Assembly: GCA_023819145.1 (NCBI GenBank)
Contig: JAMWCW010000006.1
Coordinates: 16,973-80,972 of the forward strand
Direction of reading: 5' to 3'
Source of the DNA: Candidatus Omnitrophota bacterium
GTDB taxonomy: Bacteria; Omnitrophota; Gorgyraeia; DTHP01
Length of the DNA stretch: 64,000 bases
A model generated the notes under the pieces. The model did not search any database and was not told where the DNA came from. It saw nothing but the letters and a program-made list of their open reading frames with translations. The position numbers and the translations under genes are program-made. Shown piece by piece: positions 1 through 64,000 of this stretch (positions are counted from its first letter, which is position 1; the number at the start of each line of letters is the position of its first letter).

Positions 1-376
1 AACGAACAATCTTATTGTAAGAAGCATCTGGTCCTACGGGAACTGAATCGTGGGGAATGTTGGGAAGATTTAGAAGTAAATTCTTTAACTTTTTCTCTAA
101 ACTATCTAAATCACCTTCTAATTCTTTAATTTTACTACCAACTTTTTTAGACTCTATAATCTTTTCCTGGGCATTTTTTTTATCCTGCAATAACCTCCCT
201 ACTTCATCGGAAAGTAAATTTCTTTTCCGACGTAATTCTTCCAAATCGTTTAATAATCCTCTACGCTCGGTATCAATCCTTAGCAAATCATTAAGTAAAT
301 CGTCTTTCATTCCTCTGTTTTTAAGCGCAATTCTCACTTTATCGGGATTCTCCCGAATAAACTTAAGGTCAAGCAT
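1..376 (-). CDS. serS: Seryl-tRNA synthetase, N-terminal part only (the gene continues past the window start)
   Basis: The reverse-strand translation starting at the ATG at 374-376 reads MLDLKFIRENPDKVRIALKNRGMKDDLLNDLLRIDTERRGLLNDLEELRRKRN..., which is the typical SerS N-terminal coiled-coil arm. It is not in the ORF track because it is truncated at the window edge. Confidence 0.7.
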   Translation of the reverse strand, partial: MLDLKFIRENPDKVRIALKNRGMKDDLLNDLLRIDTERRGLLNDLEELRRKRNLLSDEVGRLLQDKKNAQEKIIESKKVGSKIKELEGDLDSLEKKLKNLLLNLPNIPHDSVPVGPDASYNKIVR

Positions 377-414
377 ATTTATCTCCTTTTTGGCTATTAT
401 ATAGCTAATAAAAA

Positions 415-1878
415 CTATCCTTTAATTACTCCCAGCGGTCTCATCCGACAGACAGTTTTAGATATGCCTGCCCGAGATACTACTTTAACTACATCGTTTA
501 CATCTTTATAGGCATCAGGAACCTCTTCGGCCAAAGTCCCTCTGCTTGAAGCCATTACAATAATCCCCTTTTCTTCCAATTCGCGCGAAACATTTCTCCC
601 TGAGCAAGACTTTATTGCTTGCGAACGCGACATAACTCTTCCAGCTCCGTGACAGGTGCTGTAGAAAGTTTCCTCTGCCTTACTCGTTCCTACAAGTAAA
701 TAAGAATTTCTCCCCATATCGCCGGGAATAATTACCGGCTGGCCAGTCTCTTTGTGCCGCGGCGGTAAATCAGGATGTCCGGGACCAAATGCACGGGTTG
801 CCCCTTTACGATGAACGCAAAGAGTTTTTTCTTTCCCATCGATTATATATCTTTCAAATTTAGCGATATTATGAGCAACATCATAAATTAAAAATATTCC
901 TAGTGTTTCCCAACTTTTATTGAATACGCGTTCAAAAACAATTCTCGTTAAGTGCATAAGACATTGCCGATTTGCCCAGGCATAATTTGCGGCACAGCGC
1001 ATCGCCGAAATATAAGCCTCTGCTTCTGGAGAATCTATGGGAGCACAAGCCAGTTGCCTATCAGGAAGATTAATATTATATTTACGCACTGCTTTACCCA
1101 TTGTTTCTAAATAATCATCACACACCTGATAACCTAAACCGCGTGAACCCGAATGAATCATAATTGTAATTTGCCCTTCTTCTAAACCAAATTTTTCTGC
1201 CAAACTTCTATCATAAATACCGTCTATTTCTTGAATTTCCAGAAAATGGTTTCCTGAACCAAGGGTCCCGGATTGCTTCTTACCGCGTTCGTACGCTTTT
1301 GCCGAAACATCCGCGGGGTCTGCTCCCCCAATACAACCCCCCTCTTCTGTGCATTCCAAATCTTCCTTTATACCATAACCTTTAGCTACTGCCCAGCGTG
1401 CTCCCTTAACTAACAATTCCTGTTCCTCCTGAACCGAAATTTTTATTTCCCCCGTAGAACCTACACCGGCAGGAATAGTATGAAATAAAGCAGTAATCAG
1501 TTCTTTAATTTTGGGCTTAATTTCATCAATAAATAAATTGGTTTTAACTAACCTGACACCACAGTTTATGTCATAACCAACTCCGCCAGGAGAAATCACT
1601 CCGCCTTTTTCGGGATTAGTTGCCGCTACTCCGCCAATGGGAAAGCCATAGCCCCAGTGGATATCTGGCATCGCTAAAGAATATTTTACAATCCCCGGTA
1701 AAAAACTAACATTCGCCACCTGCTCCGCTGCCTGGTCCTGACGAATATCATCAAGCATCTTTTCATCTGTATAGATTATCCCATCAACCTGCATTCCTGG
1801 TTTGTAAGTTTTAGGGATGCGAAAGCGATAATCATCAATCTTTTCTAAAGGACCATTCCAAGACACACCCATTTTCAC
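415..1878 (-). CDS. rtcB: RNA-splicing ligase RtcB (3'-phosphate/5'-hydroxyl nucleic acid ligase)
   Basis: 487 aa. RtcB family hallmarks are present (NHFLE, HSGSRGLG, CHGAGR metal/GTP-binding motifs). It sits next to an archease gene. Confidence 0.9.
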   Translation of the reverse strand: MKMGVSWNGPLEKIDDYRFRIPKTYKPGMQVDGIIYTDEKMLDDIRQDQAAEQVANVSFLPGIVKYSLAMPDIHWGYGFPIGGVAATNPEKGGVISPGGVGYDINCGVRLVKTNLFIDEIKPKIKELITALFHTIPAGVGSTGEIKISVQEEQELLVKGARWAVAKGYGIKEDLECTEEGGCIGGADPADVSAKAYERGKKQSGTLGSGNHFLEIQEIDGIYDRSLAEKFGLEEGQITIMIHSGSRGLGYQVCDDYLETMGKAVRKYNINLPDRQLACAPIDSPEAEAYISAMRCAANYAWANRQCLMHLTRIVFERVFNKSWETLGIFLIYDVAHNIAKFERYIIDGKEKTLCVHRKGATRAFGPGHPDLPPRHKETGQPVIIPGDMGRNSYLLVGTSKAEETFYSTCHGAGRVMSRSQAIKSCSGRNVSRELEEKGIIVMASSRGTLAEEVPDAYKDVNDVVKVVSRAGISKTVCRMRPLGVIKG

Positions 1879-1926
1879 AACTCCTTTAGCATAATTTCGC
1901 GTTAAATTTAGCGTGTTTTCGCGGTA

Positions 1927-2346
1927 TTAGACATCAAAGATTATCTGCGTTGTATATAAATTCTCTTTTTTTCTAATTTCTATCTGATGGTAGGTTACTG
2001 CTTTTATTTCTTTTTTTAAAATGTGCCTCTGGGGATTAAATTTTTCACCTTCGGCAAACCCTTTTATTTCGTTGGAGGTAAGTTGCAATATCTGAAAATT
2101 CCTAAAGAGATATTCATCAATAGCATAATAACTGTGTAAACGCCGAAGCCAATTGATTAAAAGTTCATTCTGGTCCTCAGAAGCTATGGTTAGTTCTATC
2201 TTGTCCTTTGCGCTCACCCTTTCCAACTCTGTAATCAAATCAAACAGCGCATAGGCGGAATTTAAAAAGATTTCTTCTAACGACCTGCCATAAACTTCTA
2301 TCCCTAAATCGGCAGTATGTGAAATGAGTCGATACTTTTCCATCAA
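1927..2346 (-). CDS. Archease (RtcB activator/chaperone)
   Basis: 139 aa. The N-terminus is archease-like (YRLISHTADLGIEVYG) and the size fits. It lies immediately upstream of rtcB on the same strand, which is the conserved rtcB-archease pairing. Confidence 0.75.
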   Translation of the reverse strand: MMEKYRLISHTADLGIEVYGRSLEEIFLNSAYALFDLITELERVSAKDKIELTIASEDQNELLINWLRRLHSYYAIDEYLFRNFQILQLTSNEIKGFAEGEKFNPQRHILKKEIKAVTYHQIEIRKKENLYTTQIIFDV

Positions 2347-2408
2347 CGGTGGGTTAAAACCTCCGAGAAAAACTATCTTTCCGCAACCATCCTTTAGAAC
2401 TTGCGAAA

Positions 2409-2469
2409 CCAGTAAGCAAACTCCTCGGGCCGCCCGAGTCTTGATCTCGGCACTCCGGATTTAAAAACC
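2409..2469 (-). repeat. Direct repeat of the tRNA-Lys 3' half plus 17 nt of downstream flank (about 55 of 62 nt identical to 2572-2635)
   Basis: ccagtaagcaaactcct[c/t]gggccgcccgagtct[t/c]gatctcggcactcc...ttaaaaa occurs twice in the same orientation about 160 nt apart. The second copy cannot fold into a full tRNA because no 5' acceptor or D arm is present. Confidence 0.7.
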
Positions 2470-2480
2470 TCCACTTCTTA

Positions 2481-2500
2481 GGAGGGGACTAGTCCCCTCC
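2481..2500. other. Perfect 20-nt palindrome/hairpin GGAGGGGACTAGTCCCCTCC between the two tRNA-Lys repeat copies. A second, imperfect hairpin is at 2526-2551.
   Basis: Read directly: ggaggggact agtcccctcc is self-complementary. cctgaaagg-N8-cccttcagg forms an 8 of 9 bp stem. Confidence 0.6.
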
Positions 2501-2588
2501 TAACGTTTCACTGTTCTCCGCTAATCCTGAAAGGAACTTCTTCCCTTCAGGCATCACTTCGAGTTCTTCGACCAGTAAGCAAACTCCT

Positions 2589-2661
2589 TGGGCCGCCCGA
2601 GTCTCGATCTCGGCACTCCAGGCTTAAAAAGCCTGTGCTCTACCGGCTGAGCTAGCGGCCC
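2589..2661 (-). tRNA. tRNA-Lys (anticodon UUU)
   Basis: Hand-folded cloverleaf on the minus strand: GGGCCGC-TA-GCTC-AGCCGGT-AGAGC-A-CAGGC-TTTTTAA-GCCTG-GAGTG-CCGAG-ATCGAGA-CTCGG-GCGGCCC-A. All four stems pair. The anticodon loop TTTTTAA gives anticodon TTT. The T-loop is ATCGAGA (A at position 54 instead of T). CCA is not encoded. Confidence 0.75.
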
Positions 2662-2702
2662 GCATCTTAAAAATTGCTAAAATATCTTTGTTAATCTGGA
2701 TC

Positions 2703-3266
2703 TTAGATTTCCAGAATTTCTTTTTCCTTTATCTTCAGAATCTCATCAATCTGCTTTATATATTTATCGGTGAGTTTCTGAACTTCTTCCTGATTGCGGA
2801 AGGAATCGTCTTCACCTATCAGTTTATCTTTTTCCAACTTTCTAATCTGCTCATTAGCATCATGGCGAATAGAACGAATCGCTACCCGGCCATCTTCTGC
2901 CATCTTCTTAACCACTTTAATAAGTTCTTCTCTTCTCTCCTTACTGAGAGGAGGGATAGAAAGCTTAATAACCTTCCCGTCATTTATAGGAGTAAGTCCT
3001 AAATTTGCTCTGAGGATTTCTTTTTCTACTTCTGCTAATGCAGATTGATCCCAAGGTTGAATAATAATTAATTTGGGCTCGGGTATAGAAATAGTTGCCA
3101 ACTGCCGTAAAGGGGTTAAAGTCCCATAATAGTTTATTTTTATATGGTCAAGTAAAGTGGGCGAAGCGCGTGATGTCCGAACAGTGGCAAATTCCCGTTG
3201 AATAACTTCAATGGTTTTATGCATCTTTTCTTCTGTTTGGTGTAAAACTTCCTTTACCGTAGCCAT
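2703..3266 (-). CDS. frr: Ribosome recycling factor
   Basis: 187 aa, MATVKEVL...typical RRF length and sequence. It is the last gene of the rpsB-tsf-pyrH-frr array. Confidence 0.93.
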   Translation of the reverse strand: MATVKEVLHQTEEKMHKTIEVIQREFATVRTSRASPTLLDHIKINYYGTLTPLRQLATISIPEPKLIIIQPWDQSALAEVEKEILRANLGLTPINDGKVIKLSIPPLSKERREELIKVVKKMAEDGRVAIRSIRHDANEQIRKLEKDKLIGEDDSFRNQEEVQKLTDKYIKQIDEILKIKEKEILEI

Positions 3267-3275
3267 ACACCCTCC

Positions 3276-4581
<1,306 letters not shown>

Positions 4582-4598
4582 AAATTTAAACCTCCTTC

Positions 4599-5450
4599 CT
4601 AAGCATTCTTTCCGCGAATTTTCACTGCCTTATGTGGTTTTTTCTCTTCTTTCTTTTCTACCTTTTCTTCGATTTCCTCAGGTATCTCGGGAACCTCTAC
4701 CCTTACATCTTCTTTTGTCTCCTCTTTTATCTCTTCTTTAGCATCTTTAGGAGCAAACTGAGCAAATTTTTTCTTGCCTTCGGTTATACTATCGACAATC
4801 TTTGTAGTAATAAATCTTATCGAACGAATCGCATCATCATTTCCAGGTATAGGGTAGGTAATAAAAGTAGGATCACAGTTAGTATCAATCAACGCAACAA
4901 TGGGAATAGAAAGACGAATTGCTTCCTTAACGGCAATTTCTTCTATTTTGGGGTCAATTATATAAAGAGCAGCGGGAATTTTCTTCATAGTTACAATCCC
5001 ACCTAAATTCCTCTCCAATCTGAGAAGTTCTTTACTCAGTCTCGAAGCCTCTTTTTTAGAAAGTTTCGCGAATAAACCGTTTTCTTTCATCTTGATAAGC
5101 TCTTCAAAACGTTTGATACTTTTCTTTATTGTTTCAAAATTTGTAAGTATCCCCCCTAACCAACGAATGTTCACAAATGGAGACCCACATCGCTTCGCTT
5201 CTTCCTCTACAATGGTCTGTGCCTGTTTTTTGGTCCCCACCAACAATACCTCTCCTCCTTTGGCACTTATTTCCTCTAAAAATTTGCAGGCAGTGGCAAG
5301 ACAATCAGCGGTTTTTTCCAAGTCAATGATTAAAACACCGTTGCGTTCTCCAAAAACAAAATTTTTCATCCGTGGATTCCAGCGTTTTCTGTGGTGCCCA
5401 AAATGGACCCCCGCTTCTAAAAGTTCCCTCACGAGTTCAATTATCGCCAT
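4599..5450 (-). CDS. rpsB: 30S ribosomal protein S2 with a Lys/Glu-rich C-terminal extension
   Basis: 283 aa, [14 protein letters not shown]..., canonical S2. The last 60 aa or so are a charged low-complexity tail. Confidence 0.93.
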
Positions 5451-5529
5451 CTCATTCCTCCTTTTTTATTTTTATGGGCTAAATTTTAAAAATTTAGTAT
5501 ATCACAAATCAATACCTTATGCAATTCTT

Positions 5530-7320
5530 TTAGGAAACTAAACTCTGCATTTCATACATATCTTTATAAATCATACATTTACTCATTAGTTCTTCATGAT
5601 TGCCCATTTCTGCTATTTTACCACCTTGTAAAACAACTATTCTATCTGCATTCTTTATCGTAGAAAGCCGATGAGCAATAATTAATACCGTACGGTCCTG
5701 CATCAATCGTTCCAGTGCCTCTTGGACAATCCGCTCAGATGTGCTATCAAGTTGGGAAGTGGCTTCATCAAGAATGAGTATCGAGGGATTTTTCAACACC
5801 GCTCTAGCAATTGCCAGCCTCTGTCTTTCACCGCCGGAAAGTTTTGCTCCGTGTTCACCGATTAAAGTATTGTATCCCTCGGGCAACTGCACGATAAAAT
5901 CATGAGCGTTGGCTATTTTTGCAGCCTTCGTTATTTCATCCAAAGACGCTCCGGGTCTACCATAAGAGATATTCAACATTACGGTGTCATTAAAAAGAAG
6001 TGTTTCTTGCGTGACAATGCCTATATGAGAACGCAAAGATTTTATACTCAACTCCCTTAAATCTATACCATCTATCAAAATCTTGCCTTCGGTAGGGTCG
6101 TAGAAACGTGGTATAAGGTTAACTAAGGTAGTCTTCCCTGAACCCGTAGGGCCTACAATAGCCACAATCTCTCCTTTTCTAACCTTAAGATTTATATCTT
6201 TAAGAACATCTTTTTCCTCATAAGAAAAACTTACATTCTCAAAGACTAACTCTTTCTCAAAAGATTTCATTATATAGGGACAAGAAACTTCTTTTACTGA
6301 AGGTTGCTTATCTAATATCTCAAATACCCTTCCCACCGCAGCCAAAGCCTGCTGATTTATGGTATATACTTTACTCAGACGCTTAAAGGGTTTAAGCAAA
6401 GAAAGCAGGGAGCCTAAAAAAAGCACAAAGACCCCAAAAGAAATCCTGCCATAGATTACTTCTTTACCACCTAAATAAAGCACAAAAACTCCTGCACAGG
6501 CACCAAAAAATTCTGTAACCGGGCCAAGCACAAGACTCTTTTTGATAGCACTGAGAATAAGGTGATAAAAGTTGTGGTTATACTCTCTGAACTTTTTAAT
6601 CTCATAATCTTCCATCGAAAATGCCTTAACAATTCTTACCCCTGTAATCGATTCATAAAGTACGGTATTAATTTCTGCCATTTTCTCCTGCGCGCGTTTA
6701 CTTATTTTGCGCAGCATTTTTCCTATACGGAAAGCAGGTAATCCAATCAGAGGAAGCAGGATAAAAGAAATTAAGGCAAGCTTGGGCTGAATGAAAAAAA
6801 TAATAAATGTAAAAAGTAAAAGCTGCAGAGAGAAGAAAATAAAATCTGCCAACGCCTCAGATATGGCAATCTGAACCCATCCTACATCGTAGGTAATTCG
6901 AGAAACTAAAGCTCCTGTCTTAGAACGGACATAAAAATCTAAAGAAAGAGATTGAATTTTCTCATAAATAAGATTTCTTATATCACGCATTATCCTCTGA
7001 CTTACCAGATTCATAAGGTAACCTTGTAAAAAAGTAGTTATTCCTTTGAGGGTAAAGAGAATGATAATCAAAATAGCGGTTATTTTTAGCAAAACAAGGC
7101 TGGGAGTATTATTTATCACCTCAATGATTTCTGTAAGAAAAGAAGGTAAACTGCGTGAGAGAATAATTTTTTTACCGCTAAGAATATTATCCGCAAGCGG
7201 AACAAGCATCCCTAAGGAAACGCCATCGAAAAGGGTAGAAATAACCATAGTTAATATCGCTAAAAGCAAAATAAAACCATAGGGCTGAACAAATTTTAAC
7301 AATCTTAAATATAGCTTCAT
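5530..7320 (-). CDS. ABC transporter, fused permease/ATPase (MsbA/lipid A exporter family)
   Basis: 596 aa. It has six N-terminal TM helices, Walker A GPTGSGKTT, the LSGGERQRLAIARA signature and Walker B ILILDEATSQLD. Confidence 0.85.
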   Translation of the reverse strand: MKLYLRLLKFVQPYGFILLLAILTMVISTLFDGVSLGMLVPLADNILSGKKIILSRSLPSFLTEIIEVINNTPSLVLLKITAILIIILFTLKGITTFLQGYLMNLVSQRIMRDIRNLIYEKIQSLSLDFYVRSKTGALVSRITYDVGWVQIAISEALADFIFFSLQLLLFTFIIFFIQPKLALISFILLPLIGLPAFRIGKMLRKISKRAQEKMAEINTVLYESITGVRIVKAFSMEDYEIKKFREYNHNFYHLILSAIKKSLVLGPVTEFFGACAGVFVLYLGGKEVIYGRISFGVFVLFLGSLLSLLKPFKRLSKVYTINQQALAAVGRVFEILDKQPSVKEVSCPYIMKSFEKELVFENVSFSYEEKDVLKDINLKVRKGEIVAIVGPTGSGKTTLVNLIPRFYDPTEGKILIDGIDLRELSIKSLRSHIGIVTQETLLFNDTVMLNISYGRPGASLDEITKAAKIANAHDFIVQLPEGYNTLIGEHGAKLSGGERQRLAIARAVLKNPSILILDEATSQLDSTSERIVQEALERLMQDRTVLIIAHRLSTIKNADRIVVLQGGKIAEMGNHEELMSKCMIYKDMYEMQSLVS

Positions 7321-7324
7321 TTTT

Positions 7325-8335
7325 TTACAAACCGACTCCTTCTATTTGCGTATTACAAAAATGACAGTAAGAATTATCTATGTTGTATTCCAAGACCTGA
7401 AAACCATATCTTCTAATAACCTTTTTCTTACAACCGTAGCAATAGGTATCTTCTCCTTCATCTCCAGGAACATTTCCCGCATAGACATACTTAAGCCCCA
7501 CTTCTAAACCTATCTCTCTTGCCTTGTGTAAAGCACGAAGAGGAGTAGGAGAAACATCATCCATCTTATAATGCGGATAGAATCTGCTAATATGCCAGGG
7601 AGTTTCATTACCTAAACTATAAATAAACTCGGCACAATTCCTTATCTCTTGCTCACTATCATTAAGCCCAGGAATAAGCAAAGTGGTTACCTCTAACCAG
7701 ATATTCATTTTTTTCATTATTTTTAAAGATTCCAAAATCGGCTCAAGTCTTGCTCCGCATATATTTTTATAAAAACCACTGCTGAACGACTTTAGGTCAA
7801 CATTGGCTGCATCTAAATAACCAAGAGCATCACTCAATAACTCCTCTGTCATGTAGCCATTGGTAACAAAATTATTATAAAGACCTCGTTTTTTCGCCAG
7901 CCTCATTATTTCTTTATAATAATCATAAGCGATTGTGGGTTCAGTGTAGGTATAAGAAAGACTCTTGCATCCATACTCTATGGCTGAATCTACTACTACT
8001 TCAGGAGCAACTTCCTCTCCAAAAATTTCTCCCTTGCTTCTCACTATTTGAGAAATCTCATAATTCTGACAGAAATCGCATTTAAAATTGCACCCCACGG
8101 TAGCAACTGAATAAGCAAGGGAACCGGGGAAAAAGTGGAAAAAAGGCTTTTTTTCAATAGGGTCTACATGTTGAGAAATCAATTTCCCGTAAACAAGACT
8201 ATAGAGAATACCTTTTATATTCTCCCTTACTCCGCAAATTCCCTTTTTACCATCAGCAATTAAACAACGATGATTACAGAGAAAACAACGGACATTGTTT
8301 CCTGCAAGCTTCTCATAAAATTCTGCCTCTCTCAT
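7325..8335 (-). CDS. AmmeMemoRadiSam-system radical SAM enzyme
   Basis: 336 aa. It has an N-terminal CxxC-x-C...C cysteine cluster (CFLCNHRC...GICG) followed by the radical SAM motif GCNFKCDFCQN, the pattern characteristic of this family. The partner Memo and AMMECR1 genes are at 20255-22269. Confidence 0.7.
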   Translation of the reverse strand: MREAEFYEKLAGNNVRCFLCNHRCLIADGKKGICGVRENIKGILYSLVYGKLISQHVDPIEKKPFFHFFPGSLAYSVATVGCNFKCDFCQNYEISQIVRSKGEIFGEEVAPEVVVDSAIEYGCKSLSYTYTEPTIAYDYYKEIMRLAKKRGLYNNFVTNGYMTEELLSDALGYLDAANVDLKSFSSGFYKNICGARLEPILESLKIMKKMNIWLEVTTLLIPGLNDSEQEIRNCAEFIYSLGNETPWHISRFYPHYKMDDVSPTPLRALHKAREIGLEVGLKYVYAGNVPGDEGEDTYCYGCKKKVIRRYGFQVLEYNIDNSYCHFCNTQIEGVGL

Positions 8336-8658
8336 ATCTTTCTCAAAGTATCCTCCAAGAAATTCTTAAGCTGTATCTTTGTCTGACTTCCTGCCGTCTG
8401 AGCGATGACTTTCCCTTGGCTAAAAACCAGCATGGTAGGAATAGACATTATTCCGTAGCGCCCCGCAATTTCAGGAAAACTGTCTACATTTATTTTCACA
8501 AAACTAAATCTATCTTTATACTCCTCGGCTAAAGAATCGATTATCGGACTAACTGCCCTGCAAGGTCCACACCACTCTGCCCAGAAATCTACAAATACCG
8601 GAAACTTCGAATCTAAAACATCTTTTTGAAAATCTTTCGCAGTAATTTCTTTAACCAT
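8332..8658 (-). CDS. trxA: Thioredoxin
   Basis: WAEWCGPC active site. I place the start at the internal ATG at 8656-8658, which is preceded by GAGGAGG and does not overlap the trxB stop. The ORF-track start at 8673 is a TTG. Confidence 0.9.
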   Translation of the reverse strand: MVKEITAKDFQKDVLDSKFPVFVDFWAEWCGPCRAVSPIIDSLAEEYKDRFSFVKINVDSFPEIAGRYGIMSIPTMLVFSQGKVIAQTAGSQTKIQLKNFLEDTLRKI

Positions 8659-9586
8659 GTCTAACCTCCTCAATATACTTCTCTGCTGAGATTGCTGCTA
8701 GAGCTCCCTCGGCACAAGCATTAACCACCTGTTTCAAGTTATTCTTCCGCACATCTCCACAGGCAAAGATGCCTTCTTGTGAAGTTTGAAGTTTTTCGTC
8801 TGTAACAACAAACCCCTGCTCATCCAATTTAAGCATCCCTTTAACAAACTCCGTCTGAGGTTTTAAACCAACAAAAATAAATACTCCCTCACAAGCTATG
8901 AAATCTTCTTTTTCGCTCCTTAGATTCTTAACCTTTATCCCTTTTACTCTTTCTCCGCCTTCGATTTTCAAAACAACCGTATCCCAATGAACTTCTAAAT
9001 TTTGCAAAGCAAAAATTTTCTCCTGAAGAATCTTTGCTCCCCTTAACCTATCGCGACGATGGATAAGAAAAATTTTCTTCGCAAAGCGGCTTAAAAAAAT
9101 CGTTTCCTCCAATGCTGTGTCACCACCTCCTACCACCGCTATTTCTTTATGCTGAAACAAAGGACCATCGCAGGTCCCACAATAAGACACTCCCTTCCCT
9201 AATAACTCTAATTCGCCAGGAACCCCCAATTCTTTATATCGCGTACCCGCTGCAACCACTACTGCAAAAGACCGATAAATTTGCTCTTCTTGCGTGGTAA
9301 TTATTTTTTCTTTACCCTTTATGTCTATTTCAATCACCTCAGCCTCTTTAAACTCTGCACCAAATTTCTCTGCTTGTTTCTTCATTTCTTCAGCAAAAAC
9401 ATAGGAACTTACAGGTTCACTAAAACCTGGATAGTTCTCTATTCTTTGGGTAAATAATAACTGGCCTCCGAAAGAAGTCTTTTCTAAAACAAGTGTTCTG
9501 AGGCGAGCTCTCCCTGCGTATATCGCACAAGAAAGGCCTGCAGGTCCTCCACCGATAATAATCAAATCATAAATGTCTTCTCTCAT
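8651..9586 (-). CDS. trxB: Thioredoxin-disulfide reductase
   Basis: 311 aa, FAD site IIGGGPAG, redox-active CGTCDG, NAD(P)H site GGGDTA. Confidence 0.9.
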   Translation of the reverse strand: MREDIYDLIIIGGGPAGLSCAIYAGRARLRTLVLEKTSFGGQLLFTQRIENYPGFSEPVSSYVFAEEMKKQAEKFGAEFKEAEVIEIDIKGKEKIITTQEEQIYRSFAVVVAAGTRYKELGVPGELELLGKGVSYCGTCDGPLFQHKEIAVVGGGDTALEETIFLSRFAKKIFLIHRRDRLRGAKILQEKIFALQNLEVHWDTVVLKIEGGERVKGIKVKNLRSEKEDFIACEGVFIFVGLKPQTEFVKGMLKLDEQGFVVTDEKLQTSQEGIFACGDVRKNNLKQVVNACAEGALAAISAEKYIEEVRHG

Positions 9587-10380
9587 TCTATGATCTCTAT
9601 CTGGCTGGGATGTCTTACGACTATCTCCGGGCCTGAATAATATTTAATTTTACCACATACCTTTATTTTTTTTCCAATATAATATGTAGAAGGTTCTATT
9701 TTAGAGGAGAAAAAATACTTTAAGTCGTCCCTGAAAATGGCTATTTTAAAATCATTCTTTTTTGCCTGCCCAAAATTCAAGATTAATACCTTTTCCTGTT
9801 CTTTTACTTTACTCACTCTACCCACAACCTCTGCCAATTCTCCAATATGATTCTTTGCTTCTTCAGCATTAATACTGCCTTTTGCATATATCTTCCAAAT
9901 ACCGCGTTCCTCCTCTCTTGCTTTTTTCTGAAGAGAAACAAATTTATCCACATATTTAACATTTGGCGGCAAAGTATAAAGGAAGGCAAGCCCTTCCTCA
10001 ATGAGCTTGGCATTAACAAGTGTATCATCTACAAAAACGTAACAAAGAAGTCTTCCGTATTTATCTTTCTTTTCGAGATCGTATTCCAAGCGAACCCATT
10101 TTTTCTCTACCAACATCTGATTCAACTCCTTTGCCTCTAAGGCAAAAGGTTGAGGAGCATAAACCCATTTATCTTTCTCCTTTTTTCTTACCTCTGGAGT
10201 ATCTATGCCAATATAACGTATAACTTTTTCTCCCTTTATAACCACTGTATCTCCATCGATAACCTTCTCTACAAAGGCTTTTTTAGGTAAGCCTAATTCA
10301 TGAAAGAAATTTGATAAAGAAATAATTACTAAAGCACATAAAATATTTCTTAATTTTAACATCGTCTCTAAAAATCCCAA
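9583..10380 (-). CDS. Secreted thermonuclease (SNase-like) with a C-terminal OB-fold-like domain
   Basis: 265 aa. It has a signal/TM N-terminus and staphylococcal-nuclease motifs (VIDGDT, IRYIGIDTPE, YGRLL.YVFVDD). Its stop/start overlaps trxB (ATGA). Confidence 0.7.
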   Translation of the reverse strand: MGFLETMLKLRNILCALVIISLSNFFHELGLPKKAFVEKVIDGDTVVIKGEKVIRYIGIDTPEVRKKEKDKWVYAPQPFALEAKELNQMLVEKKWVRLEYDLEKKDKYGRLLCYVFVDDTLVNAKLIEEGLAFLYTLPPNVKYVDKFVSLQKKAREEERGIWKIYAKGSINAEEAKNHIGELAEVVGRVSKVKEQEKVLILNFGQAKKNDFKIAIFRDDLKYFFSSKIEPSTYYIGKKIKVCGKIKYYSGPEIVVRHPSQIEIIE

Positions 10381-10397
10381 GTTCAGAATTTCGAATT

Positions 10398-11948
10398 TTA
10401 TTCCTTATTCGATAATTCTTTTAGTCTCTTTGAAAAATATCCTCCAGTTAAAGCATCGAGGCCGGCGGTTAATTCATCAAGACGGATTTGCTTCTCCAAA
10501 CGTTCCTTAAGATCCTGAGGAGGATTAAGTAACAAACCTAATTTAACCCTGCGCCTCTCATAGTATAAACGATTGGTCTCATCGAGAATATCGTCACGCA
10601 ACTGCACCATCAACCGAGAACGCACATCAATGGAAGTCTGGTCGGTGGACCAGATTAAGTCTCCTAAATCCCATCTTAAAGACATACCCCAGTCACGCGG
10701 ACCAACCACTACTCTTTCGTAACTCTGAGCCCCGTAAATGGAAATAGTCTTATCATAATCCAAATCAAACTCTGGTACAAATGCCTTAAGCCGTGCCTGA
10801 GTTCGCCAGTTTTTAATCTTTTCTGGATAAACCTCTGCATATCTTATTGCTTCTTTTCGTACCTCTTGAATAGTAGGTTCATCGCGAAAATAAAATTCAT
10901 ATTCCTCTAAATAACTATCCTTATTGACGCTTTTTCCTTCAGTAACCTTAACAGTTCTAAATAATCCTTTAGCGGTGACTGCCCAAAGTGTATGCTCTTT
11001 ATCCAAGGCAAGCATGCGTACATCTTGGGTAGGTAAGTCCTGATAAACTTCCTCTGCTCTAAGCTTATTAAGATTAACCTTAAATATTCCTTTATTTGTA
11101 GCAAGATACAACAAATCTGGTTCTTCATAAGCGACAATATAACGAACGTCTACCCCTCCTAAATTAGCGATGTTTCTCTTATCCCAAGTTCTTCCACTAT
11201 CAGAAGAGACATAAAGTCCTTTTGTAGTTCCTAAATACACAAAACTGGGATTAGAACGGTTAATAAGAAGACTACGGGGGATAAGCGATGATACCTCTAT
11301 TTCTTCAGCTCCTTCATTTTCCCCATCATCCTCTGTAGATTCCTCTTGTATTCCTTGAGTAACAAAAACTCTTTCCCAATTTTCTCCTTTATCAAAAGAA
11401 CGATATACTCCCCTATTGCAAACCGCATAGACCAGCCGTGGAAGAGCAGGATGGATAGCTAAAGAAAATACCTCTGTTCCTTGAGGAATTCCTGAAAGAC
11501 GATTCCAGGTACCTCCTCTATCTATACTTAAATACACACCGTTATTTGTTCCTAAATAAAGGGCATCTTCAAAATTCTTAATTACATAGAAAACGTTTGT
11601 CTCTTTTCTAAAAATCTTCTGAAAAGACTTTCCATTATCCAAGGTTCTAAATAGCCCATGAGAGGTTGCTAAATAAACTGTATTTTTATCCTTGGGGTCA
11701 AAAAGAATAAAATTAATCTTTTGACTCTCTCCTTTCACGGTATAGAGATACTGCCAAATATTTCCTTTGTTTTCCGTCTTAAAGACTGCCTTATCCGAAC
11801 CCACATAAATAATTTTGCCATCAAAGGGAGAAATGGCTAAAGAATACAAATCATGGTCTAAACTCCCCGTAATATTCTCCCAGACCTCATCCGCCGAAGC
11901 CATCCCCACGCATAGAGAAAGAAGAAAGTAGAATATAAATCTTTTCAT
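10398..11948 (-). CDS. Secreted BNR/Asp-box repeat protein (Ycf48/sortilin-like beta-propeller) with a C-terminal domain of unknown function
   Basis: 516 aa. It has a signal peptide and several S-x-D-x-G-x-T-W type repeats (DRGGTWNRL, SDSGRTWDK, DKGENWERV, DNGKSFQ). Confidence 0.55.
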   Translation of the reverse strand: MKRFIFYFLLSLCVGMASADEVWENITGSLDHDLYSLAISPFDGKIIYVGSDKAVFKTENKGNIWQYLYTVKGESQKINFILFDPKDKNTVYLATSHGLFRTLDNGKSFQKIFRKETNVFYVIKNFEDALYLGTNNGVYLSIDRGGTWNRLSGIPQGTEVFSLAIHPALPRLVYAVCNRGVYRSFDKGENWERVFVTQGIQEESTEDDGENEGAEEIEVSSLIPRSLLINRSNPSFVYLGTTKGLYVSSDSGRTWDKRNIANLGGVDVRYIVAYEEPDLLYLATNKGIFKVNLNKLRAEEVYQDLPTQDVRMLALDKEHTLWAVTAKGLFRTVKVTEGKSVNKDSYLEEYEFYFRDEPTIQEVRKEAIRYAEVYPEKIKNWRTQARLKAFVPEFDLDYDKTISIYGAQSYERVVVGPRDWGMSLRWDLGDLIWSTDQTSIDVRSRLMVQLRDDILDETNRLYYERRRVKLGLLLNPPQDLKERLEKQIRLDELTAGLDALTGGYFSKRLKELSNKE

Positions 11949-11951
11949 TCT

Positions 11952-12902
11952 TTACCTCCTTTCTTTTCTAAAAACGCTCAATAAATATTTCACCTCCTTT
12001 CTGAACCTAAGGATTATAGATGGTTCAAATAAAAGTAAATAAGCCCAGATTGATAAATCATATATAAAAATAAAGAAAAAATTTCTTAAAAAACCTTGGG
12101 TAGTTTCGTTTTTAATTATCGTAGCATATCTGTTTTTCAGAAGCATCAATTTATGTTCAGGAAGAAGATAACAAAACTCAAACCGCTTGAATATACGAAA
12201 TTTTGGCTGATTAACTTTTGCAGAACTTCCCCGCAAATGGTAGCCAATTGCCTTCGGATTATAATATGCCTTCCATCCCGCCAATTGTGCACGCCAGTTC
12301 AAATCCAGGTCTTCATAGAATAATCCGTAATTGTTATCAAAATATTCACCATCTTCTATTCTTATCGCTTCAAGCATCTCTTTTCTGTAAAATGCACAGG
12401 CTCCGCAGGCACCAAAGACAAATCCAGGAGTATCAAATTGCCCTATGTCTTTTTCTCTATGACCTCTTTCTAACGGTTTACGCATCCGTGATAAAAACTG
12501 TCCTGTAGAATCGATAAATTCTCCTTTATAAGAAAGAATCTTTCCCGAAACAATACCAATCTTTCTATCCATTTTTATAGTATTTAAAACCTCTTTTAGA
12601 AAATTTCTATCTAAAATAATATCATTATTTAGAGAAAGAACAAACTCTCCCTTTGCCTCCTTGATGCCTTGATTCTGAGCAAAAGAATAAAAAAAATTCT
12701 TTTTATTCGCAATAATTCTCAATTGGGGAAAAGAACTCAATATCTCTCTAAGAAAGCTATCTAGCGGCTCATTTTCTACTAAGATGATTTCGAAATTCCT
12801 GTAGGTTTGAAGGAATACTGAGTTAAGGCAATTTTTTAGTAACTTGTTACTCCGCCAATCAACTATAACCACTGAGACGGAATCATTATCATGCATAGCC
12901 AT
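11952..12902 (-). CDS. Family 2 glycosyltransferase
   Basis: 316 aa with an N-terminal GT-A fold (VSVVIV..N....L..CL.S...QTY..FEIILV+N) and a DxD-like motif. Confidence 0.7.
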   Translation of the reverse strand: MAMHDNDSVSVVIVDWRSNKLLKNCLNSVFLQTYRNFEIILVENEPLDSFLREILSSFPQLRIIANKKNFFYSFAQNQGIKEAKGEFVLSLNNDIILDRNFLKEVLNTIKMDRKIGIVSGKILSYKGEFIDSTGQFLSRMRKPLERGHREKDIGQFDTPGFVFGACGACAFYRKEMLEAIRIEDGEYFDNNYGLFYEDLDLNWRAQLAGWKAYYNPKAIGYHLRGSSAKVNQPKFRIFKRFEFCYLLPEHKLMLLKNRYATIIKNETTQGFLRNFFFIFIYDLSIWAYLLLFEPSIILRFRKEVKYLLSVFRKERR

Positions 12903-13033
12903 CCAAGTTTTTCTTGCTTCTACAATGCCTATATGATAACATTTTTAAAAATGGAATTCAAAAAAATTGGGGTATGTCAGTTTATCTTAGGAAGGTATGT
13001 CCTTTTTTTCTATCTCACAATCTTATAGATATT

Positions 13034-13777
13034 TCATTCTTCATCCCTGAAACCGCGATTTTTTTCTGGATTATTTGGGCAGGATTTAAAAACCTCAGCA
13101 AATAAGAAATTTCTTATTTTCCCCTTCTTCCTTAACACTTCTCCGTAAAATTTGTTTAAGCTTTCTTCCCTTTCCCAGAAAGAAATCATTCCTTTTTTAA
13201 TATATTTTGGCTCAAGTTGACTTCGATGTGCTTTGATTGCTTCTATTTTTAATTCCATAATTTCATCTCCAAAGGGAAAATAAAAATCGAATTTTTTGAG
13301 TAATTTCCAAACCCGATAAATATATACCTTAGGAAAAAAATCTAAACCATCTAAGCTCTCTTTTATTATCTTCCAACATTTCTTATGAGTAAGATGAGGG
13401 TCATTTTCTTCGCCAGAAGTAAAGATCACCAAGGGGTGAAACTTCTTTATCTCTTTAGTTAATTTCTGAATATCCTCAGAAACAACTTTTCCTTTTTCAT
13501 AAAAAGGAAGAAAAAGAAACTTAAGTGATTTTTTATCTATCCCTAAAATTTTACTGGCAGAAATTGCTTCATTTTTTCTTAAATTGATTCTCTCTTTACA
13601 AGAAAGATTTTCTTTCACCCCTCTCCATCCTGGAGTAAGATAGAAGATTTTGATGATGTTATCTTTTTTTTTTAGAAAATTAATGGTTGCTCCCATTCCA
13701 ATACAGTCGTCATCAGGGTGTGGGGAGAGAATTAAGATTCTTTCACGTGAAGGAAAAAATTCACGAAGGTTTTTCAT
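13034..13777 (-). CDS. PIG-L/LmbE family N-acetylglucosaminyl deacetylase
   Basis: 247 aa, ILILSPHPDDDCIGMGATI, the LmbE-type zinc-binding motif. Confidence 0.7.
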   Translation of the reverse strand: MKNLREFFPSRERILILSPHPDDDCIGMGATINFLKKKDNIIKIFYLTPGWRGVKENLSCKERINLRKNEAISASKILGIDKKSLKFLFLPFYEKGKVVSEDIQKLTKEIKKFHPLVIFTSGEENDPHLTHKKCWKIIKESLDGLDFFPKVYIYRVWKLLKKFDFYFPFGDEIMELKIEAIKAHRSQLEPKYIKKGMISFWEREESLNKFYGEVLRKKGKIRNFLFAEVFKSCPNNPEKNRGFRDEE

Positions 13778-14070
13778 TGCATTCTTAACGCCAGCCCAAT
13801 AAGTGTATTTACGAGAAAAGGTCTTAAGAATACAATTATAAGAAAAGCAATTAAGGGAGAAATATCAATGCCAAAAGTAGGCGGTATGATCCTTCTTAGA
13901 GGGCTAAGTATGGGTTCAGTACTTCGATAGAGAAATTGCACAATGGGGTTAAAAGGGTCGGGATTTACCCAGCTGATTATCGCTCGTATAAACACTAACC
14001 ACCAAATAATGGTCAGCCCTACATTTAGAACCCTTGCTAAACCCAACAGGAAATTGGAAATAATAAACAT
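13774..14070 (-). CDS. YggT/Ycf19 family membrane protein
   Basis: 98 aa, RAIISWVNPDPFNPIVQFLYRSTEPILSPLRRIIP..GIDISPLIA, a strong YggT signature. Confidence 0.75.
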   Translation of the reverse strand: MFIISNFLLGLARVLNVGLTIIWWLVFIRAIISWVNPDPFNPIVQFLYRSTEPILSPLRRIIPPTFGIDISPLIAFLIIVFLRPFLVNTLIGLALRMQ

Positions 14071-14074
14071 ATCG

Positions 14075-14752
14075 CTATCCCGACTTAATGGCCAATACTT
14101 TAATAAAATCTGCCGCGTCCTCTATCTTATCGGTGACTCCTTCCATATATTCTGCCAATTGGTATACCAAAAGCAAGGTAGAGGCAGCCAATTTTGCTTT
14201 AATAATCGCTCCAATTAAAACCTTTTTCTGGTCATCCGCTTTCGTCTCATATAACTCTACTTCATTACAATCTCTTATTGCTTGTTTCAAATCATTTTTC
14301 ATAAGTGATTCAATTCCTTCTTTGAGCTTGGAAATGGAACTAAAAATTATCTCTGTAGCTTGGGAAATTTCCTTTAAAATATTTTCTGGTAATTTCTCTT
14401 CTATAAAATCAAGGAGTCTAGCTGCTCCATTTGTCCAATCTGCAATCCTATCCAATGATTTAACAAAATGCATTAAATCTTCTCTGTCAGGAGGAACCAG
14501 TACACCTTCAGAAAGCCTATCTATCATCTTCGACCTCAAAGCATCTGCCTCCCGTTCGCATTCCCTTACTTTTTCTATCGCTTTTCCCTTATTTTCTAAA
14601 TCCCCTTTAATAAATGACAAAATCGCCTCCCTAAACCACTCTACTGTCTGAGAGGTAACTTCCACATGTTTCCGAGCATCTTCTAAAACAAGCGCTTCCT
14701 GCTTCATCCCTAACCACCCTAAAATATTCCTTGACTCTTTCATCTCCATCAC
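14075..14752 (-). CDS. DUF47/TIGR00153 PhoU-like protein (Pit accessory protein)
   Basis: 225 aa, all-helical, PhoU-like repeats. It lies directly downstream of the pit gene, the conserved pairing. Confidence 0.7.
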   Translation of the reverse strand: MMEMKESRNILGWLGMKQEALVLEDARKHVEVTSQTVEWFREAILSFIKGDLENKGKAIEKVRECEREADALRSKMIDRLSEGVLVPPDREDLMHFVKSLDRIADWTNGAARLLDFIEEKLPENILKEISQATEIIFSSISKLKEGIESLMKNDLKQAIRDCNEVELYETKADDQKKVLIGAIIKAKLAASTLLLVYQLAEYMEGVTDKIEDAADFIKVLAIKSG

Positions 14753-14761
14753 CTCCGTTTA

Positions 14762-15736
14762 TTATAACAAAATTCTTACTAACTTAAGAATTAAAAATGA
14801 AATCAATCCACTTACCAAAGGGGTTAATGCCCAAGCAAAGATAATTTCTCCTACCATCTTTCTTTTTACCATCTTAATCCCCTTAACCAACCCCACACCC
14901 ACAACCGCTCCTACTATCGAATGGCTGGTGGAGACGGGTATCCCAAACATTGTATAAAGGTGAATATTTAATCCACTGGCAATTTCAGCTACAATCGCCA
15001 TTAGTGGCATAAGGCGAGTAATTCCAAATCCTACGGTCCGAATAACTTTATAACCGAAGGTTATTATTCCCAACAAAATGGCGATGCTTCCATAAATAAC
15101 TGCTTTATCCTGTCGCATTATTCCTGCTCCGACGATTATTCCTGTAGCATTAGCCACATCATTCGCCCCCCACGTAAAAGCTAAATAGCTACTGGTGGCT
15201 ACAATGAAGAAAACCACACTAGCGTTAATTAATCTTTTAGGAATTATGGTATAAAAAATCTTACGAAATGGTCTATATAAAATATAAGCGATTACTCCCG
15301 ACCCTATGGGAGTAAAAACCCAGCAGATAAAAATGTCTAGTAGTTTCTTCCAAATTACTTCTGCTCCTATTGCCAAGCCCGCTCCTGCTACTGCCCCTAC
15401 TATTGAATGGCTGGTGGAAACGGGTAAACCCCGCAAGGTAGCAATAAGCACCCAAGTCCCTGCTCCAAAACAAGCAGCTAGGGCGATATAGATTCCTATT
15501 TGCGGATCTAACTTATCTAAAGGAACTATTCCTTTACCAATAGTCTTTACCACCCGCGAACCTAAAAGTAACGCCCCTAAAAAACTAAAAAGGCAGGTAA
15601 TAAATATTCCCTGCTTAATAGTCATTTTCCCGGAGCCAACATCTGCACCTACGCAATTCGCCGCGTCATTTGCTCCGATTGTCCAACCGATGTATCCACC
15701 AACCAACAAGATTAAAAAAGCAATTACATTTTCCAT
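14762..15736 (-). CDS. pit: Inorganic phosphate transporter, PiT family
   Basis: 324 aa, duplicated GANDAAN/GANDVAN motifs, polytopic membrane protein. Confidence 0.85.
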   Translation of the reverse strand: MENVIAFLILLVGGYIGWTIGANDAANCVGADVGSGKMTIKQGIFITCLFSFLGALLLGSRVVKTIGKGIVPLDKLDPQIGIYIALAACFGAGTWVLIATLRGLPVSTSHSIVGAVAGAGLAIGAEVIWKKLLDIFICWVFTPIGSGVIAYILYRPFRKIFYTIIPKRLINASVVFFIVATSSYLAFTWGANDVANATGIIVGAGIMRQDKAVIYGSIAILLGIITFGYKVIRTVGFGITRLMPLMAIVAEIASGLNIHLYTMFGIPVSTSHSIVGAVVGVGLVKGIKMVKRKMVGEIIFAWALTPLVSGLISFLILKLVRILL

Positions 15737-15795
15737 CCTGTTTACTCAAAATTTAAAAAACATTATATGCATAATGAATCAAACTGTCAAAAAAT

Positions 15796-16293
15796 CTATT
15801 TAAAGGAAAAAGAAATGATTATCTTACCGGTTAATACCAGAAAAGTAACAATCGTTCCTGCAATAACTATCCCCAAAGAAATTCCCATTAAGGCTTTTTT
15901 AAAACGCATATCTAAAAGAGAAGCAGCAACCGCTCCTGTCCAAGCCCCGGTCATTGGCAAAGGAATGCCTACAAAGATTACCAACCCCCAGAATTTATAC
16001 CGTTCTATAACTCTTGCTTTTTTTTGTGTACGAATATACAACCAATTAAAAAATTTCTTCCATAATTTAAATTCTCTAAGATATTCTGCAATGGGATCTA
16101 ACAAAAAAAGAATAAAGGGAACGGGGAAAATATTGCCTAATAAAGAAAAAATAATTATCTTCTGCCAAGGCATCCCTAAGGAAAAACCTAACGGTATAGC
16201 ACCGCGTAATTCAGAAACAGGAAGCATTGCGGTTAAGAAAACTGCCCATTGTGGCGGAAAATTTTTGAAGAAAAGAAAAATTCTTTCTAACAT
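15796..16293 (-). CDS. Putative small multidrug export protein family (PF06695-like) membrane protein
   Basis: 165 aa, four TM segments, the family-typical SELRGAIPLG motif. Confidence 0.5.
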   Translation of the reverse strand: MLERIFLFFKNFPPQWAVFLTAMLPVSELRGAIPLGFSLGMPWQKIIIFSLLGNIFPVPFILFLLDPIAEYLREFKLWKKFFNWLYIRTQKKARVIERYKFWGLVIFVGIPLPMTGAWTGAVAASLLDMRFKKALMGISLGIVIAGTIVTFLVLTGKIIISFSFK

Positions 16294-16950
16294 TCAACTG
16301 TCCCTATACCAACCATATCTACCCACTAAGGGAACAAAAACACAACCACAAATTTCTATCCTTTTAACCCTATTTTCTAATTTTTCAAAAACGGTTAGAA
16401 CCTGCGAGAAAGAATCACCCAAAGGAATTACTAAACGCCCTTTTGCTTTCAACTGATCAATCAAGGGAGGAGGGACCTCGGGAGAACCAGCAGTAACTAC
16501 TATCCCATCATAAGGAGAAAAATCTTCCCAACCAAGGGTTCCGTCTCCTGTTTTTATCCTTATATTCTTATAACCCAACTCCTCTAATATCATTTTTGCT
16601 CTTTCTGCTAAAGAAGAAATTCTTTCTATGCTATAGACTTCATGCGCCAACTCAGCCAGAATTGCCGTCTGATAGCCTGAACCTGTACCAACTTCTAAAA
16701 CTCTTTCTCCTCTTTTTAAACCGAGACATTCGGTCATTAGAGCCACCATATAGGGTTGAGAAATAGTCTGTCCTTCACCAATGGGTAAAGGATGGTCATC
16801 ATATGCCTCACTAATATTTTTCTCAGGGATAAAGCGGTGCCGAGGAACTTTTAAAAATGCTCCAATCACACGCTCATCCTTTATCCCCCGCGCAATAATT
16901 TGATTATTCACCATCTCTTCCTTAAGAGAAGAATAACTATCCTCTACCAT
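16294..16950 (-). CDS. pcm: Protein-L-isoaspartate O-methyltransferase
   Basis: 218 aa, SAM-binding [16 protein letters not shown] motif. Confidence 0.9.
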
Positions 16951-17615
16951 CTCAGGATAATTTTAAAAACAAAATTTATAAAACGCAAAGAGTCTAGAAT
17001 AGGGTTTATTTGGCTGATGGTTTCGTGTAAATAAATAGTTTTTATCGGAAGTGAAAAAACGACAAAACCTCTTCTCCCCGCCTCAATTAAAATCTCCGAT
17101 TCTATCTCAAAATTATCGGTGCGAAGATTAATCTTTTCCAAGACCTCCCTTCGCAATAATCTCAAACCACATTGAGTATCAGGAATTTCTTGATGAATCA
17201 AAAAGGAAATTATTTTAGACATTAATTTATTGGTAAGAAAACGAATCAAAGGCATTCCTTCTGGATGATGCATGCGGTTTCCCACAATGACATCAACCCG
17301 ATGGTGCTTAAAAAAATCAATAAAATGAGGAATTTCTTCAGGGCTATGTTGACCATCTCCATCTATTGTAATTACTATATCAAAATTTTTCTCCAAACAA
17401 TAAGAAAAACCTCTCCTTAAGGAATTCCCTTTACCGAGATTATTAATGTTTCTCAATACTTCTGCGCCATTATCTTTAGCAAGTTGAACAGTATTATCGG
17501 TAGAACCATCGTCCACAACAACTATCTCGTTTATCCCAAGTTCTTTAATTCGGCGAATCAACCAACCGATGGTCTTTGCTTCATTATAGGTGGGAATAAG
17601 CACGCATACTTTCAT
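16944..17615 (-). CDS. GT2 glycosyltransferase (dolichyl/polyprenyl-phosphate mannose or glucose synthase-like)
   Basis: 223 aa, VLIPTYNEA...[11 protein letters not shown]...DGDGQH (the DxD of the Dpm1-like subfamily). Confidence 0.75.
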
Positions 17616-18214
17616 TATAAATGGAATTTTGGCTCATTACCCAAAATTATACGGCGTATATTGGGAATGTGTTTATAGCTCACTAAGAGCGCCAGTGAAA
17701 CCCCAAAAAGAATATAGAAAAATGGACGGTTAATAATTAATAATAAGAGGGGTAACAAAACAGCGGTAATAATGGAAGCCAAGGAGACATAACGAAAGAT
17801 TAGAAAAACTAAAGACCAGATAATTAAACAAATAAAAAATATCTTAGGCTCAAGAGCAAAAATCACGCCTGCTGTTGTGGCTACTCCTTTTCCTCCTTTA
17901 AATTTTAAAAAAATACTAAAGGTGTGTCCCAGAATTACCGAAAAACCTAAAATTAATTTTTCTTCAAAAGTTGACAAAGAAGAGGAAATCGGTTCACATA
18001 AGGTAAGATATCTCACCACTAAATACCCCTTTAAAATATCGATTACCAAAACTAAAACACCGGGAATCTTTCCGGTTACTCGCCAAACATTAGTAGCGCC
18101 AATATTACCACTACCTTCTTTACGAATGTCGGTTTTCTTAAGCAGTTTTGTAAGAATAAAACCTGTGGGAAAAGAACCAATAAAAAAAGCCAAAATTACC
18201 TTAATTATAAACAT
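17615..18214 (-). CDS. plsY: Glycerol-3-phosphate acyltransferase PlsY
   Basis: GSGNIGATNVWR motif. I place the start at the internal Met (MFIIKVILAFFIG). The 41-aa upstream extension in the ORF track overlaps pgsA and is unlikely to be translated. Confidence 0.85.
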   Translation of the reverse strand: MFIIKVILAFFIGSFPTGFILTKLLKKTDIRKEGSGNIGATNVWRVTGKIPGVLVLVIDILKGYLVVRYLTLCEPISSSLSTFEEKLILGFSVILGHTFSIFLKFKGGKGVATTAGVIFALEPKIFFICLIIWSLVFLIFRYVSLASIITAVLLPLLLLIINRPFFYILFGVSLALLVSYKHIPNIRRIILGNEPKFHL

Positions 18215-18227
18215 AGCTATATTGTCT

Positions 18228-18833
18228 CTATTTGCTTGTCTTAAGCGATACCGAAGAACTACTCTCCTGAAATATCCATTTACCCCCTCTCCAGATATAA
18301 TCAATCCCCGACGCAATAGTGAAAAAACCAGTAGCATACCAAAGAAAGGGAGTAAAACTAAGATGCATAATTATGGCAATAATCGTAATAGTTTGAAAAA
18401 AAGTGCTAAATTTTCCTAAAATAGTAGGTTTAATTTCTAACTTACCTTGGGTGAGATAAAACAACAAAGAACCTACCACCAAAAGTAAATCACGACTCAA
18501 GACTACAAGGGGTATCAAAAACGGTATCTCAAAACTCGCCGAAAGCCCCTTACGCGTAAAAAGAAGAATAAAAGCAGTATTAATAAGTAACTTATCTGCT
18601 ACCGGATCAAGCAGAGCTCCCATCCGAGTAATCTGTTTGCTCCTTCGGGCAATATAACCATCTAAAAAATCAGAAATAATTGACAAAATAAAAATAAACG
18701 CCGCAAAATTGCGTAAATAATCCTTTTGCGGCGTGTGATAGAGAACTATTGCCACAAAGAGAGGAATAAGAATAATTCGAAAAAGAGACAAACGATTAGC
18801 TAAGTTCATTAATTTTAAAATCCTAAAGTCCAA
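18228..18833 (-). CDS. pgsA: CDP-alcohol phosphatidyltransferase (phosphatidylglycerophosphate synthase-like)
   Basis: 201 aa, D..DG..AR......G...D...DK motif (DFLDGYIARRSKQITRMGALLDPVADK). Confidence 0.8.
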   Translation of the reverse strand: MDFRILKLMNLANRLSLFRIILIPLFVAIVLYHTPQKDYLRNFAAFIFILSIISDFLDGYIARRSKQITRMGALLDPVADKLLINTAFILLFTRKGLSASFEIPFLIPLVVLSRDLLLVVGSLLFYLTQGKLEIKPTILGKFSTFFQTITIIAIIMHLSFTPFLWYATGFFTIASGIDYIWRGGKWIFQESSSSVSLKTSK

Positions 18834-18879
18834 ACCATAAACTAAAATTTCTAATTTCGGAAAATTAGAGTTTTATCAA

Positions 18880-19173
18880 TTATTGTTTCAATTTCAGTTC
18901 CACTCCATCCTTAGGACAGTATTTTACATCCTGAGGATATTCTGTACCGCAAACCGGACAGAATTTTACTGCCATAGCATCTCCTACTAAAGCTCCTCCC
19001 AATCCACCAACAGCTGCTCCAATAGCCGCTCCTTCAGCAGTCTTTCCACTCTGATGTCCAATAATCGCTCCTACGCCTGCTCCTACCGCTGCGCCTACTC
19101 CTGCTCCCTTTTGAGTGGTAGTGCACCCAAGGAGAACTAAACTTAAAAGAACCAAAATCCCTAAGTACTTCAT
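18880..19173 (-). CDS. Small lipoprotein with a glycine-zipper membrane segment and a C-terminal Cys4 zinc ribbon
   Basis: 97 aa. It has a lipobox LLGC, a GxxxG-rich stretch (GAGVGAAVGAGVGAIIG...GAAIGAAVGGLGGALVG) and CPVCG...CPKDG. Confidence 0.5.
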   Translation of the reverse strand: MKYLGILVLLSLVLLGCTTTQKGAGVGAAVGAGVGAIIGHQSGKTAEGAAIGAAVGGLGGALVGDAMAVKFCPVCGTEYPQDVKYCPKDGVELKLKQ

Positions 19174-19230
19174 TATACCTCACCTCCTTTTAATATTCTC
19201 CACTCCTCAATCCGAGTTTAGAGTTTTTGC

Positions 19231-19794
19231 TTATCTGATTAATCCAATACGATGAAGAGGCCAATAAATCAATATTGCTTTCCCTAAAATATACTTCCGG
19301 GGAACAAATCCCCAGTAGCGGCTGTCTTGAGAAAAAGCAGAGTTATCACCCAATACGAAATAAGATGCTTCTGGAACCTTTATTCCTAATGGACCGTTCC
19401 CCATTGAGCCCCGATTATAATAATAAATCCTTTTTATCACTGGATGCGAATCAATTTTCTCTCCATTTATATAGATATACCCATTCTCAATCTTTACTAC
19501 CTCCCTAGGTTTAGCAATCAGTCTTTTTATAAAATCTCTTTTAGGGTCTAAAGGATAGCGGAAAACAACCACATCTCCCCTTTCTGGTTCTTTAAAACGA
19601 TAGATAAACTTATTTACCAAGATTCTATCACGGGGCTTTAGAGTCGGCTCCATTGAACCCGTAGGGATCTTAAATGCCTGGATAACAAAAGTCCTTACTA
19701 CCATTGCCAGAACAAAGGCAATGATAATAGATTCCGTCCATTCCTTAAACGAATCCTTAAATTGCGAATTTACTTTTCCTTTTTCTTCAGCCAT
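19231..19794 (-). CDS. lepB: Signal peptidase I
   Basis: 187 aa, catalytic Ser box IPTGSMEPTL and Lys box, GDNSAFSQDSRYWGFV. Confidence 0.9.
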   Translation of the reverse strand: MAEEKGKVNSQFKDSFKEWTESIIIAFVLAMVVRTFVIQAFKIPTGSMEPTLKPRDRILVNKFIYRFKEPERGDVVVFRYPLDPKRDFIKRLIAKPREVVKIENGYIYINGEKIDSHPVIKRIYYYNRGSMGNGPLGIKVPEASYFVLGDNSAFSQDSRYWGFVPRKYILGKAILIYWPLHRIGLIR

Positions 19795-20258
19795 ATCCTT
19801 TCCAGCTCTCTAGTAATTTCTATCCCCTTACTACTCTCAAGACTAATCTTTTTCTCTTCCTGAACAAGAAAATTCTTTTTATTTTTCATCTTGGATAAAA
19901 AATCCTCTGCTCCCATTACTCGCACCCCTTGACTTTTGGCAAAATATTTTATCTCATTATCATCACTTATGACAACTAAAATATTTTTATACAAACTCTT
20001 TTCTATCAGCCTCTTTATTTTCTCATCCGCAGTCTCTCTTTTAGTAAAAATTACTTCTATTGTAGAATATGTACTTAAGCCAAACACGTCTTCTCTACCG
20101 TCAAAGACAACGGTAATTTTATTATTCTTACTCCCACAAAGTCTTTCCTCATCAATAAAACGGATAAAACCTTCTCTATCTCTGAATGCCTTTTTTTTCA
20201 GAATGTAGGGAACCTGTTTCATCAAATTATATCCGTCGATAATAAAATGTAAACTCAT
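19770..20258 (-). CDS. NYN/YacP-like PIN-domain RNA-binding protein
   Basis: 162 aa, IIDGYNL...VVFDG pattern typical of COG3688/YacP NYN domains. Confidence 0.5.
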   Translation of the reverse strand: MSLHFIIDGYNLMKQVPYILKKKAFRDREGFIRFIDEERLCGSKNNKITVVFDGREDVFGLSTYSTIEVIFTKRETADEKIKRLIEKSLYKNILVVISDDNEIKYFAKSQGVRVMGAEDFLSKMKNKKNFLVQEEKKISLESSKGIEITRELERIWLKKKEK

Positions 20259-29025: not shown

Positions 29026-29406
29026 CTAATCCAAACCAGTAGTGGTCATTTTTCCTGTAGCTGCCTTCCACTCTACCTTCACATTTGCCATGCTCGTTCC
29101 TGCTTTCCCCGTAGCCGTAATTACTAAATCATCAGGACTGGTTCCTGTAAATGAATAATCAAAATAGGAACCCGGCCTTGACGCTGGATTTTCAATATCC
29201 AATTCTGCAATACTTGCAGGAAGTTTATCGTATTCTTGATAATATCTTAATAAAGACCCTCTTAAAGACCCGATATTAGAAGCCGCCTCACCCGCTTTTG
29301 CTTTTCTTGTAGTCTTCATATACTGAGGCAGAGCAAGAGTAGCCAAAATGCCAATAATGATAATCACCACCAAAATTTCTAATAGCGTAAAACCCCGTTT
29401 AAACAT
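29026..29406 (-). CDS. pilA: Type IVa major pilin (PilA-like)
   Basis: 126 aa, MFKRG followed by FTLLEILVVIIIIGILATLALPQY, a canonical prepilin leader and N-terminal helix. Confidence 0.8.
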   Translation of the reverse strand: MFKRGFTLLEILVVIIIIGILATLALPQYMKTTRKAKAGEAASNIGSLRGSLLRYYQEYDKLPASIAELDIENPASRPGSYFDYSFTGTSPDDLVITATGKAGTSMANVKVEWKAATGKMTTTGLD

Positions 29407-29431
29407 AAAATCACCCCCTTTTTAATGATAA

Positions 29432-30664
29432 TTATTGAGTAATTTTTACGGCACTGGATAAGCCAAAGATGGGTAGGAACATAGAAATCACAATTATTCC
29501 CACAATGATACCCATAAAAATTAAAATTACGGGTTCAAAAGCCGCAGTAAAACGGGAAATAAAAGTATCAATTCTTTCCTTATAAAATATACCTAAGCGA
29601 TTAAGCATATTGGCTAACTCTCCTGCTTCCTCGCCAACTTCGGTCATTTCAATAACTATCGGAGGAAATATTCCAGTTTCTGCCATAGGTTTAGACATAC
29701 TCTGACCCGCCCTTACCGAATCCTTTACCTTCTCCAAAGCAGACTCAATAACTTTGTTCAACGAAGCCTTCTGCACTATCTCCAAGGCATACAATATAGG
29801 CACTCCACTCTTAATTAAGACACTAAAAGCAGAAGCAAATCTTTCTACGGCAATCATCAAAAATAAATCTCCAAATAGCGGCAATTTTAATTTAACTCTA
29901 TCTATAATCATGCGTCCATTTTTCGTTTGAGAAAATTTTCGTAGTACAAAAATCAAACCAATTATTCCCAGAACTTCCCAGATAAAATAGCGTCTCACAA
30001 AACTGCTTAATCTTATAATCATCTGGGTCATAAAGGGTAGCTCTACCTGAAATTCATTAAAAATACGCTCAAATATGGGCACAATCCTCAACATAAAAAC
30101 AGTAATGGTAGCAAAGGCAACGAAGGTAAGAATTATAGGATATACCAAAGCCGAAATAACCTTCCTTCTTAAAGCACCCGCTTCCTCTAAATATTTAGCA
30201 ATCTGATCAAATACAAAAGGAAGCTGTCCCGAAGCTTCTCCCGTTTGCACCAGGTTAACCCAGAAAGGAGAAAATACCTTAGGATGTTTTTTTAACGCTT
30301 CACTTAAAGCACTCCCTCCTTCTACGCTTTTTCTCACCTGATATAAAACCTTATCTAAAAACCGCGATTCTACCTGCTCGGAAACAACAATTAAACCCCT
30401 TAAAAGCGGAACCCCAGCATCTAAAAGCGTAGCTAATTGCCGAGCCAAGAGAATGAGGTCATCAAGTTTAACGCCGTGATGATAATGCTTTTTCTTTCCT
30501 AACGTCTTAGAAACAAGCTCTTCTCTACTCGCCTGAACAATAGAAGTAACCAAAAGCCCTCTCTCTTGCAGCATCGCTAAGAGCATATCCTGGTCTTTTG
30601 CTTCCAAAGAACCCGTTTCTACCTTACCCTCTTTAGTTCGCGCAGTATAGACAAATAGAGGCAT
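29432..30664 (-). CDS. pilC: Type IV pilus inner-membrane platform protein PilC (GspF family)
   Basis: 410 aa, two GspF-type domains, three TM segments. Confidence 0.88.
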   Translation of the reverse strand: MPLFVYTARTKEGKVETGSLEAKDQDMLLAMLQERGLLVTSIVQASREELVSKTLGKKKHYHHGVKLDDLILLARQLATLLDAGVPLLRGLIVVSEQVESRFLDKVLYQVRKSVEGGSALSEALKKHPKVFSPFWVNLVQTGEASGQLPFVFDQIAKYLEEAGALRRKVISALVYPIILTFVAFATITVFMLRIVPIFERIFNEFQVELPFMTQMIIRLSSFVRRYFIWEVLGIIGLIFVLRKFSQTKNGRMIIDRVKLKLPLFGDLFLMIAVERFASAFSVLIKSGVPILYALEIVQKASLNKVIESALEKVKDSVRAGQSMSKPMAETGIFPPIVIEMTEVGEEAGELANMLNRLGIFYKERIDTFISRFTAAFEPVILIFMGIIVGIIVISMFLPIFGLSSAVKITQ

Positions 30665-30691
30665 ATTCTCCCTCCTATAAGAAATGAAAAA

Positions 30692-32410
30692 CTAATCTCC
30701 CCCTACCAAAGTTACCCGCATAACCTCTTCCACATCTGTAATCCCCGCTGCTACTTTCTGCATTCCTGACTCCCACAAAGTGAGCATTCCTCCTTCCCGT
30801 GCTGCTTCCCGTAAGATATCGGTCCCTGAACCTTTTTCTACCAATGCCCTTATTCTTTCCGAAAAGGGCATAATTTCATATATTCCTATCCTCCCTTTGT
30901 AACCCGTATGATTACAGGCTTCACAGCCGCGGGGCTTGTAAAAAATATCCTTAACTATTTTATTTCGCTGAATAAAATCTTTGGGAGGTTCATATGGTTC
31001 TTTGCATTGATCACATAATTTCCGCACCAGTCGCTGGGCAGCAACTAACAAAAGGGACGGCGCCAAAAGATATCGTTCTACTCCTATATCTAACAAACGT
31101 CCGATTGCTGTGGGAGCATCATTAGTATGCACAGTGCTCAGAACAAGGTGTCCGGTTAAAGAAGCGCGAATACAGATTTCTGCTGTTTCCAGGTCCCGTA
31201 CCTCACCCACTAAAATCACATCCGGGTCCTGCCTTAAGAAAGCCCGTAAAGCAGTAGCAAAGGTAAGCCCGATGTTTGGTTTCACCTGAACCTGATTTAT
31301 CCCCTCAAAACGATACTCCACAGGGTCTTCGACAGTCAAGATATTTATTTTCGGAGATTTTATCTCACTCAACGCTGCGTATAAGGTAGTGGTTTTCCCG
31401 CTTCCCGTGGGTCCGGTAAGAAACACAAGCCCATAGGGAGCATGGATTGCCTTGCGAAAAATCTCTAATTCCTTAGACTCGAAACCCAATTCCTTTAAAT
31501 CTAAAGGAACTTGCGATTTATCCAAGATTCTTAAAACTGCCTTTTCTCCATTTATGGTAGGAATTATCGAAACCCGTATATCTACTACCCGTTCTCCAAC
31601 TTTAACTATCATTCCTCCATCTTGAGGCAATCTTTTCTCCGCAATGTCTAATTTAGAAAGAATCTTAATGCGGGAAATCAACGCCTGTCTTAAATAATGC
31701 GCCGGAGGAGGAATCTCATGCAATACCCCATCGATCCGATAACGGAGCACAAGTTTATCTTTAAAAGGTTCAATGTGAATATCAGAAGCTCGTTCTTCAA
31801 TTGCCTGCCGGATAATCAAGTCGACTAACTTCACTACCGGTGCTTCCTCTGCTTTGGCAATTAATTTATCTAAACTCAAACCTTCATCTTCGGTAACCTC
31901 TTCTAAAGTCTCTATGTTCTCTTCCTTTCGATAAGAATTCTCAATGGCTTCCTTAAGTAAATTTTGCCTACCGTAAAATTCTTCAATCGCCTGTTCGATT
32001 TCTGAATAGGTAGAAATAATGGGATTGATTTCACAACCTGTAATTTTCTTTAAGTTATCCAAAATAATCAAATCCGAAGGATCAACCATCGCTACCGTAA
32101 GAGAGTTGAAATGGCGCGAAATAGGAAGGATTTTATAGCGTCGGGCAACATCAGCAGGAATTATTTTTTCCAAGTTATCATCTTCTTTAGGTTTAAGTTG
32201 TCCTTTAGAAAGGGAAACATAGGGAATTCCTAATTGTTTTCCCAAAGCAAGAGCAATATCTTTCTCTGTAACCAACTCCAGTTTTACCAAAATATCACCC
32301 AATTTTGCCTCTTCCACCAATTGTGTCTGTAGCGCCTTCTGGAGTTGTTCTTCAGTAATAAGCCCTTCTTTGACTAAAATCTCGCCTAATTTTAATCTCT
32401 GCCGAGCCAT
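30692..32410 (-). CDS. pilB: Type IV pilus assembly ATPase PilB (GspE family)
   Basis: 572 aa, N-terminal GSPII_E_N-like domain, Walker A GPTGSGKTTT, tetracysteine CDQC...CEAC. Confidence 0.9.
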   Translation of the reverse strand: MARQRLKLGEILVKEGLITEEQLQKALQTQLVEEAKLGDILVKLELVTEKDIALALGKQLGIPYVSLSKGQLKPKEDDNLEKIIPADVARRYKILPISRHFNSLTVAMVDPSDLIILDNLKKITGCEINPIISTYSEIEQAIEEFYGRQNLLKEAIENSYRKEENIETLEEVTEDEGLSLDKLIAKAEEAPVVKLVDLIIRQAIEERASDIHIEPFKDKLVLRYRIDGVLHEIPPPAHYLRQALISRIKILSKLDIAEKRLPQDGGMIVKVGERVVDIRVSIIPTINGEKAVLRILDKSQVPLDLKELGFESKELEIFRKAIHAPYGLVFLTGPTGSGKTTTLYAALSEIKSPKINILTVEDPVEYRFEGINQVQVKPNIGLTFATALRAFLRQDPDVILVGEVRDLETAEICIRASLTGHLVLSTVHTNDAPTAIGRLLDIGVERYLLAPSLLLVAAQRLVRKLCDQCKEPYEPPKDFIQRNKIVKDIFYKPRGCEACNHTGYKGRIGIYEIMPFSERIRALVEKGSGTDILREAAREGGMLTLWESGMQKVAAGITDVEEVMRVTLVGGD

Positions 32411-32412
32411 AT

Positions 32413-33828
32413 TTATTGATTAAATTTATCTAAAGTTGCATCGATTGCTTTCTCTTTGGGAAGTCCGGGAGGAACCGTAATTTCTCTTTCCAACCCCTCC
32501 ACTAATGTGGGAGAAGTATACTCTTGGGAAATATGCGGAGTGATAAAAACAATTAATTCTCTATCACTCTTATCCTTACTCTTATTTTTAAATAAGTAAC
32601 CTAAAAGAGGAATATCTCCCAGAACAGGAACCTTCTTTAACGTCTCGGTATCCTGCGTACTGATTAACCCGCCGATAACAATGGTATCTCCATCCTTTAC
32701 TCTCACCGTAGTTTTCACCTCTCTTTTATGAGGGTCAACATATTCTGCTTTTGTAAAGTAAGGGGATTTAACTGGCGTAGTCACCGAGGGCTCAAGGGTC
32801 ATGGTAATATAACCATCTTTATTTACTTGAGGAGTCGCCTTCAACACAATTCCTGTCTGAATCCTTTCTACCGAATAAGTCTGTATTTCTCCCTGAATAG
32901 TGGTGATTCCTGCTACCGCAGTCTGCGCCGTAAGATTTATCTCCGCGGTCTCATTGTTTAAAGTAAGCACCCGCGGACGGGCAAGAACCTTGGTCTCACT
33001 ATCTGACTCCAATAATTTTAAAGCAGCAGTAAAATCTGCCAGAGAAATTGTTCCGTAAGCCATACCTTCTGTCTTATCCACTCCACTAGGAAAATCGTGT
33101 TTTCTGAAAGGGAATTTGGTAGTTTGCACCGGTCCGGTATAAACGCCAATGGTATCTGCCCATTCTACGCCCAATTTATTTATTGTTCCCACCGTGGTTT
33201 CCAAAAGTTCTGCTTCAATCATTACCTGCGGAGTCGCCTCATCAAGCTTGGCTAAAGTTTCTTCAATAACCGGAAATTGCGCGGGGATATCGGTAATAAT
33301 CAAACTATTTGTTCGCGTATCAGAAACAATCTTTCCGTATTCAGTTAAAAGTCCTGCTGCCTTAATGGGTTGACGGGTGCTTTTTTCTTCCTTCTCTTTA
33401 GCAGCAGTGGCATCTTGGCGTTTTTCGCGCATCTTCTCAAACAGCTCTTTTACAGAATCTGCTTTGGCATAATTTAAGGTATAGATACGGGTAATTGTCT
33501 CTACTTCAGGCATAAGCAGTTCCTGAATTACAATAATATTACTTCCCGCAGGTTGTTCATAAGTAAGATTATTAGCACGTAATATGGTATTTAAAGCATC
33601 CTCCACACTTACATTCTCAAAATATAAAGTAATCTTTCTATCTTCAATCTCATTACTTGCTACAAAATTTAAACCCGACTGTTGAGAAAAAATCTTCAGC
33701 ACATCCTTAAGGGATACTTCTTTAAAATCCATAGAAATGGTAACATCTCCTGGGCCAAGAGAAAAGCCTTGTTTAAAAAAAATAAAAATTAAAAATAATC
33801 CCCATAAAATAATTCTAGTCTTTCTCAT
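32413..33828 (-). CDS. pilQ: Type IV pilus secretin PilQ
   Basis: 471 aa, signal peptide, N0/N1-like domains, C-terminal secretin domain (VIGGL...VPVLGDIPLLGYLF). Confidence 0.85.
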   Translation of the reverse strand: MRKTRIILWGLFLIFIFFKQGFSLGPGDVTISMDFKEVSLKDVLKIFSQQSGLNFVASNEIEDRKITLYFENVSVEDALNTILRANNLTYEQPAGSNIIVIQELLMPEVETITRIYTLNYAKADSVKELFEKMREKRQDATAAKEKEEKSTRQPIKAAGLLTEYGKIVSDTRTNSLIITDIPAQFPVIEETLAKLDEATPQVMIEAELLETTVGTINKLGVEWADTIGVYTGPVQTTKFPFRKHDFPSGVDKTEGMAYGTISLADFTAALKLLESDSETKVLARPRVLTLNNETAEINLTAQTAVAGITTIQGEIQTYSVERIQTGIVLKATPQVNKDGYITMTLEPSVTTPVKSPYFTKAEYVDPHKREVKTTVRVKDGDTIVIGGLISTQDTETLKKVPVLGDIPLLGYLFKNKSKDKSDRELIVFITPHISQEYTSPTLVEGLEREITVPPGLPKEKAIDATLDKFNQ

Positions 33829-33841
33829 CTTCTCCTCCCTT

Positions 33842-34222
33842 TTATTCTGTTTTTTCCTTTATTGTTCCGCTAATTCTATCTAGAAAAAAAACATGGTCCT
33901 TATAGACAAATTCTACCCCTTCTTTGCTTATAGTTAAAATTTCTGCCTCTTGTATTTTATCCCCTTTCCCCAAAACCGTCCCATTAATAATTGCCCTTGG
34001 TTTATCTGAACCCCAGACCATTCCCTGGAGTTTTAAATCGGGAGGATTAACCTTTTCCACAACCTCTACAGGTTTCTCCTGGGGTAGAAAACTTGAAAAC
34101 GGGTCGCGATAGTTCACCCCAAAATATTTTAATTCTCTTTTTTCTTGAGAAAAAACTAACCTCACAATTCCTACTAAACTTGTTACCATTAACCAAAAAA
34201 TAATTAATCTAATTTTATTCAC
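33842..34222 (-). CDS. pilP: PilP-like pilus assembly lipoprotein
   Basis: 126 aa, TM/signal N-terminus followed by a beta domain. Position immediately upstream of pilQ. Confidence 0.5.
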   Translation of the reverse strand: MNKIRLIIFWLMVTSLVGIVRLVFSQEKRELKYFGVNYRDPFSSFLPQEKPVEVVEKVNPPDLKLQGMVWGSDKPRAIINGTVLGKGDKIQEAEILTISKEGVEFVYKDHVFFLDRISGTIKEKTE

Positions 34223-34801
34223 TTATAAGTTGGGATAAACAGATTTTATAATCAAATTCATTTCCAGAAGAACAAACCCTTTATCATCAACCTGTTTAAT
34301 ACTCGAAATTTTCTTAACTCCTTCCTCTTTATCTTTAGAAACCGTTTCCTTTAAGGTCTTTATCTCCAAAAAACTCACTTCTACAAATTTATCCAAACCT
34401 TCTAGCCTGCTCACTAACTCTCCCAGAGCATGATAATTGCATATGGTTTTGACCTTAACCGGAAGGTTAGTATAATAAATACTTCTTTCTAAAGTCTGGG
34501 GTTCTAAAGAGATAAGCTCTAAACCCAAAGATTTAAATATTTCAGAAATTTTCCCCAAAAACCAGGAAAGGTCTTTTTCACTCTTAAGCATCTCTTTAGC
34601 AACACGTTTTTCTACATCTTCTTTTATTTTACTAATCTCAAAATGTACCCTATCTTTCTCATGTTCCTCATCAAGCGTTTTAAGTAAATTTTTTAATTCC
34701 CTCGTGCGCGGTTCGTAAACCCATTTAACTGTCGCTAAGAATAAAAACATTCCTAATAAAACCGTCATTAATAAAACTTTCTTACTAGTTGTTATAACCA
34801 T
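34223..34801 (-). CDS. pilO: PilO-like pilus assembly protein
   Basis: 192 aa, single TM, coiled coil, then a ferredoxin-like domain. Position between pilMN and pilP. Confidence 0.55.
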   Translation of the reverse strand: MVITTSKKVLLMTVLLGMFLFLATVKWVYEPRTRELKNLLKTLDEEHEKDRVHFEISKIKEDVEKRVAKEMLKSEKDLSWFLGKISEIFKSLGLELISLEPQTLERSIYYTNLPVKVKTICNYHALGELVSRLEGLDKFVEVSFLEIKTLKETVSKDKEEGVKKISSIKQVDDKGFVLLEMNLIIKSVYPNL

Positions 34802-34802
34802 A

Positions 34803-36350
34803 TTATTTCGAACAGGTTATTTTGAAACGCGTTACAATAAATTCTCCTATTTTATTTTTTTCTATAAAACCGAGTTCAATTTTTTTAAATTCAGGAGCAA
34901 GCACTGGGCTGTTTTTAATATTATTTACGAATTCATTGACTAAATCGGAATCAGACTTGTTTTGTTTACCGGCAAAAACATTACCCTCTAGAGTTAATCT
35001 TGTAAATTTATTTCCTACCTCATCAAGCTTAGATTCAACACGCAAACCCTCTAACCACAAACCCGATGGTAATAAACGCGGAAGTTCACTTAAATAAGAA
35101 GTTAAATATGTTCTTCTATCAATCATCCGCGAAAAAACATTTTTCTTTTTGTCCCACTCTTGATAAATTCTTTCCAATTCCCTCTTGTCCGCACTCGCTA
35201 ATTCTCTTCCTATCCTTTCCCTTATCTTTCTTACCTCATTAAGGTTATCCTTAATTATTTTTATTTGACGCGACAAAGTAATTTGTAAAAAAAACATTAT
35301 GGCCAAACCAAAAACTAACTCCAAAAAGAAAATCCGTTTAAGAATATTTTTCTCTTCTCCAGAAGTTTCTCCGGTTTCTGGAGAGACTTTCTTCTCCTCA
35401 AGAAAACTAATCTTTCTGTCCCGGGCAAGAAATCCCCTTAATGCCAGTCCGATAGAAGTAGAAAATCCTGAAGAAATACCACTTTTCTTTCCAAAAATAA
35501 CTGCTGGTTCAGCAATGACTACAGGAATTTTAAATTCTTTTGTTAAACCTTCCTGCCAATTATCAAAACCATCTCCTACGAGAACAAGTTTTTCAATGGC
35601 AAGGCTCGGGAAATGTTTGTAATGATAATCAAAGGACAATTGAATTTCTCGTAAAAGACTATCGTATTTACCAGTTCCGGAAACTTCGCTTCTTCCCAAC
35701 TCCCCTACTTCTTCTCGTAAAGGAGTAATCAAGGAGAAATCCCGCAGTAAATAAGGTATTTCCTGGTCACAAATAGTAATTACAGCATCAGACTTTTCTA
35801 TATAAAGAACTGCTGTCAAATTCCTTTTACTCAGGAGGTCCAAAGCACGTAAAATACGCATCAATGCAAAAGAAGGAGTTTCTACTGCCATAGGCTCAAT
35901 ATATGCTTCCTTCAACATTGCAAGATGCTCCTTAAAGACATCTTTTTTAGTAGCTACAAAAACTACCTTACACTCTTTCTTTCTTTCTTTATCTAGAAAA
36001 ACAAGGAAGGAGCTCATCACCTCCTCCATTTTGAAAGGAATATACTTCTGTGCTTCGAAACGGATAGCAGTCTCTCGTTCTTTGGGAGGAAGTAAAGGAA
36101 TGGTAAAATAGCGTAAAATTACCTTTGCGTCAGGGATGGAAGAAACTACATTAATCGGTTCAATATGATTTTCTTCGAGGACGCGCCTTAAATAACTGCT
36201 AAGCCCAGTTCCGGAAAAATCCTTTACGGAAGCATCACTAAAATTTATTCTCCCTTGATTAATGAGTTGGAATCCGGACAATGTTTTATTTACTTGCACT
36301 ACCTCAATATAATGTCTACCAATGTTAATTCCTGTTTGAATATTAGACAT
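34803..36350 (-). CDS. pilM: PilM-PilN fusion protein
   Basis: 515 aa. Residues about 1-330 are an actin-like ATPase fold (PilM). There is a TM segment IFFLELVFGLAIMFFLQITL, then a PilN-like periplasmic coiled-coil domain. Confidence 0.7.
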   Translation of the reverse strand: MSNIQTGINIGRHYIEVVQVNKTLSGFQLINQGRINFSDASVKDFSGTGLSSYLRRVLEENHIEPINVVSSIPDAKVILRYFTIPLLPPKERETAIRFEAQKYIPFKMEEVMSSFLVFLDKERKKECKVVFVATKKDVFKEHLAMLKEAYIEPMAVETPSFALMRILRALDLLSKRNLTAVLYIEKSDAVITICDQEIPYLLRDFSLITPLREEVGELGRSEVSGTGKYDSLLREIQLSFDYHYKHFPSLAIEKLVLVGDGFDNWQEGLTKEFKIPVVIAEPAVIFGKKSGISSGFSTSIGLALRGFLARDRKISFLEEKKVSPETGETSGEEKNILKRIFFLELVFGLAIMFFLQITLSRQIKIIKDNLNEVRKIRERIGRELASADKRELERIYQEWDKKKNVFSRMIDRRTYLTSYLSELPRLLPSGLWLEGLRVESKLDEVGNKFTRLTLEGNVFAGKQNKSDSDLVNEFVNNIKNSPVLAPEFKKIELGFIEKNKIGEFIVTRFKITCSK

Positions 36351-36564
36351 TCATCCCTTTCTTCCGTTTAGGGTGTTTGTTATTACTGGGTCTGGCTCTA
36401 ACTACTCTTGATCTTAACCATTTTTCGATTGCCTGGCGGTCAAAACGCCATACCCGTCCCACTTTAATTCCTGAAATTCTTTTCTGATGGAGCCAATTAT
36501 AAAGCGTTTGCTTCTCCAGTTTTAAATAAGAAGCTAATTCTTCTAAATCCATCAAACGGGTCAA
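36343..36564 (-). CDS. Excisionase/MerR-type helix-turn-helix DNA-binding protein at the head of the pilus operon
   Basis: MDLEELASYLKLEKQTLYNWLHQKRISGIKVGRVWRFDRQAIEKWL matches the excisionase-family HTH. I place the start at the TTG at 36562-36564, 6 nt after AGGAGG. The ATG at 36553 is also possible, and the ORF-track start at 36591 coincides with the predicted transcription start site. The gene overlaps pilMN by 8 nt. Confidence 0.6.
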   Translation of the reverse strand: MTRLMDLEELASYLKLEKQTLYNWLHQKRISGIKVGRVWRFDRQAIEKWLRSRVVRARPSNNKHPKRKKGMNV

Positions 36565-36596
36565 CACTAACCTCCTTACAATTGCAAACAAAAATT

Positions 36597-36625
36597 AAAT
36601 TATCATAACAAAACTGTTTTGTCAA
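36597..36625 (-). promoter_or_regulatory. Sigma-70-like promoter for the pilus operon
   Basis: On the minus strand: TTGACA (36625-36620), a 17-nt spacer, then TAATTT (36602-36597). This places the transcription start site at about 36590. Confidence 0.45.
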
Positions 36626-36685
36626 GTTTTTTCTTCAATATATTTACTTAAATTTAATTTTATTTACTCTATTATAAATTTGTTT

Positions 36686-37006
36686 CTACCGCGGTTTAAG
36701 CGAACTCATCAGCCATCTTAAATAAGGTCCGTATCCTTCTGTGATATCGATGGCAATAATTTCTGGAACTTTGTAAGAGTGGTTTTTTTTAACTTCCTTA
36801 AATAATAAATCGCATAAGACTCTTTTACTCTTCACTACTAAAAGAAATTCTTCACCCTTTTCAATCTTACCCTGCCAATGGTAGATAGATTTTATATGCG
36901 GAACAATATTTACACAAGCCGCCAATTTCTTATTAACTAAGGAATTAGCAATTTTTTCTGCCTCTTTTTGAGTAGCAGTAGTAATCAATACAACAATATA
37001 CTTCAT
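36686..37006 (-). CDS. cutA: Divalent-cation tolerance protein CutA
   Basis: 106 aa, typical CutA1 sequence (ITTATQKEAEKIANSLVNKKLAACVNIVP.IKSIYHWQGKIE). Confidence 0.85.
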   Translation of the reverse strand: MKYIVVLITTATQKEAEKIANSLVNKKLAACVNIVPHIKSIYHWQGKIEKGEEFLLVVKSKRVLCDLLFKEVKKNHSYKVPEIIAIDITEGYGPYLRWLMSSLKPR

Positions 37007-37042
37007 TTATCCTCCTTAACTTCTTAAAGAACTCGCTGTGGT

Positions 37043-37660
37043 TTAGCGCACTTCAAATGCGATAATTATATTAAAGGCAATTTGCTCTCTTTTTAGTTCA
37101 GGAGGAAACGGTGGAAAAGGAGAAGCTTCTTCCACGCTTTTAAATGCCGTCTCCCGTAAAAGTAAATCATCGCTTGACCTGTGCTCAATTATTTTTAACC
37201 TTCTCAAATTGCCACTATTATCCAAAACGAAGAAAACACAGACTTCCCCTGGTTTAAAAAACAGAGGTTTGTTTCTGTTTGCGGAATTTTTTATCTTTTC
37301 CCGAATAGCGCGATAATAATCTAAGAAGGTAGGCTCTTTACTTAAGGCAGAAAAATCTCTTTTAACCCATTCCTCTTCTTTAGTAAGAGAAGGAGTAGCT
37401 TCTTCTTCTTTTGCTACCTGCTGGATTTCCTGTTTTGCCTCCTGTTTAATCTCATCTTTTATTACAACCTTCTTTTCCTCGGCAGAAATTGTTTGTTTAA
37501 CTTTTATCTCCTCTGTCTTTGGTTTAACCTCAAAATAACTTATTTCAATTTCTGAAAAATTTCGAGGAAAAAATTCATTTTTTAATCCTGCCCAGGGAAG
37601 AAAAACTAAAAGATGCCCTACAAAAGAAAATACTAATGCCCAGAAGAAAATTCTATCCAT
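37043..37660 (-). CDS. tonB: TonB-family energy transducer
   Basis: 205 aa, N-terminal TM, charged Lys/Glu linker, C-terminal TonB domain (G.V.V.F.LD..G.L+.L+I...S........A..AV....FPP.P). Confidence 0.7.
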   Translation of the reverse strand: MDRIFFWALVFSFVGHLLVFLPWAGLKNEFFPRNFSEIEISYFEVKPKTEEIKVKQTISAEEKKVVIKDEIKQEAKQEIQQVAKEEEATPSLTKEEEWVKRDFSALSKEPTFLDYYRAIREKIKNSANRNKPLFFKPGEVCVFFVLDNSGNLRRLKIIEHRSSDDLLLRETAFKSVEEASPFPPFPPELKREQIAFNIIIAFEVR

Positions 37661-37698
37661 TGATTTTTATTATACCTTAAAATTACTAACTGTGCACA

Positions 37699-39720
37699 CT
37701 AAAATTTATAAGAAACGCCGATGACAAAGTTTCTCTCCGGAGAAGGATAAAATCCTCTCTCATTGTAAACCGTAGAGATTGCTCCATATTCAGAGTATTT
37801 TTTGTTAAAAAGATTATTTATCGTAAAATAAATATTCCCTTGTTCAATTCTATAACTTAATTTTAAATCTAAGGTAATATAATTATCAAGTGGAGGATAA
37901 TTATGTGCCTGGTCGTTAATAAAATATCTTTCTCCACAGTAATTAAGCATTGATCTTAATTGCCAATCTTCGAACAATCTCAAGTTGCCAATTATAGAAA
38001 ATTTATGACGGGGAACCAATGGAATTTGGTTTCCACTATAACTACCCTCTCTAAAGATTGCTTCCATGAAAGTATAGTTTCCAGTTAAGGTTAAATAATT
38101 ACTTATTTTTTTCTCAGTAAACAATTCTATACCTCTACGCTCTGTTTTATCATAATTCTTATTCGTATAAACTAAGGGGTCATAATATAATTCATTTCTC
38201 AACCTCATATAAAATATACTTCCCCCCAATTTAAATGACTCTTTTAATCCATATTCAAAACCCCCTTCATAATTGTAGGAAATTTGAGGTAAAAGCTGGG
38301 TATTGACTGGAGGAGTAGCCCAAATACTGTAGTATTCATCGGTTGCAGGAAAACGAAAACTTCTTCCCCAATTGATAAAAATTTTAGAAACATCATTAGG
38401 AAAATAAGCAAACCCCAAATTAAATGCCCCCTCATCCAATTCTAAATCTTCATCAACCTCTACTTTACTTATCCAAGGATCGCTAAGCCAAGGACCTTCT
38501 TGAAGTTTAGAGTCGAAACTATACTTTGCCTTTTCTAAACGGTATCCTAAAAGAAATAAAAGATTCTCTCTCAAATTCATCTCATTTTGTATATAGTAAC
38601 CCACTGAATCTTTATCTATATCTGTCTGGCGTATCTTTTCTCCTTGATAATAAACAGTCCCCCAATCTGAGTAAGCATCGATTAAAGAATCAACCCAATA
38701 GAAATCCATTCCCCCAATAACTTTGTTTTCTTTTCCTAACAAATTTGTCTCTACAATAACCAAAGGCCTAAAACTTAAAGTGTCAATCTCGCGATGGTCA
38801 ATGCTTTGAGAACTCAGAAGATAGTTATTTACTACGCGGTGTCTAAAAGAAAGGTTGGCGTTAACTTCTAAGAGATCAGTTATTTTATTTTTTGCTTCAA
38901 GATTTAAAAATCCATCTTCTTCTCCAACATCGTCATCAGGAAATTTTGTATCTCTACGCAAAGATTCTTTCAATTGACTTTCCCGTAAAGCCCCTGGTAA
39001 ACCAAAATCTGCAAAATGATAATTTCCGCTTAAACTTAAAAAACCGTTACCGAATTCATAAATAATTTTTCCAAAAAAATCCTCTCCGCGATAATCGCTA
39101 TTCTTTCTGTAGCCATCAGTGGAATGCCTATTAAATTGCATTAAGTAAGAAAAATCTTCTTTAGAACCACCTAATTCTAAAACATGTTTTTCTAATTCGT
39201 AACTTCCGCTTTGAAAATCAATCTTAAAAGAAGTTTTATCCTCACCTTTCTTGGTAACTATATTCACCACTCCTCCCACCGCATTATCACCATAGAGCAC
39301 ACTTCCTGCTCCTCGGAGTATCTCTATCTTCTCTATGACCTCTAAGGGAATCTGGGTCAAATCTACTCCGCTTAAATCGATCTCATTCAATCTTCTTCCA
39401 TCTAATAACACAAGGGTATTACTTCCAGCAAATTCTCCAAACCCCCGTAAATCAATCGAAGTTTTTGTTCCTGTCCCATAATAATCACGCACCACTAATC
39501 CTGAAATTGGCCTTAACAAATCTACAATAGTTTTTGCCTGAGACTTCTCTATTTCTGAGTAGGTAATCACCGTTACCAAAGCAGGAATTTTATTAATCAG
39601 CTGTGTATAGCGCAAAGGGGTAACTACTATCTTTCCTAATTCATACTCTTCTTGGGCATAAATCAAACTAACCAACCCCATAACCCAATAAAACAGTAAA
39701 CTAATTATCAACTTTTTCAT
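37699..39720 (-). CDS. btuB: TonB-dependent outer-membrane receptor, probable cobalamin/corrinoid transporter
   Basis: 673 aa, signal peptide, plug domain, 22-strand barrel, C-terminal ...YKF. A cobalamin riboswitch lies immediately upstream and the B12 ABC genes are adjacent. Confidence 0.8.
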   Translation of the reverse strand: MKKLIISLLFYWVMGLVSLIYAQEEYELGKIVVTPLRYTQLINKIPALVTVITYSEIEKSQAKTIVDLLRPISGLVVRDYYGTGTKTSIDLRGFGEFAGSNTLVLLDGRRLNEIDLSGVDLTQIPLEVIEKIEILRGAGSVLYGDNAVGGVVNIVTKKGEDKTSFKIDFQSGSYELEKHVLELGGSKEDFSYLMQFNRHSTDGYRKNSDYRGEDFFGKIIYEFGNGFLSLSGNYHFADFGLPGALRESQLKESLRRDTKFPDDDVGEEDGFLNLEAKNKITDLLEVNANLSFRHRVVNNYLLSSQSIDHREIDTLSFRPLVIVETNLLGKENKVIGGMDFYWVDSLIDAYSDWGTVYYQGEKIRQTDIDKDSVGYYIQNEMNLRENLLFLLGYRLEKAKYSFDSKLQEGPWLSDPWISKVEVDEDLELDEGAFNLGFAYFPNDVSKIFINWGRSFRFPATDEYYSIWATPPVNTQLLPQISYNYEGGFEYGLKESFKLGGSIFYMRLRNELYYDPLVYTNKNYDKTERRGIELFTEKKISNYLTLTGNYTFMEAIFREGSYSGNQIPLVPRHKFSIIGNLRLFEDWQLRSMLNYCGERYFINDQAHNYPPLDNYITLDLKLSYRIEQGNIYFTINNLFNKKYSEYGAISTVYNERGFYPSPERNFVIGVSYKF

Positions 39721-39770
39721 CTTCCCTCCTTTTATTCGTGCTATTTGCTATATTTTATATATTCGGATTA

Positions 39771-39800
39771 AATAAAAAACCCACCTTCTTCGGTGGGCCA
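39771..39800 (-). terminator. Rho-independent terminator forming the riboswitch expression platform
   Basis: On the minus strand: GGCCCACCGAAGAAGGTGGG followed by TTTTTTATTT. It lies about 50 nt upstream of the btuB ATG. Confidence 0.65.
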
Positions 39801-39955
39801 CAGATCGTAACCACTTCCCCTCCCGTGAAGGTACTTACCATCATGGGGATCGACCGGGCTCACCGCTAAAGCGAGAGTATTTTTGAGCTTTTACGGTATT
39901 ACCGTTGCAGGGCAGCCCCCTGACTTTCACAGGGAGTTCCTTCCCCAATCAGGAA
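39771..39955 (-). ncRNA. Cobalamin (B12) riboswitch
   Basis: The minus-strand sequence GGGGAAGGAACTCCCTGTGAAAGTCAGGGGGCTGCCCTGCAACGGTAA... matches the conserved cobalamin riboswitch core pattern (GGGAA..GGTG.AA.TCC...GC.G.CCCGC.AC.GTAA, B12-box-like). It ends in an intrinsic terminator just upstream of btuB. Confidence 0.6.
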
Positions 39956-40184
39956 AAATTAAGATTTCCCTACCTTATCTTTAACGTTTTTTTCACCGTT
40001 TCAATCTTTTCTAAATCAGTAATAATTTGTTTTTTCAAACGAGTAAAAAAATTTTTTTCAAAAAGTGTTTTTTGTTTTAAAAATATAGTAAAATAATATA
40101 AGTGTCAAGAAAAATCTTTAAAAGTGGTATTGATTTTTGAATCTAATTCTACGTTAAAGAAGTTTTATGCTCAAAAGAGAAATA

Positions 40185-40988
40185 TTAACGGAGTTTCTGA
40201 GGGATAGTAAAGATGTGAGGTCTTTTGGTTACGGGGTTATCTTTTACCACCACTACTGTATCGTACACCTCTTCAATAAGCTTATAATCTAATACCTCCT
40301 GAGGCGTTCCTAACCTTATCATCTCTCCCTCGCTAAGCAGCAGCAAACGGTTACAATATTGGCTTGCTAAATTAAGGTCATGTAGTACCGAAATGACCGT
40401 GATGTTTTTCTGGCGGTTCAATTTATCCAGAAGGTCAAATATTTTTATCTCATGCCCAATATCCAAATGTGCAGTTGGCTCATCCAATAAAATGAGAGTC
40501 GGCTCTTGAATAAGCGCACGGGTAATAAAAACCATTTGTTTCTCTCCCAAACTCAATTCATCAATACTTGCTGAAATAAAATTTTCTATCCCCGTGAGTC
40601 TTACCTTCGCCTCAATTACTTCCCAGTCTTTTTTTCTCTCTACTTTATACCGTTTCAAAAAAGGGTACCTTCCCATCTTGAGAATTTCCAAAACCGAGAA
40701 ACTAAACCAGACTTGAGTCTGTTGAGGAACATAAGCAATTTCCTGCGCAAGAATTCTTGGAGAGATACTACGTATGTCTTTATCCCGAAAAAGTATCTTT
40801 CCTTTTAAAGAAGGTAATATTCTTAAAATATTCCTTAAAAGAGTGGATTTTCCCGCTCCATTTGGACCAATGATTCCTAAAAACTCTCCTTCCTTAATTT
40901 GAAAGTTTATATTTTTCAAAACAGTCTTTCTTCCATAACCGGAAGAAAGATTTTCTACACTCAGTAAAATTTTCTTTTCGGTCATCAC
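40185..40988 (-). CDS. btuD: ABC transporter ATP-binding protein (BtuD/FepC family)
   Basis: 267 aa, Walker A GPNGAGKST, LSGGE+Q signature, Walker B ILLDEPT. Confidence 0.85.
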   Translation of the reverse strand: MMTEKKILLSVENLSSGYGRKTVLKNINFQIKEGEFLGIIGPNGAGKSTLLRNILRILPSLKGKILFRDKDIRSISPRILAQEIAYVPQQTQVWFSFSVLEILKMGRYPFLKRYKVERKKDWEVIEAKVRLTGIENFISASIDELSLGEKQMVFITRALIQEPTLILLDEPTAHLDIGHEIKIFDLLDKLNRQKNITVISVLHDLNLASQYCNRLLLLSEGEMIRLGTPQEVLDYKLIEEVYDTVVVVKDNPVTKRPHIFTIPQKLR

Positions 40989-41995
40989 TATTTAAAAACA
41001 ACTTTCTTCTTTTTTTGCAGTAGATAAATAAAAACCAACCCCCCAATAAAAGCAGTAATTACACCAATAGGAATCTCTATCGGACTAAAAACAGTACGTG
41101 CAAAGGTATCGGAGATGATAATAAAAATTGCTCCTCCTAAGAAAGAAGATGGTATTAACAAGCGATGTTCATTCCCTGAGAAAAAACGTATAATATGGGG
41201 TACAATTAAACCTACGAAACCAACGATTCCACATACTGCCACTGCAGTGGCAGTAATTAAGGAAGCAACGTAGATAAGCAGGCGTTTAATCTTTTCAACC
41301 TCAATCCCTAATGAAACCGCCTCTTCCTCACCTAAAGAGATTGCATTAAGTTCTCTGGCAAATAAAAAGGAAATTGTTACACCGAAAATTCCAATAATCG
41401 CCGTAGTCAATAAAAGAGAATTATCTACTACCTCTAAATTACCCAAAAGCCATCCCATAACTCCGCGCATCAGTTTATCTTCGAAAAGCCAGACTATAAA
41501 TATAAGAATATTAGTTAAAATTACCCCTACAACCACTCCCGAAAGAAGCAAATTTTGCGGAGGAAGTCTCCCTTCTACTTGGGCTAATCTTTTAACCATA
41601 AAGATACTCAGTAAACTACCCAAAAAACCACTCAACGGAAGATACAGTACTCCGCAACGAACCAAAGTCCCTCCCATAACCATCGCCACTACTACTCCTA
41701 ATCCTCCACCGCTGGACACTCCTAAAATATAAGGGTCTGCCAAGGGATTACGTAATACCGCCTGAAAAATCACTCCCGCAACCGAGAGCATTCCCCCAAT
41801 CATCGCACCTTGAATGATGCGTTTAAGACGAAGAACAAAGATAATTCTCTCTACCTCAGAAATGATAATTCCTTTAAAGGATAGAGAAACTGTCCCCAAG
41901 AAAGCAGAACATATGATTGAAAGCAATAGAAAGATTATGAGTATTGAGATTAACAAAATACCTTTTTTTCTATTCACCAGAAGTTTCTTTTCCAT
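40988..41995 (-). CDS. btuC: FecCD-family ABC permease (BtuC-like)
   Basis: 335 aa, about nine TM segments, typical FecCD conserved region. Confidence 0.85.
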   Translation of the reverse strand: MEKKLLVNRKKGILLISILIIFLLLSIICSAFLGTVSLSFKGIIISEVERIIFVLRLKRIIQGAMIGGMLSVAGVIFQAVLRNPLADPYILGVSSGGGLGVVVAMVMGGTLVRCGVLYLPLSGFLGSLLSIFMVKRLAQVEGRLPPQNLLLSGVVVGVILTNILIFIVWLFEDKLMRGVMGWLLGNLEVVDNSLLLTTAIIGIFGVTISFLFARELNAISLGEEEAVSLGIEVEKIKRLLIYVASLITATAVAVCGIVGFVGLIVPHIIRFFSGNEHRLLIPSSFLGGAIFIIISDTFARTVFSPIEIPIGVITAFIGGLVFIYLLQKKKKVVFK

Positions 41996-42863
41996 AAAAT
42001 CTCACAAAGAGTTGTTTTATCCCTTCGATTATGCGCGGGCCTGGCCGTAGAAGAATATCAGGGTCTATGTCTGCATAAATTCTATTATTCTTTACCGCTC
42101 TAATCACATTCCATCCATAACGATATGATAAATTATTCTCATTTTTTACTCCGTTATACATATAAGCTCTAATAATTACATCCGGAGAATTTTTAATCAC
42201 AAATTCCTCAGAGATGCGAGAAAATTTTCTCTTGATATTCCGGGCAATATTTATTCCTCCCGCCAGTGAAATCATTTCATCTAAATAGGAACTGTTTCCA
42301 CAGGTAATTAAAGGTGGATACCAAATTTCTAAAAAAACCTTTGGTCGCTTTGAAACATCTATCCTGTTAAGCTCGCTTTGAATCTCTAGCAATTCCTGCT
42401 CCAGGTGAAAAACAAGGTTCTTTGCTTCTTCTTCTCTAGTAGTAATTTTACCTATTTCCAGAACATTTTGAAAAAGCTCTTTAATATTCTCTGGATCGGC
42501 AATAAATACCTTCAGTCCTGCGCGTCTCAATTTTAAAATAATAGAGTTTTGCTCTAAACCGGTAGTAAAAATTATATCTGGCTTAAGAGAAATGATTTTT
42601 TCCAAACTAGGTTGGCTAAAAGTCCCTACCTTTTCGATGTTTTCTGCTGGAGAAGGATAATTGGAAAAACTGTCCACACCCACAATATTTCTCCCTAAAC
42701 CTAAAGCAAAGAGAATTTCCGTAGTGCTGGGAGCGAGCGAAACAATTCTTAAATCCTGAGCAAACACCCAAGATAGAGAAAAAACCAAACCTAAAATCAA
42801 AAATCCCAAAATTATCCCTTTAGGATTTAGGATTTTAAGTTTAGAATTTGGGTTTTTCTCCAT
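41970..42863 (-). CDS. btuF: Periplasmic substrate-binding protein (class III, BtuF-like)
   Basis: 297 aa, signal peptide, IVSLAPSTTEILFALGLG..IVGV pattern. Confidence 0.75.
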   Translation of the reverse strand: MEKNPNSKLKILNPKGIILGFLILGLVFSLSWVFAQDLRIVSLAPSTTEILFALGLGRNIVGVDSFSNYPSPAENIEKVGTFSQPSLEKIISLKPDIIFTTGLEQNSIILKLRRAGLKVFIADPENIKELFQNVLEIGKITTREEEAKNLVFHLEQELLEIQSELNRIDVSKRPKVFLEIWYPPLITCGNSSYLDEMISLAGGINIARNIKRKFSRISEEFVIKNSPDVIIRAYMYNGVKNENNLSYRYGWNVIRAVKNNRIYADIDPDILLRPGPRIIEGIKQLFVRFYGKETSGE

Positions 42864-42871
42864 TTAAATTC

Positions 42872-43405
42872 TTAATATTCGATTCCTTCTCTTGCCTTTA
42901 TCCCTTTTTGAAAAGGATGTTTAATTTCTTTTATTTCGCTGATATAATCCGCATATTCCCTCAATTTATTAACCAAAGGCCTGCCGGTAATAATTAATTC
43001 TGTGGATTTAGATTTATTCTTTATCAACTCAATTATATCCCCTTCTGAAATCAAATCACAATCAACTGCATTGAGAATTTCATCAAGAATAACCAGGTCG
43101 TAATTTCCGACTTTAAGACTATGCCTTATTTCTTTTAAAGCTTTGTTTAGAACATTCCTTGCCTTTTCTTTTTTTATTTTTTTACAAAAAATAGGATGTC
43201 TTTGCCCAAAACGCACAATCTTAATACCTTCTCCTAACTTTTCTATTGCTTTAACTTCTCCTGAGAGAAGATTTTTGGGTTTAAAGAACTGAAAGATTAT
43301 TATTTTTCTTCCCCAGCCCCATGCTCGCAAGGCAAGGCCTAAAGCAGAAGTAGTCTTTCCTTTACCGCGACCATAATATACTTGCACCAAACCAGTTTTT
43401 TTCAT
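42872..43405 (-). CDS. cobO: Cob(I)yrinic acid a,c-diamide/cob(I)alamin adenosyltransferase (CobA/CobO/BtuR type)
   Basis: 177 aa, VYYGRGKGKTTSALG P-loop and typical length. Confidence 0.8.
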   Translation of the reverse strand: MKKTGLVQVYYGRGKGKTTSALGLALRAWGWGRKIIIFQFFKPKNLLSGEVKAIEKLGEGIKIVRFGQRHPIFCKKIKKEKARNVLNKALKEIRHSLKVGNYDLVILDEILNAVDCDLISEGDIIELIKNKSKSTELIITGRPLVNKLREYADYISEIKEIKHPFQKGIKAREGIEY

Positions 43406-43408
43406 TTT

Positions 43409-44404
43409 CTATTTTGCCAATCTTTCCAGTGGAAAGTCCGCCAAAGCAATCAGACTTTCTTTAAATTTGCTTTGAGGGAGGCAATTTATATCCTTTTTTG
43501 CCTTATCGGAAAAAAGCTTTGCTTTTTTTAAAGCTAACTCTACTGCCCGGTAAACCAAAGCAAGAATTCTTGCCCGGGGCATAGTCGCTCTATTCCTCAG
43601 AAAATTAAAAATCTCTCTTTTCTCTTCTCGGGAAAGAAAAGAAAATGGATAGATACAAGAAAAATTAATCTTTTTATTCTCTAATTCCTGAATGAAAGAT
43701 TCTTCTTCAGAGATGATGTTGAGACAATCATCTACAATCTGGAGCGTTAAACCAAAATTTAAACCAAAATTCTCCACTGCCTTTATGAACAAACCTTCCC
43801 CTCCCACAATAGACGCTCCTGCCCAACAAGCAGTAGACATAAGAGAGGCAGTCTTATTTTTTATTCTCTCAATATATTCACTTTCCTCAAAATTATTTAT
43901 AGGATTTTTTTCTTTTATCTTTACCTCAATCATCGCATCCAAAATGTTCATAAATCTTTTAATGATTTCTTGCTGACCCACATCTATCAGAAGACCAAAA
44001 GTACGAGAGAAAAGGTATTCAGAAAATAAAAGAGTATAACTTCTTTGCCCCCTTTTAGAATTTAAATTTTCTCCTTGCTCCTCATCTATGTTTTGCATCA
44101 CACTGTTTTGAAGCAATATTGCAGTATTAAATACTTCTATAGAAACAGCAAATTTATCTAAGCTGGAAAGATTCAAAGTATCGAGACTATTTCTACACAC
44201 AGATTTCGCGGAAAGAAAAACCAGCCCCGGCCTTATCTCTCTCTGAGGAAGGGAAAGGAGGTATTCACAGAGGGGAAAGAATTCCTTCTCTTTTCTTGTA
44301 AGAATATCTTTGTAAGAATTCCCCCATAAAGATAACTCTTTTTTAACTGGAGAAAAAATATCGCAAAGGAAATCTTTTGCTTTAACCTCTCGATTATGAG
44401 ACAT
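43409..44404 (-). CDS. Polyprenyl synthetase-family protein with a degenerate first Asp-rich motif
   Basis: 331 aa. The second motif is intact (FGLTLQIVDDCLNI). Where the first DDxxD motif is expected, the sequence reads LLQNSVMQNIDEE. Confidence 0.5.
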   Translation of the reverse strand: MSHNREVKAKDFLCDIFSPVKKELSLWGNSYKDILTRKEKEFFPLCEYLLSLPQREIRPGLVFLSAKSVCRNSLDTLNLSSLDKFAVSIEVFNTAILLQNSVMQNIDEEQGENLNSKRGQRSYTLLFSEYLFSRTFGLLIDVGQQEIIKRFMNILDAMIEVKIKEKNPINNFEESEYIERIKNKTASLMSTACWAGASIVGGEGLFIKAVENFGLNFGLTLQIVDDCLNIISEEESFIQELENKKINFSCIYPFSFLSREEKREIFNFLRNRATMPRARILALVYRAVELALKKAKLFSDKAKKDINCLPQSKFKESLIALADFPLERLAK

Positions 44405-44427
44405 TAATGAAATCCTCTGTCAAGAAA

Positions 44428-44664
44428 CTACTCTACCACATCTCCTACCACCGACTCTACCTTTATGCCTAATTTCTCCAGATAGACCCTTGCTTTCTCC
44501 AGATTTTCTTTTGTCCCACTAAGTTCCAAAGTCACCTCACCCACTGTATCCGTAACCCTTGCTCTCCGGATATTAGGAATGATATTAAATTTCTTTGCCA
44601 TATTATAAATAACTGGTTTTTTAACTAAATTCTGAGGAAATACTAAATGTACCATTTTTTTCAT
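44428..44664 (-). CDS. Stand-alone NIL-domain (MetN C-terminal-like) protein
   Basis: I place the start at the internal ATG at 44664, which has a GGAGGTGGA ribosome-binding site. The longer ORF-track model overlaps the thiF-like gene. The fold pattern L.F.G..V..P....++F.I..NI..A.V....G...LEL.G...+.A..YL...GIKVE matches NIL domains. Confidence 0.5.
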   Translation of the reverse strand: MKKMVHLVFPQNLVKKPVIYNMAKKFNIIPNIRRARVTDTVGEVTLELSGTKENLEKARVYLEKLGIKVESVVGDVVE

Positions 44665-44731
44665 ATCCACCTCCTTTTCATCGTTTATGACTCTAAAGAA
44701 AGAATTAAGGTAAATTCCGCCTATTAGCCCT

Positions 44732-45487
44732 CTACTCACGTAGAGGTCCACAAACAGGGCAGTTCTTATTGGGCTTAAGGGCGATTTTCTTAAAATCCAT
44801 GTTATTGCCTTCCCAAATAAGCAGTCTATTCCTAAGATTCTCTCCAACACCTGTTAAATATTTGAGCACCTCTAACGCTTCTAAACAGCCAATTACCCCT
44901 GGGGTAGCACCAACAACCGGAAATCTTTCCTTTGGAGGGGCCTCAGGAAAGATGCAAAAAAGGCAGGGAGTCTGAGGAACCTGAATAAAGCTCAAATATC
45001 CGCTCATACCCCAAACACTGGCATAAACAAACGGAATTTTCTTACGAATCGCACACTGGTTCAGAACTAAACGCGTCTCAAAGTTATCCATGCAATCTAC
45101 AACTATTTGACTTGTTCCTACAAAGCTATCTACATTCTCCTCCGTTATCTTCTCAGGTATATCCTTGACCTCTATGACAGGATTAAGCACTTTGAGTGTT
45201 TCCTTAGCCGATAGGGCTTTATTTATGCCAAGGCGTTTATCATGATGCAGTATTTGACGATTAAGATTGGAGAGTTCAGAAATATCAAAATCACAAATAT
45301 TAATCTTCCCAACCCCTGCTACTGCAAGATATATTGCTACAGGTGACCCTAACCCCCCAGCTCCGGCAATAAAGACTTCGGCATTTTTTATCTTCTTTTG
45401 CCCCTCCTCACCCCAGCCTTCAATGATTAGTTGTCTTGAATATCGCTCTAAATCATAAGAAGTAAGTTCTTTGATTTTCTCCATCAT
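44732..45487 (-). CDS. ThiF/MoeB/HesA-family E1-like sulfur-carrier-protein adenylyltransferase
   Basis: 251 aa, GAGGLGSP nucleotide loop, CxxC...CxxC zinc site (CLFC...CPVC). Confidence 0.85.
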   Translation of the reverse strand: MMEKIKELTSYDLERYSRQLIIEGWGEEGQKKIKNAEVFIAGAGGLGSPVAIYLAVAGVGKINICDFDISELSNLNRQILHHDKRLGINKALSAKETLKVLNPVIEVKDIPEKITEENVDSFVGTSQIVVDCMDNFETRLVLNQCAIRKKIPFVYASVWGMSGYLSFIQVPQTPCLFCIFPEAPPKERFPVVGATPGVIGCLEALEVLKYLTGVGENLRNRLLIWEGNNMDFKKIALKPNKNCPVCGPLRE

Positions 45488-45490
45488 TAT

Positions 45491-45766
45491 CTATCCTCCG
45501 GCAATAGCAGGAATTATAGAAATCTCATCCCCTTCTTTTAAAGGAGTCTTTTCCATTTGTAAAAAACGGATATCCTCGTCATTAACATATAGGTTAACAA
45601 ACCTGCGAATTTTCCCTTTTTCATCAACAATCCTTTCTTTTATACCCGGAAACTTTTTTTCTAAACTTTCTACCAACTCCTCAATGTTTTTCCCCTCTGC
45701 TTCGACCTCCGCGAGATTATTTGTTATTTTCTGCAAAGGGGTAGGAATACGCACCTTTACTGCCAT
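45491..45766 (-). CDS. MoaD/ThiS-family sulfur carrier protein (C-terminal Gly-Gly)
   Basis: 91 aa, ends ...ISIIPAIAGG. Confidence 0.8.
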   Translation of the reverse strand: MAVKVRIPTPLQKITNNLAEVEAEGKNIEELVESLEKKFPGIKERIVDEKGKIRRFVNLYVNDEDIRFLQMEKTPLKEGDEISIIPAIAGG

Positions 45767-45781
45767 ATAATACCTCCTACT

Positions 45782-47017
45782 TTATTCTTCGTGTATTTTA
45801 AGATTCTCTATAAAAGATTCTAAACTCGGCTTAATTCTCCATGGTTTTTTTAGCTTAGGAATAACTGCATCTTGTGTCTTTAATCCATTACCCGTAATAG
45901 AAACAACAATCGACTCATCCTTAGGAATTATCTTATTCTCAATCAGCTTTTTAGTCGCGGCTAAGGTGACACCACCAGCAGTTTCTGTGAAAATACCTTC
46001 AGTTTTTGCTAAAATTTGGATTGCTTCAACAATCTCCTCGTCAGAAACATTCTCTCCCGACCCTCGAGATTCTTTTACCGTCGATACTGCATAATAACCA
46101 TCCGCAGGATTCCCGATGGCTAAAGATTTAGCAATGGTCTTGGGTTTTACAGGTTTGATTATCTCTGAATTCTCTTTAATTGCAGTTACTACCGGAGAAC
46201 AACCCTCTGCCTGCGCAGCATAGACTTTTGTCCTTGGCTTATCCACAAACCCTAGTTTATATAACTCTTGAAATGCCTTCCAGATTTTTGAAATTAAAGA
46301 CCCTCCCGCAACGGGAACAACGATATTCTGTGGAAGCCTCCATCCTAATTGTTCGGCAATTTCAAAACCAAAAGTCTTAGAACCTTCTGCATAATAAGGA
46401 CGAATATTAATATTTACAAATGCCCATCGATATCGGGAAGCAATCTCTGTGCAAAGACGATTTACTTCATCATAATTGCCCTCTACGGCTACAACCGAAG
46501 CACCATAAACAAGTGTGGAAACAATTTTTGCCATTTCCAAGTCTGCAGGAATAAAGATAAAACTACGTAAGCCACAAAGAGCTGACTGCGCCGAAACAGA
46601 GTTTGCTAAATTTCCTGTTGAAGCACAGGCTACGGTATTAAAACCAAACTCCTTTGCCTTAGACAACGCCACCGCTACCACTCTATCTTTAAAAGAAAGT
46701 GTAGGATGACTCACAGAATCATCTTTAATATAAATCTCTTTCACTCCCAAATAATCTGCAAGATTATGTGCTCGGACTAAAGGAGTAAATCCTGAATGCA
46801 AACCACTTGTTGGCTCTTTATCTAAAGGCAACAATTCCCGATATCGCCAAAGATTATATGGACGTTTAGAAATTTCTTTTTTGGTCATAATTTTTTTTAT
46901 TTTTGCATAATCATAAACAACCTCTAAAGAACCGAAACAGTATTCACAAACAAAAAGCACATCTTTAGGATACTCTCTTCCACATTCCCGACAACGCAAT
47001 CCTAATACATAAGACAT
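45782..47017 (-). CDS. Threonine-synthase-family PLP enzyme with an N-terminal zinc ribbon (candidate thiocarboxylate-dependent homocysteine synthase)
   Basis: 411 aa, CRECG...CEYC ribbon, PLP lysine motif HPTLSFKDR, fold II PLP glycine loop GNGL/GGS. Confidence 0.7.
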   Translation of the reverse strand: MSYVLGLRCRECGREYPKDVLFVCEYCFGSLEVVYDYAKIKKIMTKKEISKRPYNLWRYRELLPLDKEPTSGLHSGFTPLVRAHNLADYLGVKEIYIKDDSVSHPTLSFKDRVVAVALSKAKEFGFNTVACASTGNLANSVSAQSALCGLRSFIFIPADLEMAKIVSTLVYGASVVAVEGNYDEVNRLCTEIASRYRWAFVNINIRPYYAEGSKTFGFEIAEQLGWRLPQNIVVPVAGGSLISKIWKAFQELYKLGFVDKPRTKVYAAQAEGCSPVVTAIKENSEIIKPVKPKTIAKSLAIGNPADGYYAVSTVKESRGSGENVSDEEIVEAIQILAKTEGIFTETAGGVTLAATKKLIENKIIPKDESIVVSITGNGLKTQDAVIPKLKKPWRIKPSLESFIENLKIHEE

Positions 47018-47043
47018 AGTTTGCTTACCTCCTTTATTCTCTT

Positions 47044-47577
47044 TTAAAGAAGTTCTTCTATGATTTCTTCCAGATTATTTGGCCAGAAAAAATTATAATA
47101 CTTTATATTACCCTCACGGTCAATAATAATATCCGTGGGGACCCCAATCACTTTATAAAGATGAGAAACCTCCATATATTCATCCAAAAGAATAAGATAA
47201 GGAATCTCTTCTTTTTTTTTAATTCTATTTACAATCTCCTTACCTTCGCCAATAATCACCGTTAGAACTTCCACATCTTTCCCACCATATTTAGCATGAA
47301 TTTTTTTAAGTATAGGAATCTCTCTTATACAATAAGGACAGCGGCTCGTCCAAAATGTCAAAAGCACAACTTTATCTCTAAAATCTTTTAAAGAAAATAC
47401 CTCTCCCGAAACATCTGGTAGACTAAATTCCCACGCTTTTAAAACTGAAGAAGAAGCTTCTGTCTTATTTGTTATTTCCTCATTTACTCTATCTGTGGCA
47501 TTATGGAACAATTTCCATCCCGATAATCCTAAGATTACCAAAAACAAAATTAAAATTATCCAACCTTTATTTTTCAT
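47044..47577 (-). CDS. TlpA/ResA-like membrane-anchored thiol:disulfide oxidoreductase
   Basis: 177 aa, N-terminal TM, thioredoxin fold with WTSRCPYC. Confidence 0.7.
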   Translation of the reverse strand: MKNKGWIILILFLVILGLSGWKLFHNATDRVNEEITNKTEASSSVLKAWEFSLPDVSGEVFSLKDFRDKVVLLTFWTSRCPYCIREIPILKKIHAKYGGKDVEVLTVIIGEGKEIVNRIKKKEEIPYLILLDEYMEVSHLYKVIGVPTDIIIDREGNIKYYNFFWPNNLEEIIEELL

Positions 47578-48278
47578 AGTATTCTCCCCGCCTTAAGAAA
47601 ATAATATTCACTTGCCAATAACAAAAGCCAAGCAAAAATTTTTCTTATCTTCATTAGCCATCTACCGGATTTAGGAAGGCTGGCCAATATTCCTGAAAAC
47701 GTTCCCACAATAATCATAATCAACCCCATGCCATATGCAAAAACAAAAAGGAGACTCATCCCCAAAAAAATATTTCTCTTAATTGCCACAGATAAAAGAA
47801 TTGCGCCCAACACTGGAGTAGTGCATGGACTGATAACTAACGCCGAAACCATGCCCACAAAAAGCGCACCTAAAAAACCTTTTTTCTCAACCTCCCATCT
47901 TTTTTCTTTTAGAAATCTTGGAATAGGAAGTTCAAATACTCCAAATAAAGAAAGACTAAAAAGTAAGCAAAAATTGCCCACGATAACGTAGCTTAAGGGG
48001 TGTTGAGTCAACTCTCCAAATACTTTTCCTGTAAGTACTGCTCCTATACCTAATAAAGAATAAACTACTGCAAAACCAAGGACATAAAAAATACTTAAAA
48101 AGAACCCTCTAAACTTTGAACCTATACTATGACTACCAATATAGCCTACAGTCACAGGAATTAAAGGATATACACAAGGAGTAAAACTCATCAAAACACC
48201 CCCTAAAAATGCTAAGATATAGGTAAGGAGTGATATATTTACAAGGTATCTTTCAAAATTATGGAGCATATCTAACAT
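47574..48278 (-). CDS. ccdA: Cytochrome c biogenesis/thiol-disulfide electron transporter CcdA (DsbD TM-domain family)
   Basis: 234 aa, six TM segments, conserved Cys in TM1 (FTPCVYPLIP) and TM4 (ISPCTTPVLG). Confidence 0.8.
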   Translation of the reverse strand: MLDMLHNFERYLVNISLLTYILAFLGGVLMSFTPCVYPLIPVTVGYIGSHSIGSKFRGFFLSIFYVLGFAVVYSLLGIGAVLTGKVFGELTQHPLSYVIVGNFCLLFSLSLFGVFELPIPRFLKEKRWEVEKKGFLGALFVGMVSALVISPCTTPVLGAILLSVAIKRNIFLGMSLLFVFAYGMGLIMIIVGTFSGILASLPKSGRWLMKIRKIFAWLLLLASEYYFLKAGRIL

Positions 48279-48345
48279 CTCTAAGAGAAACTTAATTATT
48301 ATAGGATTTCCATCCTATTTATAACTTTAAACTGTCAACTTATTC

Positions 48346-49323
48346 CTAAATTATTTCCTGACGCAATTTCTCAATCCCTACACGATTCAGAATATTTGCT
48401 AAACGCTCTCCTTTTTTTGCTTCTTTAACATAGAAATTAAGAGTCTTTTTTATCGCATTAAGCGCCTGTTTCTCATCTAAAAAATTGGCGATTTTTCTTC
48501 CTAACTGCGGAAACCTTCCCCATTTTCCTCCCACATACATTGCTAACCCAAAGAGTTTTATCTGCCAAGCACTTTGGGGACAATTGAGAATACAGAGACC
48601 ACAATACACACATTTTGACTCCTCTAATTCAATCTCTTTCTTACGCGGATGAATCTTGATTGCATCGGTAGGACAAATTCCTTCACAGGTTCTACAGAAA
48701 TTACATTTCTCTTTATGCCATTCAGGCATTACCTGCCCACAGAAACCAATCTCATTTTCTTGTGCTCTTGCACAGGAATTAGTACAACCAGAGATACTAA
48801 TACGAAATTTGTGGGGCAGACTAATTTTATTTTTTATACGGGTTTCCAAAACCTCGCGATTTATCTCTGGAATTGTTAACCCTTTCTCTGCCTCGGCATC
48901 CCAAGAAAAAATTTCTATCTCTTCCTTACCATAAAATTCCCGTTCAATCTGTTCTGCAAGATTAAGTGTGTCAACCCATGCCCAAGGACACCAACGATTT
49001 CCCGGACAGGAAACTACTGCCCTCACTCTTGAACCACTCACACTTATACTCAAGTTAACCTTCTCTAATTCTTCCTTAACCAAAAGAAGGTTATCCCGAT
49101 GGACATAAGGAATTTCTATGCCTTGGCGTGGAGTAAGATGCACAAACCCCTGGCCATAATTCTTAGCCAATTCCGAAAGCTTTGCGAGTTGTTCCGAACT
49201 TAACATACCTAAAGAATTCTTAATTCGCAAACAAAAAAAATCTTTCTGTCTCTGTCTTAAGTAAGCCCATTGCTTTAACTCCACAGGACTAATTCTAAAA
49301 CTCTCTAATTTTTCTCCCTCCAT
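48346..49323 (-). CDS. Small nitrite/sulfite-reductase-family protein with siroheme-[4Fe-4S] site and a 2x[4Fe-4S] ferredoxin insert
   Basis: 325 aa, CPGNRWC...SGCTNSCA (the C-x5-C ... C-x3-C SiR/NiR cluster motif) plus CNFCRTCEGICP and CVYCGLCILNCP. Confidence 0.65.
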   Translation of the reverse strand: MEGEKLESFRISPVELKQWAYLRQRQKDFFCLRIKNSLGMLSSEQLAKLSELAKNYGQGFVHLTPRQGIEIPYVHRDNLLLVKEELEKVNLSISVSGSRVRAVVSCPGNRWCPWAWVDTLNLAEQIEREFYGKEEIEIFSWDAEAEKGLTIPEINREVLETRIKNKISLPHKFRISISGCTNSCARAQENEIGFCGQVMPEWHKEKCNFCRTCEGICPTDAIKIHPRKKEIELEESKCVYCGLCILNCPQSAWQIKLFGLAMYVGGKWGRFPQLGRKIANFLDEKQALNAIKKTLNFYVKEAKKGERLANILNRVGIEKLRQEII

Positions 49324-49386
49324 ATTCTAAAATCTCCTTATTAATTTTTAAGTATTTTACCACAAAGAATGCAAATATCCTAAAGT

Positions 49387-50310
49387 TTATTGCATTATGG
49401 AGATGTATCTTTCTCCCCTGTCCGGGAAAATAACCACTACTTTCTTTGTCTTACTGAGGTTATTTGCTACCTTAAGTGCTGCCCAACAGGCTGCACCTGA
49501 AGAAACCCCTACGAAAATCCCTTCTTCCCAGGCTAATCTTTTAGCAATTTTAAAAGCATCCTCATCAGAAACTCGAACTATTTCATCAATAATCTCTCTG
49601 TTGAGAACGCGGGGTATAAACCCTGCTCCAATTCCTTGAATCTTATGCACACCACTATCCCTTCCCGATAAAACTGCACTTGTTTCCGGTTCGACTGCCA
49701 CAATTCTAATTTTGGGGTTTTTCTTTTTCAAAACTTCCCCTACGCCGGTAATTGTTCCTCCTGTGCCTACTCCTGCTACAAAAGCATCTATTTCTCCTTT
49801 GGTCTGATTCCAGATTTCTTGGGCAGTCATCCTCCGATGCGCCTCGGGGTTTGCTGAATTATTAAACTGCTGGGGCATAAAACTGTTGGGTATTTTTTTC
49901 AGAAGTTCCTCTGCTTTTCTTATTGCCCCCTGCATCCCCGCGTCTCCGGGAGTAAGTATTACCTCTGCTCCGTAGGATTCAAGAATACATCTTCTCTCTA
50001 AACTCATTGTTTCGGGCATCGTAAGAATGCATTTATACCCTTTTACTGCACAGACCATAGCCAAACCGATTCCTGTATTGCCGCTGGTGGGTTCAATCAC
50101 TGTCCCGCCAGGCTTAAGCATTCCCTCCTCCTCTGCCACCTCAATCATCATAAGACATATTCTATCTTTTATGCTTCCACCAGGATTAAAACTTTCTAAT
50201 TTTGCTAAAACCTGGGCATGTTCTAAATCAACAATTTTATTCAATCTTACCAGAGGAGTCTGGCCAATCAACTCCAGAACATTCTTAGCTATCTTATCTC
50301 CGAAAGGCAT
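49387..50310 (-). CDS. cysK: Cysteine synthase (O-acetyl/O-phosphoserine sulfhydrylase)
   Basis: 307 aa, PLP lysine motif NPGGSIKDR, GTGGT loop. Confidence 0.88.
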   Translation of the reverse strand: MPFGDKIAKNVLELIGQTPLVRLNKIVDLEHAQVLAKLESFNPGGSIKDRICLMMIEVAEEEGMLKPGGTVIEPTSGNTGIGLAMVCAVKGYKCILTMPETMSLERRCILESYGAEVILTPGDAGMQGAIRKAEELLKKIPNSFMPQQFNNSANPEAHRRMTAQEIWNQTKGEIDAFVAGVGTGGTITGVGEVLKKKNPKIRIVAVEPETSAVLSGRDSGVHKIQGIGAGFIPRVLNREIIDEIVRVSDEDAFKIAKRLAWEEGIFVGVSSGAACWAALKVANNLSKTKKVVVIFPDRGERYISIMQ

Positions 50311-50716
50311 TTTGACCTCCTTGTATCTTCATCTTTTCTTCTTCTATTTTATCTCCATTGATTCTGTAAACCCGAATTTCAGGATTATTAAAATTTTTTA
50401 GCGAAACAATAAGATAAAAAAAATCAGGATAAAATGCAAGTTCTCTGTCTCTGCTTGAGGGATAAGCTGAACCGTCGGGGTGAGAATGATATATCCCTAA
50501 TATTTTCATTTTTAACTTTTCTGTTTCTTTGAATGCTTTTAATTGCTCTTTCGCATCAGCAAGGAATCTAGTAGAGTCTTTTTCGATATTGGGAAGGGCA
50601 AAAATTTTTTCTGCCTTGTCATTCCTACCTACAAATATCCCGCATGCTTCTAAAGGGAATTCTTTCTTACAGTGTTTAATTATCTTTTCCAAAACTTTTC
50701 TTTCTAAAACCAACAT
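50294..50716 (-). CDS. JAMM/MPN+ metalloprotease (Mec+/CysO-hydrolase-like)
   Basis: 140 aa, E...HSHPDGSAYPSSRD JAMM motif. Confidence 0.8.
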   Translation of the reverse strand: MLVLERKVLEKIIKHCKKEFPLEACGIFVGRNDKAEKIFALPNIEKDSTRFLADAKEQLKAFKETEKLKMKILGIYHSHPDGSAYPSSRDRELAFYPDFFYLIVSLKNFNNPEIRVYRINGDKIEEEKMKIQGGQNAFRR

Positions 50717-50717
50717 T

Positions 50718-51158
50718 TTAAATAGTGTAGATTAAAAGTTTCTTTTTTGATCTAATTTCATTGACCAAATCCTCAAAACTTACACTGTCAATAACCTCTT
50801 CAGTCTTTTTAGTAACATCTTTCCATATTCTGCGAAAAACACAACTGTTTATTTCCTGGCATCCTTTATATCCTTCATCTACACAGGCAATTGGTTCGAT
50901 GGCTCCTTCCATAAAACGTACCACCTCACCCAGTTTTATCTGCGAAGGATGTCGCGCCAAAAAGTAACCTCCCACACTCCCTCTTTTACTTTCTACAAAT
51001 CCTCCTCTTTTTAACTCCCTTAATATCTGCTCTAAAAACTTTTCCGGTATATCCAAACGGCTACTTAATTTAGAAATGGTCTCTACTCTGTCGCCATAGT
51101 GTAGCGCCAATTCCAAAACTGTCTTCAGTGCATAATCTCCTTTATAGGTTATTTTCAT
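50718..51158 (-). CDS. Rrf2-family transcriptional regulator (IscR/CymR-like)
   Basis: 146 aa, N-terminal winged HTH typical of Rrf2, three Cys (C92, C101, C106) in cluster-ligand positions. Confidence 0.8.
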   Translation of the reverse strand: MKITYKGDYALKTVLELALHYGDRVETISKLSSRLDIPEKFLEQILRELKRGGFVESKRGSVGGYFLARHPSQIKLGEVVRFMEGAIEPIACVDEGYKGCQEINSCVFRRIWKDVTKKTEEVIDSVSFEDLVNEIRSKKKLLIYTI

Positions 51159-51365
51159 AATTTATATAATCTCTATTGACTTAGTAGAGTATAGATAAAA
51201 AAAGTAAAACTGTCAAGGATAAATTAAATACTACTCCTTTTTTGTAGTCAAAAATAAACAGGAGACTTTCTAAACACCTCTTATTAGAAATTTGTCCCTT
51301 CCTTTAATTACAGATTCTCATAGAAAACCCCTTTATTATTGAGGCATCTGAGATTGTAAATTCCA

Positions 51366-51395
51366 TTGACTTCCTGAATATCTCTATATTATAAT
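51366..51395 (+). promoter_or_regulatory. Sigma-70-like promoter for the rnf operon
   Basis: TTGACT (51366-51371), an 18-nt spacer, then TATAAT (51390-51395). It lies 45 nt upstream of the rnfC ATG. Confidence 0.5.
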
Positions 51396-51440
51396 AAATC
51401 AAAATTTTTGTGCTTTAACAACAATAACTGAGTGTAGAAA

Positions 51441-52745
51441 ATGTTTTTTAAAAAAACATTCCCAGGGGGAATACATCCCCCTACCTATAAGAACCTAACC
51501 CAAAATTATCCCCTTGAGGAAATACCCTCTCCCCAGAAAGTGGTCTTACCTCTCATCCAGCATAGCGGTAGCCCCGCTGAACCTTTAGTTAAACCCGAAG
51601 AAGTGGTAAGCATGGGACAGAAAATTGCTTCCTCGGATAAATATATCTCCGCACCCATTCATGCCTCTATCTCTGGAAAAGTTTCCAAAATAGATTATTT
51701 CAACCACCCTATCCTGGGTAAGTCTTTAGCGATTTTTATTGAAGATACAGGAGTTCACCCAGATTTTATACCATTTACCAAAGAAAATCCCGAGAATTTA
51801 TCTCCCCCAGAGTTAAAAAAAATAATTCAGGAAGCCGGTATTGTGGGTTTAGGAGGAGCGGGGTTTCCTACGCACGTTAAACTCTCATCTCCCAAGCCCA
51901 TCGACACATTAATCCTCAATGCCGCAGAATGCGAGCCATATCTTACTTGCGATGAGCGACTTTTGCAAGAAAAACCAATCGAAGTCTTTAAAGGTTTAGA
52001 AATTATTATAAAAATAATCTCTCCAAAGAGTGTTTTCATAGGAATTGAAGATAATAAGAAAGAGTTAATAAAAACCATAGAGGAAAATCTCCATAAACTT
52101 GGATTAAATAAAATAAAAACCTTCATTTTAAAAACTAAATATCCTCAGGGAGGAGAAAAACAACTCATTAAAGCAATAACTGGACGTATCGTCCCTTCGG
52201 GAGGACTCCCTTTTGATGTCGGAACATTAGTCCACAATGTGGGAACTGTCTTTGCTGTATACGAAGCAGTTTATTTAGGAAAGCCCCTCTATGAAAGAAT
52301 AATCACTATATCGGGAAAGGCAATTAAGAAACGAGGAAACTTCAAAGTAAAAATGGGTACTTTACTTTCTGACATCGTCGAATATTGTGGAGGATTTATT
52401 AAAGAACCTAAAAAAATAATCTTCGGAGGCCCAATGATGGGAATTGCTCAATGGAGTTTAGATACCCCCATAATAAAAGGAACCTCCGGTGTTTTATTTC
52501 TTACTGATGAAGAACTAAACTTAGAAAATTCAACCGCCTGTATCCGTTGTGGAAAATGTATTGAAGTATGCCCGATGCAGATTATGCCTGCTTCTATTGG
52601 TTTAGCCGGAGAATATAATAAATGGAATATTGCAAAAGAATATTCACCGTTAGATTGTATTGAATGTGGCGCTTGTAGCTACATTTGTCCCACAAGAAGA
52701 GATTTAGTGCAATTTATAAAATTAGCAAAACAATTTACTCGTTAA
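51441..52745 (+). CDS. rnfC: Rnf electron transport complex subunit C
   Basis: 434 aa, NADH-binding GGAGFP, two 4Fe-4S motifs CIRCGKCIEVCP and CIECGACSYICP. Confidence 0.9.
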   Translation: MFFKKTFPGGIHPPTYKNLTQNYPLEEIPSPQKVVLPLIQHSGSPAEPLVKPEEVVSMGQKIASSDKYISAPIHASISGKVSKIDYFNHPILGKSLAIFIEDTGVHPDFIPFTKENPENLSPPELKKIIQEAGIVGLGGAGFPTHVKLSSPKPIDTLILNAAECEPYLTCDERLLQEKPIEVFKGLEIIIKIISPKSVFIGIEDNKKELIKTIEENLHKLGLNKIKTFILKTKYPQGGEKQLIKAITGRIVPSGGLPFDVGTLVHNVGTVFAVYEAVYLGKPLYERIITISGKAIKKRGNFKVKMGTLLSDIVEYCGGFIKEPKKIIFGGPMMGIAQWSLDTPIIKGTSGVLFLTDEELNLENSTACIRCGKCIEVCPMQIMPASIGLAGEYNKWNIAKEYSPLDCIECGACSYICPTRRDLVQFIKLAKQFTR

Positions 52746-52807
52746 TTTCGTTAAACTCGTTCACCAAGCTTAACGAGCGAACCTAGTTTTAATGACCTAA
52801 ACTAAAA

Positions 52808-53767
52808 ATGAATAGTCTTATAGTTTCTGTATCTCCACACATAAAGACTAAGGACTCCTGCAAAAGGATTATGTGGTCGGTAGTTTTAGCACTTATTCCC
52901 ACAGGATGTGCGGGGGTCTTTATTTTTGGCTTATCTGCTTTGAAAGTAATTATTGTTTCTTTAATCACTGCTCTTTTAACGGAAGCGATTATTCAGAAAT
53001 TAAGACATAAAAAAACAACCATTTCTGATGGTTCTTGTTTTATTACGGGACTCCTTCTTGCCTACAACCTTCCTCCATCGGTCCCCTGGTGGATCCCTGC
53101 GCTTGGAAGTTTCTTTGCAATCGCCATCGTCAAACATTCATTTGGAGGGTTAGGACACAATATCTTTAATCCCGCTTTAGCCGGAAGAGCTTTTCTCGTC
53201 GCTTCCTCACCGCGTTTCATGACTAACTGGACTCCACCACGTTGGCAAATAGACACTTTAACCACCGCCACACCACTAGGAATTATAAAAGAAAAAATTT
53301 CTCACCCCCTTCCTTCTTATCTACAGCTTTTCCTTGGAGACCGTGGGGGATGCATTGGCGAGGTGTGTATCTTGGCAATTATTTGCGGAGCTCTCTTTCT
53401 TCTTTGTAAAGGTTATATCCACTGGTATACTCCTTTCACTTTTATCTTTACTTTAGGAATTCTCAGTTGGATGTTTATGGGGAACACACTATTTAAAGGC
53501 AACTGGTTATTTCATCTTCTAAGCGGTGGGTTATTCTTGGGAGCATTCTTTATGGCGACTGACTATGTAACTACTCCTTTAACCCGAAGGGGACAGATTA
53601 TTTTTGGCTTTGGTTGTGGTATCTTAACCTTTTTAATCCGTAAATTTGGAGGGTATCCGGAAGGAGTATCTTATTCTATCCTTATCATGAATGCTTTTAC
53701 TCCTCTAATTGACAGATACACAAAAACTAAAAAATTTGGATATACAAAAACTCCAAACCCTAAATAA
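52808..53767 (+). CDS. rnfD: Rnf complex subunit D
   Basis: 319 aa, polytopic NqrB/RnfD family. Confidence 0.88.
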   Translation: MNSLIVSVSPHIKTKDSCKRIMWSVVLALIPTGCAGVFIFGLSALKVIIVSLITALLTEAIIQKLRHKKTTISDGSCFITGLLLAYNLPPSVPWWIPALGSFFAIAIVKHSFGGLGHNIFNPALAGRAFLVASSPRFMTNWTPPRWQIDTLTTATPLGIIKEKISHPLPSYLQLFLGDRGGCIGEVCILAIICGALFLLCKGYIHWYTPFTFIFTLGILSWMFMGNTLFKGNWLFHLLSGGLFLGAFFMATDYVTTPLTRRGQIIFGFGCGILTFLIRKFGGYPEGVSYSILIMNAFTPLIDRYTKTKKFGYTKTPNPK

Positions 53768-53782
53768 TGGATTTGGGAAATT

Positions 53783-54352
53783 TTGAATTGTTTAGAGTTT
53801 AGAACTTCGTGTTTAACTGAAATGGTTAGGTTTGGTATAATTTTAATGTTGGTGTGTCTAACTGCGTCTCTTATTCTCTCTTTCACTTATAAAAAAACTA
53901 ATCCTTTAATTATTATACAGAAAGAAAAGGAAGAGAAGGAAGCATTAAGCACTGTCTATCCCGAAGGTGAAAATTTTAAAAAATTGGATAACCACTATTT
54001 AGTATATAAAGATGAGAAACCCATCGGGTTTGTTATAAGGGTTTCTGCAAAAGGATATGCAGGACCAATTGAAATGCTTGTCGGGTTTAATCAGGAAGGC
54101 ACGATTCAAGGAGTTAATGTCCTGGAACAGAAAGAAACTCCTGGTTTGGGAGCTAGAATCTCTGAGGTAAAATATGGGGAAAAAGAACCATGGTTTTTAT
54201 CCCAGTTTAAGCATAAAAACATAAAAGAATTAAACTTGTCCAAAATAAATGCTATTTCTGGAGCCACAATTTCTAGTCGAGCGATAATAGAAGGAGTAAG
54301 AAAAAATATCGAAGAATTTTTAAAAGGACAAACTCTAAACCTCAAACAATAA
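53783..54352 (+). CDS. rnfG: Rnf complex subunit G (FMN-binding)
   Basis: 189 aa, N-terminal TM, FMN-bind domain with SGAT(I)SS flavinylation motif. Confidence 0.85.
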   Translation: MNCLEFRTSCLTEMVRFGIILMLVCLTASLILSFTYKKTNPLIIIQKEKEEKEALSTVYPEGENFKKLDNHYLVYKDEKPIGFVIRVSAKGYAGPIEMLVGFNQEGTIQGVNVLEQKETPGLGARISEVKYGEKEPWFLSQFKHKNIKELNLSKINAISGATISSRAIIEGVRKNIEEFLKGQTLNLKQ

Positions 54353-54362
54353 ACTCTAAATT

Positions 54363-55010
54363 ATGATGAACTTATGGCAAGAATTTAAAAAAGGAATAAC
54401 CATTCAAAATCCTACCTTTGGCTTAATCCTAGGGTTATGTCCTACTTTAGCAGTTTCTACTAATGTAATCAATGCCGTAGGTATGGGAATAGCAGCGTCT
54501 TTTGTGCTCTTAGGCTCAAATGTAATTATTTCTTCTGTACGCCGTATTATTCCCCAAGAGATAAGAATACCCTGTTACATCGTGATTATTGCTACCTTTG
54601 TTACTATTACCGAGTTGGTAATGAAAGCTTTCGTGCCTGCCCTAAGCAAATCCTTAGGAATCTTTATCCCCCTCATTGTAGTAAATTGTATTGTTATGGC
54701 AAGAGCAGAAGCATTTGCCTCTAAAAATTCTATCATCCTCTCTATCTTTGATGCTCTTGGGATGGGATTAGGTTTTACTCTGGCCCTTACTCTCATCGCC
54801 AGCATCAGAGAAATATTGGGTAATGGAACTTTTTTAGGCATACCCCTTATAAATAATTTTTCCCCTTTAATTATTATGATACTTGCTCCCGGCGCACTTT
54901 TAACTATTGGACTTTTAATCGGTTTAACTAATTGGATAAAGTTAAAAAATCAGAAAACCGAATATCAAAAACCGAAAAGATTTAAATGTGCCTCTTGTTT
55001 TAAAATTTAA
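54363..55010 (+). CDS. rnfE: Rnf complex subunit E
   Basis: 215 aa, NqrD/RnfE family membrane protein. Confidence 0.88.
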   Translation: MMNLWQEFKKGITIQNPTFGLILGLCPTLAVSTNVINAVGMGIAASFVLLGSNVIISSVRRIIPQEIRIPCYIVIIATFVTITELVMKAFVPALSKSLGIFIPLIVVNCIVMARAEAFASKNSIILSIFDALGMGLGFTLALTLIASIREILGNGTFLGIPLINNFSPLIIMILAPGALLTIGLLIGLTNWIKLKNQKTEYQKPKRFKCASCFKI

Positions 55011-55050
55011 ATATTTAGATTTTTTGCGACATTTCGGATTTTAACAGAAT

Positions 55051-55653
55051 ATGACTCAGTATATAATGATTGTTATTGGCGCAATATTTATCAACAACTT
55101 TATTCTTACGCGTTTCTTAGGGCTTTGTCCTTTCATTGGCGTATCCAAAGAGACTAAACCCGCCTTATCAATGGGACTGGCAGTAACTTTTGTTATGACT
55201 ATGGCTTCTCTAATCACTTGGTTAATATACAGATTTGTCCTTATACCCTATGACCTCATTTATCTACGCACCATTTCTTTTATTCTCGTTATCGCTACCT
55301 TTGTTCAATTGGTAGAAATTTTTATTCGTAAATTCTCTCCTGTTCTTTTTCGTGCTTTTGGAATATATCTTCCGTTAATTACAACCAACTGCGCGGTTTT
55401 AGGAGTAGCGCTTTTAAATAGCGAAATGTTTTTTAAAGAGAAGGAAATATTAAAAAATAGTTTTTCTTATTCACTTTTGCAGGGTTTTTCTGCAGGAATT
55501 GGATTCACTTTAGCAATACTTCTCATGTCAGGAATAAGGGAACGTTTAGAATTGGCAGAAATTCCTGAACCACTAAAAAATATCCCTATTGCCTTTATTG
55601 TTGCAGGTTTAATGTCTATTGCGTTCTTAGGGTTTTCCGGGTTTAAACTATAA
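55051..55653 (+). CDS. rnfA: Rnf complex subunit A
   Basis: 200 aa, NqrE/RnfA family membrane protein. Confidence 0.88.
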   Translation: MTQYIMIVIGAIFINNFILTRFLGLCPFIGVSKETKPALSMGLAVTFVMTMASLITWLIYRFVLIPYDLIYLRTISFILVIATFVQLVEIFIRKFSPVLFRAFGIYLPLITTNCAVLGVALLNSEMFFKEKEILKNSFSYSLLQGFSAGIGFTLAILLMSGIRERLELAEIPEPLKNIPIAFIVAGLMSIAFLGFSGFKL

Positions 55654-55672
55654 AAATTATAAAGACGCGAAA

Positions 55673-56479
55673 ATGTTAGTACCAATTTTAACTTTAAGCA
55701 TCTTGGGTTTATTGTTTGGGATCGGACTCAGTCTTGCCTTTAAAGTCTTCAAAGTTGAAGAAGACCCAAACATCGGGAAAATTCTGGAATTCTTACCTGG
55801 AGCAAACTGTGGCGCCTGCGGTTATGCAGGATGTTTCGGTCTAGCCGAGGCAATTGCTAAAGGAAAAGCTTCGCCTATTTCCTGTGCTCCAGCAAATACC
55901 GAAGCAAAGCAAAAAATATCCGCAATTTTAGGAAAGGAACTAAAAGAAGAAACTAAATTAGTGGCTACCCTTATCTGTAACGGTGGCGGTATTGCTACCG
56001 ATAAATTTATTTATCAGGGGACATATTCTTGTATAGCAGCTAACCTTTTATCCGGTGGTCAAAAGACTTGTCCCTACGGCTGTTTGGGTTTTGGCGATTG
56101 CGAAAAGGTGTGTCCTTTTGGAGCAATCTATATAGATAGAGATAAGCAATTACCAGTAATTAACGAAACAAAATGTACTGCCTGCGGATTATGTATAAAA
56201 GCATGTCCTAAAAAAATCCTTGTTTTAAGGCCGATGGATAAAAAAATTTATGTAATGTGTAACTCCCTTGATAAAGGATTTTTGGTAAGCAAATACTGCA
56301 AAAATGGATGCATTGGCTGTCTTAAATGCGAAAAAGTGTGCCCTTCAGATGCTATCCATGTAAAGAATAACCTTGCCTTAATTGACTATGCGAAATGCAC
56401 TCAGTGCGGAGAATGCGTAAAAGTCTGTCCTACCAAAGTAATACATCCTTCAAATACACTTCTTAAAGAAAAAGATTAA
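55673..56479 (+). CDS. rnfB: Rnf complex subunit B (polyferredoxin)
   Basis: 268 aa, N-terminal TM, CxxCGxxGC motif, several CxxCxxCxxxCP clusters. Confidence 0.88.
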   Translation: MLVPILTLSILGLLFGIGLSLAFKVFKVEEDPNIGKILEFLPGANCGACGYAGCFGLAEAIAKGKASPISCAPANTEAKQKISAILGKELKEETKLVATLICNGGGIATDKFIYQGTYSCIAANLLSGGQKTCPYGCLGFGDCEKVCPFGAIYIDRDKQLPVINETKCTACGLCIKACPKKILVLRPMDKKIYVMCNSLDKGFLVSKYCKNGCIGCLKCEKVCPSDAIHVKNNLALIDYAKCTQCGECVKVCPTKVIHPSNTLLKEKD

Positions 56480-56569
56480 ACTTTTGCACATCTGCATATC
56501 AAAAAAACCAGAAGAGGAAATTTAAGCCCAGAGCTGTGGGTTGCTAATTCTATCCCTTAAAAAAATTAA

Positions 56570-56640
56570 GCCGAGAGTGGGATTTGAACCCACGACCCAT
56601 GGTTTACGAAACCATTGCTCTACCACTGAGCTATCTCGGC
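56570..56640 (-). tRNA. tRNA-Thr (anticodon CGU)
   Basis: Hand-folded: GCCGAGA-TA-GCTC-AGTGGT-AGAGC-A-ATGGT-TTCGTAA-ACCAT-GGGTC-GTGGG-TTCAAAT-CCCAC-TCTCGGC. The T-loop is canonical. Confidence 0.8.
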
Positions 56641-56675
56641 AAAAAGGCACAGGACTACTTCTCAATTATACCCGT

Positions 56676-57068
56676 TTACCAGTTTTTATACCTTTTAGCC
56701 TGCGAAAAAATTTTCCCCGTACTTGCATTATAAACAAAATGTCTATTCCAGGGGTCTATGGGGAAACTATCCTTATCTAGCCGCTGATGTTGTAAATAAG
56801 GCCTTTTATACATCTCGTGGCTAAACTTTGTCCAAAAGATTTCTCTATCAATTAATTCCCGAATATCATCGGGATATTTTCCATTAAATCCTTTATACAC
56901 GTTAAGCGCAATGCGCATGTTGCGAAGTTCTGCTTGTAAAACCATCTCTTTTGCTTTAGTCACCCAAAAATAAAAATAACAAAGAAAAACAAAAGCTAAG
57001 AAAAAAATTATTCCCAAAACAACAGATAACTCCAGGGCACTACTTCTTCGGATGCTAAACGTTAGCAT
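56676..57068 (-). CDS. GspG/PulG-like pseudopilin-domain protein with a non-canonical leader
   Basis: 130 aa, a hydrophobic N-terminal helix, then LRNMRIALNVYKGFNGKYPDDIREL...IDPWNRHFVY, which matches the T2SS/T4P major pseudopilin G fold (DPWG..Y.Y). Confidence 0.5.
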   Translation of the reverse strand: MLTFSIRRSSALELSVVLGIIFFLAFVFLCYFYFWVTKAKEMVLQAELRNMRIALNVYKGFNGKYPDDIRELIDREIFWTKFSHEMYKRPYLQHQRLDKDSFPIDPWNRHFVYNASTGKIFSQAKRYKNW

Positions 57069-57156
57069 AATGTAGTTTATTTTAACCTAAAAAAGGTAGG
57101 AATTCTATATAAAATGCGCCCTTCTGTAATCGAAAGTTAAATATTCCTAGAGCCTC

Positions 57157-57618
57157 CTATTTACTTTTACGCCAATCTCTTTCTTTATGTTTCATTCTCT
57201 TTTGGCTTATTTCCTGAAATTTGGTAAATTGTTCAGGAGTAAGAATCTCCTTCACGGCAAAGATTCCTTCTATCTTCTGCTCAAGTAATTTTGCCTGCAG
57301 AGATTTTATGTTATCTACGATTGGCCTAATGTCTTCTTTTCTCACATCTTTTCTCTCTAATTCTTTGCGTAGTTTTCTGTGTTCCTCTTTCAACGCTTTA
57401 AACAACTCAGATGTCTTCTCTCGTTGTTTCTTACTATTTTCTTCGAGTTTCTGCTGTTGCTCCTCGGTAAGATTCAAAATTTTCGCCAGCTTTTTCCAGC
57501 GGGGTTCTCCTTCTCTATGCTGTTTAGGCTCAAAAGGTTCCCGTGCGTAAAGGGGAAAACCTAAGAAAAACACCATCCCCAAACTTAAAAAAAATGTTTT
57601 AATTTTTCTCTCCATCAC
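57157..57618 (-). CDS. Periplasmic LTXXQ-motif protein (Spy/CpxP/ZraP family)
   Basis: 153 aa, signal peptide, two LTxxQ motifs (LTEEQQQKL, LTPEQFTKF), all-helical charged sequence. Confidence 0.65.
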   Translation of the reverse strand: MMERKIKTFFLSLGMVFFLGFPLYAREPFEPKQHREGEPRWKKLAKILNLTEEQQQKLEENSKKQREKTSELFKALKEEHRKLRKELERKDVRKEDIRPIVDNIKSLQAKLLEQKIEGIFAVKEILTPEQFTKFQEISQKRMKHKERDWRKSK

Positions 57619-57669
57619 CCATCCCTCCTTTCTAACATATTAGACACAAAACCCATTAAAAAAGTTCCC

Positions 57670-58125
57670 TTAAAGAAAAAATTCCTCAAAGCTTGTTCCG
57701 AAATCATAAAAAAATTCTTTTGTTTCTCCATTTAAAAAATAGTTCCTAAACAAAAATTGTATTGTTTTTTCCTCAGAAATAACATTCTTTAAAACAATAC
57801 CTCCCAAAATAAATATCCCTGTAAACAGAGTCGCAAAAACTAACCTTTTTCTCTTAATAATAAACCCTCTTAATAAATCTAACCAATATGTTTTCTTTAA
57901 CGGTCCTTGAGTTATTTCATTATAGATGTTATCCCAAACACTCTCGGGAACTACATTATCCTGAAAATTTCTAAATAATTCCTTCTCTTTTAAAAGTTCT
58001 TCTTTTAGCTTCTGACATACGGGACATGTCTTTAGATGTTCTTCCACTTTAAGATATAAATCTCCTTTTAGTTCTTTATCCAGATAATCAGTTTTAATTA
58101 AATTCTGAAAATGCTTACACTTCAT
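57670..58125 (-). CDS. Anti-sigma factor (zf-HC2 zinc-finger, single TM)
   Basis: 151 aa, H..CPVCQ zinc-finger motif near the N-terminus, one TM helix. It overlaps the ECF sigma gene. Confidence 0.65.
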   Translation of the reverse strand: MKCKHFQNLIKTDYLDKELKGDLYLKVEEHLKTCPVCQKLKEELLKEKELFRNFQDNVVPESVWDNIYNEITQGPLKKTYWLDLLRGFIIKRKRLVFATLFTGIFILGGIVLKNVISEEKTIQFLFRNYFLNGETKEFFYDFGTSFEEFFL

Positions 58126-58687
58126 TTTTAATCAACTCCTTTTGGGCACAGTAAAGTAATTTTTCTCTTGCCCGTTTAAGACGCGTGCGCACTGTATTGA
58201 TAGGAATCTTCAATACCTCTTTTATCTCCTCATAACTCAAACCCTCTATTTCTCTAAGAATAAGACATGTTCTCTGCTTTTCATCTAATAACCTGAGTAA
58301 TCTATCCACCGTTGCTTTGCTATCTGATTTCTCCAGAGCCTCGTTTAGTTTTTCCTCATCAGAAGCCGAAATTACATTCTCTTTATACTCCATATTAAGA
58401 TTCTGTTCTTTAACCTTCCTCCGGTATTTATTAATTGCCGTATTTACCGCAATCCGGTATAACCAGGTGGAAAAAGCGGAACGAAAGCGAAAATTCTTTA
58501 AATTTCTATAAACCTTAATAAATACATCTTGGGTAACCTCCTCTGCATCCTGTTGGTTACAAGTAATGCGCAACGCAACATTATAGACAAATGCTGAAGT
58601 CATGCGGTAAATTTCCTCAAATGCTTTAATGTCATTATCGCCTGCTCTTTCTAATAACTCTCCTGAAACCTCAAATCTCTTTCCCAT
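58115..58687 (-). CDS. ECF-family RNA polymerase sigma factor
   Basis: Sigma-70 region 2 (FEEIYRMTSAFVYNVALRI...DAEEVTQDVFIKVY) and region 4 (LSYEEIKEVLKIPINTVRTRLKRAR). I place the start at the ATG at 58685-58687; the ORF-track start is a TTG. Confidence 0.85.
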   Translation of the reverse strand: MGKRFEVSGELLERAGDNDIKAFEEIYRMTSAFVYNVALRITCNQQDAEEVTQDVFIKVYRNLKNFRFRSAFSTWLYRIAVNTAINKYRRKVKEQNLNMEYKENVISASDEEKLNEALEKSDSKATVDRLLRLLDEKQRTCLILREIEGLSYEEIKEVLKIPINTVRTRLKRAREKLLYCAQKELIKNEV

Positions 58688-58897
58688 AATATTAGACAAG
58701 AAATACTCTTAAAAAAGTTCCTTAAGCAGCTGTCCGGCGGTCTAATTTTTCTCGGCGTTTATTCTTTTTATATTGGGCAGGATAAAATTTATTTTTAAGG
58801 GATTTGATTTGGAAAAATTTGTTCTGTCGGTTATCCATCTTACGCATTGAGAATTATTACCTTCGTAAAATTATATCTTCTACTCTCCTAAAAAGCA

Positions 58898-58918
58898 AAT
58901 GCCGAGGGGCGGTATCGT
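58898..58918 (-). repeat. 21-nt exact direct repeat of the tRNA-Phe 3' end (identical to 59065-59085)
   Basis: aaatgccgaggggcggtatcg occurs at both positions in the same orientation, about 150 nt apart. Confidence 0.7.
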
Positions 58919-59067
58919 CGGCTTTCGCCTCCTTAAAAGACAACCCTGATGGTTTCCTTTTAATATTTTCCTTCCTTCCGCAGGGTAGTTTATGTCCTTG
59001 GGGAAAACAATTCTTTTTTCTCCCCAAACCTCACTTTTTCCGATACCGCATACCTTAAAAGATGAAA

Positions 59068-59140
59068 TGCCGAGGGGCGGTATCGATCCGCCTACGCGCG
59101 GATTTTCAGTCCGCCGCTCTACCATCTGAGCTACCTCGGC
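59068..59140 (-). tRNA. tRNA-Phe (anticodon GAA)
   Basis: Hand-folded: GCCGAGG-TA-GCTC-AGATGGT-AGAGC-G-GCGGA-CTGAAAA-TCCGC-GCGTA-GGCGG-ATCGATA-CCGCC-CCTCGGC-A. The T-loop is ATCGATA (A at position 54). Confidence 0.8.
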
Positions 59141-59260
59141 ATTAGATATAAGTTCAGAAGCCAAAATGCAAAGTTAAAAATTTATAAGTTAGGTATTGAT
59201 TATAACAAGAAAAAATTTATTGGGCAAGGAATTTTTGTTGCGATACCTTACAACTAATAA

Positions 59261-59289
59261 TTGCATTTTATCGTATGTTTTGCTAAAAT
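59261..59289 (+). promoter_or_regulatory. Sigma-70-like promoter upstream of rpoN
   Basis: TTGCAT (59261-59266), a 17-nt spacer, then TAAAAT (59284-59289). It lies 25 nt upstream of the rpoN ATG. Confidence 0.4.
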
Positions 59290-59313
59290 CTTTATAAAAC
59301 CGAGATAATTAAA

Positions 59314-60675
59314 ATGGCAGGAGAACCGAATTTAAGACAGGAAATTATTCAAAAGTTAAAACTCTCCCCTCAAATGTTCAAGGCAATCCATATCCTTGAA
59401 CTCACTCTACCTGAATTAAGAGAACTACTTGAACAGGAATTTCAGGAAAATCCTCTCATAGAAATCGAAGACAAAGATAGAGATAACTCAGTTGTTCAAG
59501 AAGAAATAGAAGATGATTGGTCAGATTATTTTGAAGGAGAAAAAGACCCTAATGTAAAAGAATTAGAGAAGAAACGCGCCTACCGCGAAAGTCTTGTTAC
59601 TACCCCTCCCAATCTTCAAGAAGACCTCCTTCATCAACTTCGTATTAACGACATCTCAGAAGAAGAATACATCGTTGGGGAAACGATAATTGGTAATATT
59701 GATGAAGATGGATATCTAAGTGTACCCTTAGAAGAAATCGCTAAAGATGTAAACAAAGAAATAACGGAGGTAGAAAAAATCCTCTCTCTCATTCAAACTT
59801 TTTATCCTCCAGGAGTGGGAGCACGCGACTTAAGAGAATGTTTACTTCTACAATTGAAAAGAAAAAACGAAACAGAAACCCTTGCTTTTAAAATCGTAGA
59901 AAATCATTTTCTGGAACTAGAGACGAAAAAATACGATAAGATAATTAAAGAACTCGGTATAACCTCTGAAGAACTTAAAAATGCAGCTCAACATATTGCA
60001 AAACTAGATCCTAAACCTGGAAGGGCAATAAGTAGCAAACCACCTATCTATGTTCTGCCCGACCTCATCTTGGAAGAAACCGAAGAAGGAAAATATTTAG
60101 TCAGACTTAATAATGAATACATCCCCTCTATCCGCATAAATCAATATTATACAAAACTAATTAAAGACCCCCACACACCCGAAGATGCCAAAAAATATAT
60201 TCAGGACAAACTCTCTGCAGGTGAATGGTTAATTAAAGCCATCCATCAACGCCACGAAACCATTCTTAAAATTGCCCAATACATTATAGATGTTCAAAAA
60301 GAATTTTTTGAAAAAGGCAAAGGTAATCTTAAACCTCTAATTTTAGCTCAGGTAGCAGAAAAAATAGGGGTAGATGAATCCACAGTAAGTAGAACCATAA
60401 ATGGTAAATACATTGATACACCGATGGGAATATTTGAACTGAAGGATTTTTTTACTAAAGCAGTGAAAGGAGAAACGGGAAACATTTCTATTGATTCACT
60501 AAAATCAAAAATCGCTGATTTAATTAAATCTGAGGATCCCCATCATCCACTCAGTGATCAGGACCTTGTGGATAAACTTAAAGAAGAAGGAATAAATATC
60601 GCCAGACGAACCGTAACCAAATACCGGGAAGAGTTAAATATCCTCCCCTCTCATTTAAGAAAACAAAAACTTTGA
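59314..60675 (+). CDS. rpoN: RNA polymerase sigma-54 factor
   Basis: 453 aa, N-terminal Gln/Leu-rich region I, core-binding domain, C-terminal RpoN box ARRTVTKYRE. Confidence 0.9.
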   Translation: MAGEPNLRQEIIQKLKLSPQMFKAIHILELTLPELRELLEQEFQENPLIEIEDKDRDNSVVQEEIEDDWSDYFEGEKDPNVKELEKKRAYRESLVTTPPNLQEDLLHQLRINDISEEEYIVGETIIGNIDEDGYLSVPLEEIAKDVNKEITEVEKILSLIQTFYPPGVGARDLRECLLLQLKRKNETETLAFKIVENHFLELETKKYDKIIKELGITSEELKNAAQHIAKLDPKPGRAISSKPPIYVLPDLILEETEEGKYLVRLNNEYIPSIRINQYYTKLIKDPHTPEDAKKYIQDKLSAGEWLIKAIHQRHETILKIAQYIIDVQKEFFEKGKGNLKPLILAQVAEKIGVDESTVSRTINGKYIDTPMGIFELKDFFTKAVKGETGNISIDSLKSKIADLIKSEDPHHPLSDQDLVDKLKEEGINIARRTVTKYREELNILPSHLRKQKL

Positions 60676-60754
60676 TTTTTCTTGAAAGCTAAACATATTT
60701 TCTTTATAATAGCTAAAAGTAAATTTTGCCTTTTGCCTCAAAGGAGGTGAAGAA

Positions 60755-61744
60755 ATGCCGAAAGAAACCGAGGAGAGGTTATTCCCCGAAATCATTGGGG
60801 AAAGCCCGAAGATGTTAGAAGTCTTTGAAGTAATGCAGAAGGTAATAAAAACAGATAGCACCGTTTTAATCACCGGTGAAACAGGAACAGGAAAGGAACT
60901 GGTTGCCCGAGCAATCCATTACAATGGCTCAAGAAGAGATGGTGCTTTTGTAGCGGTAAACTGCTCTGCGCTCACAGAAACACTTCTAGAAACCGAATTA
61001 TTTGGCCATGTAAAGGGTTCTTTTACAGGAGCAATTGCTGAGAAGAAGGGGTTGTTTGAAGTAGCAGATAAAGGAACTTTCTTTATGGACGAAATCGGAG
61101 ACATCAGCCCAAACCTTCAAGCAAAATTACTTCGCGTACTTCAAGAGGGGGTAATTAAGAAAGTAGGAGGAACACAGGATATAAAAGTAGATGTTCGCCT
61201 TATTGCTGCCACGAACCGTGACCTTACCAAGGAAGTTGACCGGGGAAGTTTCCGTCGTGACCTCTATTACCGTGTCAGTGTAGTGGAGATACACATTCCT
61301 CCTCTGAGAGAAAGAAAAGAGGATATTTCTATTTTAGCAGAGTATTTTCTAAAACGGTTTTCTCAGAAGGTAAACAAGGATATCAAAGGATTTTCTCCCT
61401 CCGCGATGAAACTGCTCTATGATTATGACTGGCCGGGTAATGTAAGAGAACTTGAACACGAGATTGAACGCGCAGTTATCCTTAATGAAACAAACGAAAT
61501 CACCCCTGATGACCTTTCTGAAAGAATTCGCTCGGGAGGCGTGGCATTAAAGATAGAAGAGATAAAAACACGCTCTTTGAAAGGCGTTATCAACAATTAT
61601 GAGAAAAAAATTATTTCTGAGTTATTGGGAGAAATGCGTTGGAATAAAACCAAGGTAGCAGAAGTACTGGGGATAACCCGTCAAGCACTGAACAAAAAAA
61701 TAGAGCGTTACGATTTAGATCGAAGAAAGAAGAAAAGAAGTTAA
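60755..61744 (+). CDS. Sigma-54-dependent transcriptional activator lacking an N-terminal regulatory domain (PspF-like)
   Basis: 329 aa that begin directly with the AAA+ sigma-54 interaction domain (GETGTGKELVARAIH, GAFT-like ELFGHVKGSFTGA, Walker B FFMDEIGD). The protein ends with a Fis-type HTH. Confidence 0.8.
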   Translation: MPKETEERLFPEIIGESPKMLEVFEVMQKVIKTDSTVLITGETGTGKELVARAIHYNGSRRDGAFVAVNCSALTETLLETELFGHVKGSFTGAIAEKKGLFEVADKGTFFMDEIGDISPNLQAKLLRVLQEGVIKKVGGTQDIKVDVRLIAATNRDLTKEVDRGSFRRDLYYRVSVVEIHIPPLRERKEDISILAEYFLKRFSQKVNKDIKGFSPSAMKLLYDYDWPGNVRELEHEIERAVILNETNEITPDDLSERIRSGGVALKIEEIKTRSLKGVINNYEKKIISELLGEMRWNKTKVAEVLGITRQALNKKIERYDLDRRKKKRS

Positions 61745-61746
61745 GA

Positions 61747-62106
61747 TTAGGCAGGGGGTTGGTGGCTCACAAACCGATTTATCCGCGCACGCATATCGTC
61801 TGCTAAATTCATAAATTGACACCCTACTTCATAACTATCTGTATACTGCTGTTTCCTTGTCCAGATAATCTTCACTACTGACCTCAAAGGTTCGCGATGC
61901 CCCTCTAACATAATATTTACCACCATCCTGGTTCCCACGGGAACAAAACGATCGACGCTAAACCTCAGTCCCCCTTCACTTAAGTCTTTGGTGATAGTTT
62001 CGTGAGGCAATTTATCAAATTCCCCAATGGGCCTAAATTGCATCGGAAGACTCGCATAAACCCGCGGATATCTGCGCCGTTCTTGTTCAAAATAAGGATT
62101 AACCAT
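61747..62106 (-). CDS. PilZ-domain protein (c-di-GMP binding)
   Basis: 119 aa, RRYPR...DLSEGGLRF (the RxxxR and D/NxSxxG PilZ motifs). Confidence 0.75.
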   Translation of the reverse strand: MVNPYFEQERRRYPRVYASLPMQFRPIGEFDKLPHETITKDLSEGGLRFSVDRFVPVGTRMVVNIMLEGHREPLRSVVKIIWTRKQQYTDSYEVGCQFMNLADDMRARINRFVSHQPPA

Positions 62107-62185
62107 CGTATTTCTTACTTTATAAAGTTAACCACATTTATTTTTCAAACTCCTATTTATTATATAACACGATTTTCCTAAATCG

Positions 62186-63712
62186 TCAAGAGTAAAAATT
62201 TTCTCTTTTTGCGGAAGGAAGACCTTTAAATTTGACTAAAAAAATTGCTATTCCCAAGAAAAGATAGTAAGAAAGCACCACGGGAAAAGAAAAAAATGGG
62301 CTAAAAATTGTCCCTCCGGGCACTTTATCCAGAAACCCAATACTTTTAATCAGAATCTCAATAGATAATAGATTAGCATAGGCAAAAGGGGGTTTTAAAA
62401 GTGAAGGAGAAAACAGAAATAGGAAACCGGTAGCAAGAATCATAAAAGCCAAAGGAACAACTAAAATATTAGCCAGAATAGACATGGGATTGACCATCTT
62501 AAAATAATATCCTACTAACCCCAAAGAACCTATCCAAGCACTTAAAGAAACGGCAAAGAGACGTAAAAAGTATTTTTTTATCTTAGATAAAGGGGAAGAA
62601 TTCTGTAATCTCCTTTTAAAAAATAAACCCTCTATAAAAGGGGTAAAAGCTAAAATAGCAAAAACCACCAAAAAAGAAAGCTGAAACCCCACATTAAACA
62701 ACTGTAGGGGATTAAATAGAAGAATCAGCCAACAGGCAAAAGCCAGACTGTTCAAAATATCTCCTTCCCTATTAAGAATCAATCCCATTAGATAAACTAT
62801 TGCCATAATTGAAGCCCTTGCTACCGGTGCATTACCTCCTGTAAGCAAAGCATAAAAAGAAATTAAAAAAACCAACATCAAGTAAGAAATCCTTCGAGGT
62901 AATCTCAATAGTTTTAAAAAGAGATAGAGTATATATAAAATCATCCCCACATGAAGTCCGCTAATGGCTAAAATATGAACTGTCCCAGTGCGCATAAAAC
63001 TTTCTCTAATCTCTCTGGGTACGATCTGGCGTTCTCCTAAGATTAAAGCAGAAAGAATAGCTTGATGAGGATAGGGAAGATATTGGATAATTGTTTTCTT
63101 AAACTTCCTTTTAACCCAGAATATGTATCTAAAAGGATGTCTGCCTTTCTCAATAATCTCTATTTTATTGGCTTTAAGCACTAAGGAAGGATATATGCTT
63201 TTAACCGTGAATTGACGCTTAGGTTTTATTAAATAGCCTCTACAGATTAAAACATCCCCAAAAGCAAAATCAGGTTTTTGGCGGAAGACTTCAACCTTAA
63301 TTCTACCGGAGATAGGTCGCCAATTACTATCATCTGCGAAAGCCAAAACAATAGCTAAAAAATCAACCTTCTTTTGAGCATAGGATTCGTTCAGCGAAGA
63401 AGAAACTTTTATCTTAAGCGATATTTTTCTGTATCTATCTACATCAAAATAACTTATGTCATTAGTCGAGGGGGTATTTTTGTTCTCAAAATGAATTATC
63501 CCTGTAAGAAAGACGATGATAAAAATAAGGTATGAACTAAATCTTTCTTTACTTAAATTAAACCAAGCGAGAATAAAAGAAAGGCTAATTAAGAAAATAA
63601 GGAGAGGAAAATTAATCTTAACAAAATATCCATAAACTACCCCCAGAATAAAAAATAAAATTACTGGAACAAGCGGTGGAAAATACGGAGTAACTTTTTG
63701 CCTTATCTCCAC
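62186..63712 (-). CDS. comEC: ComEC/Rec2-family DNA uptake channel protein (competence domain only, no metallo-beta-lactamase domain)
   Basis: 508 aa, DUF4131-like N-terminal region plus the Competence domain (RASIMAIVYLMGLILNRE...GFQLSF). At 508 aa it is too short for the C-terminal MBL domain. Confidence 0.75.
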   Translation of the reverse strand: MEIRQKVTPYFPPLVPVILFFILGVVYGYFVKINFPLLIFLISLSFILAWFNLSKERFSSYLIFIIVFLTGIIHFENKNTPSTNDISYFDVDRYRKISLKIKVSSSLNESYAQKKVDFLAIVLAFADDSNWRPISGRIKVEVFRQKPDFAFGDVLICRGYLIKPKRQFTVKSIYPSLVLKANKIEIIEKGRHPFRYIFWVKRKFKKTIIQYLPYPHQAILSALILGERQIVPREIRESFMRTGTVHILAISGLHVGMILYILYLFLKLLRLPRRISYLMLVFLISFYALLTGGNAPVARASIMAIVYLMGLILNREGDILNSLAFACWLILLFNPLQLFNVGFQLSFLVVFAILAFTPFIEGLFFKRRLQNSSPLSKIKKYFLRLFAVSLSAWIGSLGLVGYYFKMVNPMSILANILVVPLAFMILATGFLFLFSPSLLKPPFAYANLLSIEILIKSIGFLDKVPGGTIFSPFFSFPVVLSYYLFLGIAIFLVKFKGLPSAKRENFYS

Positions 63713-63737
63713 AGAAAATTATAAGCTAAAAATCGTC

Positions 63738-64000
63738 TTATTCTAACACAATATACTCGACAATCTCCCGAAGCTTCTTCTCCCCAATCCCTTTTATTTC
63801 TTTCAGTTGGTCCATCTCCCGGAAAGGGCCTCTTATTTTACGATATTCTAATATCGCCTCTGCAAGCACCGGTCCTATGCCAGGGATAGATACCAATTGA
63901 GAGAAATCTGCAGAATTGATGTTTACCTTCTGGATAACTAAGGATGTTTTCTTGCCTTCACTAAAAAAAGATTCTTTTGCGAGAGGATGGAGTTTTAAAT
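63738..64000 (-). CDS. comEA: ComEA-like helix-hairpin-helix DNA-binding competence protein (C-terminal part only; the gene continues past the window end)
   Basis: The reverse-strand translation ends ...LPGIGPVLAEAILEYRKIRGPFREMDQLKEIKGIGEKKLREIVEYIVLE-stop (TAA at 63738-63740), a tandem HhH motif typical of ComEA. Confidence 0.7.
   Translation of the reverse strand, partial: LKLHPLAKESFFSEGKKTSLVIQKVNINSADFSQLVSIPGIGPVLAEAILEYRKIRGPFREMDQLKEIKGIGEKKLREIVEYIVLE

Follow-up and report, generated by a model that had tools for sequence, protein, structure and literature searches.

The window analysed here, a stretch of 64 kb from a metagenome-assembled genome (MAG) of an uncultivated member of the Omnitrophota, had a G+C content of ~37%, and its archease and ribosome recycling factor (RRF) were 100% identical to Omnitrophota MAG proteins in NCBI. 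On the minus strand, the order was rpsB-tsf-pyrH-frr, tRNA-Lys(UUU), the feature under study, archease and rtcB (Table 1). No integrase or recombinase was found among the genes neighbouring the feature (frr, pyrH, tsf, rpsB, archease and rtcB). CCA was not encoded in the window tRNA genes (ends at 2589 and 59067).

Table 1. Positions of the features described in the 64-kb window.
Feature	Position	Strand	Description	Basis
frr	3266-2703	minus		
tRNA-Lys(UUU), intact	2589..2661	minus	73 nt, no encoded CCA	ARAGORN; Rfam RF00005, 58.6 bits
Upstream repeat copy	2571..2630	minus	tRNA positions 32-73 (2589-2630) and 18-nt 3' trailer (2571-2588)	repeat finding, probe search
Inter-repeat module	2468..2570	minus	103 nt, longest ORF <=22 aa	alignments, nhmmer, ORF list
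Hairpin 1	2526..2551	minus	CCUGAAGGGAA-GAAG-UUCCUUUCAGG, 11 pairs, one G.U on tRNA-sense strand	folds, pair counts
Linker	2511..2525	minus	ATTAGCGGAGAACAG, conserved; consensus MTTAGSGGAGAACAG	alignment
Hairpin 2	2478..2503	minus	perfect 26-nt palindrome TTAGGAGGGGACTAGTCCCCTCCTAA	repeat finding
Downstream partial copy	2408..2467	minus	without tRNA positions 1-31	repeat finding, probe search
archease	2343-1927	minus	same strand as tRNA-Lys	
rtcB	1878-415	minus	same strand as tRNA-Lys	
tRNA-Phe(GAA)	59141-59067	minus		
Copy of tRNA-Phe 3' end	58917-58897	minus	perfect 21-nt copy, CGATACCGCCCCTCGGCATTT, 168 nt downstream	

The tRNA-Lys duplication and the module it encloses

Repeat finding revealed a direct repeat of 60 nt (2571-2630 vs. 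2408-2467), identical at 55 of its 60 positions (92%) and with a start-to-start distance of 163 nt. The upstream copy consisted of 42 nt of the tRNA, starting at the first anticodon-loop base, and the 18-nt trailer. An earlier, sequence-only reading of this DNA had described the 3' half of the tRNA plus 17 nt of flank as duplicated about 160 nt downstream with ~90% identity; the duplication was real, but the flank measured 18 nt. A 30-nt probe of the T-arm and acceptor, with up to three mismatches allowed, matched the two repeat copies alone in the 64 kb and nothing in 100 shuffles. Of the five mismatches between the copies, three affected the anticodon-stem strand, a fourth T-loop position 57 and the fifth the discriminator, where G73 replaces A73 downstream; the 18-nt trailer did not differ between the two copies in the window. 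The downstream copy comprised the anticodon loop, the diverged anticodon-stem strand, the variable loop, the T-arm, the acceptor 3' strand and the 18-nt trailer. It received no tRNA call from ARAGORN or Rfam and, because of its mutated anticodon-stem strand, T-loop and discriminator, cannot be a working tRNA part. The A73-to-G change in this truncated copy formed a perfect 6-bp hairpin (CTCGGG-CGG-CCCGAG) with a T-rich stretch (2424-2438, minus) just upstream of archease. A terminator scan gave two weaker sites, 2485-2468 and 2438-2424, vs. 0.6 expected; hairpins 1 and 2 had no U tract.

The segment between the copies had a conserved core of ~90-105 nt, made up of hairpin 1, the linker and the 26-nt palindrome. 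The palindrome, which had been recognised as a perfect one of 20 nt, grew to a perfect 26 nt upon re-examination and had its sole occurrence in the 64-kb window here. The other hairpin, previously credited with 8 of 9 bp, existed as well but was stronger than claimed, with the 11 pairs listed in Table 1. In the alignment, the linker resembled the left arm of the palindrome, TTAGGAGGGGAC, and the linker motif TTAGGGGAGAAC and TTAGGAGGGGAC together resembled a 12-nt motif present twice in direct and once in inverted orientation. The 121 nt of trailer and module folded with a z-score of -3.6 relative to shuffles. Repeat finding, together with inspection of the insert ends in a relative (locus L015, see below), revealed no terminal inverted repeats of the insert, the inverted repeats being the two internal hairpins alone.

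Other descriptions of the segment were tried and rejected. A tandem duplication of the whole 163-nt unit was discarded, as the sequence past the second copy was not module-like (score 22 vs. shuffles 18.4 +/- 3.6). The left flank was also considered as what remains of a tRNA 5' half, belonging to a second tRNA gene interrupted in the D-loop, but local alignments were non-significant (p = 0.14-0.99). A small protein, MSEGK(K/N)FPSGLGEN..., starting at the module core in all instances was rejected since an 8-nt indel shifts its frame in loci L005 and L015; this ORF also had no usable ribosome-binding-site spacing, and its start codon in locus L013 was GTG.

Homologous modules and empty sites in relatives

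Syntenic loci in relatives were reached through homologue searches with archease and RRF, and homologues of the module were found in three further Omnitrophota lineages, namely at tRNA-Lys in L005 and L015 and at tRNA-Thr(UGU) in L013. In L005 (archease 67% identical), hairpin 1, the linker (GCTTAGGGGAGAACAG) and the 26-nt palindrome lie behind tRNA-Lys and are followed by a perfect 26-nt copy of the tRNA end. L015 was found by a linker-pattern scan of genome contigs and has frr-tRNA-Lys, the module and a perfect 34-nt copy, consisting of the tRNA end and a 10-nt trailer. A palindrome scan of metagenomes led to L013, which belongs to the Omnitrophota as judged by folP relatives and has the core behind tRNA-Thr(UGU) and, next to it, 31 nt copied from the 3' part of this tRNA. 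The module was therefore present at two tRNA targets, Lys and Thr. With nhmmer, four instances in all, including that of the window, were recovered at E = 3e-31 to 2e-28, every genome being a MAG or a metagenome contig; no further copy was detected in ~250 kb of related Omnitrophota DNA, and the 64-kb window held one. Such a single-copy occurrence in ~250 kb is unlike a proliferating repeat.

Conservation of the module was well above neutral expectation: pairwise identity was 0.84-0.94, vs. 0.54 at third codon positions of frr in the same lineages, where synonymous sites were near saturation. These values therefore point to constraint or recent spread, not to decay. The palindrome of L005 and L013 was identical to that of the window, and L015 had two changes, one in the loop and one in the stem leading to a G.U pair. 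Hairpin 1 of L013 carried a compensatory AU-to-GC change. The genes downstream of the module differed by instance (archease-rtcB, an MNT/HEPN pair, or others), and in L015 and L013 the module lay away from rtcB.

The duplications flanking the module, of 26, 31, 34 and 60 nt, had no fixed length. The repeats spanned tRNA position 32 to +18 in the window, 50 to +2 in L005 and 50 to +10 in L015; at the tRNA-Phe gene of the window (see below) the span was 57 to +2. The truncated copy matched the tRNA variant of its own lineage (GAGACUCGG-type in the window, GAGGCUCGG-type in L005 and L015) and its own trailer. The trailer common to both copies was 18 nt long in the window, 10 nt in L015 and 2 nt in L005, and its sequence differed between lineages. 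L005 and L015 also retain, upstream of the perfectly matching block, the decayed remains of an anticodon arm (AAGGC...GCCT). That each copy matches its own tRNA and trailer would be expected if the shared segment had repeatedly undergone gene conversion or repeatedly served for excision and re-insertion, but not from passive decay. In L013 (2204-2237), CCA was found after the truncated tRNA-Thr copy and TTTTTT after the intact gene, as if the fragment were the displaced original end.

Two separate MAG assemblies, L018/L015 and L019, were identical at 4,265 of 4,268 positions (three mismatches) and were further distinguished by one precise 167-nt indel, equal to a 133-nt unique insert plus one perfect 34-nt repeat. 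L018/L015 is the filled and L019 the empty member of this clean pair, which concerns the tRNA-Lys copy of a relative and not the window's own strain, and collapse of the 34-nt repeat by a MAG assembler would give the same picture, as would a simple deletion between direct repeats with no dedicated machinery. In L020 and L022 (RRF 80 and 74% identical, respectively), the order was tRNA-Lys-archease-rtcB; the archease promoter region follows the tRNA, and neither the module nor a partial tRNA copy was present behind tRNA-Lys. Of the module in L002, the first 40 nt alone remain, fused to the archease start. The tRNA-Thr(UGU) genes of L024 and L026, relatives of L013, were without the module. In the closest relative, L001 (RRF 89%), the same site holds an ORF for an 86-aa GIY-YIG protein (PF01541, E = 1.4e-15), flanked by 65-nt repeats that correspond to the last 12 nt of the tRNA and a 53-nt trailer; the site is therefore a recurrent insertion target. 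Given this presence/absence pattern across relatives, the module behaves like a separate unit that can be inserted and removed. The sequence-only reading had asked whether some relatives carry an island between the repeats: no large island occupied the tRNA-Lys site in any relative examined, whereas the GIY-YIG insert of L001 does lie there.

Two minor observations were made at the same site. The contig of L017 (3565-3699), a close relative of L001, stops 40 nt past tRNA-Lys within a 65-nt repeat of the L001 type, which suggests that the contig end is an assembly break caused by that repeat. A toxin-antitoxin-like MNT/HEPN pair came directly after the tRNA-Lys region in two lineages (L005 1301-1830; L015 from ~2900 downwards and L019 from 3680 onwards), and in L005 this pair separates tRNA-Lys from archease.

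Partial self-copies at other tRNA genes

A script detected partial self-copies near 8 of the 16 tRNAs in these Omnitrophota loci, six of the eight at an offset of 158-169 nt. These include tRNA-Phe of the window, for which a spacer containing hairpins, unrelated in sequence to the tRNA-Lys module, precedes the copy listed in Table 1, making this a second case of the same architecture. At tRNA-Gly(UCC), in L013 (365-683) and L026 (12369-12600), a different G+C-rich module was followed by a partial copy of the tRNA-Gly 3' end. Its spacer was rich in GCGAAGC/GCGAAAGC-type motifs and had the short motifs TCGAAGGG, GCGAAGCGAC and GGAGCCGAAGGC in common with the Lys/Thr module. At tRNA-Met of L013 and tRNA-Ser(GGA) of L001, upstream copies of 5' parts were found instead. 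Evidently, the tRNA loci of this clade are hot spots of small inserts, each of which keeps the gene whole by duplicating part of it.

The mini-copy upstream of tRNA-Met in L013 (9852-10085, minus) consists of positions 1-19 fused to the last 7 nt and a 2-nt trailer, and a strongly structured spacer of 139 nt (z = -5.25) lies between it and the intact gene; the offset is 158 nt. In L001 (9415-9921), an ORF of 84 aa with a GIY-YIG domain (9596-9850) lies between the copy of the tRNA-Ser(GGA) 5' part and the intact gene (9829-9921). This copy, of 50 nt, comprises the 5' part and upstream flank (9415-9464), and a 57-nt tandem duplication is present in between. The two GIY-YIG proteins of L001 (84 and 86 aa) had a mutual identity of 33%. 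Furthermore, a group I intron (Rfam RF00028, 104.7 bits, 958-1210) was detected in the anticodon loop of tRNA-Tyr in L013 (905-1835, minus). Immediately upstream of it lies an ORF of 201 aa with a helix-turn-helix (HTH) match (1802-1197), with a 29-nt direct repeat of the tRNA-Tyr 5' part on either side. Membership of this 201-aa ORF in a nuclease family was considered and dropped, as it gave weak HTH matches alone and no assignment. In L024 and L026, tRNA-Tyr was uninterrupted.

Nature of the module

From comparison of the sequences, we give an even chance to the view that the feature is a gene-less, precisely excisable, att-like mini-insertion module targeting tRNA genes in Omnitrophota, and as such a putative mobile element. 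It has the look of a mobile element rather than that of a dead scar because of its recurrence at other tRNA genes and its clean absence from a near-identical genome. A module of ~100 nt would insert in the 3' region of a tRNA gene and end up between two direct copies of the tRNA 3' part, so that an intact gene would remain upstream and a truncated copy downstream. Insertion and excision would both occur as at classical att sites, through recombination inside the stretch of tRNA sequence that is duplicated, with a recombining segment of probably 26-60 nt that would extend from the anticodon loop or T-arm to 0-18 nt beyond the tRNA end. The catalysing enzyme, for which the module has no gene, would act in trans; its binding sites may be the palindrome and the similar motif of the linker, both of which look like such sites. 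With divergence at 5 of 60 repeat positions, the window copy would be an older insertion; its truncated copy is non-functional, and gene conversion or re-insertion would have kept it similar to the live gene. Three of the four instances are orthologues, sharing the tRNA-Lys locus, so that the case for mobility between targets depends on the single tRNA-Thr instance. The interpretation given in the sequence-only reading found partial support: the topology, the filled/empty pair and the GIY-YIG ORF between equivalent repeats in L001 agree with its att-like footprint, but a scar left by an excised or deleted island does not fit.

No recombinase, transposase or nuclease gene was linked to the module. 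GTDB species genomes, JGI metagenomes and IMG/VR were scanned with exact patterns, and these scans retrieved L013 and L015 alone as further occurrences of the module and revealed no autonomous parent element. In IMG/VR, patterns for the palindrome, the linker, hairpin 1, a degenerate palindrome and the tRNA-Lys 3' end gave no match. Matches in L010-L012 (palindrome) and in L014 and L016 (linker) were set aside as chance matches in unrelated contexts. A phage or plasmid origin was rejected, since blastn against phages and plasmids returned nothing meaningful and the IMG/VR patterns nothing. A genome-wide REP-like repeat was likewise rejected, the palindrome being unique in the window and nhmmer giving no further copies in related loci. 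Rfam 15 reported tRNA alone at gathering thresholds and, over 2330-2720, nothing credible at E <= 10, and a known RNA family, ribozyme or Y-RNA-like RNA was discarded on this basis. No published description of such modules was found in the literature.

Integrases at classical tRNA att sites reportedly use sublocations at the anticodon loop and the T-loop, and the boundaries of the module repeat (anticodon loop, T-arm) presumably match these. As in tRNA-targeting integrative elements, the insert lies between an intact tRNA and a downstream direct repeat of the tRNA 3' part, this repeat runs from the anticodon loop or T-arm to a few bases past the gene, and precise loss restores the site. Unlike in these elements, the insert measures 103-133 nt, codes for nothing and has no linked integrase, the same module core occurs with two different tRNA ends, and neighbouring cases sometimes duplicate the tRNA 5' part. 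The CIMEs of Streptococcus thermophilus are att-flanked ICE remnants without recombination genes, kilobases long and derived from known ICEs. The module resembles them in being non-autonomous, flanked by attL/attR-like repeats and presumably excised only by an enzyme acting in trans, but it is ~100 nt long and has no known parent. With MITEs and small bacterial repeats (REP/BIME, Correia, RPE) it shares a short, non-coding, hairpin-rich make-up and presence/absence polymorphism. In contrast to them, it has no terminal inverted repeats, its duplication is 26-60 nt rather than 2-10 nt long, and it occurs as a single copy in the DNA examined and exclusively at tRNA genes. The double-hairpin elements of Allomyces mitochondria are short, mobile, non-coding units of two hairpins that occur in many copies and lack a tRNA-end duplication. 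The module is similarly short, non-coding and built of two hairpins, but it carries a tRNA-end duplication and has no sequence relation to these many-copy elements of a eukaryotic organelle. A free-standing homing-endonuclease cassette that brings a replacement end of the invaded gene is represented by the Allomyces mitochondrial atp6 element. The segB gene in the tRNA cluster of T4 and T6 belongs to the same comparison (PMC2330249; PMC13096335). The module is like such cassettes in that a duplicated end keeps the tRNA gene intact with a displaced fragment downstream, that GIY-YIG genes are tRNA-associated and that in L001 its site is taken up by a GIY-YIG ORF; it differs in that the window module has no endonuclease ORF and no similarity to the L001 cassette.

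The strong conservation of the module would fit a functional RNA too. As a conserved, structured 3' trailer, co-transcribed with tRNA-Lys and freed by tRNA processing, it would be maintained by selection rather than by mobility, and the transcript would include the truncated tRNA copy as a T-arm-like end or a processing signal. We regard this explanation as unlikely, though with an appreciable chance of being correct. All 88 of the 88 pair cells in both hairpins were standard on the tRNA-sense strand; one double compensatory change was present, and the three single changes all gave G.U on the sense strand and A.C on the other. Folding z-scores ranged from -3.2 to -3.9, the orientation was that of the tRNA in every instance, no promoter-like site was found between tRNA-Lys and the module, and the identity far exceeded that of synonymous sites. 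However, the stems are nearly invariant in sequence, beyond what structure alone requires, and covariation was non-significant with four sequences, being equalled in 135 of 500 shuffles. The want of an Rfam match even at E <= 10, the variation of the downstream genes between instances and the close relatives without the module (L019, L020, L022, L024 and L026) speak against an RNA function, which moreover leaves the copy of the host tRNA end after each instance unexplained. A structured RNA and a mobile module are not mutually exclusive. Rather improbable, in our judgement, is an ORF-less remnant of a homing-endonuclease-type cassette, or repair of a nuclease break by segmental duplication at the tRNA gene; the cassette would have brought in a replacement tRNA 3' end, displaced the native end downstream and later lost its nuclease gene. 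ORFs between partial tRNA duplications in this clade are nuclease-like or DNA-binding and never integrases, as exemplified by the GIY-YIG ORFs at tRNA-Lys and tRNA-Ser of L001 and the 201-aa HTH ORF beside the group I intron of L013, and the downstream copy in L013 with its encoded CCA, next to an intact gene without it, fits a displaced native end. A precedent is SegB, a GIY-YIG enzyme whose gene lies among the T4 tRNA genes and which cuts tRNA genes (PMC2330249); in T6, segB drives tandem amplification of a tRNA-segB unit (PMC13096335). Yet a decaying remnant should not stay 84-94% conserved or keep a perfect 26-nt palindrome, the module has no detectable similarity to the L001 cassette, and its short ORF is not frame-conserved. 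The GIY-YIG proteins of 84-86 aa, at 33% mutual identity, correspond to the catalytic domain alone and are site-specific enzymes only putatively.

An inert scar, in which a large island or prophage was almost wholly deleted and attL and attR were left 103 nt apart, had been one of the two explanations offered in the sequence-only reading. We now consider it very improbable, even though the repeat, running from the anticodon loop past the tRNA end, is like classical tRNA att sites: the 103-nt interval is a discrete module, 84-94% conserved and far better so than synonymous sites, and independent deletions would not leave the same 100 nt behind both the tRNA-Lys of three lineages and the tRNA-Thr of another. 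None of the relatives examined carried a large island there. The other explanation, a small RNA or decoy tied to archease-rtcB, finds no support as a functional link: L020 and L022 have tRNA-Lys-archease-rtcB without the module, and in L015 and L013 the module lies away from rtcB. The position of the module upstream of archease-rtcB is a matter of inherited gene order (synteny), not a functional link. The same operon would be central if the copy were a spare or split tRNA half, joined by RtcB-archease to the tRNA-Lys 5' half after cleavage in the anticodon loop. A copy that begins precisely at the anticodon loop and lies 64 nt ahead of archease-rtcB, as in the window, would suit such a role, but three of the five anticodon-stem bases do not pair with the tRNA 5' strand, the discriminator is changed, the anticodon loop of the copy is destroyed in L005 and L015, and relatives have the same operon but no copy; we find this explanation scarcely credible.

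With regard to the preferred reading as an att-like mobile module, a wider proposal can be made tentatively, and we consider it possible but doubtful: Omnitrophota may harbour an undescribed class of non-coding, non-autonomous mobile modules of ~100-200 nt that home into tRNA genes. This class would include Lys/Thr-, Gly-, Phe- and Met-type families, with a target duplication of 20-60 nt that lets the gene survive and a tRNA-to-copy spacing of ~160 nt, and it would be mobilised in trans, the small GIY-YIG proteins from such sites being candidates. Partial tRNA copies are routinely taken as tombstones of lost islands, whereas here the material between the copies is a conserved unit. If confirmed, such a unit would rank with the smallest known elements that insert site-specifically, and tRNA loci in a large uncultivated phylum would have it as a recurring feature; it would also call for caution in the use of tRNA fragments as markers of past island integration. 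The 26-bp palindrome and the tRNA T-arm core provide a concrete substrate for an enzyme search. For the window itself, the suggested functional tie to the RtcB RNA-repair operon is removed. RtcB in the window was 487 aa long, vs. 998-1505 aa in several close relatives (loci L002, L005, L007 and L020), the long versions giving Pfam matches to intein-splicing and LAGLIDADG domains; rtcB was intein-free in the window, L001 and L022.

Follow-up and report, generated by a model that had tools for sequence, protein, structure and literature searches.

A probable protein-thiocarboxylate homocysteine cluster with a ThrC-like enzyme and a stand-alone NIL-domain protein in an Omnitrophota bacterium

A route to homocysteine that uses a ubiquitin-like carrier and a threonine-synthase look-alike was reportedly first described in 2024. 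In the MetM/MetO/Mec/MoeZ pathway, MetM is routinely misannotated as threonine synthase (GapMind 2026 preprint 10.1101/2024.10.14.618325; PMC12172450). A MetM homolog from Microcystis that is 51.6% identical to MetM has threonine synthase and deaminase activities in vitro, and the cyanobacterial homolog has been reported as a threonine synthase/deaminase that is not clearly a MetM in vivo (PMC12172450). The combination of a sulfite reductase, an E1 without a rhodanese domain, and a JAB protein constitutes neighborhood class 4e of Iyer et al. 2006 (PMC1779556). The locus described here lies in a 64-kb stretch of Omnitrophota DNA (the window). It resembles the Wolinella HcyS system in its rhodanese-less E1, its JAMM protease, and its Fsr-C-like sulfite reductase. 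Unlike the actinomycete MetM/MetO-type loci, it harbors a gene for a NIL-domain protein, and a search of the window for a SAM riboswitch found none.

ORF calling, Pfam, and NCBIfam recover all eleven genes of the array that the sequence-only reading had listed, close-packed on the minus strand, on which all features below are located. From 51158 down to 40185, 15 genes follow one another with gaps of at most 67 nt or with overlaps. The same overall gene order recurs in the relative L007, whose ThrC-like protein is 89% identical to that of the window, so the arrangement is not an accident of assembly. The array starts with an Rrf2-family transcription regulator (50718–51158; PF02082, 126.5 bits), which is preceded by a promoter-like site (TTGACA-17-TATACT, 51188..51216) that agrees with the consensus at 11 of 12 positions. 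The stretch between the −10 element and the Rrf2 start codon contains an imperfect palindrome, CTCTACTAAGTCAATAGAG, which is conserved; conservation with L007 extends from the −35 element to the ATG and not further upstream. The Rrf2 protein carries a C-x7-C-x5-C motif, the cysteines of which are probable Fe–S ligands, and its best equivalog-type NCBIfam models, IscR and CymR, both remain under cutoff. An Rrf2 gene also adjoins the module in L001, L007, L020, L022, and L028, and none of these five loci has a SAM riboswitch. The protein is likely the regulator of the cluster and would probably control its transcription, standing in for the riboswitch found in about half of the other lineages.

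Sulfide would be supplied by a small siroheme sulfite reductase of the Fsr-C or Dsr-like type (48346–49323; NIR_SIR_ferr, NIR_SIR, and Fer4 domains). The enzyme has its siroheme/[4Fe-4S] cysteines in CX5C and CX3C arrangement and carries an inserted 2x[4Fe-4S] ferredoxin domain with two CxxCxxCxxxCP motifs. Its best PDB match is 7np8, the C-terminal half of the F420-dependent sulfite reductase. Each of the five relative contexts examined, among them L001, L004, L007, and L008, has a gene for a sulfite reductase of the same type upstream of the ThrC-like gene. The sulfur carrier (45491–45766) has the ThiS/MoaD fold according to Pfam and NCBIfam, is of the CysO/MetO type, and ends in AIAGG directly before the stop codon; its closest PDB entries are the CysO proteins 4n6e_B and 3dwg_C. 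The adjacent ThiF/MoeB-type E1 adenylyltransferase (44732–45487; PF00899, 244 bits) is 251 residues long, contains a GxGxxG motif and two CxxC pairs, and lacks a rhodanese domain. Fusions of ThiS with ThiF (in L017) and of ThiF with the ThrC-like enzyme (in P0312) occur in homologs. The JAMM/Prok-JAB metalloprotease (50294–50716; 87.3 bits) is Mec+/HcyD-like, has an intact E...HSHPDGSAYPSSRD motif with the HxHx7SxxD pattern, and is closest to 2kks among solved structures. Its gene overlaps cysK by 17 nt.

The cysK product (49387–50310) is a cysteine synthase of the CysK type (TIGR01139, 461 bits versus a cutoff of 351) with M. tuberculosis CysK1 (2q3b) as its closest PDB entry. Carrier-based cysteine synthesis after the Mycobacterium CysO/CysM/Mec+ pathway, as it had been suggested from the sequence, is no more than plausible here. 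The window enzyme scores as CysK and stays below the cutoff of the CysM model, but its homologs in relatives are fused to a ThiS domain of their own and adjoin the JAMM gene; the PLP part of the ThiS–CysK fusion in L001 is 64% identical to the window protein.

The ThrC-family PLP enzyme (45782–47017; Pfam, NCBIfam, alignment, and NJ tree) bears an N-terminal zinc ribbon, whose CxxC...CxxC cysteines C9, C12, C24, and C27 are invariant in the family alignment. It reaches only 205–214 bits against solved ThrC structures, compared with 502 bits for a second thrC copy in L014. The phylogeny that the sequence-only reading had named as a check does not group the protein with genuine threonine synthases. 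Canonical ThrCs form a clade of their own in the NJ tree, and the window protein falls with actinomycete genes into a separate clade (200/200 bootstraps) that excludes both the canonical ThrCs and the zinc-ribbon 'SFKDRG' proteins. Throughout this clade, four positions that canonical ThrCs keep invariant carry other residues (T88L, S155N, R160Y, and G64V). In the T. thermophilus ThrC literature, T88, S155, and R160 are described as binding the phosphate used in product-assisted catalysis. The PLP lysine is kept, as is the S-T-G-N loop that binds the carboxylate. These features set the enzyme apart from the canonical threonine synthases, and it is assigned as a MetM-type, carrier-thiocarboxylate-dependent homocysteine synthase, with actinomycete loci of the same layout serving as the proxy for S. 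albulus MetM in judging family membership.

The ThrC-like gene keeps similar company in many phyla. A ThiS carrier gene lies directly 3′ of it in 64 of 72 GTDB loci, and a SAM-I riboswitch lies directly 5′ in 36 of the 72, which links the enzyme to methionine. Each of 15 loci tested reached Rfam's gathering score for the riboswitch, which Rfam also confirmed in Micromonosporaceae and Nonomuraea. In Thermodesulfovibrionia, the operon runs ThrC-like gene, ThiS, NIL, canonical ThrC, and HomK, the last being a homoserine kinase (TIGR02535, 559.6 bits versus a cutoff of 446); this sharing of an operon with thrC and HomK links the ThrC-like enzyme to O-phosphohomoserine. In the cultured actinomycete Nonomuraea, a SAM riboswitch is followed by the ThrC-like gene and a gene for a GG-ended ThiS protein, which is the published metM–metO layout. 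Because the Nonomuraea homologs share this layout and are 51% (ThrC-like enzyme) and 54% (carrier, over all 91 residues) identical to the window proteins, the core is read as a MetM/MetO-type homocysteine synthase.

The sulfite reductase, ThrC-like enzyme, ThiS, ThiF, NIL protein, and JAMM protease quite probably constitute a protein-thiocarboxylate homocysteine pathway. Homology and context suggest the following course. The siroheme enzyme would reduce sulfite to sulfide, and the rhodanese-less ThiF would adenylate the C-terminal Gly-Gly of the carrier. The adenylate would be converted to the thiocarboxylate (carrier-COSH) by sulfide or a persulfide donor; TusA, a rhodanese domain, and PAPS reductase were sought in the window and not found. 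The MetM-type enzyme would then use carrier-COSH as the nucleophile in a γ-replacement on O-phosphohomoserine, and the JAMM protease would cut the carrier–homocysteine adduct, yielding homocysteine and free carrier. For cysteine, CysK could draw on free sulfide or on the same carrier. The sequence-only proposal of thiocarboxylate-based homocysteine synthesis by a ThrC homolog and a MoaD/ThiS carrier, fed by sulfite reduction, is supported by the separate clade, the linkage to ThiS, the riboswitches, the thrC–HomK operon, and the actinomycete layout. The lack of a SAM riboswitch, TusA, a rhodanese domain, and PAPS reductase in the window and the in vivo report on the cyanobacterial homolog weigh against it.

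Other genes of the array are probably not part of this pathway. A polyprenyl-synthetase-like protein (43409–44404) matches its family with 75 bits, with all NCBIfam models far under cutoff. The degeneration of its first DDxxD motif had been noticed before and is confirmed: the motif reads LLQNSVMQNIDEE, and the second Asp-rich motif is also degenerate (DDCLN). Both are intact in the homologs of L008, L001, and L011. Outside the window, the gene adjoins the module only in L007, and it is probably unrelated to the module. The CobO-BtuF-BtuC-BtuD genes for a corrinoid adenosyltransferase and ABC uptake (40185–43405) are packed behind it on the same strand. They do lie directly 3′, as stated from the sequence, but the link drawn from them to a B12-dependent methionine synthase has no comparative support, since L007, the nearest relative, is the only other locus where they adjoin the module, and no metH was found in the window. 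They are probably neighbors without a conserved link to the module and not components of it.

The last member of the core is a stand-alone NIL-domain protein of 78 residues without a cysteine (44428–44664; PF09383, 62.6 bits). It had been placed outside both described pathways, and NIL genes are indeed absent from the actinomycete ThrC-like/ThiS loci. It is no stray gene, however: a NIL gene accompanies the module in 55 of 89 loci and in 38 of the 62 GTDB loci with enough flanking sequence. Nine ThiS–NIL fusions retain the GG between both domains; JAB is present in 8/9 loci with such a fusion versus 9/59 loci with an unfused ThiS. The AF2 model of the NIL protein (pLDDT 87.6) matches best the C2 domains of MetN (3tuz_H, TM 0.84, rmsd 1.0 Å). 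In the alignment with MetN, N31 corresponds to N295 and A35 to A299, and these residues are conserved in 80% and 98% of the collected NIL proteins, respectively. The N295A substitution abolishes methionine binding in MetN (PMC6233128). From sequence and model, the likeliest role of the protein is that of a methionine-binding regulatory subunit, that is, a free-standing MetN transinhibition domain.

The main alternative for the module is an ordinary threonine synthase, next to which ThiS and ThiF serve molybdopterin, thiamin, or tRNA thiolation and are clustered by coincidence. Two NCBIfam threonine-synthase models score above cutoff (PRK08197, 316.9 versus 303; TIGR00260, 299.5 versus 167), the databases name the homologs 'threonine synthase' in every case, and MoeB models match ThiF well, though below their cutoffs. 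The comparative data contradict this reading and make it highly improbable: the clade is separate with full bootstrap support, canonical invariant residues are remodeled, the ThiS gene follows in 64 of the 72 loci, SAM riboswitches precede half of them, and Thermodesulfovibrionia keep a canonical thrC in the same operon. Moreover, moaE, thiG, and other Moco or thiamin partners were not found in the window cluster, and CysO is the nearest match to the carrier among solved structures. The CysO likeness also speaks against a SAMPylation-type protein conjugation by ThiS, ThiF, and JAB, be it instead of or besides a sulfur relay. The matches to SAMP1 (53.7 versus 60 bits), the UbaA E1 (225.6 versus 450), and desampylase (84.4 versus 130) are weak and all under cutoff, the operon partners are metabolic (PLP enzymes and sulfite reductase), and riboswitch control at homologous loci points to biosynthesis; conjugation is accordingly given very little weight. 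Somewhat less remote, but still quite unlikely, is a bifunctional enzyme that is both the sole threonine synthase and a homocysteine synthase, in which the supply of carrier-COSH would partition O-phosphohomoserine and NIL and methionine would bias the split. It would fit the in vitro activities of the Microcystis homolog, the retained PLP lysine and S-T-G-N loop, and the 64-kb window, in which no canonical thrC was found. The separate thrC right beside the ThrC-like gene in Thermodesulfovibrionia and the replacement of the presumed phosphate-binding residues T88, S155, and R160 argue for a dedicated MetM-type enzyme instead.

Two further alternatives concern the accessory proteins. A CcdA/DsbD-type transmembrane thiol-disulfide electron transporter (47574–48278; Pfam DsbD_TM) and its TlpA/ResA-like thioredoxin partner (47044–47577; CPYC motif, N-terminal membrane anchor) are present in the array and belong to neither described pathway, as the sequence-only reading held. 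They might form a working membrane thiol relay that replaces TusA in handling the sulfur species of the sulfite reductase, comparable to the SoxV/SoxW membrane thiol relay. The pair directly follows the sulfite reductase, which is the place of TusA in relatives, stays beside it in L008 despite the rearrangement of other genes, and no TusA gene was found in the window. The relay is nevertheless unlikely. Apart from the window, the pair accompanies the module only in the two close relatives L007 and L008, whose ThrC-like proteins are 83–89% identical to that of the window, and in 0/40 GTDB loci; its nearest other homologs (49–51% identity) are found among unrelated genes, and TlpA, with its membrane anchor, presumably faces the periplasm, while the pathway is cytoplasmic. 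CcdA/TlpA is probably a lineage-specific passenger. For the NIL protein, another role deserves more consideration but is the less likely option: it would sense no methionine and act in sulfur transfer as an adaptor or chaperone that, for instance, docks carrier-COSH or the E1 onto the PLP enzyme or other sulfur-using enzymes. The ThiS–NIL fusions imply that carrier and NIL are made 1:1, Arg33 is invariant in the module family with Ile at the same position in MetN, and across loci NIL occurs independently of the SAM riboswitch. In L095, a NIL gene 77% identical to that of the window adjoins Thi4 and ThiI and has no ThrC-like gene closer than 5 kb; another adjoins Thi4 in L096. NIL–ferredoxin proteins of the DUF39 homocysteine pathway are genetically required and not merely regulatory (PMC5764234). 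The adaptor reading is opposed by the retained methionine-contacting Asn and interface Ala of the MetN C2 domain, by the missing cysteine, for which reason the protein cannot carry a persulfide, and by the actinomycete MetM/MetO-type loci, which work without an adjacent NIL gene.

Whether it is the preferred methionine-binding subunit or an adaptor, the NIL protein is, by its gene context, conserved alongside the ThrC-like/ThiS module in many bacterial phyla. No description of a link between NIL and the MetM/MetO-type route was found in the literature searched. The only new element is that a NIL protein accompanies what is probably a carrier-based homocysteine route across many phyla.

The genes that the sequence-only reading had listed for the sulfur cluster are all real and are found where it placed them, on the minus strand, as called from ORFs and from Pfam and NCBIfam profile searches. 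In transcription order, the array begins with an Rrf2 regulator (50718-51158), which is followed by a JAMM/Prok-JAB protease (50294-50716; PF14464, 87.3 bits), the cysteine synthase CysK (49387-50310), and a small siroheme sulfite reductase with an inserted 2x[4Fe-4S] ferredoxin (48346-49323; NIR_SIR and NIR_SIR_ferr in Pfam). CcdA (47574-48278) and a TlpA-like thioredoxin (47044-47577) come next, then a ThrC-like PLP enzyme with four N-terminal zinc-ribbon cysteines (45782-47017), a ThiS/MoaD-type carrier with a GG end (45491-45766), a ThiF/MoeB-type E1 (44732-45487), a NIL protein of 78 aa (44428-44664; PF09383, 62.6 bits), and a polyprenyl-synthase-like protein (43409-44404). The genes for CobO-BtuF-BtuC-BtuD (40185-43405) continue on the same strand. 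No intergenic gap in the cluster exceeds 67 nt, and there are several overlaps between genes. By homology and gene context, on which all functional readings of the cluster rest, the system is predicted to be a homocysteine synthase of the MetM/MetO type, named after the enzyme and carrier pair of Streptomyces albulus, that comes with an E1, a JAMM protease, a sulfite reductase, a CysK, and a NIL protein of its own.

The ThrC-like protein is a fold-type II PLP enzyme and a homolog of threonine synthase (PF00291, 240 bits). It exceeds the cutoffs of two NCBIfam threonine-synthase models (PRK08197, 316.9 bits versus 303; TIGR00260, 299.5 bits versus 167); the reach of both models evidently includes the MetM-like clade. 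Every named homolog in the protein searches is labeled "threonine synthase"; among them are proteins of Omnitrophota, Margulisiibacteriota, Saganbacteria, and cultured actinomycetes. The same label is carried by a 100% identical database protein from a Candidatus Omnitrophica MAG. The solved ThrCs of the PDB are matched by the window enzyme at only 205-214 bits; the genuine ThrC from a related locus reaches 502 bits. In a neighbor-joining tree (n = 185) of 50%-identity representatives, 80 GTDB loci, PDB ThrCs, and second-copy ThrCs, the canonical ThrCs form a clade of their own, and the window protein is placed in a crown clade that is characterized by the motif S[FY]KDRV. The grouping of the window protein with the Nonomuraea and Micromonosporaceae proteins excludes canonical ThrCs and zinc-ribbon "SFKDRG" proteins in 200 of 200 bootstraps (63 sequences). 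Longer ThrC-like fusions with LeuA_dimer or PadR domains belong to distant paralogs and were set aside as uninformative.

The clade retains K61, S84, T85, N87, and N154 (T. thermophilus numbering); its PLP lysine and its S-T-G-N loop stay unchanged. Each of the substitutions T88L, S155N, and R160Y occurs in at least 90% of the 90 clade members, and throughout the MetM-like clade G64V replaces another residue that canonical ThrCs hold invariant. In the ThrC of T. thermophilus, T88, S155, and R160 presumably hold the phosphate that is used for product-assisted catalysis. A canonical ThrC identity of the window enzyme is rejected on its separate clade, its low scores against PDB ThrCs, and the replacement of these residues. 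The phylogeny and the replaced invariant residues both agree with the sequence-only reading, against which a firm clustering of the enzyme with genuine threonine synthases would have spoken.

The gene context was surveyed in 80 GTDB genomes of many phyla, among them Planctomycetota, Nitrospirota, Nitrospinota, Verrucomicrobiota, Acidobacteriota, Aquificaceae, Zetaproteobacteria, and Poribacteria, in which the homologs are 54-69% identical. The ThiS gene of the window lies 15 nt downstream of the ThrC-like gene and encodes the C-terminus AIAGG. A ThiS gene adjoins the ThrC-like homolog in 64 of the 72 GTDB loci with enough flank, and a SAM-I riboswitch is found directly upstream of the homolog in 36 of the 72; all 15 riboswitches that were submitted to Rfam reach the gathering score. 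In Thermodesulfovibrionia (related loci L012, L019, L021, and also L016), the operon runs in the order MetM-like, ThiS, NIL, canonical ThrC, and HomK, at about 150-4700 in L012. The HomK gene is matched by TIGR02535, the "proposed homoserine kinase," with 559.6 bits versus a cutoff of 446, and it is the sole addition from an all-against-all clustering of flanking ORFs that consisted mostly of antisense shadow ORFs. Since the ThrC-like gene, canonical thrC, and HomK share one operon, both paralogs are kept beside the maker of their shared substrate, O-phosphohomoserine. This arrangement lends indirect support to the predicted reaction, in which O-phosphohomoserine and the thiocarboxylated carrier (carrier-COSH) would yield homocysteine. 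A "PhosphMutase" gene in L007, the relative whose ThrC-like protein is 89% identical, was rejected as HomK (TIGR02535, 275 bits, below the cutoff of 446).

The link to MetM itself is made through actinomycete loci, which stand in for the S. albulus MetM sequence. In the cultured Nonomuraea gerenzanensis (PLSDB record), a SAM riboswitch, the ThrC-like gene, and the gene of a 91-aa GG-ended ThiS protein follow each other in that order. A single Micromonosporaceae homolog was obtained by cluster look-up and is likewise preceded by a SAM riboswitch (80.7 bits), and one further search returned only Streptosporangiales. According to the summary of Hasebe et al. 2024 in the GapMind 2026 preprint, the MetO carrier, the Mec JAMM protease, the MoeZ E1, and MetM together convert O-phosphohomoserine to homocysteine, and the preprint calls MetM "often misannotated" as threonine synthase. 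A passage of PMC12172450 places S. albulus metM downstream of a SAM riboswitch. Through the actinomycete loci of the same layout, the window enzyme and carrier can be assigned to the MetM/MetO type as a likely reading. The core of the sequence-only reading, a ThrC homolog that makes homocysteine with a protein carrier, is supported by the separate clade, the linkage to ThiS, the SAM riboswitches, the shared HomK/thrC operon, and the Nonomuraea layout.

The other proteins of the sulfur module are recognized by their domains and motifs. The carrier is a β-grasp domain of the ThiS family with a C-terminal Gly-Gly (PF02597, 68 bits), and its best PDB matches are CysO proteins, including 3dwg_C. 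The E1 comprises 251 aa with a ThiF domain only; a rhodanese domain is absent from it in Pfam, and the model of MoeZ, the rhodanese-bearing E1, gives 194 bits versus a cutoff of 647. The JAMM protease shows the zinc motif E...HxHx7SxxD as EACG...HSHPDGSAYPSSRD. The sulfite reductase carries the siroheme-[4Fe-4S] cysteines CX5C...CX3C as CPGNRWC and CTNSC; its closest structure is the C-terminal half of the F420-dependent sulfite reductase (Fsr), and all NCBIfam equivalog models stay below their cutoffs. In each of the five relative contexts that were looked up, such a reductase precedes the ThrC-like gene. Neither TusA nor PAPS reductase was found in the window; the proposed donor of sulfur to the carrier adenylate and the proposed origin of the sulfite are both inferences.

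Further genes around sulfur handling were seen in the window and its relatives. L008, a relative with an 83% identical ThrC-like protein, encodes upstream of it (3790-10016) two small sulfite reductases, two TusA, CcdA/TlpA, a MinD/ParA-like ATPase, and a NifS-type cysteine desulfurase (TIGR03402, 535.6 bits), a sulfur-trafficking island that is denser than that of the window. An Rnf operon (51441-56479, plus strand; RnfC, D, G, E, A, B) is divergent from the window cluster, and Rnf genes directly follow NIL in L008. Rnf could supply the sulfite reductase with reduced ferredoxin; alternatively, the arrangement could be only local synteny. A PHO4/PiT-family permease gene of the window lies beside a gene read by eye as PhoU-like (14075-15736, minus strand), and in the related locus L001 a PHO4-family gene sits inside the sulfur cluster between PAPS reductase and JAB; import of sulfate or sulfite by this family is a possibility here.

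Compared with MetM/MetO, the window cluster has the same ThrC-homologous PLP enzyme beside a small GG-ended carrier and the same requirement for a JAMM hydrolase and an E1, and the homologous genes of other lineages are located downstream of a SAM riboswitch, as is metM. The differences are found around this pair. The window E1 is without the rhodanese domain of MoeZ. E1, JAMM protease, and sulfite reductase are encoded by the window operon itself and are not borrowed from elsewhere. An Rrf2 regulator takes the place of the SAM riboswitch, and NIL belongs to the window module, whereas the actinomycete loci examined are without it. This comparison runs via the Nonomuraea pair (51% identity for the ThrC-like protein, 54% for the carrier), not via S. 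albulus.

The second relative is the HcyS/HcyF/HcyD/Sir/MetY system of Wolinella succinogenes. In the account reported by Krishnamoorthy and Begley in 2011, the sulfide that loads the carrier adenylate would come from the sulfite reductase. The PLP enzyme of this system is said to be MetY, which has the Cys/Met-metabolism fold and uses O-acetylhomoserine. The operons are alike in their carrier, rhodanese-less E1, JAMM protease, and sulfite reductase. In contrast, the PLP enzyme of the window is of the ThrC fold and the MetM type, with O-phosphohomoserine as the expected substrate, and its carrier is already GG-ended and needs no C-terminal trimming; TusA/SirA is missing in the window. HcyS is cited as a protein-thiocarboxylate methionine system in passages of PMC6225789 and PMC8191291. 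Neighborhood class 4e (Iyer et al. 2006, PMC1779556) unites the same set of carrier, E1 without rhodanese, JAB, and sulfite reductase, which TusA/SirA and PAPS reductase usually accompany. The window cluster is therefore a hybrid that joins Wolinella-type sulfur loading to a Streptomyces-type PLP enzyme.

A cysteine arm by analogy to CysO/CysM/Mec+ of Mycobacterium tuberculosis had also been proposed, and the likeness is partial. As in M. tuberculosis, the JAMM gene adjoins a cysteine synthase gene, and the carrier is closest to CysO. Unlike CysM, the synthase is classed by its scores as a CysK of the O-acetylserine/sulfide type: it lies above the cutoff of the CysK model (TIGR01139, 461 bits versus 351) and below that of the CysM model (TIGR01138, 324.8 bits versus 394), which speaks against a CysM identity. 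Its best PDB match is M. tuberculosis CysK1 (2q3b), and M. tuberculosis CysM has no entry among the 60 PDB matches listed. The sole carrier gene lies beside the ThrC-like gene, and the CysK homolog of relatives has its own N-terminal ThiS domain. The L001 homolog, whose PLP part is 64% identical, joins ThiS to CysK through a GGG junction, and the related locus L004 has the same fusion type. Because the JAMM gene overlaps cysK and these homologs are ThiS-CysK fusions, use of the carrier by CysK is plausible despite the CysK scoring. Whether a single carrier serves both PLP enzymes is about evenly balanced.

The NIL protein as a partner of the module is what goes beyond the published pathways. 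In the literature that mentions "NIL domain," a search that lay outside Hasebe et al. 2024, no description of a NIL-ThiS or NIL-MetM link was found. NIL occurs downstream of ThrC-like/ThiS(/ThiF) in L001, L004, L007, and L008, the four contexts that reach far enough, and overall in 55 of 89 mapped loci and in 38 of the 62 GTDB loci whose downstream flank covers at least 3 kb. In nine loci (L010, L011, L015, L020, L022, L023, L028, L055, and L067), ThiS and NIL are fused, with AIAGG kept between the two domains. The carrier is also fused to ThiF in one locus (L017) and to CysK in the Omnitrophota relatives L001 and L004; in all three kinds of fusion it forms the N-terminal part and keeps its GG. 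A ThiF-ThrC-like fusion (the homologous protein P0312) likewise exists and, together with ThiS-ThiF, links the components more closely. A JAB gene is present in eight of the nine ThiS-NIL fusion loci versus nine of 59 loci with an unfused carrier, an enrichment that fits cleavage of the precursor by JAMM.

The window NIL protein contains no cysteine and aligns end to end with the C2 domain of E. coli MetN, to which it is alike in Pfam family and in its β-α-β-β-α-β fold. Its AlphaFold model (AF2, pLDDT 87.6) retrieves MetN C2/NIL domains as all 11 of the top 11 PDB matches, the best being the SeMet-bound 3tuz (TM 0.84, rmsd 1.0 Å). MetN N295 has its counterpart in N31, a residue shared by 80% of the 55 collected NIL proteins, and A35 (98%) aligns with the interface residue A299. 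In MetN, N295 hydrogen-bonds methionine, and the N295A substitution abolishes binding (PMC6233128). The window protein differs from the C2 domain in that it is free-standing in a biosynthetic operon instead of forming the end of an ABC ATPase, its ligand and partner being predicted. NIL in relatives is also fused behind a ThiS domain, and Arg33 is specific to this NIL family and nearly invariant in it (98%).

A methionine-binding regulatory subunit is the most likely role of NIL, although we hold this assignment tentatively. Somewhat more doubtful is the wider proposal in which NIL would serve as a third, integral subunit of a form of the MetM/MetO homocysteine synthase that is widespread outside the actinomycetes. 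On this proposal, NIL would be the transinhibition domain of the transporter in free-living form, sensing methionine and gating transfer from the ubiquitin-like carrier to the PLP enzyme or to E1, and it would often be made as a ThiS-GG-NIL precursor that has to be cut by the JAMM protease.

Several observations call for caution about these roles: no NIL gene was seen near the actinomycete loci examined (Nonomuraea and Micromonosporaceae), the presence of NIL is independent of the presence of a SAM riboswitch, and NIL also has Thi4 and ThiI neighbors. Because the unrelated DUF39 pathway to homocysteine depends genetically on a NIL-ferredoxin (PMC5764234), an alternative role of NIL as an adaptor in sulfur transfer is a live rival to methionine sensing. 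On the side of methionine sensing stand the SeMet-bound structural match and the conserved counterpart of N295. Three look-ups were started from NIL; two ended in the module, and one led to NIL beside Thi4 and ThiI genes without a ThrC-like gene within 5 kb. In the loci L095 (3738-5240) and L096 (5001-6050), NIL genes 75-77% identical to that of the window adjoin a gene for a Thi4-type thiazole synthase; L095 also carries a ThiI-like fragment and has no ThrC-like gene within 5 kb. NIL may thus have partners beyond the homocysteine module. DUF39 (COG1900)/NIL-ferredoxin of methanogens and Desulfovibrio is an L-aspartate-semialdehyde sulfurtransferase with a NIL domain (PMC5764234; PMC12068725) and, like the window system, forms homocysteine by a noncanonical route that includes NIL. 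Its catalytic protein is unrelated, however, its substrate is aspartate semialdehyde and not a homoserine ester, its NIL domain is fused to ferredoxin, and it uses no ubiquitin-like carrier.

The remaining neighbors are less firmly tied to the module. Besides the window, just two close relatives have CcdA/TlpA inside the cluster, and none of 40 GTDB loci does. Its homologs with 49-51% identity are found among unrelated genes, and a metagenome scan gave three loci, none of them sulfur-linked. The pair is probably a passenger; a functional role in the pathway, which its position in the slot held by TusA elsewhere might suggest, is unlikely. The polyprenyl-synthase-like gene is rejected as a part of the module, as it adjoins only in the window and L007 and has homologs with intact motifs elsewhere. 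Both Asp-rich motifs are degenerate in the window (LLQNSVMQNIDEE; DDCLN) and in L007, with loss of the catalytic Asp, and DDxxD is intact in the homologs of L008, L001, and L011; to judge from these motifs, the window protein is probably a catalytically dead paralog.

The sequence-only reading had coupled the neighboring B12 genes to a B12-dependent methionine synthase. This coupling is left unsupported, and it is not contradicted: apart from the window, L007 alone has CobO/BtuFCD beside the cluster, no metH was seen among the inspected window ORFs of at least 120-180 aa outside the cluster, and the B12 genes are set aside as evidence for MetH. A full-length match to the AdoCbl riboswitch RF01482 (39778-39967, minus strand) stays below the threshold (30.9 bits versus a gathering score of 50, E = 0.02). 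A terminator-like hairpin (39799-39778) follows this match, and a short way downstream come the genes of a TonB-dependent receptor (37699-39720) and a TonB-like protein (37043-37660). The CobO-BtuFCD genes on its upstream side lack a riboswitch themselves. At a greater distance, two tandem sets of pseudopilin-like genes (22460-27408, minus strand) adjoin type IV pilus/T2SS genes (27489-36350). They include an ORF with GGGGRD-type repeats (23575-24999) and another (26323-27408) whose low-complexity SPS/TPS tracts are long and whose tail is rich in Cys.

Within the cluster, Rfam yields no match at the gathering score. A SAM riboswitch is absent from the window, and from the front of the cluster in particular, at the gathering score as well as at E<=1. 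The Rrf2 protein carries a C-x7-C-x5-C motif, and its gene, the first of the cluster, is preceded by a strong promoter-like site (TTGACA / TATACT). The segment from the -35 element to the ATG is conserved between the window (51159-51216, minus strand) and L007 (5960-6012). It contains, downstream of the -10 element and ahead of the Rrf2 start codon, the imperfect palindrome CTCTACTAAGTCAATAGAG, also conserved in L007, which is a candidate Rrf2 operator. Rrf2 genes abut the module in further loci as well, among them L020, L022, and L028. No SAM riboswitch is present in the Rrf2-bearing loci, and the two never occur together in the few loci sampled, which hints that they are alternative modes of control.

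The cluster has consequences for annotation as well as for the view of the known pathways. The homologs seen here under the label "threonine synthase" are better read as homocysteine synthases, and with this reading the predictions of methionine and threonine prototrophy change for many uncultured lineages. As the window cluster joins the loading half of the Wolinella type with a PLP enzyme of the Streptomyces type, the two published systems can be regarded as opposite ends of a single modular family. The NIL link offers a small and tractable handle on the role of NIL domains in homocysteine synthesis. If the proposal of a third subunit is true, NIL domains would share a role in at least two unrelated homocysteine systems, MetM/MetO and DUF39/NIL-ferredoxin, and in methionine import.
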